Assembly: GCA_021732005.1 (NCBI GenBank)
Contig: JAKFVT010000043.1
Span: forward strand, 606-64,605
Reading direction: 5' to 3'
Source: Mycobacterium sp.
Lineage (GTDB): Bacteria; Actinomycetota; Actinomycetes; Mycobacteriales; Mycobacteriaceae
DNA length: 64,000 bases
Shown here: positions 1 through 64,000 of the stretch, in pieces
Layout: the number at the start of each line of letters is the position of its first letter
How positions within the stretch are numbered: position 1 is the first letter of the stretch
Made by a program: the position numbers and the translations under genes
The notes under the pieces: generated by a model
Database searches by the model: none
Seen by the model: the letters and a program-made list of their open reading frames with translations, nothing else
Told to the model about the DNA's origin: nothing

Positions 1-2244
1 CCCGGGACCGGCCTGGCCATCCCGATGACGAGTCCGCTGTTCCAGTTGCCCGGCAACCTCTCCAGCGGCTTCCTGGTCCAACTCGGACCCATCGGCACCA
101 GCCCGCAACTCAGCGTCGGCGTCACCGATGCCTTGCGCGATCAATTCACCTACGCCATCCCGGTGGCGCAACTGATCGGCGGCGGCACCTACCCCGTTTC
201 GGGCTACCCGATCCTGCAGCAGTTCGGCTTCTTCCCGCAGTATTACGCCCAGGACGGCACGAACCCCAGACAGCCCATCGGCACCGAGCAGTTCCCGCAG
301 TGCGCCAGCCAATGCCTGCCGACCCTGATCGACAGCGGGGCGCCGAGCACCGGCATCCGCCTCAAGGACATCCCCGGCGGCGACCCGTACAACGACAGCG
401 GGCAACTGAAACCCGGCGTCACCTTCATCGCCGAATTCCCCACCACCCAGGGCCGTCCGGCGCTGACGTGGGATTTCACTGCCGGAAACACCGGCTCGGT
501 GGATCTCGTTCAGTACCAGAGCGGTTCGGTGGCGACGAACACCCAGAACGTCAACACCGGCCTGACCCTGTACAACTATTACGACGTGATGTTCGATGTG
601 CAAGACCAGGTGATCTGGCTGCGCCCCAACGGGGGTGAATCCACCGTGAGCCTCAACTCCGTGACCACCACCGGCGACCAGATCTACCGGCAGAACGCAC
701 AACTCGACGGTAGCTACTCCACCGGTGGCGGGGTGTTCTCCGTCGCCGGAGTGACGACGCTCGCCGGTGCCACCACCGTCGACGCCGGACGTGGTGACGT
801 CACATTCTCCGGCACCGTCGACAGCACTGTCGGCGATCAGCAGTCTCTGACCGTGAACTCCAGCGGCGCAACCGCATTCGTCCGCCAGGTCGGCGCGAAC
901 ACGCCGCTGAAATCTCTCACCACCGATGTCGGCGGGTCAACCTCGACCGCGGCGGTCACCACCACCGAAGACCAGGCCTACAACGACAGCAGCGTCACTC
1001 TCAGTGGCCCATACCGAACCACGACCGGCAGCGTGCTGATAGGCGGCAGTGCCGAATTGGCCGGGCCGGCATCAATCCAGACGGGGGGTCCCGGCACCAT
1101 CACGCTCACCGGAACTGTTGACGCGCAGCCTGGGCGCGGCCTCACCCTCAAGCTGACCACCGCCGGCGGGGACATTCACCTCGGTGCCGCGGTCGGCGCG
1201 CAGAATCCCTTGGGCGGACTCGTCCTTGCCAGCACGGCCGGCGCCGGTGCGACGAAGGTCACCGCCGACGGTGCGATCAACCTCAACGGCAATCTCGGCT
1301 TCGCCAACCAGAACGGTCTGTCGATAGGGCCCTCGGTCACGGTGGACTTCAGCCACGGCGGCCTTATTCAGAACTTCTCGAAAACCGGCATCGTCCTTGA
1401 TCAGAGCGATGATTCGACGCTCGAGACGTTCATCGTCAGCAACAACGGAACCGGCGGCATCGTCGCGACGGACGTCAAGCGTTTGACGCTGACCGACAAC
1501 GCGGTGATGGGCAACGGTGCGCCGAACGGCGGTGACGGGATCGATATCGCCGGCGGCATCGACGTGGACATCACCGGCAACAGCATCATCGGCAACAGCG
1601 GTGACGGGATCGCCGTGTACAGCTCTGCGGGCCAGGTGACGGTGAGTTCCCAGCACATCACGCTGAGAGGGAACGTCATCGAAGGGAACACCGGCGACGG
1701 GATCGACCTGAAGGACGCCGATGACGTCGAGATCAGCGGCAACACCATCAACACCAATACCGCCAACGGCGTGCTGTCGCTGACCACCGACAGCGCCAAG
1801 ATCGAGACCAACACGATCAGCGGGAACGGCGAGCACGGTGTGACCGTCGACCAAGGCAGCGGCAACACGATCCTGTCGAACGCGATCTCGCTGAACGTCA
1901 TTGACGGGATCAGCCTTCAGAACGGCGGCAATGCGAACCAGAGCGCGCCGACGGTCGCGAGCGCGGTCATCAAGAATGGCCGGCTGATGGTGACGGGAAG
2001 CTTGACCGACCGCTCTGGTGATTACCGCCTGCAGGTGTTCTACTCGCCCCCACCGGTCAACGCCCAGGCGCCCCCGGTCCAAGGGCTCCAACTCCTGAGC
2101 GACACCACCGAGACGACCGACTCCTTCAGCGTCGACGTTCCCGGCGGCTCGCTCTGGCAGGGCTCCTACGTCACCGTCACCGCTACCGTCGGCGGTAACA
2201 CCTCGCAGTTCTCGGTGCCGGTCACGATCACCGTGGCGCCGTAG
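1..2244 (+). CDS. Large secreted/surface protein, 5' end outside the window: aspartic-protease-like C-lobe + two ~98-aa haemagglutinin-like repeats + right-handed parallel beta-helix + C-terminal Ig-like module
   Basis: Frame is open from base 1 (PGTGLAIPM...). TLIDSG at 322-339 and NTG...YDVMFD at 553-597 resemble pepsin-fold motifs. TTTxDQxY...GTVD repeats start at 664 and 958. Many GNxIxGNxxxGI beta-helix turns; ends ...VTATVGGNTSQFS. Confidence 0.7.
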   Translation, partial: PGTGLAIPMTSPLFQLPGNLSSGFLVQLGPIGTSPQLSVGVTDALRDQFTYAIPVAQLIGGGTYPVSGYPILQQFGFFPQYYAQDGTNPRQPIGTEQFPQCASQCLPTLIDSGAPSTGIRLKDIPGGDPYNDSGQLKPGVTFIAEFPTTQGRPALTWDFTAGNTGSVDLVQYQSGSVATNTQNVNTGLTLYNYYDVMFDVQDQVIWLRPNGGESTVSLNSVTTTGDQIYRQNAQLDGSYSTGGGVFSVAGVTTLAGATTVDAGRGDVTFSGTVDSTVGDQQSLTVNSSGATAFVRQVGANTPLKSLTTDVGGSTSTAAVTTTEDQAYNDSSVTLSGPYRTTTGSVLIGGSAELAGPASIQTGGPGTITLTGTVDAQPGRGLTLKLTTAGGDIHLGAAVGAQNPLGGLVLASTAGAGATKVTADGAINLNGNLGFANQNGLSIGPSVTVDFSHGGLIQNFSKTGIVLDQSDDSTLETFIVSNNGTGGIVATDVKRLTLTDNAVMGNGAPNGGDGIDIAGGIDVDITGNSIIGNSGDGIAVYSSAGQVTVSSQHITLRGNVIEGNTGDGIDLKDADDVEISGNTINTNTANGVLSLTTDSAKIETNTISGNGEHGVTVDQGSGNTILSNAISLNVIDGISLQNGGNANQSAPTVASAVIKNGRLMVTGSLTDRSGDYRLQVFYSPPPVNAQAPPVQGLQLLSDTTETTDSFSVDVPGGSLWQGSYVTVTATVGGNTSQFSVPVTITVAP

Positions 2245-3289
2245 CAGGCACGCCATTGCCTGCCGGGCAGTCTTGCCGGTTTGGGCCGGCGAGTGCCCCG
2301 GCCGCGCCGTCGATCGCCTCGGTCACCGCGTCGACCACCCGCGGGTCCCAGGTCAGCGCGGTGTCGCGGGGCAGTTGGGCGATCATCGACACGTAGTCGC
2401 TGTGGGTGTCGTCGACGATGCGGCACCGCCGGTGCGGCAACACCACGTCGTCGATGTCGCGGCCCAGCGCGCTGCGCAACTCCACCACCCCGTCATTCGG
2501 CCACACCGCCGGGGCGCCGCCGGCGTGGTCGAATCGATTGCCGCCGATCAGCGTGACCGGCACTGTGTCGAGGACACCCGCCTGAAAGCTGTTCCAGCCC
2601 TTGGGGCCAGTCAGATAGGACCGCCCGAGTTCCCGCGCGGAACCGGAAACATGAACGGCCGCAATATCTCTGGCATAGCCATTCATCTGGCTCGCGCAGA
2701 ACTGGTCGCCCAGGCAGTCGCTGATCTTGACCGTGCCCTCGACGAAGTTCGCCAGATAGGATCCCTGCCAGGGTGTTCCGATCGTCGTCAACGATCGCAC
2801 CCTCACCGCTGACTGCTCGGCCTTCAGGGTGCGGATAGCCGCCCGGGCGAACAGTCCACCCATCGAGTGGCCCACCAGATCCACCTCGTCGATGTGCTTC
2901 TCGGTGTGCAGCCAGTCGATGAACCGGGCCAGGTGCTCGCCGGCGAGGTCGATGCTGCCGGTGCTGTCGAGGGTCATCGACGAGGGCAGCGGCGCGGGGC
3001 AGGAGGCGAACGCGCCGTAACCTGTGGTGTCGTGCACCTGGCCGGGCCCGGCCATCGCCGGCGCGGTGAACACCGAATATCCCTTCCCCAGAAGGTGTTC
3101 GCGCAACGACGTGTGGTCGGTGCCGGCCGGCAGGCCGATCGCGCACCCGGCGTCCGGCGCGGTGTAGGGGGCGGTGCTGGCCAGTCCGGAGACCAGGACC
3201 ACCGCGTGGGCCGGCGGGTGGGTATCGCTGCCGCTGTGCGAGCAACCCGCCAGCAGCACCGCCGCCGCCAGCGCCAGGATGCGGCGCAC
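2228..3289 (-). CDS. Alpha/beta-hydrolase (lipase/esterase-like) lipoprotein, paralogue 2
   Basis: GTG at 3289 overlaps the upstream TAG; signal peptide with lipobox LLAGC; GHSMGG nucleophile elbow; TIGTPWQGS, WPNDG, DTHS motifs. Confidence 0.8.
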   Translation of the reverse strand: MRRILALAAAVLLAGCSHSGSDTHPPAHAVVLVSGLASTAPYTAPDAGCAIGLPAGTDHTSLREHLLGKGYSVFTAPAMAGPGQVHDTTGYGAFASCPAPLPSSMTLDSTGSIDLAGEHLARFIDWLHTEKHIDEVDLVGHSMGGLFARAAIRTLKAEQSAVRVRSLTTIGTPWQGSYLANFVEGTVKISDCLGDQFCASQMNGYARDIAAVHVSGSARELGRSYLTGPKGWNSFQAGVLDTVPVTLIGGNRFDHAGGAPAVWPNDGVVELRSALGRDIDDVVLPHRRCRIVDDTHSDYVSMIAQLPRDTALTWDPRVVDAVTEAIDGAAGALAGPNRQDCPAGNGVPATAPR

Positions 3290-4335
3290 TAGGTCGGGCA
3301 GCCTTCCCGGTTGGGGCGAGAGAGCGCATTGGGTGCGTCGTCGATGGCCTTGTGCACGACCTCGAGCACCTGCGGGTCCCACGTCAGTGCGGTCTTCTGT
3401 TCCAGCCCAGCAAGATTGGAGACGAAAATGCTGTGGGTGTCGTCGAAGGTCGAACAGCGCCGATGCGGCAGGACCGGGTCGCTGATGTCCTTGGCCAGCG
3501 CACTCTGCAGCGCGACGATGCCGTCATTCGGCCACACCGCCGGGTTCACCGGGCCGTCCTTTGTGAATTTCTTGCCGCCGATCAGCACCACCGGGATCTT
3601 GTCGAGCACCCCGGACTGGTATTCGTTCCAGCCGTTCTTGCCCATCAGGAACGCCTGGTTGACCTCGCGGCCCGAACCGGCCATGAGCCGCTTCACCTCG
3701 TCGGACATGCCTTTCATCGACGTCTCGCAGAAGGTGTCACCCTTGCAATCGCTCAGTGGGACCAGCCCGTTGGCGAAATCCGACAGATAGGAGCCCTGCC
3801 ACGGTGTCCCGATGGTGGTCAACGACCGCACCTTCAGCGGCGAGTTCGTCGACGCCAGCACCCGGATGGCGGCACGGGAGTACAGCCCACCCATCGAGTG
3901 CCCGACGAAGTCGACCTCGGTGACGCCCTTGTCGGTGTGCAACCAGTTGAGGAACCGGGCCAGGTGTTCGCCCGCGGTGTCGATGCTGCCCGTCGAGTCG
4001 ACCGTCATGTTCTCCGGCAAGGTGACCGGGCAGACGCCGAACGGTCCGAACCCGGTCTGGTCGACCACCTGGCCGCGACCGGCCATCGCGGGGGAGGTGT
4101 AGACGGTGTAGCCCTTGCCGAGCAGATACTCCCGCAGCGCGGTGTCGCTGTTGCCGGCGGCCAGCCCGGTCTTGCACGCCTGCTCCGGGCCGGTGAACGG
4201 CGTCGTCGCATCCCCGCCGGACACGATCACCACCGCCGTCGACGCCGGGCGCTTCTCGTCACCGGCGTCGCTGCCGCACCCGGCCAGCGCGCAGATCATC
4301 GTCATAGCGGCGGCCAGCGCCAGTGTTCCTCGCAC
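3289..4335 (-). CDS. Alpha/beta-hydrolase (lipase/esterase-like) lipoprotein, paralogue 1
   Basis: Lipobox ALAGC, GHSMGG, TIGTPWQGS, WPNDG, DTHS. Start uncertain: GTG 4335 preferred; the track start at 4410 overlaps trpS. Confidence 0.8.
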   Translation of the reverse strand: MRGTLALAAAMTMICALAGCGSDAGDEKRPASTAVVIVSGGDATTPFTGPEQACKTGLAAGNSDTALREYLLGKGYTVYTSPAMAGRGQVVDQTGFGPFGVCPVTLPENMTVDSTGSIDTAGEHLARFLNWLHTDKGVTEVDFVGHSMGGLYSRAAIRVLASTNSPLKVRSLTTIGTPWQGSYLSDFANGLVPLSDCKGDTFCETSMKGMSDEVKRLMAGSGREVNQAFLMGKNGWNEYQSGVLDKIPVVLIGGKKFTKDGPVNPAVWPNDGIVALQSALAKDISDPVLPHRRCSTFDDTHSIFVSNLAGLEQKTALTWDPQVLEVVHKAIDDAPNALSRPNREGCPT

Positions 4336-4391
4336 GAAGCAGGATGCTAATGCCACTCGACCGTCCGAGATGGGCCTCGTGACAGGATTGA

Positions 4392-5414
<1,023 letters not shown>

Positions 5415-5430
5415 ACACGAGAGGCTGGGC

Positions 5431-6459
5431 ATGTCAGAACCGGCCGAACCGGGTCGCCTCGACCGGCTGCGGGCCCGCTACCACTGGATCGACCATGCGA
5501 TCCGTGCCGGGGCGCGCTATCAGAACGTCAAGGGTGACTTCTACGCGGCAGGCATCACCTATTTCACGATCTTCGCGCTGTTCCCCCTGCTGATGGTCGG
5601 GTTCGCGGCCGGCGGCTTCGTGCTGGCCAGCCGGCCGCACCTGTTGGCCGATATCGAAAGCCGAATCAGGACAACGGTTTCCGGGGACTTCGGCCAGCAG
5701 CTGATCGGGCTGATCGATTCGGCGATCGACTCCCGCACGTCGGTGGGTGTGATCGGTCTGGCGACCGCGGCGTGGGCGGGGCTGGGCTGGATCGCGAATC
5801 TGCGTGAGGCGCTGAGCCAGATGTGGGATCAGCGCGTCGAGGAACAGAACTTCCTGCGCACCAAACTGTCGGATCTGGCGGTGCTGCTGTCGGTTTTCGT
5901 CGCGATCGTCGTGACGGTCGCGCTGACCGCGCTGGCTGATCCGTCGCTGATGACGAACGTGCTGGAGTGGATCGGTGTGCCGCATATCGCCGGGCTCGGC
6001 GGCGCGCTGCGAATTCTCTCGCTGTTGATGTCGTGGGGGGTGTCGTGGCTGTTGTTCAGCTGGATGATCGCGCGGCTGCCCCGCGAGTCGGTGAGCTTCC
6101 GCAGCAGTGTGCGCGCCGGGCTGATGGCCGCGGTGGCGTTCGAGCTCTTCAAGCTGGTCGGGTCGTTCTATCTGCGGTCGGTGGTGCACGGTCCGGCCGG
6201 TGCGACGTTCGGGCCGGTGCTGGGTCTGATGGTGTTCGCCTACATCACCGCGCGGCTGGTGCTGTTCGCCACCGCGTGGGCGGCGACGTCGAAGGACAAC
6301 GTGCGTCCCGACCCGGTTCCGGCACCCGGCCCAGCGGTGATCTCGCCGCGGGTGGGGCCGGACGAAGGTCTGAGCACCCGGCAGACGGTCGCCGCGATGG
6401 CGGTGGGTGCGGTTGGCGCACTCGGTGTTTCGCGGCTCTGGCGCCGGGGACGCGACTAG
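5431..6459 (+). CDS. yhjD: YihY/virulence factor BrkB family inner-membrane protein (YhjD, Rv3335c-like)
   Basis: AAGITYFTIFALFPLL motif, multiple TM segments, position directly after trpS. Confidence 0.85.
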   Translation: MSEPAEPGRLDRLRARYHWIDHAIRAGARYQNVKGDFYAAGITYFTIFALFPLLMVGFAAGGFVLASRPHLLADIESRIRTTVSGDFGQQLIGLIDSAIDSRTSVGVIGLATAAWAGLGWIANLREALSQMWDQRVEEQNFLRTKLSDLAVLLSVFVAIVVTVALTALADPSLMTNVLEWIGVPHIAGLGGALRILSLLMSWGVSWLLFSWMIARLPRESVSFRSSVRAGLMAAVAFELFKLVGSFYLRSVVHGPAGATFGPVLGLMVFAYITARLVLFATAWAATSKDNVRPDPVPAPGPAVISPRVGPDEGLSTRQTVAAMAVGAVGALGVSRLWRRGRD

Positions 6460-6466
6460 GTCGGGT

Positions 6467-7702
6467 TTACCTGCCGCGCACCGGCCTGCGATTAATGGCA
6501 CGCGCCACCATGATCAGTGAGAACACCACCAGCGTGCCGACCACCCCGACGCCCACCCGCACCGGCACCGCGTCCGCCGCGGGGAGTAGCTGGGTGCCGC
6601 TGGCTTTGATCGCGGCGGCTTCATCCGGCTTGGGCGGCAGCAGCGATGGATCCGGGTCGATCAGGTTCCCGATCCGGGTTCCGGGCGGGGTGGCGAAGCC
6701 GTAGTCGAGCAGATGCGCGGCCTGTTGCCACGGCGGGATCGGCTGCCGGGTGCCGCGCATCAGCACCGCCACCAGCCGGCGGCCGTCGCGGTTGGCGGCG
6801 CCGACGAACGTCTGTCCGGCATCGTCGGTGTAACCCGTCTTGCCACCGAGCGCGCCCGGATAGTTGTAGAGCAGCTGGTTGTCGTTCTCCAGCTGGTAGC
6901 CGGGATGGTCACCGTCTTCTCCCGGCTTCGCCGGATGCCCGGGGAAGTCGTACTTCTGGGTCGCGACGATGCTCGCGAAAGTGGGGTTCTCCCAGGCGTA
7001 GCGGTAGAACAGGCCGATGTCGTAGGCCGACGTGCTCATGCCCGGCCCGTCCAGACCGGACGGTGTCGCCGCGCGGGTGTCCTGGCCGCCGAGCTTGCGG
7101 GCCAGCGTGTTGATCTTCTGCAGGGCGGTGTCCATGCCGCCGACCTGTGCGGCCAGCGCGTGCGCGGCGTCGTTGCCGGAATGCATCAGCAGGCCGTGCA
7201 ACAGGTCGTTGACGGTGTACTTGCCGCCCTCGTCCACGCCCACCCGGGTGCCTTCGGCGTTGGCGTCGTCCTGGGTGCCTGCGACGATCTTGTTGAGCGG
7301 CAGTTCGTTCATGGCCTGCATCGCGATGAGGACCTTGATGATGCTGGCGGGTCGGTGCCGGGCGTGTGGATCGCGTGCGGCGATGATGTCGCCGGTGTCG
7401 AGGTCGGCCACCACCCACGATTCGGCCGAGATGTCGTCGGGGACCGGCGGTGTGCCCGCCGCGACGATCACTCCGCATCCCGCCAGCGCGTCGCCGCCCA
7501 CCGGCTTGGCAGGAACGGGAAGCGGTTGCGGTGGGTCGCCTGCCTGGGGCACCTCAGAGGAGTCGACGGCAGGCGGGGTGGTCACCCGGTAGGGGCACGT
7601 GTTGGGGTCCGGGTCCGCCCACGCGGTCGCCGACGTGCCGACGACGCACAGCGTCGCGGCCACCGCGGCAGCACACCGCGTGAAGAGTTTCGAGCTCGCC
7701 AT
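6467..7702 (-). CDS. dacB1: D-alanyl-D-alanine carboxypeptidase (peptidase S11, DacB1/Rv3330-like)
   Basis: PASIIK (SxxK), SGN (SxN), KTG motifs; signal peptide; C-terminal TM anchor. ATG 7702 has TACTCT 8 nt upstream. Confidence 0.9.
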
Positions 7703-7769
7703 CGACTCGCAGAGTAGGGGATTGGAGCCCGGAAACCGGGGAGCCGCGCTGTGACAGGAGTGGTTGGTG

Positions 7770-8762
7770 TTACAAATCGAGACACGCGACGGCCGACGAC
7801 CCGATGCAGCCCAGCCACAGGGTGCCGTCATGCTCCACGAGCCCGGTGGCCAGCGCGAACCGCGGATCGACGGTCCGCAGCTGCGACGTCACCGTGCCGT
7901 CGAGATCAATCGATATCGCCCACACCACCGGCTTGGGGCTGGGCAGCCAACCGTAGGGCAGTCGCCACATCAGCCGGCGCACCACCGGAGCGCGCGGAGC
8001 CAGCCATTCGCCGACCGCGTTGCGTTCGCTGACCAACGCGACCCAGATACGTCCGTCGGGGGCCGTCGAGATGTTGTCCGGATAGCCGGGCAGGTGCTCG
8101 ATCAGCGGCACCGGCTCGCCGATACCCGAACCCGTCAGCGGGTACTTCGACACCCGGCAGGCCGTCGTCTCGGCGACCACCAGGGCCGACTCGTCGGCGG
8201 TCAGCGTCACCCCGTTGGCGAAGCGCAGTCCACTGGCCAGCGTCGTCACGGTGCCGTCGACGTCCCGGCGGAACAGTGACCCGCTGGGCCGGGCCTCGAG
8301 TACGGCGCCCTTGTAGTACTCGTAGTGGAAGCGCGACGTCGACTCGGTGAAAAAGATTGTGCCGTCTGATGATTCGACGACATTGCTGCAGAACGTCAAC
8401 GGCCGTCCGGCCACTTCGCTCACCAGGGTCTCGAATGAGCCGGTGGCCGGATCGAGGCGCAGCAGCCCACGGTGGCTGTCGCAGATCAGCAGCCTGCCGT
8501 CTCGGGCAACCGTCAGCCCGAGTGGTCGGCCGCCGGTGTTGGCCACCACCTCGGGGGCGTGGCCTTTCCGGATCCGCACGATCGCCCCGTTGTCGGTTCC
8601 GGTCCAGAGCGTGCCGTCAGCGTCGACCACGACGTCCTCGGGAGCATGACCTGGGACACCGATCACCCGCAGCGACCCGGACAGATCCGGCGGTGGCAGT
8701 CGCCGAAGGGGAGGCGGCTGCCACCGCACGGGATCGATCGGGGGTTTGGCGGCCCCGGTCAC
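7770..8762 (-). CDS. SMP-30/gluconolactonase/strictosidine-synthase-like beta-propeller protein
   Basis: PEDVVVD, GRPLGL, FANGV, GYPDNI motifs; GTG overlaps the aminotransferase stop. Confidence 0.85.
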
Positions 8763-10138
8763 AGCAGGCGGCTGGCCTCGCTGAGCACCCGGTGCAAGAT
8801 CTCGTAGATCTCGTCGAATTCCTTCGGCCCGCTGATCAGCGGCGGCGCCAGCTGCACGACTGGGTCGCCGCGGTCGTCGGCGCGGCAGTATAGGCCGGCT
8901 TCGAACAGTGCCGAGGACAGGAAGCCGCGCAGCAGCCGCTCGCTCTCGTCGTCGTTGAAGGTCTCCCGGGTGGCCTTGTCCTTGACCAGCTCGATGCCGT
9001 AGAAGAACCCTTCACCGCGCACGTCGCCAACGATCGGCAGCTCGAGGAGTTTCTCCAACGTGGCCCGGAAGATCGGGGCGTTGGTCTTGACGTGATCGTT
9101 GATGCCCTCGCGCTCGAAGATGTCGAGGTTGGCCAGCGCCACCGCCGAGGACACCGGGTGCCCACCGAAGGTGTAGCCGTGCCCGAACGTGGTCTTGCCG
9201 TCGTTGAACGGCTCGAACAGCCGGTCGCTGGCGATCATCGCGCCGATCGGCGAGTAGCCCGAGGTCATGCCCTTGGCGCAGGTGATGATGTCGGGCTGGT
9301 AACCGATGTCCTCACAGGCGAACATCGAACCGATCCGGCCGAAGGCGCAGATCACCTCGTCGGAGACAAGGAGCACGTCGTACTCGTCGCAGATCTCGCG
9401 GACCCGCTCGAAGTATCCGGGCGGCGGCGGGAAGCAGCCGCCGGCGTTCTGCACCGGTTCCAGGAACACTGCACACACCGTGTCGGGACCCTCGAACTCG
9501 ATGGCCTCGGCGATGCGGTCGGCGCAGTACCGGCCCCACGCCTTGGGGTCGGTGTCATACGGCGCAGGCGCGCGGTAGAAGTTGGTGTTGGGCACCCGGA
9601 AACCACCGGGCGTCAGCGGTTCGAACGGCTTCTTGAAGTCGGGCAGGCCGGTGATGGCCAGCGCGCCCTGCGGGGTGCCGTGGTAGGCGATGGCTCGCGA
9701 GATCACCTTGTACTTGCCCGGCTTGCCGGTCAGCTTGAAGAAGTTCTTCGCCAGCTTCCACGCACTCTCGACCGCTTCGCCGCCGCCGGTGGTGAAGAAC
9801 ACCCGATTCAGGTCACCGGGAGCGTAATTCGCCAGCCGGTCGGCCAGTTCGATCGCCGGCGGGGTTGCGTAGGACCACAGCGGGAAGAACTCGAGGGTCT
9901 CGGCCTGCTTTGCCGCGGCCTCGGCCAGTTCCTTGCGGCCGTGCCCGGCCTGGACGACGAAAAGACCTGAGAGGCCGTCGAAGTAGCGCTTGCCGTGGCT
10001 GTCGTAGATGTACACGCCTTCGCCGCGGCTGATGATCGGCGGCGTGAGCCCCGCACCGTGCCGGGCAAAGTGGCCCCACAGGTGGCGGTCGGCCTTGGCC
10101 GACAGCTCCGCTGTGAGATCGAGCGTGGTGGTACTCAT
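8759..10138 (-). CDS. Class III PLP-dependent aminotransferase (Rv3329-like; omega-amine/polyamine)
   Basis: YFDGLSGL, EPVQNAGG, DEVICAFGRIG, TCAKGMTSGY (PLP lysine), HGYTFGGHP. Confidence 0.92.
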   Translation of the reverse strand: MSTTTLDLTAELSAKADRHLWGHFARHGAGLTPPIISRGEGVYIYDSHGKRYFDGLSGLFVVQAGHGRKELAEAAAKQAETLEFFPLWSYATPPAIELADRLANYAPGDLNRVFFTTGGGEAVESAWKLAKNFFKLTGKPGKYKVISRAIAYHGTPQGALAITGLPDFKKPFEPLTPGGFRVPNTNFYRAPAPYDTDPKAWGRYCADRIAEAIEFEGPDTVCAVFLEPVQNAGGCFPPPPGYFERVREICDEYDVLLVSDEVICAFGRIGSMFACEDIGYQPDIITCAKGMTSGYSPIGAMIASDRLFEPFNDGKTTFGHGYTFGGHPVSSAVALANLDIFEREGINDHVKTNAPIFRATLEKLLELPIVGDVRGEGFFYGIELVKDKATRETFNDDESERLLRGFLSSALFEAGLYCRADDRGDPVVQLAPPLISGPKEFDEIYEILHRVLSEASRLL

Positions 10139-10650
10139 CGTGTTCCCCAATTGTATTGTTGTTTAACGAGTTTGAGATAGACCAAGGTTTCTGTCGAGGT
10201 CACCCCGGGTACAGCGCGGATCTCGGTGTTGAGCAGCTCCAGCAGCTCGGCGTCGTCCTCGCACACCACCTCCGCGATCGCGTCGAAGGTGCCCGCGGTG
10301 AGCACCACGTAGTCGACGGCGTCGATCTGTGCGAGCTTCTCGGCGACCTTGGTGGTGTCGCCCGTGCAGCGGATGCCGATCATCGCCTGCCTGCTGAATC
10401 CCAGCTGGAGAGGATCGGTCACCGCGACGATCTGCATCACCCCGGAGTCGACCAGGCGCTGCACCCGCTGGCGCACCGCCGCCTCCGACAGCCCGACGGC
10501 CTTGCCGATCGCGGCGTAGGAACGCCGGCCGTCCTGCTGCAGCTTTTCGATAATGGCCTTGGACATCTCGTCCAACTGGACGGGCCCGTTTCCACCCGCC
10601 CCAATGGCGCGGACGGGAAACCGAGTGGCCGGTACACCCGAGTCACGCAT
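10135..10650 (-). CDS. Lrp/AsnC family transcriptional regulator
   Basis: LQQDGRRSYAAIGKAVGLSEAAVRQRV HTH plus RAM domain; ATGA overlap with the aminotransferase. Start 10650 or 10656. Confidence 0.92.
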   Translation of the reverse strand: MRDSGVPATRFPVRAIGAGGNGPVQLDEMSKAIIEKLQQDGRRSYAAIGKAVGLSEAAVRQRVQRLVDSGVMQIVAVTDPLQLGFSRQAMIGIRCTGDTTKVAEKLAQIDAVDYVVLTAGTFDAIAEVVCEDDAELLELLNTEIRAVPGVTSTETLVYLKLVKQQYNWGTR

Positions 10651-10772
10651 GCCCATGATTGTGCACGGAATCAGTTGTTTAAGGCAACAAGATCGATGAA
10701 ATTGGTGGCGATAACCCACCCATACTGCGGGAATGCGTAGCAGTCGCTGAGCGGGTCGGTTACCGTGGGGCG

Positions 10773-12275
10773 GTGACCGCACTCACCTCTGACAAGACCC
10801 GAATTGTGCCCGGTAGCTGGATCGATGGTGCCCCGCTGGTGACCGGCGGCAGCCTCCACCAGGTCATCAACCCTGCCAACGGCAGCGTCGTCGCGGAGCT
10901 GGCGCTCGCCGAGCCCGCCGACGTCGACACGGCGGTGGCCGCCGCCCGCGCCGCTTTCGGCGGCTGGTCGCGGGCCACCCCCGTCGAGCGTGCCACGGTA
11001 TTGGCCAAGCTGGCCGAACTCGTCGACGCGCACGCCGAGGAGATCGCCGCCGAAGAGGTCAGCCAGACCGGCAAACCGGTGCGGCTGGCCACCGAATTCG
11101 ACGTGCCCGGCAGCATCGACAACATCGCGTTCTTCGCCGGGGCCGCCCGCCACCTCGAAGGCAAGGCCACCGGTGAGTACAGCGGCGACCACACGTCGTC
11201 CATCCGGCGCGAAGCGGTCGGGGTGGTCGCGACGATCACGCCGTGGAACTACCCGCTGCAGATGGCGGTGTGGAAGGTACTGCCCGCGTTGGCCGCCGGC
11301 TGTTCGGTGGTCATCAAGCCTGCCGAGCTCACCCCGCTGACCACCCTCACACTGGCCCGGCTGGCCACCGAGGCCGGCCTGCCCGACGGTGTGCTCAACG
11401 TCCTCACCGGCGCCGGCGCGGACGTCGGCTCGGCCCTGGCCGGCCACCGCGACGTCGACGTCGTGACGTTCACCGGATCGACGGCCGTCGGCCGGCGGGT
11501 GATGGCGGCCGCGGCGGTGCATGGCCACCGCACTCAACTGGAACTCGGCGGCAAGGCGCCGTTCGTGGTGTTCGACGACGCCGATCTGGACGCCGCGATC
11601 AACGGCGCGGTGGCCGGATCGCTGATCAACTCGGGGCAGGACTGCACGGCGGCGACCAGAGCGATCGTCGCCCGCGACCTCTACGACGACTTCGTCGCCG
11701 GGGTGGCCGAACTGATGGGCAAGATGGTCGTCGGCGACCCGCAGGATCCCGACACCGACCTGGGTCCGCTGATCTCGGCGGCCCACCGCGACAAGGTCGC
11801 GGCGATGGTGGCCCGCGCGCCGGGCGAGGGTGGTCGCGTCGTCACCGGCGGTGCGGCCCCGGACCGGCCCGGGTCGTTCTACCTGCCGACGCTGATCGCC
11901 GACGTCGCCGAGACCTCCGAGGTCTATCGCGACGAGATCTTCGGCCCGGTGCTGACCGTGCGCACCCACGATGGCGACGACGACGCGCTGCGCCAGGCCA
12001 ACGACACCGACTACGGGCTGGCCGCCTCGGCGTGGACCCGCGACGTCTATCGCGCCCAGCGGGCCTCGCGCGAGATCAACGCCGGCTGCGTGTGGATCAA
12101 CGACCACATCCCGATCATCAGCGAGATGCCGCACGGCGGGGTCGGGGCGTCCGGCTTCGGCAAGGACATGAGTGACTACTCCTTCGAGGAGTACCTGACC
12201 ATCAAGCACGTGATGAGTGACATCACCGGCGTCGCCGAAAAGGATTGGCACCGAACGATTTTCAAGAAGCGGTAA
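10773..12275 (+). CDS. NAD-dependent aldehyde dehydrogenase, gamma-aminobutyraldehyde dehydrogenase-like
   Basis: PWNYP, FTGSTAVG, LELGGKAP, NSGQDC (catalytic Cys), EIFGPV. Substrate inferred from context. Confidence 0.88.
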   Translation: MTALTSDKTRIVPGSWIDGAPLVTGGSLHQVINPANGSVVAELALAEPADVDTAVAAARAAFGGWSRATPVERATVLAKLAELVDAHAEEIAAEEVSQTGKPVRLATEFDVPGSIDNIAFFAGAARHLEGKATGEYSGDHTSSIRREAVGVVATITPWNYPLQMAVWKVLPALAAGCSVVIKPAELTPLTTLTLARLATEAGLPDGVLNVLTGAGADVGSALAGHRDVDVVTFTGSTAVGRRVMAAAAVHGHRTQLELGGKAPFVVFDDADLDAAINGAVAGSLINSGQDCTAATRAIVARDLYDDFVAGVAELMGKMVVGDPQDPDTDLGPLISAAHRDKVAAMVARAPGEGGRVVTGGAAPDRPGSFYLPTLIADVAETSEVYRDEIFGPVLTVRTHDGDDDALRQANDTDYGLAASAWTRDVYRAQRASREINAGCVWINDHIPIISEMPHGGVGASGFGKDMSDYSFEEYLTIKHVMSDITGVAEKDWHRTIFKKR

Positions 12276-12356
12276 GCGGCCGGATCGGGCCCTTCGGAGG
12301 TGGTGACACAATCTGGCGGTGAAGTACGGGCCTGACGGGGAGCCTGCCGAGGTCGA

Positions 12357-12454
12357 CTGGACGGCGGGCGGGTCATCGAGGACGCGCCACCGGAGCGACT
12401 GTTTGCCGACCCGCAGCATGAGCGCACCAAGGCGTTTTTTCCGCCATCCGCTGA
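12357..12454 (+). pseudogene. 3' remnant of a polar amino-acid ABC transporter ATPase (GlnQ-like)
   Basis: Translates LDGGRVIEDAPPERLFADPQHERTKAF; restoring one base in the T6 run gives ...AFLSAIR-stop. No upstream body present. Confidence 0.7.
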
Positions 12455-12469
12455 AGGAGTGAATCTTTC

Positions 12470-14032
12470 GTGTCTGCCGCCCTCGGCGGGCAGCCAGTAG
12501 TGGCAGCACTGGCTACCCCGCACGCCCTGGCCACCGATGCCGGGATCGCGATTCTGCGCGGCGGTGGCACCGCCATCGACGCCGCGATCGCCGCCGCCGC
12601 CGTGCTGACCGTGGTCTACCCGCACAACGTCGCCCTCGGCGGCGATCTGTTCGCCCTGATCCGAACCCCGGACGGCACAGTGAGCTGCCTCAACGCCTCC
12701 GGGTGGGCCGGTGCCGCGGTGGATGCCGACACCCTTCGCGCCGGGCACGGCGACTGGCTGCCGGCGCGCGGTGCGGCTGCGGTGACGGTTCCGGGCGGGG
12801 TACGGGGGTGGGAGGCGATGCGCCGCTTGGGTTCCCGGACCTCGTGGAGTTCGACGCTGTGTGCCGCAGAGACGGCGGCCCGCGATGGTGTGCCGGTTCC
12901 CCCGTCGCTGACCACGCACCTGGACGATCCCGAGAATCGCGATCTGATCGGCACCGTCGACTTCGACCGGGTATTTCGCCCGCACGGCGCACCGATGCGG
13001 GTCGGAGAGCTGTTCCGTCAGCGGGCCCTGGCCGACACGTTGGCGACGCTTCGTTCCGAGGGACCCGACGAGTTCTACAGCGGGGGGCTCGCCCAACGCG
13101 CCGTCGGTTACCTGCGCACCCACCAATCCTGTTTGGTTGAGGCCGATTTCGCCGACTTCCAGGTCGAGGTCGTCGAGCCGTTGAGGGCCGAGTTCGGTGA
13201 CCTGACCGTGTTGACCAGCCCGCCCAACAGCCAGGGCTTTCTGCTGCTGCATGCGCTCGGTGTGGTGCGCGCCGGTGGACTGCACGACCCGGTCGGGGAC
13301 GGCATGGGGCAGTTGCTGCGGGCCTTCCACCGCGGCAACGGGATTCGCGACAGTCAACTCGCCGACCCGCGGTTCGCCGCCGTCGACGTCGCCGCGATGC
13401 TGGACCACTCCGGGCCGGTCAGTCACCCGCCGGGCGTGCCCCGCGGGGATACCGTGGGTATCGCCGTCGCCGACGGCGAGGGATACGCGGTGTCCCTCAT
13501 CCAGAGCGTCTATCACGCGTTCGGGTCCGGACTGATCGACCCGGTCACCGGTGTGCTGTTCCACAATCGCGGCTGTGGGTTCAGCCTGGACCCGGCATCA
13601 CCGAATGTGATCGCGCCAAGAAAGCGCCCCGCGCACACGCTGATGCCCGCGATGACGTTGCGGCAGGGCCGGATCGGCCACGTGTTGTCGACCATGGGCG
13701 GCCAGGGTCAGCCGCAGATCCTCGGCCAGATCCTCCTGCGGGCAGTGGGAGGCGCCACGGCGGTCGACGCGGTTGCCGCGCCCCGCGCCATCGTCGGCAC
13801 CCAGTGCGGCGGCGGCCCGGACAGCGTGACCGTCGAGGCCGACCTGGACCCGGCCGCGCAGGCGTCGATCCGTGCGGCGGGCTTCACCCCGACCGAGGTG
13901 CCGCCGCGGACCGAAGCCCTCGGCCAGGCCAACGTGGTCTTCGTCGATTCGGTCGGGTCGATGACGGCAGCGTCGGATCCCCGCTCGGACGGCGCCGCGG
14001 TGGTGGCGCACTATCCTCGCCCGCAGCGGTGA
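12470..14032 (+). CDS. Gamma-glutamyltransferase family protein (Ntn hydrolase), no obvious signal peptide
   Basis: AIDAAIAAAAVLTVVYPH..ALGGD; GDTV (Thr nucleophile); NRGCGF; KRPAHT; TMGGQGQPQ; AAGGAG RBS at 12454-12459. Confidence 0.9.
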   Translation: MSAALGGQPVVAALATPHALATDAGIAILRGGGTAIDAAIAAAAVLTVVYPHNVALGGDLFALIRTPDGTVSCLNASGWAGAAVDADTLRAGHGDWLPARGAAAVTVPGGVRGWEAMRRLGSRTSWSSTLCAAETAARDGVPVPPSLTTHLDDPENRDLIGTVDFDRVFRPHGAPMRVGELFRQRALADTLATLRSEGPDEFYSGGLAQRAVGYLRTHQSCLVEADFADFQVEVVEPLRAEFGDLTVLTSPPNSQGFLLLHALGVVRAGGLHDPVGDGMGQLLRAFHRGNGIRDSQLADPRFAAVDVAAMLDHSGPVSHPPGVPRGDTVGIAVADGEGYAVSLIQSVYHAFGSGLIDPVTGVLFHNRGCGFSLDPASPNVIAPRKRPAHTLMPAMTLRQGRIGHVLSTMGGQGQPQILGQILLRAVGGATAVDAVAAPRAIVGTQCGGGPDSVTVEADLDPAAQASIRAAGFTPTEVPPRTEALGQANVVFVDSVGSMTAASDPRSDGAAVVAHYPRPQR

Positions 14033-14709
14033 GCGCCCTGGTCCGCACGCATCTGCAGCTGTGGCTGATGCTCGCGCTGACCTTCGTCACCGGATTGCTG
14101 GACGCGGTGGGGTATCTCGCGCTGGACCGGGTGTTCACCGGCAACATGACCGGCAATGTGGTGATCCTCGGGATGGGCATGGCCGGTGAGGACGAACTTC
14201 CCGTCGCGGGGCCGCTGGTGGCGCTGGGCGCCTACGTGGTCGGCGCCGCGGTGGTGGGCCGCCTGCTGCAACGCCACCCCGGCGGCTGGCGGCCCGCGGT
14301 CACCGCCGTGTTCGCCACCAGTGCGGTGGTTCTCGCCGCCGCGGCCACGGTGCTGACGCTCATTCGGGTCCACGGCGAGTCGGCGGTCGGAGTCGGCATC
14401 GCCGCCACCCTGGCGACACTGATGGGCGCCCAGGCCGCCACGGCGCGGATGCTCGCCGTCGCCGACATCACCACCGTCGTGGTCACCTCCACGCTCACCG
14501 CCTACGCCAGTGAGACGCTGTTCGGCCCCGGCCTGCTGTGGCTGACGCACCGCCGGTTGTGGGCTGTCGTGGTGATCATCGCCGGCGCGTTCTGCGGCGC
14601 CTCGTTACTGCGATTCGACGGCGGCTACCCGGTTTACCTGGCGGCCGTCCTCACCGCGGCGGTGGCGGCGGCAGGTCACCGGATGTGGCCCCGCGCGGAG
14701 CTGCCCTAA
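14029..14709 (+). CDS. YoaK/DUF1275 family membrane protein
   Basis: LTFVTGLLDAVGY, FTGNMTGN, TTVVVTSTLT motifs; GTGA overlap with the GGT gene. Confidence 0.85.
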   Translation: MSALVRTHLQLWLMLALTFVTGLLDAVGYLALDRVFTGNMTGNVVILGMGMAGEDELPVAGPLVALGAYVVGAAVVGRLLQRHPGGWRPAVTAVFATSAVVLAAAATVLTLIRVHGESAVGVGIAATLATLMGAQAATARMLAVADITTVVVTSTLTAYASETLFGPGLLWLTHRRLWAVVVIIAGAFCGASLLRFDGGYPVYLAAVLTAAVAAAGHRMWPRAELP

Positions 14710-16445
14710 GCCTGCGGCCCCCGGGTGAACTCCTCGCCGGTCTCCGGGTTGATCGCGGTTTCGCCCGGTGGCAGGTTCGACAGGTCCGGGGAGATGACCG
14801 TCGGCATGTCCCCGGAGTCGGGCAGGCCGAAGTGCGCCTCGACGGCGGTCGCCGGCGTCAGCACCAAGTCGGCGCTCGAGCGCCGCGACAGGGTGCGGCC
14901 CCGGAAGAAGTCGGGCGACATCAGCCACCAAACCCCCATCAGGACCACGCCCAGCACCAGCGCGCCGATGCCCACGACCGCGACCGCGCCGAACCCGAAG
15001 ATCGTGACGTTGTTGCCGTCGGAGTCGGTCAGCCAGTCCGGCTTGGCGTACTGCATCAGCCCGTAGGCGAACACCACCAGCAGGATCAGCCCGCCGAGCA
15101 GTGGCACCACGCCGCGCATGACGAAGTCGCGCGTCGAGGCGGTGAGGTCCTTGCGGTAGAACCACACGCAGGCGAAGCCGGTGAGGCCGTAGTAGAAGGC
15201 GATCATCAGGCCGACCGAACCGATCAGCGCCGAGAGCAGGTTCGAGCTGATCAACGTGAACAACACGTAGAACCCGATGGACACCGCGCCCATGACGAGG
15301 GTCGAGGTGGTGGGGGTCAGGTAGGTGCGGTGGATCTTGGCGAACGACTGCGGCAACGCCCGGTAGACGCCCATCGACAGCGTGGTCCGGGCCGTCGGCA
15401 GGATCGTCGTCTGGGTGGACGCCGACGCCGAGGTCAGGATCGACGCGGACAGCAGCAGCAGGCCGATGTGTCCGAGCACGCTGTCGCCGAACAGGTCCGG
15501 GCCGATCGCGGCGAACGCGTCCGCGGCGTTGTCCGGGTTGCCCAGCCCGATGCCGTCGGTTCCGGTGCCCGCGAACGCGATGGCCGCGACGCTGACGAGC
15601 GCGTACGTCGCCAGCAGCAGGAAGGTCGAGATGACCGCGGCGCGTCCCGGCGTGGTGCCCGGGTCCTCGGACTCCTCGTTGCACGCGACCGCGGTATCCC
15701 AGCCCCAGTAGATGAAGATCGCCGTGAGGATGGCCGGGGCGATCACGGTCCCGAAGTCCAGTCCGGCGGGCCAGAACCAGGAGAGCGACGGGTGCAGTGA
15801 ATAGGTCTCTGCCTTGCCCGCGTACACCTTGATCAGCGCCACGATGGAGAACACCACCAACACCACGAGCTCGATGCCGAGCAGGCCGTACTGGATGCGC
15901 GCCGACACCTCGATGCCGCGGTAGCAGATGTAGGTCATCACGATGATCCAGATGACTCCGGCCACCGTCGACCAGAGGGTGCTGTTGGCCAGATCTGCCG
16001 CCGAGTGCCAGCCGAGGTCACCGACGAAGGTGAACGAGTAGGCGCCGGCGATCTGGGCGAGGTTGGCCATGACGATGACGTCGGCGGCGATGATGCCCCA
16101 GCCGCCGAGCCAGCCGATCAACGGCCCGAACGCCCGCGATGCCCAGGTGAACGTGGTCCCGCAGTCCGGCTCGGCCTTGTTCAGTTCCTGATAGGCGACC
16201 GCGATCATGTACATCGGGATGAACGCGATCAACACGATCGCCGGTGCTTTCACGCCGGCCAGCAGCGCTCCGCCGCTGGCGACGATCAGCCCGAGCGTCG
16301 CCGCCAGGGAATACGCCGGCGCCGTCGAGGCCATGCCGACGACGATGCTGGACACCAATCCCAGCGCACCGCCCTTGAGGCCTTTGCTCTCGACGGTCGA
16401 CTGGGCCGGGCCTCCGGGCTCGAGGGTGAGCTCACCTTTACTCAT
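14706..16445 (-). CDS. APC family amino acid/polyamine permease
   Basis: GMASTAPAYS, YWGWDT, ~12 TM helices; AGGAG RBS. Confidence 0.9.
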   Translation of the reverse strand: MSKGELTLEPGGPAQSTVESKGLKGGALGLVSSIVVGMASTAPAYSLAATLGLIVASGGALLAGVKAPAIVLIAFIPMYMIAVAYQELNKAEPDCGTTFTWASRAFGPLIGWLGGWGIIAADVIVMANLAQIAGAYSFTFVGDLGWHSAADLANSTLWSTVAGVIWIIVMTYICYRGIEVSARIQYGLLGIELVVLVVFSIVALIKVYAGKAETYSLHPSLSWFWPAGLDFGTVIAPAILTAIFIYWGWDTAVACNEESEDPGTTPGRAAVISTFLLLATYALVSVAAIAFAGTGTDGIGLGNPDNAADAFAAIGPDLFGDSVLGHIGLLLLSASILTSASASTQTTILPTARTTLSMGVYRALPQSFAKIHRTYLTPTTSTLVMGAVSIGFYVLFTLISSNLLSALIGSVGLMIAFYYGLTGFACVWFYRKDLTASTRDFVMRGVVPLLGGLILLVVFAYGLMQYAKPDWLTDSDGNNVTIFGFGAVAVVGIGALVLGVVLMGVWWLMSPDFFRGRTLSRRSSADLVLTPATAVEAHFGLPDSGDMPTVISPDLSNLPPGETAINPETGEEFTRGPQA

Positions 16446-16562
16446 GGCATCTCCTGCTTAAACGCCTGAATGAAACGAGACGAGAGTACGGTTTCAGTCG
16501 CCAGCGTGCGGAGAATCTACGGAATTGTTTTCCTGGAGGTAACAAGGCAATGGAATCGGTGG

Positions 16563-17141
16563 CTAGGTGGCCCAGGGGACTCGGCAGCTGTCGCCGGACC
16601 CGAACCCCTGCTCGGTGATGCCGAGCGCCGAGTTCATCCGGGCTCGCATGTTCTCGATCCCGATCTGATAGGTCAGCTCGATCACCCCGTCGGCGCCGAA
16701 GCGCCGACGTAGATCGTCGACCTGCTTCTCGGTGATCGTGTGCGGGTCCGTCGTCATGCCATCGGCGTAGGCGATCGCGGCGCGCTCGTCGTCGGTGTAG
16801 AGCGGTGAGGTCGCGTAGTCGTCGATGTGGGAGAGCCGCTCGAGGTCGAGCCCTTCGAGACGCATCAGCATCTGTCCGAAGTCCACGCACCACGAACAGC
16901 CGACGGTGCGGGCCGTCCAGAACACCGCGAGTTCGCGGATGTCGGCGGGCAGCGTCTTCGATGCGTTCTGCAGCAGCCCTTCATGGACGGCATTGGCCAC
17001 CATCAGGCGGGTGTGATGGGCGTAGACGGCGAACGGTTCGGGCACCTCGCCGAAGCGGCGCTTGGCCCAGCGGTACATCAGCCGGGTCAGCAGCGGGGCC
17101 TTGTCCGGAGTGAGTGGTTCGAGGCGTGTTTTCGTTGTCAT
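16563..17141 (-). CDS. Carboxymuconolactone decarboxylase/AhpD-like family protein
   Basis: ELAVFWTARTVGCSWCVDFG (CxxC), YTDDERAAIAYADGMT. Confidence 0.88.
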   Translation of the reverse strand: MTTKTRLEPLTPDKAPLLTRLMYRWAKRRFGEVPEPFAVYAHHTRLMVANAVHEGLLQNASKTLPADIRELAVFWTARTVGCSWCVDFGQMLMRLEGLDLERLSHIDDYATSPLYTDDERAAIAYADGMTTDPHTITEKQVDDLRRRFGADGVIELTYQIGIENMRARMNSALGITEQGFGSGDSCRVPWAT

Positions 17142-17149
17142 GTACTCAA

Positions 17150-17176
17150 GACACCGCCGGGGCCGAAAATGTGACA
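17150..17176 (-). promoter_or_regulatory. ECF41/SigJ-type promoter upstream of the CMD gene
   Basis: Minus strand TGTCACA-N16-TGTC, ending 8 nt before the ATG. Confidence 0.7.
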
Positions 17177-17234
17177 CCCCGAACCGCATCAATATTGAGT
17201 TGACGGACTAACTATTCGGCTAGGGTGCTGACTT

Positions 17235-18413
17235 GTGGATTTCGACCTCGACGCCGGACAGCGCGCGTGGTTGGCGGAGGTGCGGGAATTCCTGCGGGAG
17301 AACGTCACTGACGCCCTTCGTGCCGAAATTGCCGAACACAATCTGGAGCACCCGGGCGGCGAGGTCGCGGCGTTCCGCCGCAAGCTCGGCGCCAAGGGCT
17401 GGTTCGGCCTGAACTGGCCGGCGGAGTACGGCGGCCTCGGGCTGGGGCCGGTGCATCTGCACCTGCTGATGACCGAGTTCGAGTACTGGGGTGCGCCGGG
17501 CCCGGATCTGACCGTCACCTCGATCGCGCCGATGATCATGCGGCACGGCACCGAGCAGAACAAGCGCGAGTTTCTCCCGCTCATCGCCCGCGGCGAGATG
17601 ACCTGTGCGCTGGGGTATTCCGAGCCGGACGCCGGTACCGACCTGGCATCGCTGCGGACCAAGGCCGTCCGCGACGGCGACGAATGGGTGATCAACGGAT
17701 CCAAGATCTGGAACAGCGGCGCTCAGCGATCCACCCACGAGTGGCTGTGCGTGCGCACCGATCCGCAGGCCCAGCGGCATCGGGGCATTTCGGTGATCGT
17801 CGTGCCGGTGGACAGCCCCGGTGTCCGGATCCGCCCGCTGATCGCGTGGTCCGGTTACCGGACCAACGAGGTCTTCTTCGACGACGTGCGGGTACCGGTG
17901 ACCAACCTGATCGGTGAGGAGAACCGCGGCTGGTCCTACATCACCGGTGCCCTCGATCTGGAGCGCGGCGCGCTGACCAACGCCGGGGACCTGCGGCGTG
18001 CACTCGACGAGTTGCAGGTACTGGCACGGATGCCGCGCCGTGACGGCACCGTCCCGATCGACAATGCCGGTTTCCGCCGCCGACTGGCCCAGGCCGAGGC
18101 CGACGTCGAGGTCGCCGGGCTGATGGGGTACGAGGCGTCGTCCTTGTTGGCCGGCGGGGTGATCCCCACCGTGGAGGTCAGCGTCGAGAAGGTCTTCAGC
18201 AGCGAGTTGCGGCAGCGCATCGCAGACCTGGGTATCGACCTGCTCGGAGCGGAAGGTCTACTGGCGCATCGTAATTCGGAGGCCCCGGCCGGCGGACGGT
18301 TCGAGAAGCTGTACCGGTTCGCGCCCCTCATGCGCTTCGGCGGTGGTACCAACGAGGTGCTCCGCGACGTCATCGCCCAGCGCGGCAACAGCATGCCCTC
18401 CTACGGACGGTGA
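17235..18413 (+). CDS. Acyl-CoA dehydrogenase, FadE26/FadE29-like subunit
   Basis: LGYSEPDAGTDLASL, NGSKIWNS, TNEVFFDDV, GGGTNEV. Confidence 0.92.
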   Translation: MDFDLDAGQRAWLAEVREFLRENVTDALRAEIAEHNLEHPGGEVAAFRRKLGAKGWFGLNWPAEYGGLGLGPVHLHLLMTEFEYWGAPGPDLTVTSIAPMIMRHGTEQNKREFLPLIARGEMTCALGYSEPDAGTDLASLRTKAVRDGDEWVINGSKIWNSGAQRSTHEWLCVRTDPQAQRHRGISVIVVPVDSPGVRIRPLIAWSGYRTNEVFFDDVRVPVTNLIGEENRGWSYITGALDLERGALTNAGDLRRALDELQVLARMPRRDGTVPIDNAGFRRRLAQAEADVEVAGLMGYEASSLLAGGVIPTVEVSVEKVFSSELRQRIADLGIDLLGAEGLLAHRNSEAPAGGRFEKLYRFAPLMRFGGGTNEVLRDVIAQRGNSMPSYGR

Positions 18414-18414
18414 G

Positions 18415-19521
18415 ATGAAACTCGTTCCCTCGCAAGATGATCGAGACCTGGAGGCCAGTCTGCGCGGTCTGCTGGCCGCCGGGCGCGCCGATCTGTGGGG
18501 TGACCTCGCCACGGCCGGAGTGATGGGGCTGGGGCTGCCGGAAGTCTACGGCGGGTCCGGCGGATCCCTCTCGGATCTCGGAATCTTCGCCCGCGAAGCG
18601 GGCCGGGCCCTATGCCCGATGCGCGTGCACAGCACCGCGATCGCCGCGCACGCCCTGCACATCCTCGGCGGTGAGAAGTCCTGCGTCACGTGGCTGCCCG
18701 ACCTGACTGCCGGACGGATCGCCGCCACCACCGCGCTGTGGAATCCGAATGACGCAGCCGATGTGACCGCCACCATGCGCGCCGATCAGGATCGTGACGG
18801 CAATTGGCGACTCACCGGCACAGCCGATTTCGTCAACGACGCGGATACCGCCGACATCGTCGTCGTGTCCGGATTCGACCGGTCCGGTAACACCGTCGGA
18901 TTCGTCGTCCGGTTGCACAACGACGGCGTGACGCTGCGTCCGCTGGCGCTGATGGGCGGCCACCGCGCCGCGGTGCTGCGCTTCGACGACGTGCCTGTCG
19001 ACGATGTCCTCAACGACGGCGCCGCGCTGGGCCGCGACGACCTCCGTCGCACCGCCAACGCCGCGATGGCGTTGACTGCGCTGGATCTCGTCGGCGTCGG
19101 CGAGGCGGTGCTCGAGCGCACCGTGCGCTACACCACAGTGCGCCACCAATTCGGGCGGCCGATCGCCTCATTCCAGGCTGCCCAGCACATCGTGGCGGAC
19201 ATGCACATCGGGCTGGCGGCGGCGCGGCTGGCCGCACAGTCCGCGATAGCCGCGATCAGCCAGGGCCGCAGCGCCGTTCGGGAAACGGCGATCGCCCGCA
19301 TCCAGTCCGCCACGGCGGCCAAGTGGGCCACCCTGGATGCCCATCAGTTGCACGGCGGAATGGGATACGTCGTCGAGACCGACCTCTACCTGTGGTCGGA
19401 ACGGGCCAGGGTGCTCTCGACGCTGGGCGGCGGTGCCGACATCGCGGCAGCTTGGCTGGACGACGACGAGGTCAGCCGCGCTGCCGTCGGTGACCGATTG
19501 CGGCGCAAGGACGGCCGGTGA
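18415..19521 (+). CDS. Acyl-CoA dehydrogenase, degenerate partner subunit (FadE27/FadE28-like)
   Basis: RHQFGRPIASFQA, HQLHGGMG; degenerate N-terminal FAD motif and no C-terminal Glu. Confidence 0.85.
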   Translation: MKLVPSQDDRDLEASLRGLLAAGRADLWGDLATAGVMGLGLPEVYGGSGGSLSDLGIFAREAGRALCPMRVHSTAIAAHALHILGGEKSCVTWLPDLTAGRIAATTALWNPNDAADVTATMRADQDRDGNWRLTGTADFVNDADTADIVVVSGFDRSGNTVGFVVRLHNDGVTLRPLALMGGHRAAVLRFDDVPVDDVLNDGAALGRDDLRRTANAAMALTALDLVGVGEAVLERTVRYTTVRHQFGRPIASFQAAQHIVADMHIGLAAARLAAQSAIAAISQGRSAVRETAIARIQSATAAKWATLDAHQLHGGMGYVVETDLYLWSERARVLSTLGGGADIAAAWLDDDEVSRAAVGDRLRRKDGR

Positions 19522-20015
19522 CCGAGAGTTTGATCGACCCCGAGACGGCGGCGCGCGTCGGCACCATCGCGGCCACCGCCAGCGGCGACGTCATCCGCCG
19601 GGACTGGCAACGCTGGGCCGCCGCCGTCGGCGATGACAACCCGCTGTGGTTCGACCCCGATCACGCCCGCGCCAACGGCTACCGCGACGTGATCTGCCCG
19701 CCGCTGTACCTGCAGTTCGCCATCCTCGGCGTCAGCCCGCTGGCCGGCCTTCGCCCGGACGGGTCATCGGGCGCCGTGTCGGGCAGTCTGGCCTTTCCGA
19801 AGGCGCCGCGGCGGATGGCCGGTGGCGAGAGCACCACCTTTCACCTGCCCGCCTATCACCGCGACGAGATCGAGATGGTCCGCACCATCGAATCCGTCGT
19901 GGAAAAGGAAGGCCGCTCAGGACGATTCGTTCTGGTCACCTGGCATACCGTCTACCGCAACCAGCACGGCGAGCTGGTCGCCGAGGCGTCCACGTCGATG
20001 ATCGCGCGCCCATGA
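19518..20015 (+). CDS. MaoC-like hot-dog dehydratase N-terminal half (FAS1_DH_region-like)
   Basis: WAAAVGDDNPLWFDPDHA, KEGRSGRFVLVT. Confidence 0.85.
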   Translation: MTESLIDPETAARVGTIAATASGDVIRRDWQRWAAAVGDDNPLWFDPDHARANGYRDVICPPLYLQFAILGVSPLAGLRPDGSSGAVSGSLAFPKAPRRMAGGESTTFHLPAYHRDEIEMVRTIESVVEKEGRSGRFVLVTWHTVYRNQHGELVAEASTSMIARP

Positions 20016-20449
20016 GCCAGTTGTTCTTCGACGACGTCGAGCCCGGCGACCGGATACCGGAGCTCACCGTCACCGTCGACGAGACGCAGATGTTCTTCTT
20101 CAGCGCCGCCACCTACAACGGCCACCGCATTCATTACGACAAGCAGTGGGCCCGCGACAAAGAGGGTTACGACGACGTCCTGGTGCAGGGACCGCTGCAG
20201 GCCGCACTGCTGGCCCGCGCGATCACCGACTGGATCGGCGGCCGCGGCAAGCTGGTGAACTATTCGGTGCAGAACCGGGGGGTGGCATTCCCCGGACAGC
20301 CGCTGACCTTCGGGGGCACGGTCACCGCCAAGCGGATCGAGGCGGACCGCGGATTGGTGGACCTGGAGATCGTGGGGCGCCGGGACGCCGACATTCTGAT
20401 GCCCGGCACCGCCACCGTGGAACTGCCTCGACGCCGGGAGGATTCCTGA
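20012..20449 (+). CDS. MaoC-like enoyl-CoA hydratase subunit
   Basis: SAATYNGHRIHYD, DVLVQGPL; ATGA overlap. Confidence 0.85.
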   Translation: MSQLFFDDVEPGDRIPELTVTVDETQMFFFSAATYNGHRIHYDKQWARDKEGYDDVLVQGPLQAALLARAITDWIGGRGKLVNYSVQNRGVAFPGQPLTFGGTVTAKRIEADRGLVDLEIVGRRDADILMPGTATVELPRRREDS

Positions 20450-21648
20450 TGAAGCTGGCCGGCGAGGCCGCGATCGTCGGGATCGCCGAGCTGCCCGCCG
20501 AACGCAAGCCCACCGGTCCCGGACTGTTCACCCTCGACCAGTACGCGGCGCTGACGAAGCTGGTGCTCGACGATGCCGGGCTGGACGCGAGCGTGGTCAA
20601 CGGGCTGATCTCCCACGGCCTGGCTGAATCGGACATGTTCGTGCCGGCGACGCTGTCCGAATACCTGGGGTTGCCCATCGATTTCGGTGAGCGGGTGGAC
20701 CTGGGCGGTGCGACCTCGGCGGCCATGGTGTGGCGCGCGGCCGTCGCCGTCGAGCTCGGGCTGTGCGACGCGGTGCTGGCCGTGCTGCCCGGGTCGCGGG
20801 CTCTCCCGCGATCGGTTCGGCGGGAATCGGTCGCGCCGAGTTGGTTTGGGGCGTCGAGCAACAACTTCGGATCGCCACAGGCCGAATACGAGATCCCGTA
20901 CGGCAACGTCGGGCAGAACGCCCCGTTCGCCCAGATCGCCCAACGGTACGGCGCGCAGTACGGCTATGACCCGTCGGCGCTGGCCAAGATCGTGGTGGAC
21001 CAGCGCACCAACGCCTGCGCGCACCCCGGTGCGGTCTTCCACGGCAAGCCGATCACCGAAGCGGACGTGCTCGCCAGCCCGATGATCGCCGACCCGATCC
21101 GCATGCTGGAGATCGTCATGCCCGTCCACGGCGGTACCGGGGTACTGATCGCCAACGCCGATCTGGCCCGCAAGAGCCGTCACCGCCCGGTGTGGATCAA
21201 GGGTTTCGGTGAGCACATCGCCTTCAAGACCACAACGTATGCACAGGAGCCGATGGTCACGCCCATCGCCCGCTCGGCCGGGCGCGCGTTCGCGATGGCC
21301 GGGCTCACACCGGCCGACGTCGACATCGCCTCGGTCTACGACTGCTACACGATCACGGTGCTGATGACCCTGGAGGACGCCGGATTCTGCCCGAAGGGCC
21401 AGGGCATGAGCTGGATCAAGGACCGCGACCTCACCTTCCGCGGCGACTTCCCGCTCAACACCGCCGGCGGGCAGCTGTCCTACGGGCAGGCCGGGATGTC
21501 AGGCGGCATGCACCACGTGGTCGACGCCGCCCGCCAGTTGATGGGCCGCTCGGCGGCGGCGCAGGTTCGCGACGCCAACACCGCGTTCGTCGCCGGGACC
21601 GGCGGGATCATGAGTGAGCAGGTGGCATTGGTGTTGGGGGGCGACTGA
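20449..21648 (+). CDS. Thiolase-fold lipid-transfer-protein family enzyme (Ltp-like), lacking the nucleophile Cys
   Basis: AAIVGIAE, VYDCYT, NTAGGQLS; GGATS at the usual Cys position. Confidence 0.88.
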   Translation: MKLAGEAAIVGIAELPAERKPTGPGLFTLDQYAALTKLVLDDAGLDASVVNGLISHGLAESDMFVPATLSEYLGLPIDFGERVDLGGATSAAMVWRAAVAVELGLCDAVLAVLPGSRALPRSVRRESVAPSWFGASSNNFGSPQAEYEIPYGNVGQNAPFAQIAQRYGAQYGYDPSALAKIVVDQRTNACAHPGAVFHGKPITEADVLASPMIADPIRMLEIVMPVHGGTGVLIANADLARKSRHRPVWIKGFGEHIAFKTTTYAQEPMVTPIARSAGRAFAMAGLTPADVDIASVYDCYTITVLMTLEDAGFCPKGQGMSWIKDRDLTFRGDFPLNTAGGQLSYGQAGMSGGMHHVVDAARQLMGRSAAAQVRDANTAFVAGTGGIMSEQVALVLGGD

Positions 21649-22061
21649 TGGCCGAGCCGATGCCCGTTCCCGAACCCACGCCGGTGTCGCAGCCGTTCTG
21701 GGATGCGCTGGCCCAGCACCGGATCCTGGTGCAGTACTCACCGTCGGCCGGCCGTTACGTGTTCTATCCGCGGACGCTTGCCCCGGGAACCCTGGCCGAT
21801 GACCTGGAGTGGCGCGAGATCGACGGCGCCGCAACGCTGTACACCTATACGGTGGCCCGCCGTCCGACCGGTCCGCCGTGGGCCGACGCACTGCCGCAGC
21901 TTCCCGCCGTAGTGCAGTGGGATGTCGGACCGCGGTTCTCCACCGAGCTGGTGGATGTCGACCCCGAGAACATCCGGATCGGGATGCGGGTCACCCCGGT
22001 GTTCTGCGATCTCCCCGGCACCGGGATGACCCTGCTGCGCTACCGCCCGGCCGACGCATGA
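21648..22061 (+). CDS. DUF35 OB-fold partner protein with a Cys-less 'Zn-ribbon'
   Basis: PFWDAL, LYTYTV, IRIGMRVTPVF. Confidence 0.85.
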   Translation: MAEPMPVPEPTPVSQPFWDALAQHRILVQYSPSAGRYVFYPRTLAPGTLADDLEWREIDGAATLYTYTVARRPTGPPWADALPQLPAVVQWDVGPRFSTELVDVDPENIRIGMRVTPVFCDLPGTGMTLLRYRPADA

Positions 22062-23650
22062 TCGACACCGTCCAGAAGCTGTTGCGCACTCGCGTGGACG
22101 ATGACTCCGTCGCGGTGATCTCACCGGAACGCACCTGGACGTGGCGCGAGTACCTGGCCGACGCCGCAGCCGAGGCCTCCGCACTTATGGCTCTTGTCGA
22201 TCCGGCACGGCCGAGACACGTCGGTGCGCTGATGACGAATTCGCCGGCCTACGTGCGGGCGATGGCGGCCGCCGCGCTCGGCGGCTATGTGCTGTGCGGT
22301 ATCAACACCACTCGCCGCGGTGAGGGCCTGATGTCGGACATCACCCGCTCGGATTGCCAGCTGCTACTGGTCGACGACGACCATGCCCCGTTGATCGAAG
22401 GACTGGACCTCTCGGGCGTCACCGTGCTGAACGTGGCAGGCCCGCGCTACACCGAAGCCGTGGGAAGAGCGAAACCGCTTGTGCCGCATGAGGTCGCCGG
22501 TACCGATCCGTTCATGATGATCTTCACCTCCGGCACCAGCGGCAACCCCAAGGCGGTGCCCTTCGTCCACACGATGAGCGTGATGTGCGGTCTGAGCCTG
22601 GTGGCTCAGATGGACATCACCGCCGAGGACGTGTGCTACCTCGCGATGCCGCTGTTCCACTCCAATGGGGTGGCCGTCGGCTTCTCGGTCGCGGTCACCG
22701 CCGGAGCGGCGATGGTGCCAGTGAAGTTCTCGGTGTCACGGTTGCTGCCGGATCTACGCCACTACGGCGTGACCTTCATGAACTACGTCGGTAAGCCGCT
22801 GGCGCTGGTGCTGGCCACCCCCGAGCAGCCCGACGATGCCGACAACCCGCTGCGCATCATGTACGGCAACGAGGCCACCGAACGCGACATCGCGGAATTC
22901 TCACGGCGTTTCGGCTGCCGCATCATCGACGGCTTCGGCTCCAGCGAGTTCGCCGTCGTTGTAGTCCGCGAGGACGGCACCCCGCCCGGCTCGATCGGCA
23001 AGGGCTGGGGTGGGGTGTCGATCTATGATCCCGATACCGTGACCGAGTGTGCCACCGCAGTTTTCGACGACAGCGGCGCCCTGGTCAATGCCGACGACGC
23101 GGTCGGGGAGTTGGTCAACACCACCGGCTCCGGACCGTTCACCGGCTACTACAACGACCCGGCGGCCACCTCCGAGCGGCTCCGGCACGGCATGTACTGG
23201 ACCGGTGACCTCGCCTACCGCGACGCTGACGGCTGGATCTATCTCGCCGGCCGGACGTCGGACTGGATGCGGGTCGACGGGGAGAACATGGCGGCCGCAC
23301 CGATCGAGCGGATCATGTTGCGGCTGCCGCAACTCAACCAGGTCGCGGTGTACGCCGTGCCCGACGAGCGGGTGGGTGATCAGGTGATGGCGGCAATTGT
23401 TCTGCGCCACGGCCAGTCGGTCACTCCTGGGGAGCTCGAGGAGTTTCTGGCCGCCCAGCCCGATCTGTCGCCGAAGGCTTGGCCGAGGTTCGTCCGCATC
23501 AACGACGATCTGCCACAGACCGCCACCAACAAGATCCTCAAGCGGGAACTGAGCGCCGCAGGTGTGACCGCCGGTGGCGGCGTGCTGTGGGAGCGCGAAC
23601 CGCGCGAGACCAGCTACCGGGTCAGCGCGCGAACATCAACGCGCGCTTGA
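22058..23650 (+). CDS. Acyl-CoA synthetase (FadD1/FadD17-like)
   Basis: IFTSGTSGNPKAV, MPLFHSN, DGFGSSE, YWTGDL, GRTSDWMRVDGEN. Confidence 0.9.
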   Translation: MIDTVQKLLRTRVDDDSVAVISPERTWTWREYLADAAAEASALMALVDPARPRHVGALMTNSPAYVRAMAAAALGGYVLCGINTTRRGEGLMSDITRSDCQLLLVDDDHAPLIEGLDLSGVTVLNVAGPRYTEAVGRAKPLVPHEVAGTDPFMMIFTSGTSGNPKAVPFVHTMSVMCGLSLVAQMDITAEDVCYLAMPLFHSNGVAVGFSVAVTAGAAMVPVKFSVSRLLPDLRHYGVTFMNYVGKPLALVLATPEQPDDADNPLRIMYGNEATERDIAEFSRRFGCRIIDGFGSSEFAVVVVREDGTPPGSIGKGWGGVSIYDPDTVTECATAVFDDSGALVNADDAVGELVNTTGSGPFTGYYNDPAATSERLRHGMYWTGDLAYRDADGWIYLAGRTSDWMRVDGENMAAAPIERIMLRLPQLNQVAVYAVPDERVGDQVMAAIVLRHGQSVTPGELEEFLAAQPDLSPKAWPRFVRINDDLPQTATNKILKRELSAAGVTAGGGVLWEREPRETSYRVSARTSTRA

Positions 23651-24425
23651 CCTCCTGGATGGCCTTCGTGACCTCGATGCCGCGTGGGCAGGCGTCGGTG
23701 CAGTTGAACGTGGTGCGGCAGCGCCAGACTCCGTCGACGTCGTTGAGGATGTCGAGGCGCTCGGCGGCGCCCTCGTCGCGGCTGTCGAAGATGAACCGGT
23801 GCGCGTTCACGATCGCGGCAGGCCCGAAGTACGACCCTTCGCTCCAGTACACCGGGCAGCTGGTGGTGCAGCACGCGCACAGGATGCACTTGGTGGTGTC
23901 GTCGTAGCGGGCGCGGTCGGTCGGGCTCTGAATACGTTCCCGGGTGGGCGCATTACCCGAGGTGATCAGGTAGGGCTTGACCGCGCGGTAGGCGTCGAAG
24001 AACGGCTCCATGTTGACCACCAAGTCCTTCTCCACGGCCAGGCCGCGGATCGGCTCGATGGTGATGGTGAGTGGCTTGTCCTTAGGAGCGGAGCCCGCGG
24101 AGCGACCACGGGCCGGGGCTGGGAGCAGGTCGCGCATCAGCACCTTGCAGGCCAGCCGGTTGACGCCGTTGATCCGCATCGCATCCGACCCGCACACCCC
24201 GTGGGCGCAGGAGCGGCGGAAGGTCAGCGTGCCGTCCAGGTAGCTCTTCACATAGATCAGCAGGTTCAGCAGGCGGTCGCTCGGCAGACACGGCACCCGG
24301 AAGCTCTGGTAGCCGGCGCTGTCGGGATCCTCCGGGTTGAACCGCGCGATCTTCAGCGTCACCATCACGGCCCCGTCCGGAATCGGCGGCAGGGCGGGCT
24401 CTTTAACGTCAGGTGCGATCGTCAT
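23622..24425 (-). CDS. sdhB: Succinate dehydrogenase iron-sulfur subunit (Sdh2)
   Basis: RSCAHGVCGSDA, CILCACCTTSCP, CRTTFNCTDACP. Confidence 0.97.
   Translation of the reverse strand: MTIAPDVKEPALPPIPDGAVMVTLKIARFNPEDPDSAGYQSFRVPCLPSDRLLNLLIYVKSYLDGTLTFRRSCAHGVCGSDAMRINGVNRLACKVLMRDLLPAPARGRSAGSAPKDKPLTITIEPIRGLAVEKDLVVNMEPFFDAYRAVKPYLITSGNAPTRERIQSPTDRARYDDTTKCILCACCTTSCPVYWSEGSYFGPAAIVNAHRFIFDSRDEGAAERLDILNDVDGVWRCRTTFNCTDACPRGIEVTKAIQEVKRALMFAR
24084..24119 (-). repeat. ~36-nt in-frame insertion in sdhB (APARGRSAGSAP), related to the deoA insertion
   Basis: Coding strand CCCGTGGTCGCTCCGCGGGCTCCGCTCCT versus deoA CCCGGGTCGCTGCGCTCCT. Boundaries approximate. Confidence 0.55.
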
Positions 24426-26179
24426 CAGTACTTGCGCTCCATCGGCTCGTAACGGGTCTGCACGACGGGCTTGTAGTCCAGTCGGATGTCGCTGAGTAGA
24501 TCCGAACCTTCCTTGTACGCCATCGTGTGCCGCATGTAGTTGGTGTCGTCGCGGTTGGGGTAGTCCTCCCGGGCGTGGCCGCCGCGGGATTCCTTGCGGT
24601 TCAACGCGCCGACGACGGTCACCTCGGCCAGCTCCAGCAGGAAGCCCAGCTCGATGGCCTCGAGCAGGTCGCTGTTGTACCGCTTTCCCTTGTCGTGCAC
24701 GCTGATTCGGGCGTAGCGCTCCTTGAGGGAATGGATGTCGGTGAGTGCCTGCTTGAGGGTCTCCTCGGTGCGGAACACCGCGGCGTTGTTGTCCATCGAC
24801 TGCTGCAGTGCACTGCGGATGTCGGCCACCCGCTCGTTGCCGTGCTCGCTGAGGATGTCGGAGACCCAGTTGACGACCATGCCGGCCGGCTGCTCGGGCA
24901 GGTCGACGAAATCGTGGCCGAGGGCGTAGTTGGCGGCCGAGATCCCGGCGCGACGGCCGAAGACGTTGATATCCAGCAGCGAGTTGGTGCCCAGGCGGTT
25001 GGCTCCGTGCACCGACACGCACGCGCATTCGCCCGCTGCGTAGAGACCGGGCACGGTGGTGTTGTTGTCCCGCAACACCTGTCCGGTGATCGTGGTCGGG
25101 ATGCCGCCCATCACGTAGTGGCAGGTGGGGTAGACCGGCACCAGTTCCTTGACCGGATCCACGCCGAGATAGGTGCGGGCGAACTCGGTGATGTCGGGCA
25201 GCTTGGCTTCCAGAACATCCGCGCCGAGGTGGCGGACGTCGATGTAGACGTAGTCCTTGTGCGGTCCGGCGCCGCGGCCCTCCAGCACCTCGAGAACCAT
25301 CGAGCGGGCGACGATGTCGCGTGGCGCCAGGTCGACGATGGTGGGGGCGTAGCGCTCCATGAAGCGCTCGCCTTCGCCATTGAGCAACCGGCCGCCCTCG
25401 CCGCGGACGGCTTCGGAGATGAGAATCCCCAAGCCGGCCAGGCCGGTCGGGTGGAACTGGTGAAACTCCATGTCCTCCAAGGGAAGACCCTTGCGGAAGA
25501 TGATGCCCAGGCCGTCGCCGGTCAGCGTGTGGGCGTTGGAGGTCGTCTTGTACATCCGGCCCGAGCCACCGGTGGCGAACACGATGGCCTTGGCGTGGAA
25601 GACGTGGATGTCGCCGGTGGCGAGTTCGTACGCCACCACACCGCTGGCCACCGGCCCGCTGGGGGTCTCGGTCAGCACCAGGTCGAGGGCATAGAACTCG
25701 TTGAAGAACTCCACATCATGCTTGACGCAGTTTTGGTACAGCGTCTGCAGGATCATGTGGCCGGTGCGGTCGGCGGCGTAGCACGCCCGGCGCACCGGAG
25801 CCTTGCCGTGATCGCGGGTATGCCCGCCGAAGCGGCGCTGGTCGATGCGTCCCTCCGGGGTGCGGTTGAACGGCATGCCCATCTTCTCGAGATCGAGCAC
25901 CGCGTCGATGGCTTCCTTGCACATGATCTCGACGGCGTCCTGGTCGGCGAGGTAGTCGCCGCCCTTGACCGTGTCGAAGGTGTGCCACTCCCAGTTGTCC
26001 TCTTCGACATTGGCCAGCGCGGCGCACATGCCGCCCTGGGCGGCACCGGTGTGCGATCGGGTGGGGTACAGCTTGGTCAGCACCGCGGTCCGCGCCCGGG
26101 GGCCGGCTTCGACGGCGGCGCGCATGCCGGCCCCGCCTGCCCCGACGATGACCACGTCGTAGCGGTGTTCGGTAATCAT
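24425..26179 (-). CDS. sdhA: Succinate dehydrogenase flavoprotein subunit (Sdh2)
   Basis: GAGGAG, RSHTGAAQGG (FAD-His), QFHPTG, HYVMGG, HGANRLGTNSL. Confidence 0.98.
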   Translation of the reverse strand: MITEHRYDVVIVGAGGAGMRAAVEAGPRARTAVLTKLYPTRSHTGAAQGGMCAALANVEEDNWEWHTFDTVKGGDYLADQDAVEIMCKEAIDAVLDLEKMGMPFNRTPEGRIDQRRFGGHTRDHGKAPVRRACYAADRTGHMILQTLYQNCVKHDVEFFNEFYALDLVLTETPSGPVASGVVAYELATGDIHVFHAKAIVFATGGSGRMYKTTSNAHTLTGDGLGIIFRKGLPLEDMEFHQFHPTGLAGLGILISEAVRGEGGRLLNGEGERFMERYAPTIVDLAPRDIVARSMVLEVLEGRGAGPHKDYVYIDVRHLGADVLEAKLPDITEFARTYLGVDPVKELVPVYPTCHYVMGGIPTTITGQVLRDNNTTVPGLYAAGECACVSVHGANRLGTNSLLDINVFGRRAGISAANYALGHDFVDLPEQPAGMVVNWVSDILSEHGNERVADIRSALQQSMDNNAAVFRTEETLKQALTDIHSLKERYARISVHDKGKRYNSDLLEAIELGFLLELAEVTVVGALNRKESRGGHAREDYPNRDDTNYMRHTMAYKEGSDLLSDIRLDYKPVVQTRYEPMERKY

Positions 26180-26197
26180 TTTCGCCTCGAAGTGCTT

Positions 26198-26659
26198 CTA
26201 GGAGATGTTGGGATTGAAGGTGAGCAGGACGTAGGTGCCCACCACCAACGTGATGAGCATCGAGATCACCAGCAGGGAGTTCAGCCAGAACTTGGTGGAG
26301 TCCTTGCGGGCGTAGTCGCCGATGATCGTGCGGATCCCGTTGCCGCCGTGCAGTTGAGCCAGCCACAGCAGCAGCAGGTCCCAGGTCTGCCAGAACGGCG
26401 AGGCCCAGCGCTGGGCGACGTAGTTGAAGTCGATCCGATAGACGCCGCCGTCCCACATCAGCCCGATGAAAAGGTGACCGAGCGCCAGGAAGATCAGGAC
26501 GACGCCGGAGAACCGCATGAACAGCCACGCGTACTTCTCGAAGTTCGGCATGCCGGACCGCCGCCGCGGGGCGCGCGGGTTGTCCAGGCCGGCCGGGCGG
26601 TCGTGGGTGCGTTCCATGATCGGAGCGGGCGGTCCCAGCCGGCTCTCGGGCGCGCTCAC
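26198..26659 (-). CDS. sdhD: Succinate dehydrogenase hydrophobic anchor subunit
   Basis: NFEKYAWLFMRFSG, LHGGNG; GTG overlaps the sdhC stop. Confidence 0.93.
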   Translation of the reverse strand: MSAPESRLGPPAPIMERTHDRPAGLDNPRAPRRRSGMPNFEKYAWLFMRFSGVVLIFLALGHLFIGLMWDGGVYRIDFNYVAQRWASPFWQTWDLLLLWLAQLHGGNGIRTIIGDYARKDSTKFWLNSLLVISMLITLVVGTYVLLTFNPNIS

Positions 26660-27078
26660 AGGAACCGCTCCGCCATGTGCATGCCGATGATCACCAGGGA
26701 AGGCACCATCACCAGCAGCCAGACCGCGGCCACACCCCACAGCATCTGCCGCTGATAGCGGGGGCCCTTCCACCAGAAGTCGATCAGGATGATCCGCACG
26801 CCGTTGAGTGCGTGATACAGCAGCGCGGCCACCAGGCCGATCTCCATCAGACCGATGATCGGCGTCTTGTAGGTCTCGACGACCTCGTTGTAGGCCTGCG
26901 GGCTGACCCGTACCAACGCGGTGTCCAGGACGTGGACGAAGAGGAAGAAGAAGATCGTGGTTCCGGTGATGCGATGCAGCACCCACGACCACATTCCGGG
27001 GTCACCGCGGTAAAGGGTGCGCCGTCGCCTCGTCGACTTGTCGCGCGGGGCCGGCACGACCGGTGCCGCTGTACTCAT
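26656..27078 (-). CDS. sdhC: Succinate dehydrogenase cytochrome b556 subunit
   Basis: GMWSWVLHRITG, YHALNGVR. Confidence 0.95.
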   Translation of the reverse strand: MSTAAPVVPAPRDKSTRRRRTLYRGDPGMWSWVLHRITGTTIFFFLFVHVLDTALVRVSPQAYNEVVETYKTPIIGLMEIGLVAALLYHALNGVRIILIDFWWKGPRYQRQMLWGVAAVWLLVMVPSLVIIGMHMAERFL

Positions 27079-27261
27079 TCAGCGCCTCCAACACCATCGT
27101 TGCGTTATGGATTGGACTCTAACTCCGTTTGTACGGTCAAAAGAATTACGGTGCAGGGACAAGATGCGGCTTTTCGGCCTATTCGGCCGGTGCGGCCGGT
27201 GGGTGACAAGCGGGGCGAGGCGGTTGGTGAATGCATTCAGTACGGGTGTGGTGCGTGACGC

Positions 27262-27675
27262 ATGACCACTGAGATCGAATGGAAATCGCTGCGCGACAAA
27301 GCAATCGAGGTTGCTGCTCGCGCCTATGCGCCGTACTCCGGATTCCCGGTCGGGGCTGCGGCGCTGGTCGATGACGGTCGCGTGGTCACCGGCTGCAATG
27401 TGGAGAATGTCTCATATGGCCTAGGTCTCTGTGCCGAGTGCGCGGTGGTCTGCGCATTGGTATCCGGCGGCGGCGGACGACTGCGGGCCGTGGCTGTCGT
27501 CGACGCCACCGGGGCCGCCCTGATGCCCTGCGGGCGATGTCGTCAACTGTTGCTCGAGCACGGTGGGCCGGAGTTGCTCGTCGATCACGCGGAGGGTCCG
27601 CGCCGGCTGGCCGAACTGTTGCCCGACGCGTTCGGCCCCGCTGACCTGGCCCGGGTGGAACGGGAAAAGCCGTGA
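27262..27675 (+). CDS. cdd: Cytidine deaminase
   Basis: AYAPYSGFPVGAA, CAE, PCGRCRQ. Confidence 0.95.
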   Translation: MTTEIEWKSLRDKAIEVAARAYAPYSGFPVGAAALVDDGRVVTGCNVENVSYGLGLCAECAVVCALVSGGGGRLRAVAVVDATGAALMPCGRCRQLLLEHGGPELLVDHAEGPRRLAELLPDAFGPADLARVEREKP

Positions 27676-28994
27676 CGCAGTTCACATTCGACGCGCCGAC
27701 GGTCATCCGGGTCAAACGAGACGGCGGCCGGTTGAGCGACGAGGCCATCGATTGGGTGATCGACGCCTACACCCATGGCAGGGTCGCCGACGAACAGATG
27801 TCGGCGCTGCTGATGGCGATCTTCCTGCGCGGGATGGATCGCGGCGAGATCTCCCGGTGGACTTTCGCGATGATCGCCTCGGGCGAGCGCCTGGACTTCA
27901 GCGATCTGGGCCGCCCCACGGTGGACAAACATTCGACCGGCGGTGTGGGCGACAAGATCACCATTCCGCTGGTGCCCGTCATCGCCGCCTGCGGTGCGGC
28001 GGTTCCGCAGGCCGCGGGCCGGGGACTCGGGCACACCGGGGGCACCCTGGACAAGCTGGAATCGATTCCGGGGTTCACTGCCGAGATTTCCAAAGCCCAA
28101 GTGCGCCAGCAGTTGTCCGAGATCGGTGCGGCGATATTCGCCGCCGGCGAGCTGGCGCCCGCGGACCGGAAGATCTACGCGCTGCGGGATGTCACCGGCA
28201 CGGTGGAGTCGCTGCCGTTGATCGCCAGCTCGGTGATGAGCAAGAAGCTGGCCGAAGGTGCCGGCGCGCTGGTGCTCGACGTGAAGGTCGGCCGCGGTGC
28301 CTTCTTGAAAACGGAAGAGGAGTCGAGGGAACTGGCGGCCACCATGGTGGAGCTGGGCCTGGCCCACGGGGTGCCGACCGTTGCCGTCCTGACCGATATG
28401 GACGTCCCACTCGGGCGTACGGTCGGCAATGCCCTGGAGGTCGCCGAGTCACTGGAGGTGCTGGCCGGCGGTGGACCCGACGACGTCGTTGAGCTGACGG
28501 TCCGGCTGGCGGGGGAGATGCTGGCGCTTGCCGGGATCGACGGTCGCGATCCGGCCGAGACCCTGCGCGACGGCACCGCGATGGATCGTTTCCGCGCGCT
28601 GGTCACCGCGCAGGGCGGCGACGTTCACGCACAGCTTCCGATCGGTGCCCATTCCGAGACCGTGCCGGCACCGCGAGGCGGCACAATGGGTGACATCGAC
28701 GCATTGGCGATGGGGCTTGCCGTCTGGCGACTCGGCGCGGGCCGGGCCGCCCCGGGTCAGCCTGTGCAATTCGGCGCCGGCGTGCGCATCCACCGCAGGC
28801 CCGGCGAGCCGGTCAGCGCGGGTGAGCCGCTGTTCACCCTCTACACCGACACCCCGGAGCGGATCCCCGCCGCGATGGGTGAGTTGGACGGTGCCTTCTC
28901 CGTCGTCGACGTGCCGCCGGAATCTCTTCCCGGGTCGCTGCGCTCCTGCCCGCCGAGGCCACGCCCGCTCATCATCGATCGGATCGCCCGATGA
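27672..28994 (+). CDS. deoA: Thymidine phosphorylase
   Basis: [36 protein letters not shown]. Confidence 0.95.
28914..28955 (+). repeat. 36-nt in-frame insertion near the deoA 3' end, bracketed by a CCGCCG direct repeat
   Basis: CCGCCG at 28914-28919 and 28950-28955; the insert adds [12 protein letters not shown]. Confidence 0.6.
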
Positions 28995-30079
28995 CCACAC
29001 CGCTGACCCTGCCGATGATCGGCCGAGCACCCAAGGCCCTGCTGCACGACCACCTCGACGGGGGTCTGCGCCCGGCGACCGTCCTCGATATCGCCGGCCA
29101 GGTCGGGTACGACGGGTTGCCGGCCACCGACGATGCCGGACTGGCCGAGTTCTTCCGCACCGCCGCGCACAGCGGGTCGCTGGTGCGCTACCTCGAACCC
29201 TTCGCGCACACCGTTGCCGTCATGCAGACCCCCGAGTCCTTACATCGGGTGGCGTTCGAATGCGTGGAGGACCTGGCGGCCGACAACGTGGTGTACGCCG
29301 AGGTGCGGTTCGCCCCGGAACTGCACATCGACCGCGGGTTGTCGCTCGACGCGGTGGTCGACGCGGTGCTGGCCGGCTTCGCTGACGGGGAGAAGGCCGC
29401 CGCAGCCGACGGGCGCCCGATCGTGGTGCGCTGCCTCGTGACCGCGATGCGCCACGCCGCGCGATCACGGGAGATCGCGGCGCTGGCGATCCGGTTCCGC
29501 GACAAGGGGGTGGTCGGGTTCGACATCGCCGGTGCGGAGGCCGGCTATCCACCCACTCGCCACCTCGACGCGTTCGAGTACATGCGAAGTAACAACGCGC
29601 GCTTCACGATTCACGCCGGTGAGGCGTTCGGCCTGCCGTCCATCCACGAGGCGCTGGCCTACTGTGGGGCCGACCGGCTGGGTCACGGTGTACGCATCGT
29701 CGACGACATCGAGGTGGGGCCGGACGGCACGGCGCGCCTCGGCTCGCTGGCGGCGATCCTGCGCGACAAGCGAATCCCGCTCGAGCTGTGCCCGAGTTCC
29801 AACGTCCAGACCGGCGCGGTGCCGAGCATCGCCAGCCATCCCTTCGACCTGCTCGCACGGCTGCGGTTCCGCGTCACCGTCAACACCGACAACCGCCTGA
29901 TGAGCGACACCACCATGAGCCAGGAGATGGCCCGGCTGGTCGATGCGTTCGGCTACGGGTGGAGCGATCTGGAGCGGTTCACCATCAATGCGATGAAATC
30001 GGCGTTCATCCACTTCGATGAGCGGCTGGCCATCATCGACGAGGTGATCAAACCGCGCTATGCGGTCTTGATCGGCTGA
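28991..30079 (+). CDS. add: Adenosine deaminase
   Basis: [26 protein letters not shown]. Confidence 0.96.
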
Positions 30080-30393
30080 GGTTTGTCCGAGCCGACCAAC
30101 GCCTGGCTGAGCACTCGCAGCGCATCACTGTCGCGTGCGGGGGAGTAGTAGACGAACGTGCCTTCGCGCCGGCTTTTCACCAGGCCCGCCAGCCGCAGTT
30201 TGGCCAGGTGCTGGCTGACCACGGTGGGCGCCGCCCCGGCCAGCTCGGCCAGGCAGGCCACCGACGACTCGCCCTGCAGCAAGGCCCAGAGCACCTTGAT
30301 CCGAGTCGGGTCACTCAGCATCCGGAAGGTGTCCGCGGCCTGATTCACCTCGTCCTCGGTCGGCATCGAGAACCCCGGAATCGATGTGTGCAC
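30058..30393 (-). CDS. ArsR/SmtB family repressor (KmtR-like N-terminal part)
   Basis: [30 protein letters not shown]; TAGACT -10 six nt before the GTG. Confidence 0.88.
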
Positions 30394-30432
30394 GACGCGA
30401 GTCTAGCTTCCGTTGGCCCTGGTAGCGCAGAC

Positions 30433-30472
30433 ATCTGCATACTTGTTTGCGAATATGCACGAATATGCAGAT
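30433..30472. promoter_or_regulatory. Candidate ArsR operator: 9-bp inverted repeat with internal direct repeats
   Basis: ATCTGCATA (30433-41) and TATGCAGAT (30464-72); GAATATGCA at 30451 and 30461; touches the TATGCT -10 (30472-77) of the ATPase gene. Confidence 0.7.
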
Positions 30473-30484
30473 ATGCTTGGCGCC

Positions 30485-32392
30485 GTGATCGTCGACTCCG
30501 CCACTCGGATCCCAGTGGGCAGTTCGTCTCGTCTGAAGCGGCTCCAGCGGTCGAGCGCGTGGAGTGTGCCCGAGGTGTGGTGGGCGACGCTGGCCACCGG
30601 GCTCTTCGTGCTGGGCTCGCTCACAGATTTCGCGGGCGGACCGTCCTGGCTGTCCTGGCTGCTGTATCTGGTGTGCTATGCCGCCGGGGGCTGGGAGCCC
30701 GCTCTGGCGGGCCTGAAAGCGTTGCGGCACAAGACGTTGGACGTCGACCTGCTGATGATCGCCGCGGCGCTCGGCGCTGCGGCGATCGGCCAGGTCTTCG
30801 ACGGCGCCCTGCTGATCGTCATCTTCGCCACCTCCGGCGCACTCGAGGCGGTTGCCACGAAGCGCACCGAGGACTCGGTACGCGGACTGCTCGACGTCGC
30901 ACCCGAGACCGCCACGCGCCTGACCGAGTCCGGTGCCGAGGAGGTCGTCGACGCCGCACTCCTCGATGTCGGCGACCTCCTGATGATCCGTCCCGGCGAG
31001 CGGATCGGCGGGGACGGCATCGTGGTGGACGGCGCCGGCGAGGTCGACCAGGCGCACATCACCGGAGAACCCCTGCCCGCCGACAAGACCCGCGGTGATG
31101 AGGTGTTCGCCGGCACCGTCAACGGCACGGGGTCCCTTCGCGTGCGGGTGATTCGGCCCGCGGCCGACACCGTCATCGCGCGGATGGTGGCGATGGTGGC
31201 CGAGGCCAGCGCCAGCAAGGCGCGCACCCAGCTCTTCATCGACAAGGTCGAGCAGCGCTACTCGGTGGGCATGGTGGCCGCCACCGTCGCTCTGCTGGTG
31301 ATCCCACTGCTGTTCGGCGCGGATCCGCAGTCGGCCCTGCTGCGGGCCATGACGTTCATGATCGTGGCATCCCCGTGCGCCCTGGTCCTGTCGACGATGC
31401 CGCCGCTACTGGCCGTCATCGCCAACGCCGGACGCCACGGCGTACTGGTGAAGTCAGCGGTGGTGCTGGAGAAGCTCGCGACCGTCACCCACGTCGCGTT
31501 CGACAAGACCGGCACCCTCACCCACGGCACGCCGCGGCTCACCCGGGTCCGCTCCTTCGACGCCGAACGCAGCGAGGCGGATCTGCTCAGCCTGGCGGCA
31601 GCGGCCGAGCACCCATCCGAACATCCGCTCGGGCGGGCCATCGTCGCCGCCGCGCAGCAGGCCGGGCTTCCCGTCCGGCAAGCCATCGAGTTCGTCGCCA
31701 CTCCCGGCAGGGGCGTGCGCGCCCGGGTCGGCGGCGACGTCGTCGACGTCGGCGCTGCCCCTGCGACCTTGCACGACACCGGCGACACGGCCGTCGTCGT
31801 ACGGGTCAACGGCATATCGGCGGGAGTGCTGACGCTCGCCGACCATCCCCGCGCCGAGGCCGCCGACGCCGTCGCCCGCCTGCGCGCACTCACCGGCACC
31901 GAGCCAGCGTTGCTGACCGGTGACAACCAGCGCGCGGCCGCTCAGCTGGCCGTCGACACCGGGATCGTCGACGTCCGGGCGGGATTGCTCCCCGCCGACA
32001 AGGTGGCCGCGGTGCGCGACCTCCAGGACGACGGCGGCCGGGTCATGCTCGTGGGCGACGGCATCAACGACGCCCCGGCAATGGCCGCCGCCCACGTCGC
32101 CGTCGCAATGGGACGCTCAGGCTCCGACCTGGCGCTGGAGACCGCCGATGCCGTGATCACCCGCGATGACCTGGGCACGTTGCCGACCATGCTGACCCTG
32201 GCGCGCCGGGCCCGCCGTGTTGTCGCGGCGAACCTGGTGATCGCCGCGACGTTCATCGTCGTGCTGGTCGCCTGGGATCTCTTCGGACACCTGCCGCTGC
32301 CGTTGGGGGTCGCCGGGCATGAAGGCTCGACGATCCTCGTCGGCCTCAACGGTCTGCGCCTGTTGCGTGACCGCGCCTGGACGGCGAGATAG
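30485..32392 (+). CDS. Heavy-metal P1B-4 ATPase (CtpD/CtpJ-like)
   Basis: TGE, SPC in the metal-binding TM, DKTGTLT, HP, GDGINDAP, HEGST. Likely leaderless GTG 30485 after TATGCT. Confidence 0.92.
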   Translation: MIVDSATRIPVGSSSRLKRLQRSSAWSVPEVWWATLATGLFVLGSLTDFAGGPSWLSWLLYLVCYAAGGWEPALAGLKALRHKTLDVDLLMIAAALGAAAIGQVFDGALLIVIFATSGALEAVATKRTEDSVRGLLDVAPETATRLTESGAEEVVDAALLDVGDLLMIRPGERIGGDGIVVDGAGEVDQAHITGEPLPADKTRGDEVFAGTVNGTGSLRVRVIRPAADTVIARMVAMVAEASASKARTQLFIDKVEQRYSVGMVAATVALLVIPLLFGADPQSALLRAMTFMIVASPCALVLSTMPPLLAVIANAGRHGVLVKSAVVLEKLATVTHVAFDKTGTLTHGTPRLTRVRSFDAERSEADLLSLAAAAEHPSEHPLGRAIVAAAQQAGLPVRQAIEFVATPGRGVRARVGGDVVDVGAAPATLHDTGDTAVVVRVNGISAGVLTLADHPRAEAADAVARLRALTGTEPALLTGDNQRAAAQLAVDTGIVDVRAGLLPADKVAAVRDLQDDGGRVMLVGDGINDAPAMAAAHVAVAMGRSGSDLALETADAVITRDDLGTLPTMLTLARRARRVVAANLVIAATFIVVLVAWDLFGHLPLPLGVAGHEGSTILVGLNGLRLLRDRAWTAR

Positions 32393-32552
32393 GTACGCCT
32401 CCTCTTTGTTTGCTCCGTCGTGGTGCGGAGGCGTGCTTGCCGGGCGCAGTGGGCCACGCGCGCGTACGATCCGATTTGCGGACCGGCATCCGCCACGAAT
32501 TGTCCCGCCACCTCGTGATACGTCTGCGCCGACCGGTGCGATGTAACTTGGT

Positions 32553-35500
32553 GTGATGTCCAAGCGCGCCGTTTTGAGGGGCGTGTCACCACATAAGCTC
32601 CTCACGGGCTTGGGTCGGGTGATCGTTCGCCACCCTCTGCTCGTGATCGCTGCTTGGCTCGTTCTGGCCGGCGCTCTGCTGGCCCTCATCACGCCACTGG
32701 CTGTTGTAGCGGCGCGCAACCCGCCGGACTTCCTGCCCAAAGACGCGCCCGTGCTCATCTCGGTCAAGAAGATGCAGGGCGCTTTTCACGAAGCCGATGC
32801 GGGCAATTTCGCCGCGATCATCCTCAGCAATGAGAACGGCCTGACCCCGGCCGACGAGGATGCGTACCGACGGATCGTCGACAACCTCAAGGACGACACC
32901 AAGAACGTGTCGTCGCTCCAGGACTTCGTGCGCACACCCGAACTGAAAGAGGTGATGACCAGCAAGGACGGGAAGGCCTGGAACCTGCCGGTCAGCATGA
33001 CGGGCACCATGGGCGCCCCGGACGGCCAAGAGTCATATCGCCACGTCATCAACACCGTCCAGGACGCGGCGAAGGGCTCGTCGCTGCAGGTCAATGTGGT
33101 GGGTGGGGCCTCGACCATCGAGGATATGAACGTCATCGGCGCCCGCGACCAGCACATGATCGAAGTCGCCACGGTGGGCTTGGTGTTCTCGATCCTGCTG
33201 CTGGTTTATCGCAGCCTGATCGCGATGCTGATGCCATTGATCACCATTGGCATTTCCCTGGTGGTCGCCCAGCAGGTCGTGGCCGGCCTCGGCGAGCTGG
33301 GTCTTGGCCTGGGCCCGCAGACGATGATGTTGATGGTCGGCATGATTATGGGCGCCGGCATCGACTACGGCGTTTTTCTCTACAGCCGCTATCAGGAACT
33401 CACCAAGACCGGGATGGGGTCCGACGACGCCCTCGTCGAAGCCCTAGCCACGATCGGCGAGGTGATCGCCGGCTCGGCGGGCACCGTCGCGCTGACGTTC
33501 CTCGGGATGTCCTTCACGAAACTGGCCATCTTCTCCACCGTCGGGCCCGCCCTGACAGTGACGATCGTGGTGGGCTTCCTGGCCTCGATCACGCTGTTGC
33601 CGGCATTCATCGTGCTTGCCGGCCGGCGGGGATGGATCAAACAGCGGCGCGACATCACCGGGCGATTCTGGCGCCGCTCCGGTGTGATGGTCGTCCGTCG
33701 GCCGGTCGCCTTGCTGGCGACCAGCGTGGTAATCCTGGGGGCGCTGGCCGCCACCACGTCGCTGATGAAGTTCAACTACGACGACCGCAAGAACCTGCCG
33801 CAGGACTCCGCGAGCAACCGCGCCTACGAGGTGATGGACAAACACTTCCCCATCAGCAGCACGCTGCAGCAGTTCCTCTTCATCCAGTCCCCGAACGATC
33901 TGCGAACCCCGAAGGCGCTGGCCGACATGGAGCAGATGGCCGCGCGCATCGCGCAGCTGCCCGACATCGACCTGGTGCGCGGAATCACCCGCCCGACCGG
34001 GGAAGTGCTCGAGCAGGCCAAGACCACCTATCAGGCCGGTGAAGTCGGCACCAAGCTCGGTGATGCGTCCAACCTGATCCACACCAACGACGACAACCTC
34101 ACCTTGCTCTCCGGCGGTGCCGGCAAGATGGCCGACGTTCTCGGCCAGATCCGCACCCAGGTGGTGGGATCGATCGCCAGCGTGCGCGGGTTGACCAGTG
34201 CGCTGGACACCATGTCGCAGAAGTACGGCGGAGCAAAGACTCTGGACCAGATCGACAAGACCGCGTCGTTGGTGACCAGCATGCGCTCGCTGGGCGACTC
34301 ATTGGGGCTGACCATTCTGCGAGTCACGGGCATCGGCGATTGGGCTGCGCCGATGCTCAACGCGCTCAACGTCTCTCCGGTGTGCGACGCGGATCCCGCC
34401 TGCGTCAACTCACGGTCGGACCTGCAGAAGATCGTCGACGTCGCCAACACCCCGGCCGTCAAGTCCATCGAGGAATTCGCTCGGGAACTCTCCAAGACCG
34501 ACGGATCGCAAAAGCTCGACGAGGCCGTCCACGACCTGAGCCAAAACGTCAAGAAAGTGACGTCGGCCGCGCGCTCACTCGGCGTCGGCCAACCCGGCGG
34601 GGTCGAGAAGAAACTCAACGATGCGGTCACCGGCGTGAACACGCTCGCCGATTCGAGTCGCCAACTGGCCGTGGGTGTTCAGACCTTGGTCGACCAGACC
34701 CGCAACCTGGGGCAGGGGCTGGATCAGGCGTCGTCGTTCCTGTTGGCGATGAAGCGGGAGGCGGCCGATCCGCCGATGTCGGGGTTCTACATCCCGCCGC
34801 AGGTGTTGACGATGGACGAGTTCAAGAAGGCCGCCAAACTGTTCGTCTCCGAGGACGGCCACTCGGCGCGCTATCTGGTCCAGACGGCGCTCAACCCGTT
34901 CAGCACCGAGGCGATGGATCAGACCAAGCTGATCGTCAACACCGCGAACGCGGCCACGCCCAACACGCAGCTCGCCGGTTCCGAGATCTCGATGGTCGGG
35001 TTCTCGTCGATCAACGCCAACATCCGGGACTTCTACGACTCCGACTTCGTCTACATCCTCTGCATGACCCTGATCGTGGTCTTCCTCATTCTCGTGGTGC
35101 TGCTGCGGGCGATCGTCGCGCCCCTGTATCTGGTGCTCTCGGTGGTGCTGTCCTACGGTGCGGCGCTGGGCATCGGGGTCGTGCTGTTCCAATTCATCCT
35201 CGGTCAGGAATTGGCATGGGGCGTACCGGGAATCGCGTTCATGGTGCTTGTCGCGGTCGGCGCCGACTACAACCTGCTGTTGATCTCCCGCATCCGCGAC
35301 GAGGCCAAATACGGTGTGCGCTCGGCAGTTATCCGCACTGTCGGTGCTACCGGGGGTGTGATCACCTCGGCGGGTCTGATCTTCGCGGCATCGATGATGG
35401 CCCTCACCGTCAGCAGCGTGCTCACCGCCGCGCAGATCGGCTTCGTGATCGGCGTCGGGCTGCTGCTGGACACCTTCCTGGTGCGCACGCTCACGGTGCC

Positions 35501-35711
35501 GGCCGCCGCCGTGCTGGTCGGTGACGCCAACTGGTGGCCGGCCAAACCTCCGCGCGTCAAGCTCGAAGCCGCCAGGCGGGCCGCCGCGAGCGCGGCGGCA
35601 ACCGCCCCCGTCGCGTTGCTCGAACATGACGAGACGGACGTGCAGGATTTCGATGACACCGAAGGTGAATCCGCCTGGGAGGCGGAAGGCGGGGCGACGC
35701 GGGACGACTAG
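32553..35711 (+). CDS. mmpL: MmpL family RND transporter of the long MmpL8/10/12 type
   Basis: GIDYGVF and GADYNLL D-Y pairs; QDFV..P.L...MTSKD motif; long helical insertion in the second periplasmic domain; 1052 aa. Confidence 0.92.
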   Translation: MMSKRAVLRGVSPHKLLTGLGRVIVRHPLLVIAAWLVLAGALLALITPLAVVAARNPPDFLPKDAPVLISVKKMQGAFHEADAGNFAAIILSNENGLTPADEDAYRRIVDNLKDDTKNVSSLQDFVRTPELKEVMTSKDGKAWNLPVSMTGTMGAPDGQESYRHVINTVQDAAKGSSLQVNVVGGASTIEDMNVIGARDQHMIEVATVGLVFSILLLVYRSLIAMLMPLITIGISLVVAQQVVAGLGELGLGLGPQTMMLMVGMIMGAGIDYGVFLYSRYQELTKTGMGSDDALVEALATIGEVIAGSAGTVALTFLGMSFTKLAIFSTVGPALTVTIVVGFLASITLLPAFIVLAGRRGWIKQRRDITGRFWRRSGVMVVRRPVALLATSVVILGALAATTSLMKFNYDDRKNLPQDSASNRAYEVMDKHFPISSTLQQFLFIQSPNDLRTPKALADMEQMAARIAQLPDIDLVRGITRPTGEVLEQAKTTYQAGEVGTKLGDASNLIHTNDDNLTLLSGGAGKMADVLGQIRTQVVGSIASVRGLTSALDTMSQKYGGAKTLDQIDKTASLVTSMRSLGDSLGLTILRVTGIGDWAAPMLNALNVSPVCDADPACVNSRSDLQKIVDVANTPAVKSIEEFARELSKTDGSQKLDEAVHDLSQNVKKVTSAARSLGVGQPGGVEKKLNDAVTGVNTLADSSRQLAVGVQTLVDQTRNLGQGLDQASSFLLAMKREAADPPMSGFYIPPQVLTMDEFKKAAKLFVSEDGHSARYLVQTALNPFSTEAMDQTKLIVNTANAATPNTQLAGSEISMVGFSSINANIRDFYDSDFVYILCMTLIVVFLILVVLLRAIVAPLYLVLSVVLSYGAALGIGVVLFQFILGQELAWGVPGIAFMVLVAVGADYNLLLISRIRDEAKYGVRSAVIRTVGATGGVITSAGLIFAASMMALTVSSVLTAAQIGFVIGVGLLLDTFLVRTLTVPAAAVLVGDANWWPAKPPRVKLEAARRAAASAAATAPVALLEHDETDVQDFDDTEGESAWEAEGGATRDD

Positions 35712-36709
35712 AACCGTGGGGTGGGCACCCAGGGCATGAAACGCGCCGACCAGCTCACCAGGTTGTCCGCGACCGCATCTTCGAGCCGGTATCGGGTGTT
35801 CACCGGGTCGTCGGTCCACAGCGACGAAATCACTTGAGCCAGACCGTCGATGCGCAGCAGGTTGAACTCCGAGTCGTCCTCGAGTTTCATCTCGCGCAGC
35901 GCCGCCTGGTACGGAAGGTCGATGTGTAGCGGCTTTTCCAGCCCGTCGATCGTGAACCCTGCGATGCCGTTCTCATCCTGGACGCGACGGAGGCTGGCGC
36001 CCTTGGCATCTGGGATCGGATGGCCCATCGGGTCGCCGGTCAGCGTCGTCGTGCTGCCGGTCACGGAGAAGGATCCCTCGGACTGCCGGTACGGCTCGTG
36101 TACCTCGCCCACCTTTCCGCCGCGGAATCGGTACTCGATGTCCACGCCGCCGGGCACGCGCCGACTTCGGGCCGATTTGGGCGGCAGCAAATCCAACCAC
36201 GACCGCACCAGTGCCAACGCGTGATAGCGATAGCCCATCTGGGACATCGCGACTCGGCTCACCTCGCCGAGCGTGCCTGACCGGATCGCCTCGCCCACCA
36301 GTCGGTACTGCGGCATGTTCATGAAGTCTTCACCGACCCGGATGGGCGACCACCGGCGGAACTGGGCCAGCCGGGCGAGGTCGTCGAGCCGCCCGACGCC
36401 GGGGGTGTCGATGACCAACGCTGCGCCGGGAGCCAGGTGGGCCAGTGACTTCAACACGGCGACGTTGTTGGTCACCGTCACCGACACCAGGGCCAGGTCT
36501 ATGTCGCCGGGGCGCAATGTCCGGGGATCCTCGATCGCCGGCACACCCCAGCGGTCGGCCGCGCGGGACGCGTTCGCAAAGGTGCGGGAGTGGACTCCGA
36601 CGACCTCGATGTGGGAGTCGAGCAGGCTCAACGCCGGAAGGAAAGCGTTGCGAACGCGGTATCCGGAACCGACGACCAGCGCCCGCAGCCGGCTACTGGG
36701 CTGTGTCAC
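35708..36709 (-). CDS. Gfo/Idh/MocA-like NAD(P)-dependent oxidoreductase (divergent)
   Basis: ALVVGSGYR Rossmann start, VVGVHSR, DLALVSV; DTP in place of the usual EKP; GTG overlaps the upstream TGA. Confidence 0.65.
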   Translation of the reverse strand: MTQPSSRLRALVVGSGYRVRNAFLPALSLLDSHIEVVGVHSRTFANASRAADRWGVPAIEDPRTLRPGDIDLALVSVTVTNNVAVLKSLAHLAPGAALVIDTPGVGRLDDLARLAQFRRWSPIRVGEDFMNMPQYRLVGEAIRSGTLGEVSRVAMSQMGYRYHALALVRSWLDLLPPKSARSRRVPGGVDIEYRFRGGKVGEVHEPYRQSEGSFSVTGSTTTLTGDPMGHPIPDAKGASLRRVQDENGIAGFTIDGLEKPLHIDLPYQAALREMKLEDDSEFNLLRIDGLAQVISSLWTDDPVNTRYRLEDAVADNLVSWSARFMPWVPTPRF

Positions 36710-37551
36710 ACAACGCCCGCGGCGGCCAGCGCACGGAAACCGACGGTCTGGGCGCGGATGTAGGCCGCCTGGGCCCGGGACAGCTCGTTGCGCGTCGTCG
36801 GCGGCAGCGGGGTGCCGGCCGGGATCTCGCCGCGGTCGGTCAGCGGGGTGGTGCTGCCCACCCGGTTCTCGTCGATCAGGGCCAGCAGTGCCGGATCGCT
36901 CAGGTGCGCCCGGGCGTCGGTGAACTCGGGCAGCCCGATCCGGTCGTTCGGCAGGCCGGCGGGCTGGAACGAGATCTTCAGCACCCGGCGGCGCACCGAG
37001 CCGCGGTTCGGCGAGGCGCGATGGAAGTACGACCGGTTCCACATCGCGGCCGTGCCGATCGGGCCGACCAGTTGGACCGCGTCACCGCCGGCGCGCATCC
37101 CGTTGTTGGGCCGGTGCGGGTAGAACTCGAACGCGCCGTCGTCCGCGCCGACCGGTGACAGCAGGATGAAAATGCTGATGAAGGACGGGAAGTCGGGGGT
37201 GTAGGACCGAATCGTCTCGGTGTCGCGGTGCCAGCCCAGCGGTTTGTCGCGGTGGATGTGCGGCCGGCCCTGGTTGGCGGCGATCTCGTAACTGTGGCAG
37301 TGGTACAGCAGAGCCGACGGGTGGATGCCGGCGATGAGCTGACGCACCGGCTCGCTGAACAGCTCGGCGAAGATCCCGGTTTCGGCCAGGGCGTCGGCGC
37401 TCGCGTACGACCGTCGCTCACCGTCGGTTCCGGCGAAGATCGGATCGAGGCGACGATTCCAGTCTTCGACCAGCTCGACAGGCCACAGTCCGGTGACATC
37501 GGCGATGCCCTCGTTTGCCAGCAGGTCCGTCACTGTCAGTGTCGACGTCAC
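36706..37551 (-). CDS. PhyH-like Fe(II)/2-oxoglutarate dioxygenase
   Basis: WHRD (HxD), SIFILLSPVGADDGAFEF, distal HRASPN..R; GGAGG RBS before GTG 37551. Confidence 0.75.
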   Translation of the reverse strand: MTSTLTVTDLLANEGIADVTGLWPVELVEDWNRRLDPIFAGTDGERRSYASADALAETGIFAELFSEPVRQLIAGIHPSALLYHCHSYEIAANQGRPHIHRDKPLGWHRDTETIRSYTPDFPSFISIFILLSPVGADDGAFEFYPHRPNNGMRAGGDAVQLVGPIGTAAMWNRSYFHRASPNRGSVRRRVLKISFQPAGLPNDRIGLPEFTDARAHLSDPALLALIDENRVGSTTPLTDRGEIPAGTPLPPTTRNELSRAQAAYIRAQTVGFRALAAAGVV

Positions 37552-37624
37552 CGGTGCTACCTCCCTCAGCGAATTGCGCGCCCCCACGCTACAGGCTATC
37601 GGTGCTGGCTGCGAGAGCCATAGG

Positions 37625-38227
37625 TCACTGCTTGGCGAACACGAACAGCCGGTGCTGGTAGCCGTCGACGTTTGCCCAGTTCTCCTCGTGGAGGCTGGCG
37701 TAGCCGCGATCCCGGAACAGTGTGCGGATGTCTTCTTCCAGGTAGCTGTTCAGCCAGCCCCGGCTGATCCGGTCGACGGAGCCGAGCTTGGTGCGCCGGA
37801 ACTGGTCGTTGCTGTCCGGGCAGCCGTAGGAGATCACGGCCCGCGGTACGTACGTCGACAGCCAGTCGAGCACCGACGGCACATCCTTCAGGTACTCCAG
37901 CACGCCCATGATCACGGCCACGTCGTAGGTGTCCGTGCCCAGGTTCGGCAGCGGCCGCTCGTTGAGATCGCAGACGATCGTTCCCGGGCCGCGGTCGACG
38001 AGGTCGGACGGTGTGTAGGTGCAGGACGGGTCGAGGTGCTTCTCGATAGCCCGGGTGCCGGCGCCGAACTCGATCACCCGACTGCCTGCCGGGATCAGTT
38101 CGGCGGCCCGCTTTGTGCGGGGCTCCCAGTCCGAGTAGAGGTTCCGGGTGTCGGCCCACCGCTTGTAGTCGGTCTTCTGCCGCAGTGCGGCGATGATCCC
38201 CAGCTTCGGGATGTGGACGCGGCTCAC
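37625..38227 (-). CDS. Class I SAM-dependent methyltransferase
   Basis: VIEFGAGT motif I, CDLN, YDVAVIMGVLEY. GTG 38227 chosen as start. Confidence 0.82.
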   Translation of the reverse strand: MSRVHIPKLGIIAALRQKTDYKRWADTRNLYSDWEPRTKRAAELIPAGSRVIEFGAGTRAIEKHLDPSCTYTPSDLVDRGPGTIVCDLNERPLPNLGTDTYDVAVIMGVLEYLKDVPSVLDWLSTYVPRAVISYGCPDSNDQFRRTKLGSVDRISRGWLNSYLEEDIRTLFRDRGYASLHEENWANVDGYQHRLFVFAKQ

Positions 38228-38486
38228 TGGATGTTCACCCCAACTGTTCGGTGCCGTGACAGGTTTTCCGAAGGTTAGCACCCCACCAAACGGTGGCTGG
38301 ACGTGGTTTGCGGGACAACCAACGCCGAAGTAAATTTTCGCCCGGTCAAATTCCGCAGGTGCGCACGCTGACGCCCATGCCGGTGTCCCGTGCGGCAGGA
38401 GGCTGGTGCCCAACGCGGCGTTTGCTGATAGAGTCTTGCAGGCCTGGTCGGGGGGCGTGGGCGAAAAAATAAGGGGAGTGACCCGT

Positions 38487-39974
38487 ATGCGACTAGCGGC
38501 TCGCAGCGCGGCGGTGGCGGCGGCCACCCTGGCAGCATTCTTGTCCTTGGTTCTCCTGTCGACATCGACAGCGGCCCTCAAGCTCCTCGCAAGTGGCGCA
38601 ACGGTTCTCGTGATGGGCGGAACCGGGCACTCGTTGTCGCCGGACGAGGACACCAATCAGTTCGTCCAGGACTACATGGCCAGCGCGCTCGGCAACTACG
38701 TCGCGCCCGCGTCGACGCTGGGCACCGGCGTCCCCGGCGGCCCGTACAACGCGGTCGCCGTCATCACCCCGGAACAGTCCGCGCCGAACAACGGCACGTT
38801 GACGTTCGATCAGTCGGTGGCGCTGGGCAGGCAGAATCTCGACAACTGCATCAAGGCGACGTCATCGTGCAGCTACAACGACCAGGTGGGATCCGTCGCT
38901 CCGACTCCCGGCGACACGTTCGTCGTCTACGGCTTCTCGCAGAGCTCGACGATCTCGACCCTCGAAAAGCGGGCGCTGGCAGCCGAATACGCACCCGGTG
39001 AGGGCCCCGACGTCAGCTTCGTGCTGACCGCCAACGGCAACCGCCCGAACGGTGGATTCCTCGCCCGCGGGCCCGAGGGCGTCACGATCCCGGTGGGCCT
39101 GCCGTTCGGCGGGTCGACGTTCAACGGACCCACCCCGACCGACACCCAATACGACACGACCGACATCGCCGCGCAGTACGACGGCTGGTCGGATTTCCCG
39201 GTCAACCCGCTGAACCTGCTGGCCGTGGCCAACGCGATGATGGGCGTCGACTACCTGCATCTCGGCGGCAGCTACGACAACACCACGCTCACCGATCCGG
39301 GCGTGGTCGATCAGGGCCAGTACGGCGACACCCACTACTACCTGATCTCCACCCCGGTGCTTCCGCTGCTGATGCCGCTGGAGAAGCTCGGGCCGCTGGG
39401 CCATGCGTTCGCCGACACCTTGGACGCGCCGCTGCGGGTGATCATCGAGTCTTCGTACGACCGCACCACCAGCCCAGGTGTGCCGACGTCGTGGAACGTC
39501 ACGTACTTCCCGAACCCGGTGAAATTCGCCCGCAACCTGATCGTCTCGATCCCCACGGGCTGGGACAACGGCATCCAGGACCTCACCGGCAAGCGCCCGT
39601 TCGGCACGACCCGGCCCGGACCCTACGGAGTCGGCGGTCCTGACGTCACCTACACCACCCCGGATACCACCTCGGATTCGTCGAGCGCGGCGGCAACCAC
39701 TGAGACCACCGCGGTGGCCGCCACGGAGCCGACTGTGAAAAAGGCGACGGCCGGCGTCAGGCCGCGCATGACGGCGACTACTACGACGGCCACCACCACG
39801 CCGACGACGAAGACCGCAGCCGCCGCCGCGACCGGCGGCAAGGACACGTCGTCCAAGGACACGTCGTCCAAGTCGACTAAGTCCTCGACGTCCTCGACGT
39901 CCTCGACGTCCACGCACAACAACGGTGTCGGCGGCTCCAAGCGAGCCAAGGCGAGCGCCGGCTCCAGCAGCTAG
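38487..39974 (+). CDS. Secreted PE-PPE-domain (cutinase-like serine hydrolase/acyltransferase) protein with S/T/K-rich tail
   Basis: Signal peptide, VMGGTG, GFSQS nucleophile, GNRPNGG, QYDGWSDFP..PLNLLAVANA; GGGGAG RBS. Confidence 0.88.
   Translation: MRLAARSAAVAAATLAAFLSLVLLSTSTAALKLLASGATVLVMGGTGHSLSPDEDTNQFVQDYMASALGNYVAPASTLGTGVPGGPYNAVAVITPEQSAPNNGTLTFDQSVALGRQNLDNCIKATSSCSYNDQVGSVAPTPGDTFVVYGFSQSSTISTLEKRALAAEYAPGEGPDVSFVLTANGNRPNGGFLARGPEGVTIPVGLPFGGSTFNGPTPTDTQYDTTDIAAQYDGWSDFPVNPLNLLAVANAMMGVDYLHLGGSYDNTTLTDPGVVDQGQYGDTHYYLISTPVLPLLMPLEKLGPLGHAFADTLDAPLRVIIESSYDRTTSPGVPTSWNVTYFPNPVKFARNLIVSIPTGWDNGIQDLTGKRPFGTTRPGPYGVGGPDVTYTTPDTTSDSSSAAATTETTAVAATEPTVKKATAGVRPRMTATTTTATTTPTTKTAAAAATGGKDTSSKDTSSKSTKSSTSSTSSTSTHNNGVGGSKRAKASAGSSS
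39840..39908 (+). repeat. Short in-frame tandem repeats in the PE-PPE tail
   Basis: AAGGACACGTCGTCC x2 (39840-39869) and TCCTCGACG x3 (39882-39908). Confidence 0.85.
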
Positions 39975-41240
39975 CTACTCGCGGCGCAGCCGCGACTCGA
40001 CGAAGCGCTCGATCTCGTCCCACTCCTTGACCGCGGCCGTGTACGGGCCGGCTGGCCGGGAGTTCTCCTCGGGATCGAGCACGTAGTCGACGAGCTTGCC
40101 CAGCAGCCGGTCCTCGGCCAGCAGCTTGTCGACGGTCTCCTCCTCGGAGTACTCACCGACATCGCGCACCAGCTCGACCGCCAGCTCCAGCTGGTCGTGG
40201 TCGACCGCGTCGGGACCGTCGGCGATGTCGTCCGACAGCCCGGTCAGCACGTAGATGTTGTCCTCGGTGACGTCGACCCGCAGCGATCCGTCGGTGGCCG
40301 CGGTCCGGATGTCGTCGTAGGTGCTCAAATCCGACAGGTCGTGGTCGTGCTCGTCGGCGAGGTAGCGGGCCAGCGCACGCTCGGAGGTGAAGACGCTGAT
40401 CCGGCCGTTGCGGCCGAGGAAGATCGGCCGGTCGTCGAAGTAGCAGCGCAGCGTGTAGAACGTTCCCGAGCTGGCCTGGATGCGCACCGGGTCGATGCCG
40501 ACCTCGGCCCAGAAGTCCTCCTGGCCGCCGAGCACGACGCCGTCCTGCGGTGCCAGCTCCTCGGCCTCGTCCGCCGTCGAATCGTCATCACCGGAATCTT
40601 CGGCGTCCGCCTCGGCGTCGGCCGACTCGTCGATCTCTTCCTCGTACGGCTCCTCGAGCTCGTCGGCGGCCAGCTTGGCGGCCCGCTCGTCGACCTCGGG
40701 CACGGTGATGACTTCGTCGATCGCCGACAGCACGCTGTCCCAGCCGCGGGCGACGATGTCGCCGACGACGCCCCAGCGCTTGAGCCCGGGCTTGCCGCTG
40801 AACTGCTCGTAGCCGCCGGAGAGCAGGCCGAGGTTGGGGTTGCCGTTGAAGAACCGGGTCACGGCGGGCAGCTCACACACCGAACCGATGGAGGAGACGA
40901 CGGCCATCGTGTTGGCCAGTGCGGTCACCGCTTCTTCGGTGGGCTTCTCCGACAGCAGCTCCTCGACCACCACCAGGTCGACCTCGCGGTCTGCCGCCGG
41001 CTTCAGCTTGTGAGCGTTGGCCTGGGTCAGGTCCTCCCACGCGGGGTGATCGGTGAGGTCGTTGTCGGTGTTCGTGCGCACGAACGCGGCCAGGTCCGCG
41101 ACTGACTCGAAGGCGAACAGGTCGTCGTCCTTGCCGAGAAACGCCTCCCACTCGTCAGCGCCTTCGCGCCACCGGGGCGCCCACAGCGTGTACAGGTCAC
41201 CAGCGGTCACGCCCACGCGCACCGGAACGAGCTCAGCCAT
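39975..41240 (-). CDS. Conserved acidic mycobacterial protein (Rv3311-like)
   Basis: DLYTLWAPRWR..DEWEAFLG, IDPVRI, YTLRCY, synteny; TAGGCT -10 seven nt before the ATG. Confidence 0.85.
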   Translation of the reverse strand: MAELVPVRVGVTAGDLYTLWAPRWREGADEWEAFLGKDDDLFAFESVADLAAFVRTNTDNDLTDHPAWEDLTQANAHKLKPAADREVDLVVVEELLSEKPTEEAVTALANTMAVVSSIGSVCELPAVTRFFNGNPNLGLLSGGYEQFSGKPGLKRWGVVGDIVARGWDSVLSAIDEVITVPEVDERAAKLAADELEEPYEEEIDESADAEADAEDSGDDDSTADEAEELAPQDGVVLGGQEDFWAEVGIDPVRIQASSGTFYTLRCYFDDRPIFLGRNGRISVFTSERALARYLADEHDHDLSDLSTYDDIRTAATDGSLRVDVTEDNIYVLTGLSDDIADGPDAVDHDQLELAVELVRDVGEYSEEETVDKLLAEDRLLGKLVDYVLDPEENSRPAGPYTAAVKEWDEIERFVESRLRRE

Positions 41241-41260
41241 GCCGCACAGCCTAACGACGC

Positions 41261-41857
41261 TTGCTGGCGGGTAGCCTCCCCCCCGTGGGGAGGGCGCATC
41301 GCGCACTGGCGATTCTGACGGCTGTCGGCGTGTGTGTCGCCGGCATCCTGGCCGTCACGGGGTACCTCTTGTTCACCCGTCCGCACGGGGACCCGTTGTC
41401 CAAAGCCGACGCGATCGTCGTGCTCGGCGGTGAGAACGACGGCCGCCTCGAGTACGGCCTGAGCCTGGCCAGACAGGGCTACGCCAGCACGGTGGTGCTG
41501 TCCAATTCTTACGCGGACAAACCCGCCGATCTGCCGGACTTCCAGAGAGCGTGCGCATCGGGTTCGCCGACGGTCACCGTCCTGTGTTTCGTACCCGACC
41601 CGTTCACCACTCGCGGTGAGGCGATGTACGTGGCTCGGCTTGCGAAGCAGCACAACTGGAACCACGTGATCGTGGTCTCGTGGAATTACCACGCGGTGCG
41701 CGCCCGCTACGTCTTTCACCAGTGCTTCACCGGCGACGTCACCGTGCATCCGGTGCCACGGTCCTATGACTTCACGCCGTGGCGCTGGGCCCTGGAGTAC
41801 GCCTACCAATACGGCGCGTTGATGAAGGCGTTCGCGGTCGGCTGCGATTCGGCCTGA
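41261..41857 (+). CDS. YdcF/DUF218 family protein
   Basis: N-terminal [26 protein letters not shown]. Start uncertain. Confidence 0.8.
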
Positions 41858-41879
41858 GACCTCACTACAGTCTCTGCGC

Positions 41880-42503
41880 ATGGATGTGTGCGTCATCGAC
41901 CACCCGCTGGCCAGAGCGCGGCTGACCACTCTGCGTGACGAGCGCACCGACAACGCGGCCTTCCGGTCCGCACTCCGCGACCTGACCCACATGCTGGTCT
42001 ACGAGGCCACCCGCGACGCGGCGTGCACCGAGATCACGGTTCGCACTCCGATCACCGAAACCGCGGGGTCGCGGCTGGCCTCCCCGCCGCTGCTGGTGCC
42101 GGTCCTGCGGGCGGGGCTGGGGATGGTCGACCAGGCTCACGCACTGATCCCCGAAGCGAAGGTGGGTTTCGTCGGGGTGGCCCGAAACGAGACCACGCAT
42201 CAACCAACGCCCTACCTGGAGTCGCTGCCCGACGACCTGAGCGCCCAACCGGTCATGGTGCTCGACCCGATGCTGGCGACCGGGGGTTCGATGGCCCACA
42301 CCATCGGGCTGCTGCGCCAGCGGGGCGCGCGCGACATCACCCTGGTGTGTGTGGTCTGCGCACCGGAAGGCATTGCGGCGGTGGAGCAGGTCGCCCCGTC
42401 CGCGCGTCTGTTCACCGCGACCATCGACGACGGCCTCAACGACGCCGCCTACATCGTGCCGGGCCTCGGCGACGCCGGTGACCGCCAGTTCGGGCCGCGC
42501 TGA
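41880..42503 (+). CDS. upp: Uracil phosphoribosyltransferase
   Basis: [33 protein letters not shown]. Confidence 0.97.
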
Positions 42504-44096
42504 CTACCAGTTCTGCGCGCTCGCCAGCAGCTGCCGCTGCACCGCTGCCGCGCGCTCGCGGGCCCCGGCCAGGTCGGCACCGACGGCCACGGCGACTTCG
42601 GTGTAGCACTTGACTTTCGGCTCGGTACCCGAGGGGCGAACCACCGCCCGCACCGTGGTCTGTTGATCGCCGCCGGTGAGGAACACCGCGTCTGCGTCCG
42701 CCCTGGCGGTGACCGGAAAGCCGGCGAGTTCGGTGGGCGGGTCGGTGCGTAACCGCGTCATCATCGCCGCCGCCTCGTCGGCGTCGGCCACCCGCCGCGA
42801 CAATCCAGCCGTGGTGTGCACGCCGTGGCGCAGCGCGAGCCGGTCGAGGGCGTCGGCGATCGAAATTCCTTGGGCGGCAATGTGTGCCACCAGATCGCAG
42901 ACGAGCACCGCGGCACTGATACCGTCCTTGTCTCGGACGGCGGCCGGGTCGACGCAATGGCCGATGGCTTCCTCGTAGGCGTAGACCAGGCTGCACCCGG
43001 TCAGCTCGGCGTCGGCACGGGCAAGCCATTTGAACCCGGTCAGCGTCACGACGTGGCGGGCACCGTACTCGGCGGCGATCGTGCCGAGCAGCTGGGACGA
43101 CACCACACTGTTGGCCACCACGCTGGTCGCGGCATGTGAGGTGTCGAGGGTTGACAGGATGTAATCGCCCAGCAGCCAACCTGTTTCGTCGCCGGACAGC
43201 ATTCGCCAGCCATCGGGGACGGGAATGCCGACGGCGCAACGGTCGGCATCGGGATCCAGCGCGATGGCGACGTCGGCGCCGATCTCGTCGGCCAGCTGCA
43301 GCAGCGCGTCGGCCGCGCCCGGCTCCTCGGGGTTGGGGAAGGCGACCGTCGGAAAGTCCGGATCCGGCGCGAATTGGCTTGCCACCGTGTGCACATCGTC
43401 GAATCCGGCCGTGTGCAGGGTGCGCAGCGCGAGCTCACCGCCGACGCCGTGCATGGCTGTCAACGCCACTCGCGGATTGCCGTGGCCGCCCCGTCGCACC
43501 GTCGCCGCGCGGGCTACGTACGCGTCGATCAGCGTGTCGTCGTCAGCGTGGACGCGCCGCCGCGGGATCTCGTCGGCGGGCGGGGCTGTGGTGATCGCCG
43601 CTTCGATCTCCCGGTCGGTGGGGGAGACGATCTGCAGCCCGCCGTCGAAGTAGACCTTGTAGCCGTTGTCGGTCCGCGGATTGTGTGAGGCGGTGACCTG
43701 CACCCCGGCGGCGGCCCCGGTGCGCCGGACCGCGAACGCGACGACCGGGGTCGGCACCGGATTGTCCCAGGTGATCACCGAAAACCCCTGAGCGGCAAAC
43801 ACTTCGGCGACGGCGACGGCGAACTGCGCCGATCCGTGCCGGGCGTCTCGGCCCACCACGACGGCCGAACCACCGAGGCCGCGCGCGGTCAGCACGCGGC
43901 TCACCGCCCAGGTGGCACGCATCACGACGGCGAGGTTCATCGAATCCGGGCCGCCGCGTACCGGGCCACGCAGACCCGCGGTGCCGAACGTCAGCGGCCG
44001 GGCGAACCGGGCGGCACGTTCGTCGGGATCCAGGGCGGCCAGCTCGGCGGCCGTGACCGGATCGGGGTCGTGGGCGATCCAGTCCTCTTCAGTCAC
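42504..44096 (-). CDS. Phospho-sugar mutase (PmmB/Rv3308-like)
   Basis: FGTAGLRG, TASHNP, DPDADR, YEEAIG, RPSGTEPK. Confidence 0.92.
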   Translation of the reverse strand: MTEEDWIAHDPDPVTAAELAALDPDERAARFARPLTFGTAGLRGPVRGGPDSMNLAVVMRATWAVSRVLTARGLGGSAVVVGRDARHGSAQFAVAVAEVFAAQGFSVITWDNPVPTPVVAFAVRRTGAAAGVQVTASHNPRTDNGYKVYFDGGLQIVSPTDREIEAAITTAPPADEIPRRRVHADDDTLIDAYVARAATVRRGGHGNPRVALTAMHGVGGELALRTLHTAGFDDVHTVASQFAPDPDFPTVAFPNPEEPGAADALLQLADEIGADVAIALDPDADRCAVGIPVPDGWRMLSGDETGWLLGDYILSTLDTSHAATSVVANSVVSSQLLGTIAAEYGARHVVTLTGFKWLARADAELTGCSLVYAYEEAIGHCVDPAAVRDKDGISAAVLVCDLVAHIAAQGISIADALDRLALRHGVHTTAGLSRRVADADEAAAMMTRLRTDPPTELAGFPVTARADADAVFLTGGDQQTTVRAVVRPSGTEPKVKCYTEVAVAVGADLAGARERAAAVQRQLLASAQNW

Positions 44097-44551
44097 GGCA
44101 CCGATTGTGCCCCGAGGTCGGCGTCGGCGAGCTTGCGCAGTACCGGCGCGGTGAGCATCAGCAGATTGAACTCCAACTCGGAGAGATGGCCGCGCATCGT
44201 GTCCTGCAGCCAGGCGTCGCGCTGAGCCCGGTCACGCAACAGCAGCTCCGATCCTTCCCCGGTGAGCTCGATGAGCTGACGGCGACGGTCTGCGTCATCC
44301 GGGCGGCGGGACAGCAATCCGCGCGACTCGAGCTCGTTGATGCTGTCGGTCAGTGACTGGACCCGAACCTGCAGCCGGCCGGCGATCTCGGCCGGCGTCG
44401 TCACCCCCGCGCGGCTCACGTCGCCGAGAAGTTCGAGCTGGCTGAGCGTCAGCCCGTTGTCGGGGCGGTGCCGGCGAAGCTGACGGGCCAGCGCCATCAT
44501 GGCCTCCCGCAGTTCGGTGGCCGCTTCCGACGGTGCGATGCTCACGGTCAT
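44093..44551 (-). CDS. MarR family transcriptional regulator
   Basis: LTLSQLELL, LESRGLLSRRPDDADRRRQLIELT. Confidence 0.9.
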   Translation of the reverse strand: MTVSIAPSEAATELREAMMALARQLRRHRPDNGLTLSQLELLGDVSRAGVTTPAEIAGRLQVRVQSLTDSINELESRGLLSRRPDDADRRRQLIELTGEGSELLLRDRAQRDAWLQDTMRGHLSELEFNLLMLTAPVLRKLADADLGAQSVP

Positions 44552-44553
44552 AT

Positions 44554-44634
44554 TACAAGTTATACCTTGTTAGTTGGTGAGCAATCTCGCGTGAAGCGCA
44601 GGTGGTGACTGTTCAGATACAAGGGCATACTTGT
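44554..44634. promoter_or_regulatory. Two candidate MarR operators, TACAAG-N6-CTTGT
   Basis: TACAAGTTATACCTTGT at 44554-44570 and TACAAGGGCATACTTGT at 44618-44634, each next to one of the divergent start codons. Confidence 0.75.
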
Positions 44635-44638
44635 CATC

Positions 44639-45751
44639 ATGCGGTGGATGTTGCTGGTGGTCGTCACGATCGGGGTCACCGTGCCGCTGGATCGCCTCGG
44701 CGTCCCGTCCGCGGCACTGTTCGCCGCCCTGCTGGTCGGCATCGTGCTGGCGATCGCCCGGTTGGCGCCCGCGAGCGTGCCTCGCCGCGCGGGCCTGGCC
44801 GCCCAGGGTGTGCTCGGGGTCTACATCGGCACCATGGTGCATTCCGACGCGCTCTCGGCCCTGGGGCCGAACTGGCCGGCGGTCCTCGGCGTCGGCGTGA
44901 TCACGCTGCTCCTCAGCATCGGCGCCGGCGCACTGCTCGGCCTGCACCGTGACATCAGCGCTCTGACCGGCGCGCTTGCCCTCGTCGCAGGCGGCGCGTC
45001 CGGACTGGTTGCGATCGCGCGCGAACTCGGCGGGGATGATCGTGTCGTCGCCGTCGTCCAGTACCTGCGCGTTGCGGTGATCACCGCGTCGATGCCCGTC
45101 GTCGTCACCCTCGTGTATCACGCCGAACGGTCGGCCACTGCCGTGCAGGCCAGCCAATCCCATTCAGCGCCTTGGTATCTGAGCCTGGCGATGATCGTTG
45201 CGCTGGTGGTCGTCGGAGCGGTGGCCGGCCGGTTGGCCCGGCTGCCCGGATCGGGTCTGCTCGGTCCGATGGCGCTGACGATCGTGGCCGAACTCGGTGG
45301 GGTGTCGTTCGGGCTTGCCGTGCCTGCGGTGCTGGTGTCGGTGTCCTACATGCTGATCGGCTGGCAGGCCGGGGTGGCGTTCACCCGTGAATCGCTGCGG
45401 GCGATCGAACGCCTGCTGCCGACCGCGCTCGGACTGATCGTGTTGCTCAACGTCGCCACCGCGGGCCTTGGTGTGGCGCTGTCGAAGATCACCGGCGTCA
45501 GCCTTCTCGACGGCTATCTGGCCACCAGTCCGGGCGGCATCTACGCCGTGCTGGCCACGGCGGTGGAGACCGGCTCCAACGTCACGTTCATCATCGCCGC
45601 GCAGGTACTGCGGGTCTTGCTGATGTTGTTCGCCGCACCGATGCTGGCCCGCGGATTCGTGCGGCTGGCCTACAGGCGCGCCAGTACCGAGGCCAACAGC
45701 GAGCCCATCGCGGTGGCCGACGCGCGGCCGGCGGCCAGAACCTCGTCGTGA
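44639..45751 (+). CDS. AbrB-family (duplicated) membrane protein
   Basis: [21 protein letters not shown] and second-half SPGG, AQVLR. Confidence 0.85.
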
Positions 45752-46455
45752 CTGAGCGGCTCGCCGGTCATCCCGGCAGCCAGATTCGTCACCAGCGACA
45801 ATCCCAGCACCTCGGCGCCGGCCGCCCGCGCGGCGATGGTCTCGTGCACGGTCGACATCCCGACCAGGTCGGCACCGAGTGTGCGGAGCATGCGGATCTC
45901 GGCGGGCGTCTCGTAATGCGGACCGGGCACCCCGGCGTACACACCCTCGGCCAGGCTCGGGTCGACCTCGCGGGCCAGCGCACGCAGCCGCGGGGAGTAT
46001 GCGTCGACCAGGTCGACGAACTGCGCCCCGACCAGCGGTGAGCGAGCCGTGAGGTTCAGATGGTCGGCGATCAGCACCGGCTGGCCGACCTGATACTCGG
46101 GCCGGAGACCGCCTGCGGCGTTGGTCAACACCACAACCTGGGCGCCCGCAGCTCGGGCGGTCCGCACCGGATGGACAATCGTGCGCAGGTCATGACCCTC
46201 GTAGGCGTGAATGCGGCCCAGCAGCACCAGCACGTTGTGCGAACCCAACGGCACCGACAGCACCCGGCCGCGATGCCCCAACGCCGACGGCGGCGTGAAG
46301 CCGGGGATCGTCGCCATGGGGATCTCGGCGACGGGCGTCCCCAGCGCCGCGGCTGCGGGCGCCCACCCCGATCCGAGGACCACGGCGACGTCGTGCCGGG
46401 GTACGCCGCTGTGCTCGGCGATCACCGCTGCGGCGTGCTCGGCGTCTGGACTCAC
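45670..46455 (-). CDS. Purine-nucleoside phosphorylase (PNP type 2, Rv3307-like)
   Basis: [38 protein letters not shown]; TAGGCT -10 before GTG 46455. Confidence 0.93.
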
Positions 46456-46492
46456 AGCCAGCGAGCCTAGTCGTGAATGCGATACTGCGTTG

Positions 46493-47680
46493 ATGCCAAC
46501 AGCCACAGCGTCGATCCGCGTCGAGGACGTGGTCGCGGCTCGTGGCGGCGAACTGATCGAACTTTCCCACGCCATCCACGCCGAGCCCGAACTCGCCTTC
46601 GACGAGCACCGCAGCTGCGCCAAGGCGCAGGCGCTGGTGGCCGAGCGCGGTTTCGAGATCCGCGCGGCGGCGGGCGGATTGGACACCGCGTTCCGCGCCG
46701 ATTTCGGGTCGGGCCCACTGGTGATCGGGATCTGCGCCGAATACGACGCGCTGCCCGGCATCGGCCACGCCTGCGGACACAACATCATCGCGGCGTCGGC
46801 GGTCGGCACCGCCCTGGCCCTGGCCGAGGTAGCCGACGAACTGGGGCTCACCGTCGCACTGATCGGTACGCCGGCCGAGGAGTCCGGCGGCGGCAAGGCT
46901 TTGCTGATCGAGGCCGGGGTGTTCGACGACGTCGCCGCGGCCGTCATGTTGCATCCCGGGCCGATCGACATCGCCGCCGCGCGCTCGCTGGCGCTGTCCG
47001 AGGTGATCGTCACCTACACCGGCCGGGAGTCCCACGCGGCCGTCGCGCCGCATCTGGGTGTCAACGCCGCCGACGCGGTGACCGTCGCGCAGGTGGCGAT
47101 CGGCTTGCTGCGCCAGCAGATGGCGCCCGGTCAGCTGACCCATGGCATCGTCACCGAGGGCGGGTCGGCCACGAACATCATCCCCGGCCGTGCCCGGCTG
47201 CAGTACACGATGCGGGCTCCTGCCACCGAATCGCTGCAGGAACTGGAGGCCAAGATGCGCGGCTGCTTCGCGGCGGGTGCGGTCGCGACCGGATGTGAAT
47301 ACGAGATCGCCGAAGCCGCCCCGCCGTACGCCGAGCTGACCCCGGATCGGTGGCTGGCCGAGGTGTTCCGCGACGAGATGATCACGATGGGCCGCAGCCC
47401 GGTCCCCGCCGAGGTGGAGGCCGCCATGCCGCTGGGGAGTACCGATATGGGCAATGTGACGCAACTCCTTCCGGGCATCCACCCGGTCGTCGGCATCGAA
47501 TCCGGCGGCGCAGTGATCCACCAGCCCGGCTTCACTGTCGCGGCCGCCGGCCCCAGCGGCGACCGTGCCGTCACCGAGGGTGCAATCATGTTGGCGCGCA
47601 CCGTCGTTCGGTTGGCCCAGACGTCTGCCGAGCGAGATCGGGTGTTGGAGCTGCGGGATCGGCGGGGGGCGCGGGCATGA
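46493..47680 (+). CDS. amiB1: M20 family amidohydrolase (AmiB1/Rv3306c-like)
   Basis: [41 protein letters not shown]. Confidence 0.85.
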
Positions 47681-48846
47681 GCATCGCCGACACGACCGAG
47701 TCCTGGTTGGCCAGCCACTTCGACGATTTGGTGCAGTGGCGCCGCCACATCCACCGGTATCCGGAGCTCGGTCGCCAGGAGTTCGCCACCACGCAGTTCG
47801 TCGCCGACCGCCTGGTCGAGGCCGGGCTGAACCCGAAGGTGCTGCCCGGCGGGACGGGACTGACATGTGACTTCGGGCCCGAGCACGCGCCGCGGATCGC
47901 ATTGCGCGCGGACATGGACGCGCTGCCGATGGCTGAGCGCACCGGTGCGCCGTACAGCTCGACGATGCCGAACATCGCCCATGCGTGTGGGCACGACGCG
48001 CATACCGCGATGCTGATCGGCGCCGCGACCGCGCTGGCGTCGGTGCCCGAGCTGCCGGTGGGTGTCCGACTGATCTTTCAGGCTGCCGAGGAGCTGATGC
48101 CGGGCGGTGCGATCGACGCGATCGCCGCCGGCGCGCTGGTGGGGGTTTCCCGAATCTTCGCGCTGCACTGCGATCCCCGCCTCGCGGTCGGCCGCGTCGC
48201 GATCATTCCGGGACCGATCACGTCGGCGGCGGACTCGATCGAGATCACGCTGACGTCGCCGGGCGGCCACACGTCGCGGCCGCACCTGACCTCGGATCTG
48301 GTCTACGGGATGGGCACGCTGATCACCGGGCTGCCCGGGGTGCTGTCCCGGCGCGTCGACCCGCGGCACTCGACCGTCATGGTCTGGGGCGCGGCCAATG
48401 CCGGTGTCGCGGCCAACGCCATCCCGCAGTCCGGGACGTTGGCGGGCACCGTGCGGACCGCCAGCCGGGAAACCTGGGTCGGCATGGAAAGCCTTGTGCA
48501 GGAGATCGTTTCGGGACTCTTGGCCCCGCTGGGCATCGAGCACACGCTGCACTACCATCGCGGCGTGCCACCGGTGGTCAACGAGGAGCGCTCGACGCAG
48601 ATCATGACGCACGCCATCGAGGCGGTGGCGCCCGATGCACTCGCCGATACCCGTCAGTCCGGCGGCGGCGAGGACTTCTCCTGGTATCTGGAGGAGGTGC
48701 CCGGCGCGATGGCCAGGCTCGGCGTGTGGAGTGGCCGAGGACCGCAGCTGGACCTGCACCAGCCGACGTTCGACCTCGACGAGCGGGCCTTGGCCGTCGG
48801 TGTGCGGGTATTGGTCAACATCGTCGAGCAGTCGGCAGGGTTCTGA
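47677..48846 (+). CDS. amiA1: M20 family amidohydrolase (AmiA1/Rv3305c-like)
   Basis: [36 protein letters not shown]; ATGA overlap. Confidence 0.85.
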
Positions 48847-49802
48847 TGAAGCTTCTGGTGACCGGCGGCGCCGGCTACGTCGGCAGCGTGTGCGCGGCGG
48901 TCCTTGTGGAGCAGGGACACGAGGTGGTCGTTGTCGACGACCTGTCGACCGGCAACGCCGACGCGGTGCCGGACGGCGCGAAGTTCGTCCAGGCCGACAT
49001 GGTCGACGCCGCGCCGGAACTGCTCGGTGACCGGTCGTTTGACGGCGTCCTGCACTTCGCCGCGAAATCGCTGGTGGGCGAATCGGTCGAGGCGCCCGAA
49101 CGGTACTGGAACGGCAACGTCATCAAGACCCTGCAACTGCTGGAGGCGATCCGCCTCGCCGGCGTGCCGCGGCTGGTGTTCTCCTCGACCGCGGCCACCT
49201 ACGGCCAGCCGGAGTCCGTGCCGATCACCGAGGACGCGCCGACCAAGCCGACCAATGCCTACGGCGCCACGAAACTGGCGATCGACCACGCGATCACGTC
49301 GTACGCCACCGCGCACGGGCTGGCCGCGACAAGCCTGCGCTACTTCAACGTCGCCGGTGCCTACTCCGGTTTCGGCGAACGGCACGCCACCGAGACGCAC
49401 CTGATTCCGCTGGTGTTGCAGGTGGTCACGGGTAAGCGGCCGGAGATCCTGGTGTTCGGCAACGACTGGCCGACGCCGGACGGCACCTGCATCCGCGACT
49501 ACATCCATGTTCGCGATCTCGCCGATGCTCACCTGCTGGCGCTGCAGACCGCGCGGCCGGGGGAGCATCGCATCTACAACTTGGGCAACGGCACCGGGTT
49601 CTCGGTTCGCGAGGTGATCGCCAGCTGCGAGCGGGTCACCGGCACGTCGATCGCGGCCCGTGACGTCGAACGCCGGGCGGGCGACCCGGCCGTACTCATC
49701 GCGTCAAGTGAGAAGGCCATCACCGAACTCGGCTGGAAGCCGCAGCACACCACGATCGACGAGATCGTCTCCGACGCTTGGGAATTCACCCGGTCGCGTT
49801 GA
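48846..49802 (+). CDS. galE: UDP-glucose 4-epimerase
   Basis: [24 protein letters not shown] (YxxxK), [16 protein letters not shown]. Confidence 0.9.
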
Positions 49803-49803
49803 C

Positions 49804-50286
49804 CTAGCCGCTGCCGTGCCCCGGGCCGACGTTGCTCGCGGGCCGGGTGCGCAGGTCGTGCACGTACTCGTCGGGCGCGCCGGCGATCTCGGCGGCGTCG
49901 GCCATCACACCGATGTAACGCGCCGACGGAAGCCCGCCCTCCCAGGCGTCCAGCACATACAGCCAGGCGAGTACGGGATCGGTTGTGGTGTCCGTCGATT
50001 CGCATTCGATGCGACATCTGATCTTCTTGTGGAAGCCGAGCTCGGAGCCTTCCCAGCGGTCCAGGTTCGCCTCGTCGGCGGGCGTCATGTCGTAGAGCAC
50101 CACGAACACCTTGGAGTCGGGGTCCTCGACCAGGGTCGCCAGCGCGCCTTCCCAGCCGATGTCCTCCCCGGCGAAGGTCAGCCGCCAGCCGTGCAGCCAG
50201 CCGGTTCCGGCCATCGGGGAGTGCGGCGCACGCTCCAGCATCTGCTCGGGATGCATGTTGGATCCATAAGCGGCGTAGAGCGGCAC
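49804..50286 (-). CDS. Gamma-glutamylcyclotransferase family protein (Rv3304-like)
   Basis: YAAYGSNM, LDRWEG; TAGGCT -10 six nt before the GTG. Confidence 0.9.
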   Translation of the reverse strand: MPLYAAYGSNMHPEQMLERAPHSPMAGTGWLHGWRLTFAGEDIGWEGALATLVEDPDSKVFVVLYDMTPADEANLDRWEGSELGFHKKIRCRIECESTDTTTDPVLAWLYVLDAWEGGLPSARYIGVMADAAEIAGAPDEYVHDLRTRPASNVGPGHGSG

Positions 50287-50349
50287 GGGGAAAGCCTAGA
50301 GCGTCCTGTCGCAGAGAGCGCAGGGACTGGGTCAACTAGCCTTATGCCC

Positions 50350-51765
50350 GTGACGACGCGGATCGTGATCATCGGTGGGGGGCCGGCCGGCTACGAGGCG
50401 GCACTGGTCGCCGCGGGTCGCGGCCGGGACGTCGCCGAGGTCACCGTGGTCGACTCCGACGGCATCGGTGGTGCCTGCGTGCTCTTCGACTGCGTGCCGT
50501 CCAAGACGTTCATCGCCTCGACCGGGGTTCGCACCGAACTGCGCCGCGCCTCGGGCCTGGGATTCGAGATCGGCATCGACGACGCCAAGATCTCGCTGCC
50601 CGACATCAACAACCGCGTCAAGACCCTGGCCCGCTCGCAGTCCGCCGACATCGGTACCCAGCTGCTGCGCGAGAAGGTCAACGTCGTGCAGGGCCACGGC
50701 GAACTGATCGACGCGGTCCCCGGCATGGCGCGCCACCGGGTGAAGGTCACCACCACCTCCGGCCAGGTCGGCGTGCTCAAGGCCGACGTCGTGCTGATCG
50801 CCACCGGCGCCAGCCCCCGCGTCTTGCCCAATGCGGTGCCCGACGGCGAGCGGATTCTGACCTGGCGCCAGCTCTACGACCTGCCCGAGCTGCCCAAGCA
50901 TCTGGTGATCGTCGGCTCCGGCGTCACCGGAGCCGAGTTCTGCAACGCCTACACCGAACTGGGCGTCGACGTCACCGTCGTCGCCAGCCGCGACCAGATC
51001 CTGCCGCACGAGGACAGCGACGCCGCGGCGGTGCTGGAGGACACCTTCGCCGAGCGCGGCGTGACGCTGGTCAAGAACGCCAGGGCCGACTCGGTGGTCA
51101 GCACCGGTACCGGTGTCACCGTCACGATGGCCGACGGCCGTGTCGTCGAGGGCAGCCACGCCCTGATGACGGTCGGATCGGTGCCGAACACGTCGGGCCT
51201 GGGCCTGGATCGCGTCGGCATCGAGCTCGGTCCCGGCAACTATCTGCCGGTGGACCGGGTGTCGCGGACCTCGGCGGCCGGGATCTACGCCGCCGGCGAC
51301 TGCACGGGGCTGCTGCCGCTGGCCTCGGTCGCGGCCATGCAGGGCCGCATTGCCATGTATCACGCACTGGGTGAAGGGGTGGCCCCGATCCGGCTGCGCA
51401 CGGTCGCCTCGGCCACGTTCACCCGACCCGAGATCGCCGCCGTCGGCGTGCCGCAAACCGCGATCGACAGCGGGTCGGTCCCGGCCAGGACCCTGATGTT
51501 GCCGCTGACGACCAACGCCCGCGCCAAGATGTCGCTGCTCAAGCGCGGCTTCGTCAAGATCTTCTGCCGTCCCGCCACCGGGGTCGTCATCGGCGGTGTT
51601 GTGGTCGCGCCGATCGCCTCCGAATTGATCCTGCCGATCGCCCTGGCGGTGCAAAACCGCATCTCGGTGACCGATCTGGCGCAGACGTTGTCGGTGTACC
51701 CGTCGCTGTCCGGGTCGATCGTCGAGGCTGCGCGCCGCCTGATGGCCCACGACGATCTCGACTAG
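50350..51765 (+). CDS. lpdA: NAD(P)H-quinone dehydrogenase, LpdA flavoprotein disulfide reductase family
   Basis: GGGPAG, GGACVLFDCVPSK, GSGVTGAE, YAAGD, YPSLSGS. Start GTG 50350 (TAGCCT -10) or ATG 50344. Confidence 0.9.
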   Translation: MTTRIVIIGGGPAGYEAALVAAGRGRDVAEVTVVDSDGIGGACVLFDCVPSKTFIASTGVRTELRRASGLGFEIGIDDAKISLPDINNRVKTLARSQSADIGTQLLREKVNVVQGHGELIDAVPGMARHRVKVTTTSGQVGVLKADVVLIATGASPRVLPNAVPDGERILTWRQLYDLPELPKHLVIVGSGVTGAEFCNAYTELGVDVTVVASRDQILPHEDSDAAAVLEDTFAERGVTLVKNARADSVVSTGTGVTVTMADGRVVEGSHALMTVGSVPNTSGLGLDRVGIELGPGNYLPVDRVSRTSAAGIYAAGDCTGLLPLASVAAMQGRIAMYHALGEGVAPIRLRTVASATFTRPEIAAVGVPQTAIDSGSVPARTLMLPLTTNARAKMSLLKRGFVKIFCRPATGVVIGGVVVAPIASELILPIALAVQNRISVTDLAQTLSVYPSLSGSIVEAARRLMAHDDLD

Positions 51766-51774
51766 CCTGAGGTC

Positions 51775-53520
51775 ATGAGCGACCCGATCCTTCGACCGGG
51801 CACCGGTCAGACCTATCTCGGACCAACCGAGCGTGCGCACGCCTGGCAGCGGCTGGGCAGCGAACAGTTCGACGTCGTCGTCATCGGCGGCGGTGTGGTC
51901 GGTGCGGGCTGCGCACTGGATGCCGCGACCCGCGGGCTCAAAGTGGCCCTCGTCGAGGCGCGCGACTTCGCCTCGGGCACATCGAGCCGCAGTTCGAAGA
52001 TGTTCCACGGCGGTCTGCGCTACCTCGAGCAGTTGGAGTTCGGCCTCGTCCGTGAGGCACTGCACGAGCGTGAACTGTCCCTGACAACGCTGGCGCCACA
52101 TCTGGTCAAGCCGCTGCCGTTCCTGTTCCCGCTGACCAAGAGGGTCTGGGAGCGGCCGTACATCGCGGCGGGCATTTTCCTCTACGACCAGCTCGGCGGG
52201 TCGAAATCCGTTCCGGCGCAAAAACATTTGACGAAGTCCGGTGCGCTGCGACTGGCGCCGGGCCTCAAGCGCAGCTCGCTGATCGGCGGGATCCGCTACT
52301 ACGACACCGTCGTCGACGACGCCCGGCACACCATGACGGTCGCCCGCACCGCTGCGCACTACGGCGCCGTGGTGCGCACCTCGACCCAGGTGGTCTCGCT
52401 GCTGCGGGAGGGCGACCGGGTGATCGGGGTGAAGATCCGGGACTCCGAGGACGGCGAGGTGGAGGACGTCCGCGGTCACGTCGTGATCAACGCGACCGGG
52501 GTGTGGACCGACGAGATCCAGGCACTGTCAAAGGAACGTGGCCGCTTTCGGGTGCGGGCGTCCAAAGGCGTGCACGTCGTGGTGCCCCGGGATCGGATCG
52601 TGTCCGAGGTGGCGATCATCCTTCGCACCGAGAAGTCGGTGCTGTTCGTGATCCCGTGGGGCACGCACTGGATCATCGGCACCACCGACACCGACTGGAA
52701 CCTCGACCTCGCGCACCCGGCCGCGACGAAGGCCGACATCGACTACATCCTCGGCCACGTCAACACGGTGCTGGCCACGCCGCTCACGCACGACGACATC
52801 GACGGGGTGTACGCCGGCCTGCGGCCGCTGCTGGCCGGGGAGAGCGAAGAAACGTCCAAGCTGTCCCGTGAGCACGCCGTCGCGGTGCCGTCACCGGGCC
52901 TGGTCGCCATCGCCGGCGGCAAATACACCACGTATCGGGTGATGGCCGAGGACGCGGTCGACGCCGCCGCCGAGTACATCCCGGCGCGGGTGGCGCCGTC
53001 GATCACCGAGAAGGTGCCGTTGATGGGCGCCGACGGATACTTCGCGCTGGTCAATCAGACTCAGAGTGTGGGCGCTGGGTACGGGCTGCATCCGTACCGG
53101 GTGCGGCACCTGCTGGATCGGTACGGCTCGCTGATCGGCGACGTGCTGGCGCTGGCCGCCGACAAGCCGGAACTGCTCGATCCGATCACCGACGCGCCGG
53201 TCTACCTGAAGGTGGAGGCCGCCTACGCCGCGTCCGCCGAAGGGGCATTGCACCTGGAGGACATCCTGGCCCGGCGGATGCGGATCTCGATCGAGTACCC
53301 GCACCGCGGCGTGGACTGCGCCCGCGAGGTCGCGGAGGTTGTCGCCCCGATCCTCGGATGGAGTCAGGACGACATCGACCGCGAGGTGGACACCTATCTG
53401 GCGCGGGTGGAGGCGGAGATCCTTTCGCAGGCTCAGCCCGACGACGAGTCCGCCGATGCCCTGCGGGCGTCGGCACCCGAGGCCCGGGCCGAGATCCTCG
53501 AACCGGTGCCGTTGAACTGA
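51775..53520 (+). CDS. glpD: FAD-dependent glycerol-3-phosphate dehydrogenase (GlpD2-like)
   Basis: IGGGVVG, GTSSRSSKMFHGGLRYL, AGLRPL, GGKYTTYR. Confidence 0.95.
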   Translation: MSDPILRPGTGQTYLGPTERAHAWQRLGSEQFDVVVIGGGVVGAGCALDAATRGLKVALVEARDFASGTSSRSSKMFHGGLRYLEQLEFGLVREALHERELSLTTLAPHLVKPLPFLFPLTKRVWERPYIAAGIFLYDQLGGSKSVPAQKHLTKSGALRLAPGLKRSSLIGGIRYYDTVVDDARHTMTVARTAAHYGAVVRTSTQVVSLLREGDRVIGVKIRDSEDGEVEDVRGHVVINATGVWTDEIQALSKERGRFRVRASKGVHVVVPRDRIVSEVAIILRTEKSVLFVIPWGTHWIIGTTDTDWNLDLAHPAATKADIDYILGHVNTVLATPLTHDDIDGVYAGLRPLLAGESEETSKLSREHAVAVPSPGLVAIAGGKYTTYRVMAEDAVDAAAEYIPARVAPSITEKVPLMGADGYFALVNQTQSVGAGYGLHPYRVRHLLDRYGSLIGDVLALAADKPELLDPITDAPVYLKVEAAYAASAEGALHLEDILARRMRISIEYPHRGVDCAREVAEVVAPILGWSQDDIDREVDTYLARVEAEILSQAQPDDESADALRASAPEARAEILEPVPLN

Positions 53521-53527
53521 GCGAGCA

Positions 53528-54391
53528 TTGAGGCGCCGTCGCCCGGCTCCGCTCCCAGATCGCGACGGGATTGGTCCGGCGCGGGTGCGGTTGCGCGGCG
53601 GTGCGGTACTGGTGGAATTGGCGGACCGATTCGGTGAAGCTGCCGCGCAGAAGGTATTCGACGGGGAAGTGGTCGACGCCTCCGGCGACGTCATCACCCC
53701 GGCCACGGTGTTACCGCCCGGCGCGCACGTGTACCTGTATCGGGAGCTGCCCGACGAGGTGGTGGTGCCGTTCGACATCCCGGTGCTCTACCGCGACGAC
53801 GACATCGTGGTGGTCGACAAGCCGCATTTCCTGGCCACCATGCCGCGCGGCGGGCATGTCGCGCAAACGGCGTTGGTGCGGCTGCGTCGTTCGCTCGATC
53901 TGCCGGAATTGAGCCCGGCGCATCGGCTGGACCGGCTGACCGCAGGAGTGCTGCTGTTCACCGTCCGGCGTGAGGTCCGCGGCGCTTATCAGACGTTGTT
54001 CGCGCGTGGCGAGGTGTCGAAGACTTATCTGGCGCGCTCCTCGGCGCCACCGCGCGTTGAGCTCCCCGTGGTGTTGCGTAGTCGAATAATCAAGCAGCGC
54101 AGTCATTTACAGGCCGTCGAGGAACCGGGCGAGCCGAACGCCGAGACTCTGGTCGAGGCGTTGGGGGACGGCCGATATCAGCTGACTCCGCGCACTGGGC
54201 GCACCCATCAGTTGCGGGTGCACATGGCCTCGCTGGGTCTGCCGATCGACAACGATCCGCTCTATCCGCGGATCGTCGAGGTGGCGGCCGACGATTTCTC
54301 CGCCCCGCTGCAGCTGGTGGCGCAGCGGCTGGAGTTCGACGATCCGCTGTCGAGAGAGCCGCGGTCGTTCGTCAGCTCAGCGCAGCTGTAG
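53528..54391 (+). CDS. RluA-family pseudouridine synthase (Rv3300c-like)
   Basis: VVDKPHFL, HRLDRLTAG (catalytic Asp), TGRTHQLRVH. Confidence 0.9.
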   Translation: MRRRRPAPLPDRDGIGPARVRLRGGAVLVELADRFGEAAAQKVFDGEVVDASGDVITPATVLPPGAHVYLYRELPDEVVVPFDIPVLYRDDDIVVVDKPHFLATMPRGGHVAQTALVRLRRSLDLPELSPAHRLDRLTAGVLLFTVRREVRGAYQTLFARGEVSKTYLARSSAPPRVELPVVLRSRIIKQRSHLQAVEEPGEPNAETLVEALGDGRYQLTPRTGRTHQLRVHMASLGLPIDNDPLYPRIVEVAADDFSAPLQLVAQRLEFDDPLSREPRSFVSSAQL

Positions 54392-54637
54392 CTGGTTGCG
54401 GTAGGCGGCAGGCACCGGGTGAGCACACTCCGCTACGCGGGAACGGGCCCGGTGAACGTGATCGGCGACGGGCAACACCCGTGGTGGCGTTCGTCGACAT
54501 GGTCACCGGGCGGGCGCGCTCGTGCAAGGCGATCTGGTGGTCACCTCCCAATGGGTGGTCGGCTGAGTGCCCAATGCCGCCGCGATGGTGACCTTCGGTC
54601 CCTAGCGGTCGGCAGTGACGCAGGCCACTGTTGAGAC

Positions 54638-55195
54638 ATGGATGACGATCATGAGTTGGTGCTGGTAGCCGCATACCCCGACGTCGAGCGGGCCGCCACC
54701 GACTTCCATGAGTTGGAGAAGCGGATCAAGCACGGCTTGGAATTGCGGGCTGCGGCCTTGGTGACGAAGGACGCCGACGGACACCCGCACGTCTTGGAGG
54801 CGCACAATCGGCACGGTCGGGTGGCCCTCGGTATGGGCGCCGGGTTGGGGATCCTGTTCGGACTGTTCCTGCCACCCGTGGGCCTCGCCGTCGTGGTTGG
54901 GGGAGCGGCAGGCGCTCTAGTGGGGGCGTTCGCCGAGCATGAGCTGCGCATCGGTTTGCAACGTGAAGTGGGTGGCGCGCTCGATGCCGGTACCGGGGTG
55001 GTGGTTGCGCTGGTCTATCCCAATGGCCGCGGTCCGGTTGAGTCGACCCTGTATCGCGCCGCCGAGATAAGGTCGGTCCGGATGGACCGCGCCACGGTCA
55101 ACAGCCTCGACAAACTGGTCGCCGACGAGATCGCGAAGATCACCCACCCGCCGGCCGACCCGGTCACCGCTGACACGACGGGCACCAGTACGTGA
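54638..55195 (+). CDS. DUF1269-like membrane protein
   Basis: LVLVAAY..., [10 protein letters not shown], glycine-zipper GAGLGILFG...GAAGALVG. Confidence 0.75.
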
Positions 55196-55931
55196 CGCGG
55201 TCCTCGTCCGAGGACTCGGCGCGGCGAATCGGGGAGCCGCAGCGGCGGCACGGTTCACCGGCCCGGCCGTAGACCCAGAGATCCTGGCCGCCTCTGCTGT
55301 TGCCGGTGGTGGTGCGATTCACCCGTGTTCGGTTCGCCCACAACATGTCTCGCGCTCGGGTGACCACCCGCAGCGGATCGGGGAGGCTGCTGACGGGACT
55401 GGTGGGGAGTCGGCCGAACACGAAGCAGAGTTCGTTGGCGTACACGTTGCCGACGCCGGCGAGGTTGCGCTGATCCAACAGAGCCGTTGCGATCGGACGG
55501 TCCGGGTCTTTGGCCAGGTTCGCCGCAGCCACCTTGGCATCCCAGTCGTCACCGAGGAGGTCGGGCCCCAGGTGGTCGACGGCCTCCTCGTCGTGCTCGC
55601 GGTCGAGGATTTCCAGGATGCCCAAGTCGATGCCGAGCGCTTGAATGTCCTCGGCTTCCAGGGCGATTCGGATCTTGTACGCGTTGCGTATGGGTTTGCC
55701 TTTCGGGCCGACCCGCCATGCCCCGTCCATCTTCAGGTGCGAATGGATGCTGGCCGGGCCCACCCGGATGAACAGGTGCTTGCCGCGACTGATCACCTCG
55801 TCGACGGTGTGGCCGGCGAGGTCGACGGTGGCGTAGCGCGGCACGCGGATATCGCACCGCGTCAGCGTCTTACCGACCAGCGCCTCGCGCAGGTTGGCCG
55901 CGGTGCGGAAGACGGTATCGCCTTCGGGCAT
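55164..55931 (-). CDS. nei: Endonuclease VIII-like DNA glycosylase/AP lyase (Nei2/Rv3297-like)
   Basis: MPEG N-terminus, [24 protein letters not shown] (H2TH), C-terminal zinc finger. Confidence 0.93.
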
Positions 55932-55940
55932 GGTTCCAGC

Positions 55941-57344
55941 CTAGAAGGGCGGCGGATGGGCGGCGGCTCTCGCCTTGTTGAGTCCGCGTTCCCAGCGGAT
56001 CCGATCGGCCCGGTCTTGCGCGCGAGTCCGGCGGCGAGCCGGCATCATCAGACCGCGTCCGGGCTGATTCTTCGCCGGGGCCTGGGCTAGGTTGAGCTCC
56101 GCGGTCGGAGTGAAGAGCTGCGGAAAGAACAGCGCGCCGCCAGGTTTCGTGATGTAGGTGCGACCCGACGGCGACGTCCAGATCACCTTGCCGTCGGGTA
56201 ACTGACGGTCCGCCCAGCCGCCTGGTCCGGCATAGAAGGTCTTCAACAGGTGATGCAGCCGGCACAGTAGTTTCAGGTTCGACGGATGCGTGGGCCCGAG
56301 CGGGTACGGCACGGTGTGATCGATGTCGGTCATCGAGGCCGGACGGTCGCACCCGGGGAATCGGCAGGTCAGATCCCGGCAGCGGATGAACTCCGCCAGG
56401 GCGGCCGAAGGTCGATACCGTGGTTCGGCGCTCAACTCCTTGCCTCCGACCACCGGGCGGAGCTTCGCGCGCTTCGCCAGAGTCCTTACCGTCTCGGCCG
56501 GAATGCCGCCGTAGCCTGGCAATAGCGCCGGGGCGTCCCCGTTGCCGGTGACCGTCTTGGCCTCGGCCAGTAGATGGATGACGATCTGCGTCGGCTCGCT
56601 GGTGCTGTCGGTACTTGCGGGGCATTCGCCGCACTCGCACTCGCACTGCATCGTCGGGTCCCCGGCTGACCACGCCCCGAGAGCGTCGGCTCGACGCTGC
56701 CGAGCGGTTCGCGGGTCGTCCCGACACACGGTCGCCCCGAGTTGGTTCAGCCGCTGGTCAAAGGCTGCTGCGTCGGCGGCGCGGACGCGCCCCCAGATTT
56801 CCGCCAATCCGTCTGTGCCAGGGGTGATCTCGATATGGCGGTCGTTGTCGGCTGTGCGCTCGACGCGGACGGCGTCGGGATCCAGCTCGCGGACGGACCA
56901 GTCGATGACCTGATTGGTCTTCTCCCGCGAGAAGGTGTTCCACCCGGGCGCCTGTTCCGCGAGCTGGGCGTCGACGGCGGCGAGTGCCTCAGGGTCGGTG
57001 ATCAACCCGGTGCGGAATACCGCGGCGATGATGATGCGGTATTCGATTGCCCCGGAAGCGAAGGCGGCGCCGAGCTTCGGTAGCCGCTCGATCAGCTGCA
57101 GGCCGTAGTCCATTTGCGACGACGCTCGGCCTTGGCTGATTCCCAGTTCGGCACCAACCTCGGCGGCTACTGCGTCCCAATTGTCGACGCACCACTGGGC
57201 TCGGTCGGCTGCCTCGACCGATCGCATCCGACGCTGACAGAGCCGACCGGCTGCCAGGAGTCGCTCGGCGATCGCGACCCTTTCATTGCGCTGCCCACGG
57301 CGCATTGTCTCGAGGAGATCGGCGTCAGTTCGTGATTCGAACAT
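55941..57344 (-). CDS. DUF222 + HNH endonuclease protein (REP13E12-like family)
   Basis: MFE start, RTARQRRADAL, RDLTCRFPGCD...DIDHTVPY...NLKLLCRLHHLLKT. Confidence 0.9.
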   Translation of the reverse strand: MFESRTDADLLETMRRGQRNERVAIAERLLAAGRLCQRRMRSVEAADRAQWCVDNWDAVAAEVGAELGISQGRASSQMDYGLQLIERLPKLGAAFASGAIEYRIIIAAVFRTGLITDPEALAAVDAQLAEQAPGWNTFSREKTNQVIDWSVRELDPDAVRVERTADNDRHIEITPGTDGLAEIWGRVRAADAAAFDQRLNQLGATVCRDDPRTARQRRADALGAWSAGDPTMQCECECGECPASTDSTSEPTQIVIHLLAEAKTVTGNGDAPALLPGYGGIPAETVRTLAKRAKLRPVVGGKELSAEPRYRPSAALAEFIRCRDLTCRFPGCDRPASMTDIDHTVPYPLGPTHPSNLKLLCRLHHLLKTFYAGPGGWADRQLPDGKVIWTSPSGRTYITKPGGALFFPQLFTPTAELNLAQAPAKNQPGRGLMMPARRRTRAQDRADRIRWERGLNKARAAAHPPPF

Positions 57345-57351
57345 GTGAGCG

Positions 57352-57373
57352 ATACTACTCCCGGACGCCGACA
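57352..57373 (-). promoter_or_regulatory. PafBC/RecA-NDp-type DNA-damage promoter of the DUF222-HNH gene
   Basis: TGTCGG-N10-TAGTAT, 7 nt before the ATG (leaderless). Confidence 0.8.
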
Positions 57374-57403
57374 AGTTTCGTCGTCGGACAGCACTAGAAC
57401 CCG

Positions 57404-60400
57404 TCAGCGCAAACGGAGCCCGCGGGGAGTGCGGGAGAAACCGGCGTCGACCAGCGCGTCGACTGTTGCCTTCCGGTCGGCATGCGCACCGGCCTCCAAA
57501 ACCGGTATACCGTCCAGCTTTTCGACCAGCACGCCGCCGATACGTCCACTCCTGACCAGTTCGGCCAGGGTTCCCGCCGCGGCGCGCTGCGCTTCGTCGT
57601 CGGTGCTGAAGTTCAGCAGCGATCGTCCACCGCGCTCTAGGAACCACACCAGCGCACCGTCAACCAGGATGACGAGCGCACCGGCCTTGCGTCCGGGCCG
57701 ATGGCTGGCGTCGGCGTCCGGGCGGGCGGGCCAGGGCAACGCCGCGCCGTACGGGTTGGCCGGATCGGCAGCCGCCAGCACGACCGCGCGATAGTCGGGC
57801 CGCTCAGGGTCCACTCCGTCGAGATAGGTCCGCAGCCGGTCGACCGTCGACGCGACGGCGAACTGCGCTCCGCCCAGCGACTCGACGAAGTAACCGCGCT
57901 GGCATCGCCCGGCCTCCTCGAAACCGGTCAGCACCTTGTACATCGTGGCGAACCCGCCTGGAACCCCCTCGGCAGCTGCCGCCCCCTTGGTCAGCACACC
58001 ATGGCGGTTCAGCAACAACTCTGCTGAGAAATGGGCCCGCACAGTCGAATCCGGCTCGCGAGCCGGCACCGCCGACCACCGCCCGGCGACCGTCGAATCC
58101 ACCGAGCGGGCTTGGGCGTGCGCCACCGAATAGCGGCTCAACCGCGGCGCGCGGCGCTGCCGGTGCGCCGGCGCGGCGGGACGACGGGTACCGGGCTTGC
58201 GTCCACCCGCCAGCATGGCGCGCACCGGCGCGAACGTGTCGCCGGTGACCCAGCCGGCCCAGATCAGGTCCCACAGCGCGGCTTTGGCGGTCTCCTCCGA
58301 ACCGCCGACCAGCTGCCGGAAGAAGAATGCGCCGCGTGCCTCACCGGGCTCGCCAAGGACCTCGAGGATCGCGCGGTGCGCATCGGTGAAGTCGATCTCG
58401 GCTGGAGTCGCGAGCGTCAGCGGTGCGGTGTCCGCGTGGTGGAACGTGATCCAGCCGTCGCTGCCCGAGATCGATCCCGCCCCTGACCAGGTGACCTCAC
58501 CGGAGGCCAGCAGCTCGTCGAGCATCGCCGGCTGGTAGTCACGCACCCGCGGGCCGAACACCAGCGGCTCGACCGCCGATGCGGGGATCGGCACCCCGGC
58601 CAGCTGGTCGATCACGCTTGCCAAACCGTCGACTCCAGACGTCGCAGAGCTGCCGACCTGCTGCCACGCGGGTAGAAAGCGGGCGTACGCCGCCGTGCTG
58701 ACCGGCTCGACCTGGGCGCGCAGCGCCGCCAGCGAGCGGCGACGCAGGATGCGCAGCACCTCGGCGTCACACCACTGGTCTGCGTCTGGGGCGGCGACGA
58801 ACTCGCCGCGAATCAGCTTGCCGTCCACCGACATCCGGCCCAGCACGTCAGCAGCGACCCGCAAGCCGAGGCCGAACCGGGTCGCGGCCTCGGCGGTGGT
58901 GAACGGGCCGCGGGTGCGGGCGAAGCGACCCATCAACTCACCGAGGGGGTCGGGCACCGCCTCGGTGAAACTCGTCGGCACTCCGACGGGCACGGCGACG
59001 CCGACCGCATCGCGCAGCCGTCCGATGTCCTCGATGCCCGCCCACCAGGACTGCCCGGCGTACGACAGCGGCAGCGCGCGTCTGGCGGCATGCAGTCCGT
59101 CCAGCCACGCACCGACGTCGGTGGCGGTGCAGCGCTCGGCGATCTCGGCCTCGGTCAGCGGGCCGAGCAGGCGCAGCAGGTCCGCCACGCCTTCGGCGTC
59201 GCGAGCCTTGCGGTCCTCGGAAAGATGTTGCAGCTGCCGCGATGTCGCGGCAATGACGTCAGGGTCGAGCAGCTCCCGGAGCTCGACACGGCCGAGCAGT
59301 TCCGCCAGCAGGGTGCTGTCCAGCGACAGTGCGGCCGCGCGGCGCTCGGCCAGCGGGCTGTCGCCCTCGTACATGAACGCGCCGACATAGCCGAACATCA
59401 GCGACGCCGCGAACGGTGACGGCATCGGTGTCTCGACCTCCACCAACCGCACCCGACGCTGGGCGATCCGGCTCATCAGGTCGGTCAGCGTCGGAACGTC
59501 GTAGACGTCCTGCAGGCATTCGCGCACCGCCTCCAGCACGATCGGGAAGTCGGGGTATTTGCGCGCCACATCCAGCAATTGGGCCGCCCGCTGCCGCTGG
59601 TGCCACAGCGGCGAACGCTTACCGGGATGGCGTCGGGGTAGCAACAGCGCCCGCGCCGCGCATTCCCGGAACCGCGACGCGAACAGCGCCGAACCGCCCA
59701 CCTCGGTGGTGACCAGCGGCTCGATCTCATCGGGGGCGAAGACGAACAGGTCGGCGCCGGGCGGGGCATCCTCGGTGTCGGGCAACCGCACCACGATGCC
59801 GTCGTCGGAGGCGGTGGGCTTCTCGTCGATGCCGTACCGCTCCAGCAGCCGGCGGCTGACCGCGAGAGCAAGCGGACCGTGCACCTTCAGTCCGTAGGGG
59901 GAGTGCAGCACCACCCGCCAGTCGCCGAGCTCATCGCGGAAACGCTCGACCAGCAGAGTGGTGTCGCTGGGTACCGTGGCGGTGGCGTTGCGCTGATCGT
60001 CGAGTAGCTGCCACAGGTTGTCGGTGGCATAGTCGGCAAAACCCAGTTCATTGCAGCGTGTTTCGAAATCGCCGCGGCCCATCGCGGCCAGCTCGCCGGT
60101 GAATTTGCCGATCGCCTGGCCGAGCTCGGCGGGCCGGCCCGCGTCGTCGCCGCGCCAGAACGGCAACCGCGCGGGTTGTCCCGGCGCGGGGATGACGAGC
60201 ACCCGGTCGTGGGTGATCTCGGTGATCCGCCAGCTGGTCGCTCCCAGTGAGATGACGTCGCCGGGCCGCGACTCGTATACCATCTCTTCATCGAGTTCGC
60301 CTACCCGCGAGGGCTTTTCGGAATCGGTGGCCAGGTAAACGGTGAACATGCCACGGTCGGGGATGGCGCCGCCGGAGGTGACCGCCAGCCGCTGGGCACC

Positions 60401-61933
60401 GGGACGCGCGGTCAGGGTGCCGTTGTCGCGGTCGTAGATCAATCGCGGCCGCAGCTCGGCGAAATCCGTCGATGGATACTTCCCTGACAGCAGATCCAGA
60501 GTTGCCTCGAATGCGCTGCGCGGCAACGTCGCAAACGGTGCGCTGCGCCGGACGACGTCGAACCACTCGTCGGCGCTGACCGGCTCCAGGGCGCACGCGG
60601 CCACGGTGTGCTGGGCCAGCACGTCGAGCGGATTGGTGGGCACCCGCATGGTTTCGATCTGTCCGGCGAGCATGCGTTGCACGCTGACGGCGCAGCCGAT
60701 CAGGTCGGTCCGGTGTTTGGGGAACAGCACCCCGCGGGAGATCTCGCCGACCTGGTGACCGGCCCGTCCGACGCGCTGCAATCCGCTGGCCACCGACGGC
60801 GGCGCTCCCACCTGAATCACCAAATCCACTGCGCCCATGTCGATTCCGAGCTCCAGGCTCGATGTCGCCACCACGGACTTGAGCCGCCCGCTTTTGAGGT
60901 CGTCCTCGACCGCGGCGCGCTGCTCCTTGGACACCGAGCCGTGGTGGGCGCGGGCCAGCAGCGGCTCGGCTCCGTAGGTCTGCCCGCTGCCCATGATGTG
61001 CGCCGGTGGTCCGCCGGGCACCTGGCGGTTGGGTGGCGCGTCCAGTTCGACGCCGGAGCGTTCGGCATGAATTTCGTTGATGCGCGCGGTGAGCCGCTCG
61101 GCGAGGCGGCGCGAGTTGGCGAACACGATGGTCGAGTTGTGTGCCTCGATGAGGTCGACGATGCGCGCCTCGACATCGGGCCAGATGGTGTTGTTCTCCA
61201 AGTTGGCCATGTCGGGCACCGGCACCTGGACGGTCAGCCCGAACGTCTTCGTTGCCGGCGGCGCGACGATGGTCGTCGGCCTGGCGCCGGAGAGGAACCG
61301 GGCCACTTCCTCGGGTGGGCTGACCGTCGCGGACAGCCCGATGCGCTGGGCCGGTTTCTCCAGCAGCGCATCGAGGCGCTCCAGGGATACCGCCAGATGC
61401 GCGCCGCGCTTGGTGGCGGCCACCGCGTGCACCTCGTCGACGATCACCGTCTCGATGCCGGTCAGGGTCCCCCGAGCCGCGGAGGTCAACATCAGGAACA
61501 GCGACTCCGGGGTGGTGATCAGGATGTCGGGAGGCTTGGTGATGAGCTCGCGCCTGCGGGCGGGCGGGGTGTCGCCGGAGCGGACGCCGACGCTGATCTG
61601 CGGGGCAGGCACACCATCGCGTTCGGCGATGCGGGTGATGCCGGTCAGCGGGGTGCGCAGGTTGCGTTCCACGTCGACGGCCAGTGCCTTGAGCGGGGAG
61701 ACGTAGAGCACCCGGGTGCCACGTTTCTCCGGCTCATGGGCCAGCTGGTCGATCGCCCACAGAAAGGCCGCCAGCGTCTTACCCGACCCCGTCGGGGCGA
61801 TGACCAGGGTGTTGTCCCCGTCGGCGATCGCTGACCAGGCCCGCGCCTGCGCAGCGGTCGGCTCGGCGAACGTGCCTGTGAACCAGCGCCGCGTCAGCGG
61901 GCTGAACCGGCTCATCGGATCGGGGGAACGCAC
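57404..61933 (-). CDS. lhr: ATP-dependent helicase Lhr (full-length)
   Basis: APTGSGKT, VGVRSGDT, DEVH, GLSAT, HHGS, ATSSLELGIDMG, QRVGRAGH. GTG 61933 (alternative ATG 61915). Confidence 0.95.
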   Translation of the reverse strand: MRSPDPMSRFSPLTRRWFTGTFAEPTAAQARAWSAIADGDNTLVIAPTGSGKTLAAFLWAIDQLAHEPEKRGTRVLYVSPLKALAVDVERNLRTPLTGITRIAERDGVPAPQISVGVRSGDTPPARRRELITKPPDILITTPESLFLMLTSAARGTLTGIETVIVDEVHAVAATKRGAHLAVSLERLDALLEKPAQRIGLSATVSPPEEVARFLSGARPTTIVAPPATKTFGLTVQVPVPDMANLENNTIWPDVEARIVDLIEAHNSTIVFANSRRLAERLTARINEIHAERSGVELDAPPNRQVPGGPPAHIMGSGQTYGAEPLLARAHHGSVSKEQRAAVEDDLKSGRLKSVVATSSLELGIDMGAVDLVIQVGAPPSVASGLQRVGRAGHQVGEISRGVLFPKHRTDLIGCAVSVQRMLAGQIETMRVPTNPLDVLAQHTVAACALEPVSADEWFDVVRRSAPFATLPRSAFEATLDLLSGKYPSTDFAELRPRLIYDRDNGTLTARPGAQRLAVTSGGAIPDRGMFTVYLATDSEKPSRVGELDEEMVYESRPGDVISLGATSWRITEITHDRVLVIPAPGQPARLPFWRGDDAGRPAELGQAIGKFTGELAAMGRGDFETRCNELGFADYATDNLWQLLDDQRNATATVPSDTTLLVERFRDELGDWRVVLHSPYGLKVHGPLALAVSRRLLERYGIDEKPTASDDGIVVRLPDTEDAPPGADLFVFAPDEIEPLVTTEVGGSALFASRFRECAARALLLPRRHPGKRSPLWHQRQRAAQLLDVARKYPDFPIVLEAVRECLQDVYDVPTLTDLMSRIAQRRVRLVEVETPMPSPFAASLMFGYVGAFMYEGDSPLAERRAAALSLDSTLLAELLGRVELRELLDPDVIAATSRQLQHLSEDRKARDAEGVADLLRLLGPLTEAEIAERCTATDVGAWLDGLHAARRALPLSYAGQSWWAGIEDIGRLRDAVGVAVPVGVPTSFTEAVPDPLGELMGRFARTRGPFTTAEAATRFGLGLRVAADVLGRMSVDGKLIRGEFVAAPDADQWCDAEVLRILRRRSLAALRAQVEPVSTAAYARFLPAWQQVGSSATSGVDGLASVIDQLAGVPIPASAVEPLVFGPRVRDYQPAMLDELLASGEVTWSGAGSISGSDGWITFHHADTAPLTLATPAEIDFTDAHRAILEVLGEPGEARGAFFFRQLVGGSEETAKAALWDLIWAGWVTGDTFAPVRAMLAGGRKPGTRRPAAPAHRQRRAPRLSRYSVAHAQARSVDSTVAGRWSAVPAREPDSTVRAHFSAELLLNRHGVLTKGAAAAEGVPGGFATMYKVLTGFEEAGRCQRGYFVESLGGAQFAVASTVDRLRTYLDGVDPERPDYRAVVLAAADPANPYGAALPWPARPDADASHRPGRKAGALVILVDGALVWFLERGGRSLLNFSTDDEAQRAAAGTLAELVRSGRIGGVLVEKLDGIPVLEAGAHADRKATVDALVDAGFSRTPRGLRLR

Positions 61934-61939
61934 GACTCC

Positions 61940-61961
61940 AGGGTGCCAGGGGGTACCGACA
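61940..61961 (-). promoter_or_regulatory. PafBC/RecA-NDp-type promoter of lhr
   Basis: TGTCGG-N10-CACCCT, 6 nt before GTG 61933; -10 is one mismatch from TAnnnT. Confidence 0.65.
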
Positions 61962-62080
61962 GATCGAAGGCGTAGACGCCGCCCACAATTGTCGGATATG
62001 TAGATCACCGAACGTTTGCGCGCCATAATGTTGGCCTGAGGGGCAGCCATCGGGGGATGCTGCGACGTTCGGGGGGTGAA

Positions 62081-64000
62081 GTGACGTCGGCAACCGCAAT
62101 CTGTCGGTCGTGTGGGGCCGAGCCATCGCAGGGGGCCCGGTTTTGCGGCTCGTGTGGTGAGCGCCTGACGCCGGCCGCGGATCATGCCGAATACAAACAG
62201 GTGACCGTGCTGTTCGCCGATGTCGCGCGGTCGATGGGCCTTGCCGCGGCGCTGGACCTGGAGCGATTGCGCGAGGTCATGACCGACCTGGTGGAGTGGT
62301 CCGCCGCGGTGGCGCGCCGGTATGGCGGGTCGGTGGAGTACACCGGCGACGGGATCATGGCACTCTTCGGTGCGCCGCTCTCATTGGAGGATCACGCGGT
62401 CCGGGCGTGCATGGCCGCGCTGGACATTCAGGACGAGGCGCGGCGCCTGGCCGCCGTGGTGAAGGAGCGCGACGGGCTCGACCTCCGGTTACGCGTCGGG
62501 CTGAATTCCGGCCGAGTGATCGCCGGGATGATCGGTTCCGGTGCGCTGGGCTACGCCGCCACCGGTGAGACGGTCGGCTTCGCGCAGCGGATGGAGTCGG
62601 TGGCGTCCCCGGGTGAGGTGATGCTCTCCGAGACGACCGCACGGCTCGTCGACCACCAGGCCGTCCTGGCCGCGGCCGAGCCCGTCATGATCAAGGGCTT
62701 CGATGCGCCGGTACGCGGATTTCGGCTGGTGTCGATCCGCGCGCGGGGCCCCAAGTCCGACCGGGTCGAGGCGAGTCTGGTGGGTCGGCGTTGGGAACTC
62801 GCCGCCCTGGACGCCATGGTGGACCGCGCGACCGACGGTCGCGGTGGTGTGGTCAGTGTGATGGGGCCGCCGGGGATCGGTAAGTCGCGGGTGGCTCGGG
62901 AGGCCGCGGCGCTGGCCGCTTTGCGCGGCGTGGACGTGGTGTGGACCTTTTGCGAATCGCACGCCCGGGACGTGCCTTTCCACCTCGTGACGCAGTTGCT
63001 GCGTGCCGTCATCGGGGTGACCGAACTCGACAATGCCTCGGCCCGGGCCACGATTCGGGACCGGCTTCCCGCCGCCGCGCCGCAAGACCTGTTGCTGCTC
63101 GACGAATTGCTCGGCGTCGCAGACCCGGAAGTGCCACTGCCCGTGATCGATCCGGATGCTCGCCGGCGGCGGCTGACCGCCATGATCAACACCGCGTCCC
63201 TGGCGCGCACGACGCCCGAGCTGGTGGTCATCGAGGATGTGCATTGGATCGACGTGGTCAGCGAATCCATGGTGTCGGAATTTCTGTCCGTTGTGCCGCG
63301 AACTCCGTTGATGGTGCTGATCACCGCTCGGCCAGAGTATCGCGGAGAGCTCTCACGGGTGTCCGGTGCCCAATCCATAGCCCTTGCGCCGCTGAGTGAT
63401 TCGGATACCGCGGCGTTGTTGATCGAGCTGCTGGGATCGGACTCCTCGGTGGACGAGGTGGCGGGGATCATCGCGGACCGGTCGCAGGGAAATCCCTTCT
63501 TCGCCGAGGAGATGGTCCGCGAGCTGGTCCAGCGCGGCACCTTGCACGGTGAGCCGGGCAGCTACGTGTGCGGCGCCGACGTCGCGGAACTGGACGTGCC
63601 GGTGACGGTGCAGGCCGCGCTGGAATCGCGCATCGATCGGCTGAGCGTGTCGGCCAAGCGCACCTTGACTGCGGCGTCGGTGGTCGGCAACCGCTTCGGC
63701 GAGGACCTGCTCGCGGCGCTCGGAGCCGACCCGGATTTCGGGGAACTGCTCGACGCGGAGCTGGTCGAACAGGTTCGGTTCACACCGGCCGCCGAGTACG
63801 CCTTCCGCCACCCGTTGGTCCGGGCGGTGGCCTATGAGTCACAGCTGAAGTCGGATCGCGCCGAGTCGCATCGGCGCCTGGCCGTCGCCATTCAGCAACG
63901 AGCGCCAGAGTTGTTGGAGGACAACGCCGCCCAGATCGCCGAGCACTTCTATGCCGCAGGTGATCTGCGGGCCGCCTACGACTGGCACATGCGAGCGGGT
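62081..64000 (+). CDS. Double Zn-ribbon + class III nucleotide cyclase + STAND/AAA ATPase protein, 3' end outside the window
   Basis: Translated by hand from GTG 62081: CRSC...CGSCG, VTVLFADV, TGDGIMALFGAP, GPPGIGKSR Walker A, IEDVHW Walker B. Absent from the ORF track because it has no stop in the window. Confidence 0.88.
   Translation, partial: MTSATAICRSCGAEPSQGARFCGSCGERLTPAADHAEYKQVTVLFADVARSMGLAAALDLERLREVMTDLVEWSAAVARRYGGSVEYTGDGIMALFGAPLSLEDHAVRACMAALDIQDEARRLAAVVKERDGLDLRLRVGLNSGRVIAGMIGSGALGYAATGETVGFAQRMESVASPGEVMLSETTARLVDHQAVLAAAEPVMIKGFDAPVRGFRLVSIRARGPKSDRVEASLVGRRWELAALDAMVDRATDGRGGVVSVMGPPGIGKSRVAREAAALAALRGVDVVWTFCESHARDVPFHLVTQLLRAVIGVTELDNASARATIRDRLPAAAPQDLLLLDELLGVADPEVPLPVIDPDARRRRLTAMINTASLARTTPELVVIEDVHWIDVVSESMVSEFLSVVPRTPLMVLITARPEYRGELSRVSGAQSIALAPLSDSDTAALLIELLGSDSSVDEVAGIIADRSQGNPFFAEEMVRELVQRGTLHGEPGSYVCGADVAELDVPVTVQAALESRIDRLSVSAKRTLTAASVVGNRFGEDLLAALGADPDFGELLDAELVEQVRFTPAAEYAFRHPLVRAVAYESQLKSDRAESHRRLAVAIQQRAPELLEDNAAQIAEHFYAAGDLRAAYDWHMRAG

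What the first reader, a model, noticed from the sequence alone, without database searches (positions are those of the whole stretch)
1..2244. Mosaic surface protein: aspartic-protease-like lobe fused to adhesin-like repeats, a beta-helix and an Ig-like cap
Seen: LIDSG and the NTG..Y...DVMFD..Q..IWL strand at the start, two 98-aa repeats (664 and 958), a long beta-helix and a C-terminal ...VTATVGGNTSQFS. Knowledge: mycobacterial PecA-type PE_PGRS proteins carry pepsin-like domains that process secreted proteins. From memory, the repeats and the NTS(E/Q)FS cap are more typical of large cyanobacterial/planctomycete surface proteins. Inference: a self-processing or substrate-processing adhesin with an architecture unusual for mycobacteria.
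Basis: partly seen in the sequence, partly recalled or inferred. Interest (0 to 1): 0.65.

Follow-up and report, generated by a model that had tools for sequence, protein, structure and literature searches.

The report
Exported pepsin-like protease on beta-helix stalk
The window starts two-fifths of the way into a gene for a large exported protein of an environmental mycobacterium, in which an unannotated pepsin-type protease domain, a distant relative of the PecA surface proteases of tuberculosis bacteria, sits on a long beta-helical stalk; it shows that secreted pepsin-like enzymes are much more widespread in bacteria than current annotation suggests.

Summary
Window 1-2244 (+) is one uninterrupted reading frame of 747 codons that runs off the left edge. 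It encodes the last three-fifths of a ~1250-aa protein. The closest full-length relatives are M. rhodesiae (86% aa identity) and M. aichiense (86%).

- the C-lobe of a pepsin-like domain (LIDSGA, NTG...IWLRP);
- two 98-aa repeats (34% identical, E=6e-9);
- a PbH1/NosD beta-helix (Pfam E=2e-21);
- a C-terminal beta-sandwich ending in NTSQFS.

- Full-length relatives carry an invariant FDTGG 211 residues upstream of the DSG.
- The AlphaFold model (pLDDT 88.7, pTM 0.89) matches hundreds of pepsin-family structures. PE_PGRS16 (4EHC) gives the best target-normalised TM-score, 0.73.

The protein is not a PE_PGRS protein. Relatives start with a Sec-type signal peptide and have no PE or PGRS domain.

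The same architecture occurs in Planctomycetota. The domain also belongs to a large, unnamed family of secreted stand-alone proteins, and a profile of these links it to 4EHC (E=2e-11).

The most likely function is an extracytoplasmic aspartic endopeptidase held on a beta-helical stalk. Activity and substrates are untested.

The parts
1..645 (+). Last 215 residues of the pepsin-like domain: the end of the N-lobe and inter-lobe region, and the whole C-lobe. The first ~500 residues of the protein lie left of the window. They comprise the signal peptide, a linker, the N-terminal beta domain and the N-lobe with DTGG.
   Evidence: 89-91% identical to residues 376-590 of P0001. The model of P0001 223-603 is a pepsin fold. 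dN/dS is 0.10.
37..60 (+). LFQLPGNL, a signature motif of this domain family (Q, L, P, G invariant).
298..315 (+). QCASQC cysteine pair in a variable loop just before the second catalytic motif. A possible disulphide, which would fit an extracytoplasmic location.
   Evidence: Sequence. Present in some family members and deleted in others. The disulphide is inferred.
325..342 (+). LIDSGA, the second catalytic motif. The Asp is at nt 331-333 and corresponds to pepsin Asp215.
   Evidence: D and G are invariant in 45 homologues and in 48 stand-alone relatives. The profile alignment places it on MFDSGG of 4EHC.
553..627 (+). NTGLTLYNYYDVMFDVQDQVIWLRP, the C-lobe psi-loop position (NTG instead of hydrophobic-hydrophobic-Gly) and the final strands of the pepsin fold.
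   Evidence: NTG aligns with VMNTGH of 4EHC. Strands are predicted at this position.
664..957 (+). 98-aa beta-strand repeat, copy 1.
   Evidence: 34% identical to copy 2, E=6e-9. Matches FHA/TpsA-type repeat proteins. All-beta with pLDDT above 90 in the full-length model.
958..1251 (+). 98-aa beta-strand repeat, copy 2.
1252..1941 (+). Right-handed parallel beta-helix: transition coils followed by PbH1/NosD-type repeats. The Pfam-supported core is about nt 1645-1944.
   Evidence: Pfam Beta_helix 1.9e-21 and NosD 7.4e-19. TIGR03804 matches five times. This is the least conserved module of the family.
1942..2244 (+). C-terminal ~100-aa beta-sandwich cap ending ...VTATVGGNTSQFSVPVTITVAP, followed by the stop codon.
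   Evidence: Six strands predicted with high confidence. T, S, F of the NTSxFS motif are invariant. Weak match to the Bap Ig-like repeat 7dm0, E=0.025. No Pfam family matches.

Best explanation
Window 1-2244 encodes the C-terminal 747 residues of a ~1250-residue exported multidomain protein of an environmental Mycolicibacterium from a drinking-water metagenome.

The full protein is read from orthologues. In order it has: a Sec-type signal peptide; a ~100-residue Pro/Ala/Arg-rich linker; a CxxCWG motif and a conserved helical segment; a ~190-residue beta domain; a ~370-residue bilobal pepsin-like domain with DTGG and DSGA; two and a fraction FHA-like 98-residue beta-helical repeats; a PbH1/NosD beta-helix; and a small beta-sandwich cap.

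Proposed mechanism. The protein is exported by Sec. The two invariant aspartates form a pepsin-type active site that cleaves proteins in the cell envelope or on the surface, possibly including the protein itself. The rigid beta-helical stalk and cap position or retain the enzyme, plausibly by binding envelope or matrix glycans.

What is shown: the modules, the pepsin fold, motif invariance, purifying selection, the signal peptide in orthologues, and homology to the PE-PGRS_C/PecA protease domain.

What is inferred: catalytic activity, location beyond the plasma membrane, substrates, self-processing and glycan binding.
For: Fold:
- The domain model has pLDDT 88.7 and pTM 0.89.
- Foldseek found 525 PDB hits at E<=1e-3, and all 50 listed are pepsin-family proteases. 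4EHC (PE_PGRS16) has TMt 0.73 and 18% identity.
- The full-length model (pLDDT 87.7, pTM 0.81) gives the same result.

Active site:
- FDTGG and D(S/T)G are invariant in 45 family members and in 48 distant stand-alone relatives.
- A Y-x-S-G segment is conserved and aligns with YAGG of 4EHC.

Sequence bridge to known proteases:
- The A1 profile finds 446 representative clusters.
- hhalign of A1 against stand-alone relatives gives probability 100%, E=7e-69.
- The profile of those relatives hits 4EHC at E=2.4e-11 and fungal pepsins at about 0.006.
- 14 of 58 relatives carry a precomputed PF20729 hit.

Export:
- The M. rhodesiae orthologue begins MSELTAGLRVGAAAFVLGLSVAGPAGLATA|D.
- 20 of 28 loci have such a signal in frame, and three of the other eight are cut by a contig edge.
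- Stand-alone relatives carry signal peptides and PEP-CTERM or IPTL-CTERM sorting tags.

Selection: dN/dS is 0.10 in the protease part against 0.26-0.39 in the repeats and PbH1 region. The protease N-lobe is the most conserved module across the family.

Precedent: PecA is an active surface aspartic protease with DTG/DSG (PMC6819658). PMC13578627 notes that some fast growers encode a PecA-like protease domain without PE or PGRS.
Against: - No enzymatic data exist for any member.
- The closest solved relative, PE_PGRS16, showed no proteolytic activity in vitro (PMC6819658).
- The canonical A1 motif is only partly kept. The residue after each D-T/S-G is Gly or Ala, not Ser/Thr, and the psi-loop motifs read DFG and NTG instead of hydrophobic-hydrophobic-Gly.
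- Pfam, NCBIfam and direct PDB sequence searches do not recognise the domain.
- The window lacks the N-lobe and the signal peptide, so both are inferred from orthologues at 86% aa identity.
- The model coordinates could not be inspected, so the Asp-Asp geometry was not measured.
- No anchoring motif was identified, and how a protein this large would cross the mycomembrane is unknown.
- No RNA data were found.
Confidence: 0.66

Rival explanations
1. Pepsin-fold pseudo-enzyme. The domain keeps the fold and motifs but works as a binding module, so the protein is a pure adhesin or structural surface fibre.
For: PE_PGRS16 has DTG/DSG and the fold, yet no activity was detected. This family deviates from the canonical A1 motif at the position after each D-T/S-G and in both psi-loop motifs. 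FHA-like repeats and a beta-helix are typical of adhesins.
Against: Both Asp, the Thr/Ser and both Gly are invariant across two phyla and in distant stand-alone relatives that have no adhesin modules. The protease part is under the strongest purifying selection. PecA, which has the same deviations at NTG, is active.
Confidence: 0.15
2. The main activity is on glycans. The PbH1/NosD-type beta-helix is a polysaccharide lyase, hydrolase, epimerase or binding domain. The protease domain only matures or releases the protein (autoprocessing).
For: There are significant PbH1/NosD matches, and the nearest PDB sequence neighbour of that region is the alginate C5-epimerase AlgG, though only weakly at E=0.06. 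PecA cleaves itself.
Against: PbH1 is the least conserved module, with mean column conservation 0.39 and only 9 invariant columns of 162. No catalytic signature was recognised. Planctomycete and paralogous copies vary or replace the C-terminal modules while keeping the N-domain and pepsin domain.
Confidence: 0.14
3. Non-functional remnant: a decaying or unexpressed gene.
For: Some copies in other genomes are broken. M. litorale L013 has an in-frame stop and M. psychrotolerans L019 is split. No RNA runs were found.
Against: The 747 codons here are intact. dN/dS is 0.22 against an orthologue with dS 0.40. GC3 is 0.86, typical of the genome's coding regions.
Confidence: 0.04

Closest known systems
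PecA (PE_PGRS35), PecB, PecC (PE26) and PE_PGRS16 of M. tuberculosis / M. marinum; Pfam PF20729 PE-PGRS_C; structure 4EHC
   Same: Bilobal pepsin-like domain with DTG and DSG. NTG at the C-lobe psi-loop position. Of the 50 Foldseek hits listed, 4EHC has the highest target-normalised TM-score (0.73) and the highest sequence identity (18%). The only significant PDB sequence hit of the wider family profile is 4EHC (E=2.4e-11). The location is extracytoplasmic and the host is a mycobacterium.
   Different: No PE domain, no YxxxD/E type VII signal and no PGRS linker; a Sec signal peptide instead. The protease domain is internal, not C-terminal. DTG-to-DSG spacing is 211 residues against 177 in PecA. 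It is flanked by beta-helical modules. It falls below the Pfam threshold for PF20729. It is found in fast-growing environmental species and in Planctomycetota.
Bacterial pepsin homologues of MEROPS family A1 (shewasin A and D and relatives; Rawlings and Bateman 2009)
   Same: Bilobed pepsin-type enzymes encoded in bacterial genomes.
   Different: Those proteins lack signal peptides, are predicted or shown to be intracellular, are single-domain, and are detectable as family A1 by sequence (PMC2761423; PMC4814920). The present family is exported, is fused to stalk domains, and is not detected by the Pfam Asp model.
Eukaryotic pepsins (pepsin, chymosin, renin, plasmepsins, fungal aspartic proteinases)
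   Same: Same fold: TM-score 0.57-0.65 normalised to the target. Two catalytic Asp. The C-terminal motif resembles the pepsin ending.
   Different: 12-17% identity. No recognisable prosegment next to the domain. Gly/Ala instead of Ser35/Thr218. Altered psi-loop motifs. Longer inter-lobe insertions.
PbH1 / NosD / CASH right-handed beta-helix proteins (e.g. AlgG)
   Same: Window aa ~440-647 match Pfam Beta_helix and NosD above threshold.
   Different: The match is to the repeat only. The NosD subfamily model scores 38 bits against a cut-off of 300. No copper-chaperone or epimerase context.
Filamentous haemagglutinin / TpsA-type beta-helical repeat proteins
   Same: The 98-aa repeats (aa 210-430) align at 35-45% identity with repeats of proteins that carry TPS (PF05860), PF18886 or POTRA_2 domains.
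   Different: No TPS secretion domain and no TpsB partner nearby.

Membership tests
Peptidase family A1 (pepsin-like fold) | Bilobal pepsin fold | tested here: met
   AF2 models (pLDDT 88.7 and 87.7) with Foldseek: 525 PDB hits at E<=1e-3, and all 50 listed are pepsin-family proteases. Tested on the 86%-identical relative P0001. The window itself holds only the C-lobe.
Peptidase family A1 (pepsin-like fold) | One Asp-Thr/Ser-Gly in each lobe | tested here: met
   FDTGG and LIDSGA; D, T and G, and D and G, are invariant in 45 sequences. Only the second motif lies in the window (nt 325-342).
Peptidase family A1 (pepsin-like fold) | [quoted passage not shown] | tested here: not met
   The residue after Gly is Gly in the N-lobe and Ala in the C-lobe. 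The N-lobe Asp is preceded by Glu-Phe.
Peptidase family A1 (pepsin-like fold) | Two hydrophobic-hydrophobic-Gly psi-loop motifs | tested here: not met
   The corresponding conserved positions read D-F-G (invariant) and N-T-G. The correspondence comes from sequence pattern and the 4EHC alignment, not from inspected coordinates.
Peptidase family A1 (pepsin-like fold) | Flap tyrosine (Tyr75) | tested here: inconclusive
   The Tyr in Y-x-S-G is nearly invariant and aligns with Y-A-G-G of 4EHC. Its position on the flap was not checked in coordinates.
Peptidase family A1 (pepsin-like fold) | Match to the Pfam Asp (PF00026) model | tested here: not met
   No hit, even at E<=10.
Peptidase family A1 (pepsin-like fold) | Pepstatin-sensitive endopeptidase activity | not testable with these tools
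   Needs a biochemical assay.
Pec / PE_PGRS aspartic proteases (PecA type) | N-terminal PE domain with a YxxxD/E type VII secretion signal | tested here: not met
   Orthologue N-termini carry a Sec-type signal peptide plus linker. No Pfam PE hit.
Pec / PE_PGRS aspartic proteases (PecA type) | PGRS (GGAGGX) linker | tested here: not met
   No such repeats in the full-length homologues.
Pec / PE_PGRS aspartic proteases (PecA type) | Protease domain homologous to PE-PGRS_C (PF20729 / 4EHC) | tested here: met
   Homology is transitive. A1 against A3 gives probability 100%. A3 against 4EHC gives E=2.4e-11. Structural TMt is 0.73. However, the protein itself scores below the Pfam PF20729 threshold, and relatives are sub-threshold or have precomputed hits.
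Pec / PE_PGRS aspartic proteases (PecA type) | Cleaves PE/PPE proteins and itself at the cell surface | not testable with these tools
   Experimental. PE_PGRS substrates are reported absent from fast growers (PMC13578627).
PbH1 / NosD right-handed beta-helix | Pfam Beta_helix / NosD match above the gathering score | tested here: met
   76.8 bits against 25.9, and 68.5 bits against 23.6.
TpsA / filamentous haemagglutinin adhesins | N-terminal TPS secretion domain (PF05860) | tested here: not met
   No hit in the full-length homologues. Only the repeat type is shared.
Bacterial Ig-like domains (Bap/Big type) | Significant sequence or fold match for the C-terminal cap | tested here: inconclusive
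   The profile hits the 7dm0 Bap repeat at E=0.025 on the VTAT..GNTSE motif. No Pfam hit below 1e-3. The model predicts a six-strand sandwich, but no separate fold search was possible.

The most novel reading that the evidence does not exclude
The domain belongs to a large, unrecognised clade of secreted bacterial pepsins. It comprises at least 446 clusters at 50% identity, spread over Planctomycetota, Verrucomicrobiota, Proteobacteria, Thermodesulfobacteriota and mycobacteria. The PecA/PE-PGRS_C surface proteases of pathogenic mycobacteria would be one offshoot of this clade.

On this reading the mycobacterial beta-helix fusion was acquired once from a planctomycete. It still carries, now internal, a fossil of the planctomycete N-terminal 'LExRxLL' motif, seen as LVLVRRSLFF. 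A new Sec signal peptide and linker were then added upstream.

A further speculative point: the invariant Arg-Arg helix could act as a prosegment that blocks the active site.
Probability: 0.3. Interest if true: 0.75.

Novelty: new variant of a known kind. Interest (0 to 1): 0.6.

Why it matters
Pepsin-type proteases are regarded as rare in bacteria and mostly cytoplasmic. The known exception is the type VII-secreted Pec proteases of slow-growing pathogenic mycobacteria.

This gene shows a second route to a surface pepsin in the same genus: Sec export and fusion to a beta-helical stalk. It also ties the Pec protease domain to a broad family of secreted proteins in environmental diderm bacteria. 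Databases label these only as 'hypothetical' or 'beta-helix repeat' proteins.

That has three uses:
- It gives a tractable, non-pathogenic model for PecA-like enzymology.
- It offers a hypothesis for where the Pec protease domain came from.
- It makes a case for a new or widened Pfam/MEROPS family.

Tried and rejected
- Direct sequence annotation failed for the protease part. Pfam and NCBIfam on the window protein and on three full-length homologues gave only Beta_helix/NosD. phmmer and the A1 profile against PDB gave only chance-level hits.
- An exact look-up of contigs encoding P0001 found nothing on record.
- A homologue search with the C-terminal 114 residues alone returned nothing, probably a limit of the word index for short queries. 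The taxonomic spread of the NTS(E/Q)FS cap on its own therefore remains untested.
- Conserved-neighbour analysis over 45 loci found tandem paralogues but no conserved partner gene. CorA/Usp neighbours occur in only six loci. No secretion-system genes were seen.
- The extra ~420-aa insertion in the M. rhodesiae upstream paralogue could be a second, different pepsin-like unit judging by DTGS and FFNTGR motifs.
- A type VII / PE origin was rejected on the N-terminal evidence.
- A lipoprotein anchor was rejected, because the signal peptides have no lipobox.
- A Tat signal is unlikely, because the closest orthologues lack a twin arginine.
- Mis-binning as the explanation for the planctomycete hits was considered, because of the 'Kuenenia' label on a 66% GC contig. 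It was rejected for the group as a whole. The copies have planctomycete-style N-termini, one flank encodes an OMP beta-barrel protein, and the copies sit basal to the mycobacterial clade.
- No RNA-seq runs hold the sequence.
Full report
1. What is in the window

Frame 1 of window 1-2244 is open for 747 codons and ends at a TAG at 2242-2244. It continues past the left edge, so the ATG at nt 25 that the ORF lister reports is internal. GC3 is 0.86, like the other genes of this 65-70% GC window.

- LIDSGA at nt 325-342.
- NTGLTLYNYYDVMFDVQDQVIWLRP at nt 553-627.
- Repeat starts at nt 667 and 961.
- NTSQFS at nt 2197-2214.

The two 98-aa units align at 34% identity (E=6e-9). The region after them is a significant PbH1/NosD beta-helix: Pfam 1.9e-21 and 7.4e-19, and five TIGR03804 repeats.

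None of Pfam, NCBIfam or a PDB sequence search says anything about the first 215 residues.

2. The missing front of the gene

A protein search found 102 relatives, most of them 1000-1300 aa. The best are Mycolicibacterium aichiense (86% identity, annotated length 1122 aa) and Mycobacterium sp. WY10 (85%). All are named 'right-handed parallel beta-helix repeat-containing' or 'hypothetical'.

At the DNA level the window is 89.5% identical over 6 kb to M. rhodesiae DSM 44223 contig 13, held here as L001. Read sets that contain the exact sequence are drinking-water metagenomes.

In nearly all full-length relatives a DTGG lies 200-215 residues upstream of the DSGA. In a 45-sequence alignment D275, T276, G277, G278, D486 and G488 (P0001 numbering) are invariant.

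3. Fold

An AlphaFold2 model was made of P0001 residues 223-603, using a 20-sequence alignment. It has mean pLDDT 88.7 and pTM 0.89.

Foldseek against the PDB gave 525 hits at E<=1e-3. All 50 hits listed are pepsin-family enzymes: plasmepsins, endothiapepsin, renin, chymosin and fungal proteinases. [quoted passage not shown] It has the highest target-normalised TM-score (0.73) and the highest identity (18%).

A full-length model (1122 residues, 45 sequences, pLDDT 87.7, pTM 0.81) is almost entirely beta outside two low-confidence N-terminal helices. It again retrieves only pepsins in the top 50. This answers the second refutation test: the fold is pepsin-like.

4. Sequence bridge to known proteases

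An exhaustive HMMER search with the domain profile found 446 representative clusters (at 50% identity) at E<=1e-3 and 60 at E<=1e-30.

Many are stand-alone proteins of 340-480 aa. They have N-terminal signal peptides, and some have PEP-CTERM or IPTL-CTERM sorting tags. Three of ten scanned have sub-threshold matches to Pfam PF20729, 'PE-PGRS C-terminal aspartyl peptidase-like domain'.

A 48-sequence alignment of such proteins keeps D-T-G and D-T/S-G invariant. Three results link it in both directions:
- It matches the mycobacterial domain profile with hhalign probability 100%, E=7e-69.
- It hits 4EHC in the PDB at E=2.4e-11.
- It hits candidapepsin and other fungal pepsins at about 0.006-0.1.

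That alignment places DTG on LLDTGS, D-T/S-G on MFDSGG, Y-x-S-G on YAGG and NTG on VMNTGH of PE_PGRS16.

A final search with this alignment showed named members in Methylococcus, Chthoniobacterales, Thermodesulfobacteriota and Gammaproteobacteria, all 'hypothetical protein'. Fourteen of the 58 carry precomputed PF20729 hits.

The window's domain is therefore a divergent homologue of the PE-PGRS_C/PecA protease domain within a much larger unnamed family.

5. Export signal and architecture

The NCBI start of the M. aichiense protein (MGTVVNHVFNS...) is probably too far downstream. The M. rhodesiae orthologue is open from an ATG 128 codons further up. It begins MSELTAGLRVGAAAFVLGLSVAGPAGLATA|DTG, which is a Sec-type signal peptide with an AxA site. 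After the signal peptide come:
- about 100 residues rich in Pro, Ala and Arg;
- a CAACWG motif;
- the conserved VNHVFNSAF...GALVLVRRSLFFVPEGV segment.

A pattern search found such an in-frame signal peptide in 20 of 28 loci that have the conserved segment. Three of the eight without it are cut by a contig edge. Many database homologues start the same way.

There is no PE domain, no PGRS repeat, no lipobox and no twin arginine in the closest orthologues. The answer is a signal peptide.

6. Planctomycete copies

A scan of one genome per prokaryotic species found 45 loci. About 35 are in Mycolicibacterium or Mycobacterium genomes and MAGs, and about ten are in Planctomycetota MAGs at 40-46% identity.

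The planctomycete ORFs are 1480-2480 aa. They keep the N-terminal beta domain plus the pepsin-like domain, and they begin with ...ERLESRALLAAG...ERLERRTLLAV or ...EQLDDRVLLSV. From memory, this is the usual N-terminal motif of planctomycete secreted giants. One flank encodes an OMP beta-barrel protein.

MAFFT aligns this motif with the mycobacterial LVLVRRSLFF, with L, R and L invariant. In a neighbour-joining tree the mycobacterial copies form one clade and the planctomycete copies are basal to it (no support values).

This fits a single transfer into mycobacteria, followed by addition of a Sec signal and linker. It is not proven.

7. Other modules

Non-family hits of the first search align only to window residues ~210-430, at 35-45% identity. 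They include proteins with TPS, PF18886, PATR or POTRA_2 domains, one named 'filamentous hemagglutinin family protein', and one from a Planctomycetota MAG. This supports the 'adhesin-like repeats' reading.

A copy of the same repeat type also precedes the pepsin domain (VDAG..ATF.GTVDA....QSLTVTAL..TTF), as seen. The protease therefore sits between stalk repeats.

For the C-terminal ~100 residues the model predicts a six-strand sandwich. A profile of this region gives only a weak hit (E=0.025) to the Ig-like repeats of a biofilm-associated surface protein, on the shared VTATD.DGNTSE motif, and no Pfam family. 'Ig-like' is plausible but not established.

8. Constraint

Against the M. rhodesiae orthologue (dS 0.40), dN/dS by region is:

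| Region | dN/dS |
|---|---|
| Protease part | 0.10 |
| C-terminal cap | 0.15 |
| Repeats | 0.26-0.39 |
| PbH1 region | 0.34 |

Across 45 homologues the pepsin N-lobe (0.74) and the N-terminal segment (0.73) are the best conserved. The PbH1 region is the worst, with mean column conservation 0.39. The gene is under selection, and the protease is its most constrained part.

9. Context

Downstream of the gene lie:
- two convergent paralogous lipoprotein alpha/beta-hydrolases;
- trpS;
- a BrkB/YihY membrane protein;
- a D-Ala-D-Ala carboxypeptidase;
- metabolic genes.

There are no secretion-system genes and no conserved partner across loci.

Several genomes have two or more copies, often in tandem. 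In M. rhodesiae a paralogue with a large extra insertion lies immediately upstream. No second copy lies in the window.

10. Mechanism

The best-supported reading is an extracytoplasmic aspartic endopeptidase.
- Sec exports the protein.
- The invariant Asp pair forms a pepsin-type site.
- The beta-helical repeats, PbH1 domain and cap act as a rigid stalk and retention module.

The precedent is PecA, an active surface protease with the same DTG/DSG pair that cleaves itself and other envelope proteins (PMC6819658; PMC13578627). The latter paper notes in passing that some fast growers encode a PecA-like protease domain without PE or PGRS. This family may be what the authors saw.

Caveats:
- The canonical A1 motif definition (PMC2761423) is met only in part. 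The residue after each DTG/DSG is Gly or Ala, and the psi-loop motifs read DFG and NTG.
- PE_PGRS16 showed no activity.
- The coordinates could not be inspected.
- The N-lobe and signal peptide are inferred from orthologues.

I put 0.66 on an active exported protease, 0.15 on a pseudo-enzyme or adhesin, 0.14 on a glycan-directed protein with only autoprocessing, and 0.04 on a dead gene.

11. Novelty and score

The kind is known: a pepsin-like protease at the mycobacterial surface. The variant is new in four ways:
- a different export route;
- a protease inserted in a beta-helical stalk;
- a distribution shared with Planctomycetota;
- membership of a large unannotated family of secreted bacterial pepsins that links PF20729 to family A1.

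A specialist would find this moderately surprising and directly testable. Interest is 0.6.

Noticed in passing
window 2228-3382 (-) and 3289-4410 (-): Two tandem paralogous alpha/beta-hydrolases (PGAP1/DUF676-like), each with a lipoprotein signal (…LLAGC, …ALAGC). They are convergent with the beta-helix/pepsin gene, and the first overlaps its 3' end by 17 nt. They are probably secreted lipases or esterases. The same pair follows the orthologue in M. rhodesiae.
   Followed up: partly
L001:1-4203 (M. rhodesiae contig 13, immediately upstream of the orthologue): A tandem paralogue, cut by the contig end, with its own FDTGG/LIDSGA domain. It also has a ~420-aa insertion in the beta-helix carrying INLDTGSRGLYV … VLDMGFNEGILTLPG … FFNTGRQAFAGFDYLYD. 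The same module ends planctomycete L032 and starts P0112. It may be a second, different pepsin-like unit. Pfam and PDB sequence searches were silent.
   Followed up: partly
P0001 (M. aichiense) versus L001:4221-7973: The database start of the closest homologue (MGTVVNHV…) seems to be called 128 codons too far downstream. This removes the signal peptide and linker from the annotated protein. Many short family entries look the same.
   Followed up: partly
L013 (M. litorale F4) and L019 (M. psychrotolerans P7): Some copies are broken. L013 has an in-frame stop inside the protease domain, which matches the 521-aa fragment P0080. The L019 orthologue is split into two overlapping ORFs. These are either pseudogenes or assembly errors.
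   Followed up: no
L034, L035, L044 (Planctomycetota MAG contigs): The planctomycete copies are ~2450-aa giants. Ahead of the shared N-domain and pepsin-like domain they have a Gly-rich N-terminal module (GGxGGxGG runs) and Ig-like repeats. L035 is labelled Candidatus Kuenenia but has 66% GC, so that contig is probably mis-binned.
   Followed up: partly
P0113 and P0112 (metagenomic relatives): P0113 (889 aa) has two tandem copies of the pepsin-like domain followed by Ig-like repeats. P0112 strings several units together, separated by PEP-CTERM-like hydrophobic tails, which may reflect fused gene calls.
   Followed up: no
window 1-2000: AT skew is +0.17, far above the rest of the window. This probably reflects the Thr/Asn/Gln-rich composition of the beta-helical protein (ACC, AAC and CAG codons) rather than a replication signal.
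   Followed up: no
window 4398-7831: trpS, a BrkB/YihY-family membrane protein and a D-Ala-D-Ala carboxypeptidase follow downstream. From memory, this order resembles the trpS region of other mycobacteria, so the protease gene sits at the edge of a conserved housekeeping block.
   Followed up: no

Follow-up and report, generated by a model that had tools for sequence, protein, structure and literature searches.

REPs are extragenic, imperfect palindromes of about 35 bp, and REP/BIME elements are mobilized by RAYT transposases. MITEs, such as Correia/NEMIS, have terminal inverted repeats and target-site duplications, and some are occasionally fused in frame to genes. Rickettsia palindromic elements (RPEs) are palindromic, roughly 100–150 bp long, alphaproteobacterial and without tandem arrays. 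They are short repeats lying in frame in housekeeping protein genes (Ogata et al. 2000, cited in PMC3184786). The review PMC3184786 describes MIRUs as units of 40–100 bp that are intergenic within operons and have imperfect terminal and internal inverted repeats as well as 4-nt direct repeats (Supply et al. 1997).

Here we describe a repeat of 36 bp, non-palindromic and interspersed through the chromosomes of environmental Mycobacteriaceae, which behaves like a short MIRU-type minisatellite with an RPE-like outcome at the protein level. The analysis started from a 64,000-nt stretch of Mycobacterium sp. DNA (GCA_021732005.1 JAKFVT010000043.1:606-64605; hereafter the window) in which two housekeeping genes, deoA and sdhB, carry a short in-frame insertion. 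The repeat resembles MIRU in that its hosts are Mycobacteriaceae, its copies are both dispersed and arranged in head-to-tail arrays, its copy number varies between strains, and its copies are co-oriented with flanking genes (33 versus 6 sites, see below) and compatible with open reading frames. Unlike MIRU, the unit and its period are exactly 36 bp rather than 40–100 bp, numerous copies fall within coding sequences, with all three frames represented, and neither inverted repeats nor 4-nt direct repeats were seen. Similar to RPEs, it inserts in frame into housekeeping genes, adding peptide segments at tolerated places and in different frames, but it is 36 bp long, unstructured and array-forming, and is found in Actinomycetota. 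With REP/BIME and MITE elements it shares a small, similar size, a non-coding nature and multiple copies. With coding minisatellites or VNTRs it shares a length that is a multiple of three, a head-to-tail arrangement and a copy number that varies among close relatives (as in ImuB), whereas such minisatellites are local to one gene and the 36-bp unit appears de novo at many unrelated loci in all frames.

A recent 36-nt insertion in deoA

The deoA gene (27672..28994, plus strand) encodes a thymidine/pyrimidine-nucleoside phosphorylase of 440 aa. A single repeat unit of 36 nt lies in frame near its 3′ end (28920..28955, plus strand), 36 nt upstream of the stop codon and within the variable C-terminal tail of DeoA, and corresponds to an exact 36-nt gap in all relatives. 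The unit, G AATCT CT T CCC G GGTCGCTGCGCTCCTGCCCGCCG, adds 12 residues after VVDVPP, leaving another 12 residues to the C terminus. The orthologous tail has the consensus SV(G/V)D-x2-P-x2-RPLIIDRI, and a comparison of C termini found the extra 12 residues in none of 69 orthologues. In all, the insert was absent from about 75 orthologues, including that of the closest genome, M. aromaticivorans (93.7% nucleotide identity). The DNA alignment has one clean 36-nt gap in each relative; DeoA as called in the six closest relatives is 428–433 aa long. Aligned to homologues in the PDB (E values of 1e-104 to 1e-78), DeoA residues 6–423 matched chain residues 2–435 of the 440 of E. coli TP. Because this alignment stops at residue 423, the insert (residues 418–429) starts at the very end of the conserved fold. 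The deoA stop codon overlaps the add start codon.

Comparing the empty and filled sites defined the junction. The site reads GACGAG CCGCCG AACCCACGCCCG in M. aromaticivorans and GACGTG CCGCCG [GAATCTCTTCCCGGGTCGCTGCGCTCCTGCCCGCCG] AGGCCACGCCCG in the window. The native CCGCCG hexamer at the insertion point (28914..28919, plus strand) has the same sequence as the unit's 3′ end, and therefore CCGCCG stands on both sides after insertion. An earlier note on this DNA, made from the sequence alone, had reported this duplication; it is real, since the hexamer is single-copy at the empty site (one CCGCCG in L081) and the alignment gap is exactly 36 nt.

The insert is not an assembly artefact, because independent Logan contigs from two runs cross it with 0 differences. 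Contig depth over 28926–28955 rose from 15 to 96 (run X1) and 194 (run X2), and a second contig of the same depth carried 28924–28957 with 2 differences between unrelated flanks; the source metagenome thus contains multiple copies of the deoA core. Scored against the family profile described below, the insert gave an E value of 4e-8 and matched 27 of 27 core positions without mismatch, its sole departure from the consensus being AT to CT. The deoA insert is thus a recent, or fresh, one-unit insertion of a 36-bp repeat family. The earlier note had inferred a small repeat inserting in frame into tolerant loops, and for deoA this is borne out: the repeat is small and dispersed, and its in-frame entries into coding sequences use different reading frames and fall mostly in termini and loops.

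An interspersed repeat in Mycobacteriaceae

The consensus of the unit is 5′-G N5 AT Y CCC S GGTCGCT S CGCTCCTGCCCGCCG-3′, with 31 conserved and 5 variable positions in 36 nt. The conserved block contained a stop codon in 0 of 48 frames and is stop-free in all six reading frames. As the unit equals 12 codons and its conserved block is stop-free, insertion leaves a gene unbroken and lengthens its product by a loop of 12 residues, mostly of the Gly-, Arg-, Ser-, Ala- and Pro-rich kind. The unit and its dimers, on both strands, folded no better than shuffles (minimum free energy z of 0.02 to 1.56), and no terminal inverted repeats were found in the unit. No regular target-site duplication was seen either; the whole 36 nt were new in two insertions described below (L025 and ImuB site A), and the variable part of the unit showed only weak similarity to the flank. 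Identity with REPs was rejected on the lack of an imperfect palindrome or stable hairpin and on free energies equal to those of shuffles, and identity with MITEs on the lack of terminal inverted repeats and of a regular target-site duplication. A CRISPR array was also rejected: the array period equals the unit length (36), so there are no spacers between units. The REP/MITE-like character proposed in the earlier note thus fails, because the repeat has no palindrome and no terminal inverted repeats, and it forms head-to-tail arrays of period 36; its analogy to RPEs survives, as the protein-level outcome, in-frame insertion into protein genes, is the same.

Searching metagenome contigs for an exact 23-nt core returned at least 120 contigs. 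A looser scan of these contigs, allowing at most 6 mismatches in 27 nt, found among the matches listed 107 single units and period-36 arrays of two (12), three (12) and four (9) units. Further copies of the motif, which the earlier note had predicted, therefore exist both in the same metagenome and in at least 120 contigs elsewhere; the 19-mer that it had offered as a search string matched only itself, even with 3 mismatches allowed. All named hosts of the repeat are Mycobacteriaceae. Of 29 positions aligned with the 53-bp MIRU292 unit, 22 are identical, TCGCTGCGCT among them (shuffle p = 0.0175); the consensus is different, and the resemblance appears loose and is too weak to claim homology. 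An isolate variant, GCAGGAGCGAAGCGA, resembles a PCR primer derived from an M. intracellulare repeat, GCAGAGCGAAGCGA. The core DNA strings and the encoded peptides were absent from 8.3 million open-access papers and preprints, and this 36-bp repeat family, widespread in environmental mycobacteria, is apparently undescribed. Contigs of runs X3 and X4 stop at the unit.

Units occupied the ends of genes, the spaces between them and the interior of coding sequences (at least 24 copies), where in-frame copies used all three frames (10, 7 and 5 copies). Host proteins include ImuB, a polyketide synthase, methylmalonyl-CoA mutase, GcvT, MshA and MshD. Exact 36-nt gains were seen in four independent filled/empty pairs, namely deoA, an aldehyde dehydrogenase gene of another Mycobacterium MAG (L025), ImuB site A and an intergenic site at which the contig L112 is compared with the window. 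Three sites in ImuB held 0 to 4 copies among proteins that are 72–98% identical. Of 95 leftmost units, 14 had CCGCCG upstream in the exact register, compared with about 2 at other offsets (an approximately sevenfold enrichment). At ImuB site A, CGGCGG stands on both sides of the insertion, as CCGCCG does at deoA, and once at the empty site, whereas the L025 target has no CCGCCG.

Several of these features could be produced by a non-autonomous mobile element with defined ends that is moved in trans by a recombinase, a transposase or an HUH-type enzyme. The deoA and L025 insertions, both in frame and with the same core, agree at 25 of the last 27 nt and have a common 36-nt register, and the 31-nt block is highly conserved over many lineages. 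Orientation is strongly biased: both flanking genes ran opposite to the GGTCGCT strand at 33 sites and along it at 6, and copies inside coding sequences ran 22 against and 2 along, with the deoA unit, whose coding strand is the GGTCGCT strand, in the minority orientation. Moreover, one position in DinB-family orthologues is occupied in two frames, with RRAGAERPGDEDS in L200 and an array of 12-residue units in P0146. Such an enzyme nevertheless seems an unlikely agent. The unit lacks a hairpin, a terminal inverted repeat and a regular target-site duplication, and arrays of exact period are atypical of transposition. A 3-unit array matched none of 72,556 plasmid records, and among 50,697 phage records it gave a single weak match, to an Aeromonas phage, that covered 70% of the query at 73% identity. 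To our knowledge, the unit is also shorter than any known element carrying HUH or DDE transposase recognition sites.

The arrays bear on a second alternative, telomerase-like synthesis, in which a DNA 3′ end terminating in CCGCCG would pair with a conserved RNA template and a reverse transcriptase would add one or more exact 36-nt periods. The arrays are head-to-tail with a period equal to the unit length, as this scheme expects, and the core is nearly identical in diverged hosts. In the window, a divergent intergenic region contains a decayed copy of the unit, TTGACCCAGTCCCTGCGCTCTCTGCGACAGG (50305..50335, minus strand); its orthologue on contig L112, which is 83% identical over 4.6 kb, combines the decayed unit with an adjoining, consensus-perfect unit that corresponds to an exact 36-nt gap in the window. 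A perfect unit added beside a decayed one, as well as the short homology at one junction, would also suit RNA-templated addition. However, the 5 variable positions differ among loci and are constant inside each array, which one template would not give, no RNA family matched the unit, and no reverse transcriptase gene was seen within the genome fragments covered. We regard this scheme as highly improbable.

An older insertion in sdhB

The sdhB gene (23622..24425, minus strand) encodes the succinate dehydrogenase iron–sulfur subunit of 267 aa and contains an old insertion (24084..24119, minus strand) that encodes APARGRSAGSAP and was ancestrally 36 nt, with a net length of 33 nt here. The SdhB of the window reads LLP[APARGRSAGSA]PKDKPLTITIEP, compared with LLPKKDKPLTITIEP in the nearest species without the insert and LPKN-PNKQLTITIEP at this site in M. 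smegmatis SdhB (PDB 6LUM_B); sdhB of genome MiE-22 (L004) retains 36 nt, equal to K plus 12 codons. Aligning the protein to M. smegmatis Sdh2 chain B (6LUM_B, E 3e-154) placed the gap between chain residues 108 and 109. This is a length-variable loop, which runs from the last Cys ligand of the [2Fe-2S] domain (NRLAC) to the strand LTITIEP and measures 23 to 36 residues across 80 Mycobacteriales. The insert was carried by M. aromaticivorans, M. sphagni, sp. shizuoka-1, several MAGs and MiE-22, and was absent elsewhere; it is fixed in the M. aromaticivorans/M. sphagni clade. Together with the absence of the extra residues from the 69 DeoA orthologues, this distribution bears out the earlier view that both segments are in-frame insertions, and shows them to be lineage-specific. 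Six of the seven variable codons in the sdhB insert vary only synonymously; the insert is under purifying selection.

The earlier note had taken the two inserts to be related on the strength of a shared string, GGTCGCT(G/C)CGC. This string alone is weak evidence: the window has 2 matches against 0.56 expected, and 2 or more occurred in 7 of 100 shuffles. Kinship of the two inserts is meaningful only against the family consensus, by which the deoA insert belongs to the family and the sdhB insert has exact matches to two 11-mers of the core (background rate 8.8e-5 per nt). These stand in rearranged order, GGTCGCTCCGC (core positions 0–10), GG and GCTCCGCTCCT (core positions 4–14); the insert fits the conserved block only if indels of 1 nt and 9 nt are allowed, and it lacks the GCCCGCCG tail. 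Having two exact core 11-mers but in rearranged order, the sdhB insert is only a probable member of the family. The insert went undetected by the family profile search, it is single-copy in the source metagenome (runs X1 and X2), and no variant of the sdhB type was present in the 120 family-rich contigs listed.

It could be argued that the two insertions are unrelated, ordinary indels of the conserved-signature-indel type, sharing a string by chance in GC-rich DNA. The shared 11-mer pattern is not significant by itself, and the sdhB insert is single-copy, old, invisible to the family profile and placed in a loop whose length varies in other mycobacteria too. For deoA, a chance indel is refuted by membership of a large family. 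For sdhB, two exact core 11-mers fall within 36 nt in spite of their low background rate, and the ancestral length was exactly 36 nt. Furthermore, indels of this kind are rare: a comparison of 18.6 kb of the window with M. aromaticivorans shows just three that are 3 nt or longer. We therefore consider this explanation very unlikely as a whole; judging from these sequence comparisons, the sdhB insert most likely stems from an earlier insertion of this repeat or of a sister repeat.

How the repeat may spread

Our preferred reading, which we hold to be reasonably probable, is that the deoA insert is a recent unit of the interspersed 36-bp family, the sdhB insert an older relative, and homology-primed copying the means of spread. 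During replication or repair, short homology of a target to the CCGCCG end of the unit would prime a template switch or short-patch conversion, and one complete period of an existing copy would thereby be written into a new place. Arrays might later grow or shrink by slippage, as in other minisatellites, and selection would retain those copies that fall at the ends of genes, in the gaps between them or in surface loops. In one clade the sdhB insert has become fixed and rearranged, and purifying selection now maintains it within the protein. Supporting the homology-primed step are the CCGCCG or CGGCGG on both sides at deoA and ImuB site A, the hexamer enrichment and the perfect unit beside the decayed one in L112. 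Such microhomology is not obligatory or has quickly decayed, since the L025 target is without CCGCCG and only about 15% of leftmost units have it.

Other observations sit less easily with homology-primed copying. The common register of deoA and L025 fits better with a discrete 36-nt entity with fixed ends than with template switching at arbitrary points, and a pure repair model does not predict the strong bias relative to transcription. That new units are consensus-like over distant lineages hints at a conserved master template or enzyme, and an enzyme acting in trans could also account for spread. In a bolder form, active machinery, either an enzyme or an RNA-templated polymerase, would write and expand a fixed, stop-free 12-codon cassette in Mycobacteriaceae genes, oriented with transcription. 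We think this distinctly doubtful; if true, such a system would give these genomes their own source of new protein loops and coding-length variation, and might be the long-sought route by which MIRU-type repeats spread.

If our description holds, it shows a bacterial genome adding 12-residue loops to essential enzymes without breaking them, for example in succinate dehydrogenase, thymidine phosphorylase, ImuB, methylmalonyl-CoA mutase and the mycothiol enzymes MshA and MshD, with loop number then varying between close strains. MIRU-like spread, a question since 1997, becomes testable because there are clean filled/empty pairs and a cultured host with a complete genome, Mycobacterium sp. NBC_00419. 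In practice, units break short-read assemblies, with contigs ending at a unit, inflate apparent protein divergence and create lineage-specific ‘signature indels’; they could also serve as typing markers for environmental mycobacteria.

The window may hold one further trace of the repeat, an uncertain half-unit (CCGCCG GATCT GT CC GGGTCGCTGCG; 8668..8694, minus strand) in the N-terminal region of an ORF at 7770..8762 (minus strand). Its profile score was insignificant, and its gapped local alignment score of 35 was reached by 2 of 100 shuffles. The segment encodes 11 residues and has an exact 13-mer in common with the deoA unit.

The insertion in deoA is a copy of a repeat

The window is a segment of mycobacterial chromosome with a GC content of approximately 68%, in which the minus strand encodes sdhC-sdhD-sdhA-sdhB and the plus strand cdd-deoA-add. 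Its 66-kb source contig is fully contained in two drinking-water metagenome runs (X1 and X2). The nearest named genome, Mycolicibacterium aromaticivorans JS19b1, shares 93.7% nucleotide identity with it across about 16 kb, and only three indels of at least 3 nt separate the two in 18.6 kb; the only intragenic one is the insertion in deoA (27672..28994; 440 aa). We placed the DeoA and SdhB inserts using alignments to solved structures together with length variation among orthologues. The DeoA insert follows ...VVDVPP near the C terminus, in a region that comprises five residues in orthologues. None of 69 orthologues from Mycobacteriales species genomes carries the extra twelve residues, the DeoA proteins of the six nearest relatives are 428–433 aa long, and DNA alignment gave a single clean 36-nt gap at this site in every relative, confirming the insertion proposed in the earlier note. 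CCGCCG is present once at the empty site of M. aromaticivorans, and flanks the new sequence on both sides in the window. Independent contigs from the two runs cross the insertion without a single difference, and it is therefore not an assembly artefact.

Further copies of the motif, which the earlier note had proposed to look for, were found in the source runs. Contig depth at the 3' end of deoA rises from 15 to 96 in X1 and 194 in X2 precisely over 28926-28955, and several 31–33-nt unitigs cover the insert core. A second contig, of single-copy depth, matches 28924-28957 with two differences and has unrelated flanks. The deoA insert is thus a repeat copy. The downstream flank of the second copy (X1 record 2 / X2 record 7; …CCCGCTCGTAGAACGCCA) resembles the unit flanks in two compared loci, L171 and L192, and this copy therefore seems, from flank likeness, to sit at a site common to several related genomes. 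As for a local template, the best candidate (8668-8694) matches the deoA insert only partially, with a score attained by 2 of 100 shuffles, and is too diverged to be the source. Elsewhere, the window has an extra 10 nt (ACCGGCCGCA) at 27200, in the sdhC-cdd intergenic region, compared with M. aromaticivorans, and two neighbouring perfect short tandem repeats at 39839-39911 (15 nt x 2.3 and 9 nt x 3.4 copies) that are unrelated to the 36-bp family described below.

A 36-bp repeat family in Mycobacteriaceae

Among the Mycobacteriales loci gathered for orthologue comparison, an aldehyde dehydrogenase gene of L025, from another Mycobacterium metagenome-assembled genome (MAG), contains exactly 36 extra nt in frame behind its third codon; three orthologues do not have them. 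The final 27 nt of the L025 and deoA insertions agree at 25 positions, in identical register. Exact matches to GGTCGCTSCGCTCCTGCCCGCCG occurred in at least 120 public metagenome contigs, which we scanned again more loosely (at most 6 mismatches in 27 nt). The unit consists of G, five variable bases, AT, Y, CCC, S and a 23-nt core, giving 36 nt with 31 conserved positions. The matches listed in the looser scan include at least 107 single units, as well as head-to-tail arrays with a period of 36 (at least 12 two-unit, 12 three-unit and 9 four-unit arrays); among them, the five variable bases are constant inside an array and different between loci. The arrays contain no spacers, which rules out CRISPR. 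No stop codon interrupts the conserved block in any of 48 readings (six frames, all consensus variants). At one locus (L113, 120-249 and 326-398), a four-unit array lies approximately 80 nt from a tRNA gene.

The reference loci, 1.7 Mb in total from about 85 Mycobacteriales genomes, contain clear copies in the window and L025 only; a further MAG (L039) shows a three-mismatch copy at the SdhD N terminus. The complete genome of Mycobacterium sp. NBC_00419 (CP107931.1) contains a DinB-family gene with three units of a T-variant, GGTCGCTTCGC, which is outside the reach of the search pattern used, and the family is therefore larger than sampled. Named sources are Mycobacteriaceae without exception, the cultured ones being NBC_00419 and NPDC006124. 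A three-unit array had no match in 72,556 plasmid records and a sole, weak one in 50,697 phage records (73% identity, Aeromonas phage), which speaks against a plasmid or phage origin. The arrays matched no Rfam family. In the searchable open-access literature, keyword searches found no description of a 36-bp family, and the core DNA strings and encoded peptides had no occurrence, a result that counts as absence of evidence within this scope. These repeats form a family of environmental Mycobacteriaceae that is large and apparently undescribed.

Units lie in frame within genes and at gene boundaries

We classed sites by GC3-based frame analysis. Among the matches listed, coding sequences account for about a quarter of the sites that could be classified, the copy leaving the frame uninterrupted, and the three reading frames are represented by 10, 7 and 5 in-frame copies. 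The central proposal of the earlier note, in-frame entry of a small repeat into housekeeping genes, is borne out. The remaining copies are at gene boundaries, either just upstream of or within gene 5' ends, at extreme 3' ends, where the stop codon falls 1–14 nt past the unit, or in intergenic regions. Orientation shows a strong bias: relative to the strand that carries GGTCGCT, both flanking genes run opposite to this strand at 33 of the sites listed and along it at 6, and listed copies inside coding sequences are opposite to it in 22 cases and along it in 2. The usual coding-strand reading is therefore CGGCGGGCAGGAGCGSAGCGACCSGGGGAT, which yields, depending on the frame, either a peptide with (Q/E)RPGD or the peptide AGRSAATGES. 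The deoA, L025 and sdhB insertions all have the minority orientation.

Host proteins include ImuB, polyketide synthase, methylmalonyl-CoA mutase, GcvT, MshA, MshD, an SRAP peptidase (two units in two frames), an E2 acyltransferase linker and a formylglycine-generating enzyme; a tandem-peptide search added CBS, DinB, VOC, RimP, adenine phosphoribosyltransferase, GatC, Mce-associated and thioredoxin-family proteins. In DinB-family orthologues (L200; L211 10129-10236), the position after CWTV is occupied by units in different frames, with RRAGAERPGDEDS in one orthologue and a three-unit array of 12-residue repeats in the other. This shared position points to a hot spot for insertion or to hits that occurred independently.

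Gain, loss and mode of spread

ImuB orthologues that are 72–98% identical have from 0 to 4 units at three different positions, and one site has 1, 3 or 4 units among proteins that are 93–98% identical. At ImuB site A, the empty allele differs from four filled ones by exactly 36 nt of DNA, and CGGCGG flanks the insertion on both sides. In an intergenic region of contig L112, which is 83% identical to window 49810-54348, a perfect unit adjoins a decayed one, and the window counterpart has the decayed unit only (50305-50335). New sites thus acquire whole 36-nt periods, further units arise next to existing ones, and arrays vary in length. The variable part of a unit is weakly similar to its own downstream flank in a locus-specific manner (z ~3.6); decayed neighbouring units are the simplest reading of this similarity, which they do not fully explain.

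At L091 site B (GWLTSRRAGKGG) and in the ImuB orthologues P0032 and P0026, certain alleles that lack a complete unit have the appearance of remnants: CGGCGGGC with GGGGAA directly behind it resembles a unit that has lost its middle, and PGGISPG at site A resembles a unit minus six residues. Judging from these alleles, units may decay through internal deletion.

Target sites often have short homology to the CCGCCG end of the unit: at the exact upstream register, CCGCCG (one mismatch allowed) precedes 14 of 95 leftmost units, compared with about 2 at other offsets. The upstream hexamer is missing from most leftmost units, which excludes a target-site duplication of 6 bp as a general feature. A 23-nt mobile core with a 13-nt target duplication was also rejected, because the whole 36 nt is absent at the empty L025 and ImuB site A sites. 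We infer that one period would be copied from an existing copy through a homology-primed template switch or short-patch conversion, and that slippage would follow this copying step. Several observations argue against homology-primed copying as the whole story and would fit spread driven by a dedicated enzyme or a conserved template: the L025 target lacks CCGCCG homology, the deoA and L025 insertions have the same register, and the consensus is conserved across lineages. The strand bias, which is tied to transcription, is likewise left unexplained by homology-primed copying and would fit such an enzyme or template.

Comparison with known elements

The earlier note had likened the element to REPs or MITEs, and this likeness did not hold. 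The unit has no palindrome and no terminal inverted repeat, and folding of the unit and its dimer on both strands was no better than that of shuffles (z 0 to +1.6), which excludes REP/RAYT elements, MITEs and a hairpin structure. The outcome at the protein level is the one seen with Rickettsia palindromic elements, which are, however, palindromes of much greater length. The nearest known kind is the MIRUs, which are mycobacterial, dispersed and tandem, co-oriented with genes and frame-compatible, and whose mode of spread is unknown (PMC3184786). The 36-bp family resembles them in its mycobacterial hosts, dispersed and tandem copies, co-orientation with genes and compatibility with reading frames, and differs from them in its unit length, its lack of inverted repeats and its often intragenic location. 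The unit aligns with the 53-bp MIRU292 unit (PMC7977185) at 22 of 29 positions (p ~0.02), a similarity that is only suggestive of homology, as a lead rather than proof.

The sdhB insertion is old

SdhB (267 aa; sdhB, 23622..24425) reads LLP[APARGRSAGSA]PKDKPLTITIEP, whereas the nearest species without the insert read LLPKKDKPLTITIEP, and the M. smegmatis Sdh2 subunit (6LUM_B, a solved structure) has a gap at this position. The second insertion proposed in the earlier note is therefore also real, and the event is old: the insert is common to M. aromaticivorans, M. sphagni, Mycobacterium sp. shizuoka-1, several MAGs and MiE-22, which has a 3.26-Mb genome. SdhB of MiE-22 retains the preceding lysine together with 12 new codons, and the original event was therefore 36 nt, with one AAG codon later lost in the aromaticivorans clade. 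Among clade members, 6 of the 7 variable codons of the insert differ synonymously only, and purifying selection acts on the peptide.

Whether the sdhB insert also belongs to the family is less clear-cut. Within the window, the 11-mer pattern shared by the two inserts was not significant and the 19-mer was a self-match only, so that a comparison restricted to the window could not settle whether they are related. The source metagenome showed no depth excess over the sdhB insert, which is single-copy there, a family profile search did not detect it, and the sdhB-type variant is absent from the 120 family-rich contigs listed. Also against membership, its pieces do not follow the order that they have in a single family unit. 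In favour of membership, the insert was originally 36 nt long, and two of its stretches correspond to the core, GGTCGCTCCGC to positions 0-10 and GCTCCGCTCCT to positions 4-14; the MiE-22 insert additionally starts with GCTCCTGCCCG (core positions 9-19). Across 1.64 Mb of Mycobacteriales DNA, such core 11-mers have a frequency of 8.8e-5 per nt. On balance, we lean towards a common origin of the sdhB insert and the 36-bp family.

As for a possible second subfamily of sdhB type, two partial matches only were found, both in one Aldersonia locus. This locus (L062, Aldersonia kunmingensis; 19557-19580 and 16544-16560) has two strings that are almost the same as the core of the sdhB insert: GGTCGCTCCGCAGGCTCCGCTCCT, within the part of an MFS transporter gene that encodes the C-terminal tail, and CGCTCCGCGGGCTCCGC, between convergent genes.

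The MiE-22 chromosome (L004; OZ248467.1, Mycobacteriaceae bacterium MiE-22), which keeps the sdhB insert, is small, suggesting reduction. A tblastn search with the window DeoA found no match in the L004 locus (~7040-7110), where the start of add alone aligns to the window. Immediately 3' of sdhB (window ~23622, compared with L081 10883-12970), M. aromaticivorans has a 2173-nt segment that is absent from the window and encodes a 695-aa product with Cadherin-like, Big_9, cellulase and Calx-beta domains.

Follow-up and report, generated by a model that had tools for sequence, protein, structure and literature searches.

The window, a stretch of 64,000 nt from Mycobacterium sp., carries five intact genes between add and satS, a site that is variable in the Mycolicibacterium psychrotolerans/rhodesiae/sphagni clade. 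The five genes are kept together in at least 17 species. The features of the locus are as follows:

32556–35711, plus strand: MmpL (RND) transporter, 1051 aa, PF03176
35708–36709, minus strand: divergent Gfo/Idh/MocA-type NAD(P) oxidoreductase (Gfo), 333 aa, cytoplasmic, PF01408
36706–37551, minus strand: PhyH-family Fe(II)/2-oxoglutarate (2OG) dioxygenase (PhyH), 281 aa, cytoplasmic, PF05721
37625–38227, minus strand: SAM-dependent methyltransferase (Methyltransf_23), 200 aa, GTG start, PF13489
38228–38486, no strand assigned: divergent intergenic (promoter) region between the methyltransferase operon and the PE-PPE gene, with RNA contig ends and a Shine-Dalgarno sequence
38487–39974, plus strand: PE-PPE-domain serine alpha/beta-hydrolase, 495 aa, PF08237

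Read along the plus strand, a forward MmpL gene is followed by reversed Gfo, PhyH and methyltransferase genes and a forward PE-PPE gene, so that the minus-strand operon runs methyltransferase-PhyH-Gfo, with the methyltransferase gene first and the Gfo gene last. Pfam searches place all five genes where a previous sequence-only reading had seen an MmpL converging on a methyltransferase/PhyH-like/Gfo-like run, and gene order and strands agree with its description of that run as divergent from the PE-PPE gene. The start of the Gfo gene overlaps the stop of the PhyH gene by 4 nt, while the stops of the Gfo and MmpL genes also share 4 nt; the MmpL gene is convergent to the operon and not co-transcribed with it. 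The PE-PPE start agrees with the database gene call P0061, and its ATG is preceded by the Shine-Dalgarno sequence AAGGGGAG.

All five genes are under purifying selection, with dN/dS values of 0.07–0.29 against three relatives, equal to those of add, satS and PGM. RNA-seq contigs of a close relative span the five genes and are deepest, within the locus, on the PhyH gene; these are assembled contigs in which DNA carry-over is possible. Because the dN/dS values resemble those of the flanking housekeeping genes and the contigs cover the locus, the genes are real and not chance open reading frames (ORFs). In two runs the contigs stop at 38245 and continue into Illumina adapter sequence, which probably marks the 5' end of the minus-strand transcript. 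Neither a match to the sigma-70 consensus nor an Rfam family was found in the 38228–38486 intergenic region.

The transporter contains the MMPL domain (PF03176; 4.3e-164) and scores 872.9 bits with TIGR00833, against a cut-off of 874.7. Its architecture is of the MmpL4/5-like class-I type, with a periplasmic hairpin of ~262 aa (aa 478–739), and the Asp-Tyr pairs in TM4 and TM10 are present, leaving the catalytic residues intact. In the PDB, which holds only MmpL3/4/5, it matches MmpL4/5 with an E value of 1e-124 and MmpL3 with only 1e-22. MmpL8/10/12 constitute subclass 1b, characterized by a hairpin of ~260 aa (PMC12507525). Compared by description, the window MmpL shares the class-I architecture and the long hairpin with this subclass, including MmpL12, and its homologues sit in PKS-PapA-FadD loci; M. 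marinum MmpL12, however, has a long C-terminal extension which is missing here. Identity amounts to 63% over 1000 aa with the MmpL of the M. smegmatis lipooligosaccharide (LOS) cluster (L037 750–3803, corresponding to MSMEG_4741), 65% with an MmpL encoded in a PKS-PapA-FadD locus of Mycobacterium sp. 48b and 53% with the MmpL of the LOS-like locus in M. talmoniae. The first two values and the hairpin length support the earlier assignment to the MmpL kind that handles acyl-trehalose glycolipids.

The PE-PPE protein consists of a single hydrophobic segment at the N-terminus (aa 8–26; membrane anchor or signal), a catalytic domain (~aa 37–395; PF08237, 1.4e-65, 221 bits) and a disordered Ser/Thr-rich tail (aa 396–495). 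Its GFSQS motif is intact, as had been proposed, and supplies the G-x-S-x-[GS] nucleophile motif (G149-F-S151-Q-S153) of the family; S151, D232/D236 and H258, which make up the Ser/Asp/His triad, are invariant among 33 homologues. Its AF2 model is similar to Rv3802c and MSMEG_6394, which are mycobacterial cutinase-like lipases. Chp1 (SL-1), Chp2 (PAT) and PE (TPP) are acyltransferases with a PE-PPE domain that act together with MmpL8/MmpL10. The window protein is like them in its domain, its triad, its one membrane segment at the N-terminus and the position of its gene beside an MmpL, but differs by its long Ser/Thr-rich tail; it is presumed to be a periplasmic acyltransferase. Orthology to the TPP acyltransferase PE was rejected, since the NCBIfam equivalog model NF041570 gives only 48.1 bits, with the cut-off at 580.

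The best-characterized relatives of these genes belong to the M. smegmatis LOS cluster MSMEG_4727–4741 (pks5 ... mmpL), whose product is pyruvylated, acylated trehalose lipooligosaccharides. We identified L037 as this LOS island by mapping the sgRNA and primer sequences for MSMEG_4730/31/32/34/35/37 (PMC11139207), and its gene count (15) equals that given for the LOS cluster in bioRxiv 10.64898/2026.05.17.725743. In addition to the MmpL, the methyltransferase (PF13489; 5.6e-13) is 57% identical to MSMEG_4738 (L037 5966–6538), and the PE-PPE catalytic domain is 57% identical to MSMEG_4734 (L037 10001–11827), which is genetically needed for the LOS-island phenotype. The domain make-up is conserved as well, down to the anchor at the N-terminus and the low-complexity tail of the PE-PPE protein, which is the counterpart of MSMEG_4734. 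The methyltransferase has no sequence relative in the PDB, is 61% identical to the M. talmoniae copy and 64% to the copy in a further locus (L033), and is presumed to be a sugar O-methyltransferase; between the PE-PPE proteins of the window and of M. talmoniae, identity is only 35%. As three of the five genes are homologous to the described 15-gene cluster, the locus represents a split or reduced LOS-type locus and not a new kind of system, and its earlier description as an undescribed cassette and the strongest new-system candidate falls away.

In contrast to the M. smegmatis cluster, which lies at a different chromosomal site, the add-satS locus adds PhyH and Gfo, both absent from M. smegmatis, while the PKS, PapA, two 455-aa proteins, FadD, GT2, SfLAP, GT28, both pyruvyl transferases and Methyltransf_24 are missing. 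Its LOS-type inventory comprises an MmpL of the MSMEG_4741/MmpL12 type, PE-PPE and Methyltransf_23; a Mas-type PKS (pks5), PapA and FadD, and the glycosyltransferases (GTs) GT2 and GT28/EryCIII-like, do not occur within the 64 kb. A tblastn search of the 64 kb with the LOS-locus proteins of M. smegmatis and M. talmoniae matched only MmpL, methyltransferase and PE-PPE, and the window is devoid of PKS, PapA, FadD, GT and pyruvyl transferase genes, which extends the reported lack of pks, papA and fadD to the entire stretch. Together with the patchy distribution of LOS production across mycobacteria and its silencing in M. smegmatis, the missing core genes might suggest an evolutionary remnant, the five genes being what is left, without a working pathway, of a former LOS cluster whose core of PKS, PapA, FadD and GT genes has disappeared. 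We consider this highly improbable given that the ORFs are all intact in at least 17 species, that dN/dS is the same as in add, satS and PGM, that PhyH, PE-PPE and MmpL have kept their catalytic residues and that RNA coverage in the relative is high.

A complete counterpart is found in M. talmoniae, where MmpL, PE-PPE, Methyltransf_23, PhyH and Gfo lie at most 12 kb from GT28, GT2, pyruvyl transferase, FadD, PapA and PKS genes. The five families thus co-occur independently in a full PKS-PapA-FadD-GT LOS-like locus, in line with the co-occurrence expected by the sequence-only reading, whose placement of the genes in envelope-glycolipid metabolism is supported. In a Mycobacterium MAG, the gene order is pyruvyl transferase-methyltransferase-PhyH-Gfo-GT2-DrrABC-PE-PPE.

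Comparison of close relatives reveals that what lies between MmpL and satS can be exchanged as a cassette. Strain M26 has the order add-MmpL-satS with none of the other four genes in between, whereas M. aichiense retains an MmpL with 96% amino acid identity and flanks of ~93% identity around a replaced interior, which lacks PhyH and Gfo and contains Methyltransf_23, PE-PPE and also Methyltransf_24, as in M. smegmatis. The solitary MmpL of M26 and the different gene set of M. aichiense imply that the linkage between MmpL and the tailoring genes could be positional, and the proposal that the five genes form one unit is not sustained, as the PhyH+Gfo pair also occurs without an MmpL. A similar cassette-like variability between close relatives is known from the serovar-specific GPL regions of the M. 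avium complex and its relatives, and in M. heidelbergense and Mycobacteriaceae bacterium 1482268.1 PhyH and Gfo lie amid Gtf, FkbM-methyltransferase, pyruvyl-transferase, acyltransferase and NRPS/MbtH genes. The window, however, has neither NRPS nor Gtf, and its transporter and PE-PPE protein are LOS-type and not GPL-type (MmpS4/MmpL4).

These swaps raise the question whether the locus holds two (or three) independent neighbours. The MmpL would then reside at add-satS and carry a cargo of its own, the MmpL-satS stretch would be a landing pad where unrelated glycan-modifying genes come and go, and PhyH and Gfo, with or without the methyltransferase, would act on another glycoconjugate (capsular or exopolysaccharide, GPL-like lipid) or a free sugar instead of the MmpL cargo. 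Besides M26 and M. aichiense, the many PhyH+Gfo loci without MmpL, among them non-mycobacterial exopolysaccharide (EPS) loci, and the convergent, separately transcribed MmpL gene speak for such an arrangement. On the other hand, both cassette types carry Methyltransf_23 and PE-PPE, hence the variable content is LOS-type and not random; the same families accompany a homologous MmpL in the complete clusters of M. talmoniae and M. smegmatis, and the five genes stay together across the species mentioned above. Independent neighbours are a rather unlikely explanation.

The novel part of the locus is the PhyH+Gfo pair, which has no characterized member; indeed, no reaction has been demonstrated for any member of the PhyH, Gfo, Methyltransf_23 and PE-PPE subfamilies encountered here. 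PhyH matches PF05721 with 25.8 bits (1.5e-5; cut-off 22) and combines the features of PhyH-family Fe(II)/2OG enzymes, namely a HxD...H facial triad (H108-x-D110...H177), a 2OG-binding Arg (R187-R189, invariant, like the triad, in 21 homologues) and a double-stranded beta-helix fold. Its AF2 model (pLDDT 92.3) retrieves FtmOx1, TlxI and AsqJ as top Foldseek matches in the PDB (probability 1.0, TM ~0.55), a resemblance of generic fold only. Homologues are rare, with only 60 among 5.8 billion proteins. Gfo matches GFO_IDH_MocA (PF01408) with 25.4 bits (2.5e-5; cut-off 24) and has an N-terminal Rossmann loop of the GxGxx[GA] type in which G14-S-G16 is invariant. The EKP motif with the catalytic Lys is absent and aligns to D101-T102-P103, invariant in the subfamily, which identifies a divergent branch whose mechanism may differ. 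A profile of 15 Gfo homologues finds 1zh8 (6.8e-16), the sugar 3-ketoreductase KijD10 (2e-8) and 1,5-anhydro-D-fructose reductase (3e-7) in the PDB.

The pairing is obligate: PhyH and Gfo are adjacent in 31 out of 31 genomes or loci found, from four phyla (Actinomycetota, Bacteroidota, Acidobacteriota and Alphaproteobacteria). Carbohydrate or glycolipid genes are present in most of the loci annotated beyond the focal clade, and eight of the 18 divergent loci annotated encode a pyruvyl transferase. The pair moves through GPL, LOS-like and exopolysaccharide loci without MmpL; examples are a GPL-type locus in M. heidelbergense, an EPS locus in Frankia and a Cyclobacteriaceae locus with GT, pyruvyl-transferase and sulfotransferase genes. 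Where annotated, the non-mycobacterial neighbours are GTs and pyruvyl-, sulfo- and carbamoyl-transferases, whereas lipid genes are absent.

This neighbourhood bears on another alternative, according to which MmpL and PE-PPE serve an acyl-trehalose lipid other than LOS (TPP-, DAT/PAT- or sulfolipid-like) and the three enzymes modify its lipid moiety, e.g., by acyl-chain hydroxylation and methylation, comparable to PhyH acting on phytanoyl-CoA. PhyH indeed takes its name from a fatty-acyl-CoA hydroxylase, no glycosyltransferase lies in the 64-kb window, and PE-PPE/MmpL pairs are established for SL-1, PAT and TPP (PMC12507525). Nevertheless, the LOS cluster holds the best-characterized relatives of all three LOS-type genes, the TPP PE model stays far below its cut-off (48 bits), the Gfo profile matches sugar ketoreductases, and the annotated non-mycobacterial neighbours belong to polysaccharide and sugar metabolism, all of which makes this alternative improbable.

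A precedent for such a pair is KanJ/KanK of kanamycin biosynthesis, in which a PhyH-family Fe/2OG dioxygenase and an NADPH reductase convert a sugar C-NH2 to C-OH via a ketone. The logic is the same, in that a dioxygenase of the PhyH type and a nicotinamide-dependent reductase are genetically coupled in a carbohydrate setting, and the comparison is one of analogy: KanJ is neither among the top 50 Foldseek matches of PhyH nor among the PDB profile matches, and these searches detect no specific relationship to the window pair.

Taken together, the locus is probably a reduced, split version of a LOS-type glycolipid cluster at the variable add-satS site, working along the route outlined here, for which we infer the substrate, the reaction at every step and a distant core locus. 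The lipid core (Mas-type PKS, PapA and FadD) and the glycosyltransferases would have to be encoded elsewhere, and on sequence grounds the earlier idea of a satellite module is consistent with this. In the cytoplasm, Methyltransf_23 would O-methylate a sugar on an acylated, probably trehalose-based, glycolipid precursor. The PhyH-type dioxygenase could then turn a sugar carbon into a keto intermediate, which the Gfo-type oxidoreductase may re-reduce to an epimerized or otherwise edited sugar, formally like KanJ/KanK. The MmpL12/MSMEG_4741-like MmpL would carry the lipid over the plasma membrane, outside of which the membrane-anchored PE-PPE protein might complete it by transesterification in the manner of Chp1, Chp2 and TPP PE. 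The absence of TM segments from methyltransferase, PhyH and Gfo, and the presence of one in PE-PPE, fit the sequence of cytoplasmic tailoring, export and periplasmic transacylation that had been put forward.

LOS-type glycolipids affect mycobacterial colony form and biofilm as well as host interaction and susceptibility to phages, and most LOS-cluster genes, including PE-PPE and Methyltransf_23, lack an assigned reaction. The add-satS locus offers a minimal, naturally "dissected" gene set for export and finishing. With five genes, an alternative set or only MmpL at a single chromosomal position, it also represents a natural allelic series that could tie gene content to glycolipid structure without engineering. 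To a specialist, both would be useful and not surprising; real discovery potential lies only in the uncharacterized dioxygenase/reductase pair, shared across phyla, whose sugar chemistry could be new. Possibly, though with considerable doubt, the pair is an unrecognized, horizontally mobile sugar-editing module, in which Fe/2OG-dependent oxidation of a glycan carbon and stereo-controlled reduction would give finished glycolipids and exopolysaccharides of at least four phyla rare sugar epimers or deaminated sugars, with add-satS as a hypervariable, serotype-like locus where cassettes are swapped beside a fixed LOS-type MmpL. In M. smegmatis, over-production of LOS blocks phage infection. If the module exists, cassette swaps at add-satS would diversify the surface glycolipid, for example under phage pressure.

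The five genes proposed by the sequence-only reading are all real and lie in high-GC, mycobacterial DNA at the chromosomal site between add (adenosine deaminase) and satS:

32556-35711, forward strand, MmpL transporter (1051 aa)
35708-36709, reverse strand, Gfo/Idh/MocA-like oxidoreductase
36706-37551, reverse strand, PhyH-family dioxygenase
37625-38227, reverse strand, Methyltransf_23 enzyme
38487-39974, forward strand, PE-PPE protein, separated from the methyltransferase gene by a 259-bp divergent spacer

The stop codons of the MmpL and Gfo-like genes overlap, and a 4-nt overlap between the PhyH stop and the Gfo start indicates a methyltransferase-PhyH-Gfo operon. Core genes border the region on both sides, with adenosine deaminase, an ArsR regulator and a P-type ATPase on one flank and satS (the SecA2 chaperone gene; NCBIfam equivalog, 712 bits against a cut-off of 700), DUF218, upp (identified by synteny with the comparison locus L035) and phosphoglucomutase (PGM) on the other. 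The ArsR-family regulator (reverse strand) and P-type ATPase (forward strand) genes, at 30058-32392 between add and MmpL, are shared by the window with M. psychrotolerans, M. rhodesiae DSM 44223 and M. crocinum alone and are missing from most relatives. In one RNA contig from a related strain, 30081 is followed immediately by 32438; a metal-efflux pair seems to have been inserted or deleted here recently. The closest public relative of the window is Mycolicibacterium psychrotolerans P7 (94.7% nucleotide identity over 19 kb), and drinking-water metagenome runs contain the exact window sequence. A 1658-aa Lhr-type helicase (57404-62380, reverse strand) and a truncated beta-helix (NosD-like) protein at the left edge (1-2244) are unrelated to the five genes, and an Rfam scan of the window returned no family.

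In M. smegmatis, the PE-PPE protein finds its best match in a locus (L037) which encodes, in order, an MmpL, GT28, Methyltransf_24, Methyltransf_23, two pyruvyl transferases, a 294-aa protein, PE-PPE, SfLAP, GT2, FadD, two 455-aa proteins, PapA and a 2111-aa PKS. Its identity as the published lipooligosaccharide (LOS) island was established by mapping sgRNA and knockout primer sequences (PMC11139207 supplement), which place MSMEG_4730, 4731, 4732, 4734, 4735 and 4737 exactly on its genes, so that the PE-PPE protein corresponds to MSMEG_4734, the Methyltransf_23 enzyme to MSMEG_4738 and the MmpL to MSMEG_4741. These assignments are consistent with the description of a 15-gene LOS cluster (bioRxiv 10.64898/2026.05.17.725743) and with the citation of MSMEG_4741 in the literature as the mmpL of the LOS locus; deletion of MSMEG_4734 abolishes a LOS-island-dependent phenotype. 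The window proteins share 63% identity with MSMEG_4741 (1000 aa), 57% with MSMEG_4738 and, for the PE-PPE catalytic domain, 57% with MSMEG_4734. LOS-type loci of three species also carry, between PapA and FadD, two to three paralogous proteins of ~440-465 aa which have no Pfam match (L037, 15199-18010; comparison loci L032, 14271-18393, and L040, 1871-4627 and 6411-7739), a conserved, uncharacterised family to which MSMEG_4729/4730 belong.

Since a cluster already described contains named counterparts of the transporter, the methyltransferase and the PE-PPE protein, the sequence-only reading, although sensible in its reasoning, went too far in proposing an undescribed system. Its observation that pks, papA and fadD are missing holds for the whole 64-kb window, where no PKS, PapA, FadD, glycosyltransferase or pyruvyl transferase was found. 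Judged by gene content, the locus is of LOS type, in split or reduced form.

The MmpL is MmpL4/5-like rather than MmpL3-like in architecture, with the Asp-Tyr pairs retained in TM4 and TM10. The periplasmic hairpin, at aa 478-739, agrees in length with the figure of ~260 residues published for the MmpL8/10/12 subclass. A large protein search returned generic names only and no placement among MmpL8/10/12, and on TIGR00833 the protein scores 872.9 bits, so close below the cut-off of 874.7 that the subfamily name would escape automatic annotation. In Mycobacterium sp. 48b, a 65%-identical MmpL lies inside a PKS-PapA-FadD-SfLAP-GT28 locus.

The PE-PPE protein possesses the intact GFSQS motif noted earlier, and its residues S151, D232/D236 and H258 are invariant among 33 homologues. 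The model, whose catalytic core is mostly above pLDDT 90 and whose tail is disordered, is similar to Rv3802c and MSMEG_6394, two cutinase-like lipases of mycobacteria; searches of solved structures by sequence gave nothing informative for the methyltransferase or the PE-PPE protein. Assignment to the TPP "acyltransferase PE" was rejected (48 bits versus 580). M. tuberculosis Rv3312c, on which a literature search found nothing, occupies the same tail-to-tail position beside satS/Rv3311; orthology by core synteny is disfavoured, the closest characterised relative being MSMEG_4734 and the gene being missing from the site in strain M26. The Ser/Thr/Ala/Lys-rich tail (aa 396-495; 39672-39974), predicted to be disordered (pLDDT <50), differs in length and sequence among species, and its end (...H-x-GVG-x-SKRAKASA) is conserved in site orthologues and in an M. 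aichiense paralogue; the tail may act as a signal for sorting or anchoring. This paralogue, 59% identical to the window protein, lies in a large glycolipid-tailoring locus (L041) with three GT28/EryCIII-like glycosyltransferases, one GT4, several methyltransferases, a GMC oxidoreductase, Acyl_transf_3, a canonical Gfo/Idh/MocA gene and a DrrABC-type ABC exporter. The PE-PPE subfamily seems to be a generic companion of glycolipid loci, whether the exporter is an MmpL or an ABC system.

The PhyH protein is rare, with 60 homologues among 5.8 billion proteins. Its HxD...H triad is intact and its arginines are conserved; Foldseek matches of the confident model comprise generic fungal and bacterial PhyH-fold enzymes only (TM ~0.55) with no pointer to a substrate, and a sequence search of solved structures gave weak generic matches only. 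With each species represented by one genome, a scan showed a Gfo-like gene directly after PhyH in 31 of 31 loci, including those of Frankia, Microthrixaceae, Cyclobacteriaceae, Terracidiphilus and a Hyphomicrobiales MAG. The neighbourhood survey, in which several short contigs and the comparison locus L031 were annotated for the pair only, revealed a carbohydrate or glycolipid setting for most annotated loci outside the focal clade, and 8 of 18 non-redundant loci have a pyruvyl transferase no more than 10 kb from the pair.

Gene content of PhyH-Gfo loci
M. heidelbergense: GPL-type, with four Gtf, MbtH, NRPS, Acyl_transf_3, FkbM methyltransferase, pyruvyl transferase, UDP-glucose dehydrogenase and epimerase
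M. talmoniae: complete LOS-like locus
Mycobacterium MAG: pyruvyl transferase-methyltransferase-PhyH-Gfo-GT2-DrrABC-PE-PPE
Frankia: pyruvyl-transferase/GT fusion and priming sugar transferase
Cyclobacteriaceae: GT1, two GT2, pyruvyl-transferase-like gene and sulfotransferase
Remaining loci: carbamoyltransferase, GMC oxidoreductase, GT4, alpha-galactosidase and PGI/PMI-like genes

A profile of the Gfo family matches the sugar 3-ketoreductase KijD10 and 1,5-anhydrofructose reductase, and the EKP motif of the family reads DTP in the window. A different acyl-trehalose cargo, or chemistry on the acyl chain, is improbable beside these sugar-related matches and neighbourhoods. None of the papers searched ties a PhyH dioxygenase to GPL or LOS.

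The add-satS site exists in at least three states, namely the five-gene set, an alternative set and MmpL alone. In M. aichiense (L036), the MmpL is 96% identical and the flanks ~90-94% identical in DNA, while the DNA corresponding to 35571-39974 is replaced: the methyltransferase and PE-PPE genes are different alleles, with 69% and 80% nucleotide identity, respectively, PhyH and Gfo are missing, and the interior contains Methyltransf_24 along with an unknown gene of 297 aa. Such similar flanks indicate that the interior was exchanged by recombination. In strain M26 (L042), satS directly follows MmpL. MmpL is therefore the constant gene of the site, beside which the tailoring genes behave as an exchangeable cassette. 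The surroundings of the cassette contain no flanking repeats or mobile-element ends, and the dip in GC is mild (0.62-0.66 over MmpL versus ~0.69-0.72 in the flanks). In M. crocinum, an insertion sequence (DDE_Tnp_1 transposase; L038, 17555-19102) lies between PE-PPE and satS, which is further evidence of the junction as a hot spot.

The proposal that the five genes form one unit is favoured by M. talmoniae, where the five families co-occur independently in a different arrangement, and weakened by the variable content in M. aichiense and M26; four of the five families are together in the Mycobacterium MAG. That they are positional neighbours acting on separate substrates is a minor yet appreciable likelihood, to be weighed against the composition of both cassette types from LOS-cluster families, which argues for service to the MmpL cargo.

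All five genes are intact at the same site in at least 17 species, and their pairwise dN/dS values against three relatives (0.07-0.29) span a range equal to that of add, satS and PGM. Complete genomes with the cassette include those of M. psychrotolerans P7 (NZ_CP192587.1), M. crocinum (CP092362), M. helvum (AP022596) and M. aromaticivorans JS19b1. RNA-seq contigs from a ~96%-identical cultured relative, assemblies which show presence only, cover MmpL through satS, with PhyH at the top word depth. It is very improbable that the locus is a decaying remnant, a reading contradicted by this selection and expression. Contigs of two independent runs end at 38245, ~18 nt upstream of the methyltransferase GTG, where Illumina adapter takes over; the 5' end of the minus-strand operon transcript is likely at this position. 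A scan of the divergent methyltransferase/PE-PPE spacer found no sigma-70-like promoter and no terminator.

The Gfo, PhyH and methyltransferase proteins have no hydrophobic segments and PE-PPE has one (aa 8-26). In the most likely mechanism for such a split LOS-type locus, the methyltransferase would O-methylate a glycolipid sugar in the cytoplasm, PhyH and then Gfo would carry out a two-step sugar edit by oxidation and re-reduction, and MmpL would export the lipid. Beyond the membrane, the anchored PE-PPE hydrolase would complete the lipid by transesterification, following the pattern of the Chp1/MmpL8, Chp2/MmpL10 and PE/MmpL10 systems, while the lipid core and the glycosyltransferases would be encoded elsewhere. 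The unexplored part of the locus is the obligate PhyH-Gfo pair together with the cassette polymorphism of the add-satS site.
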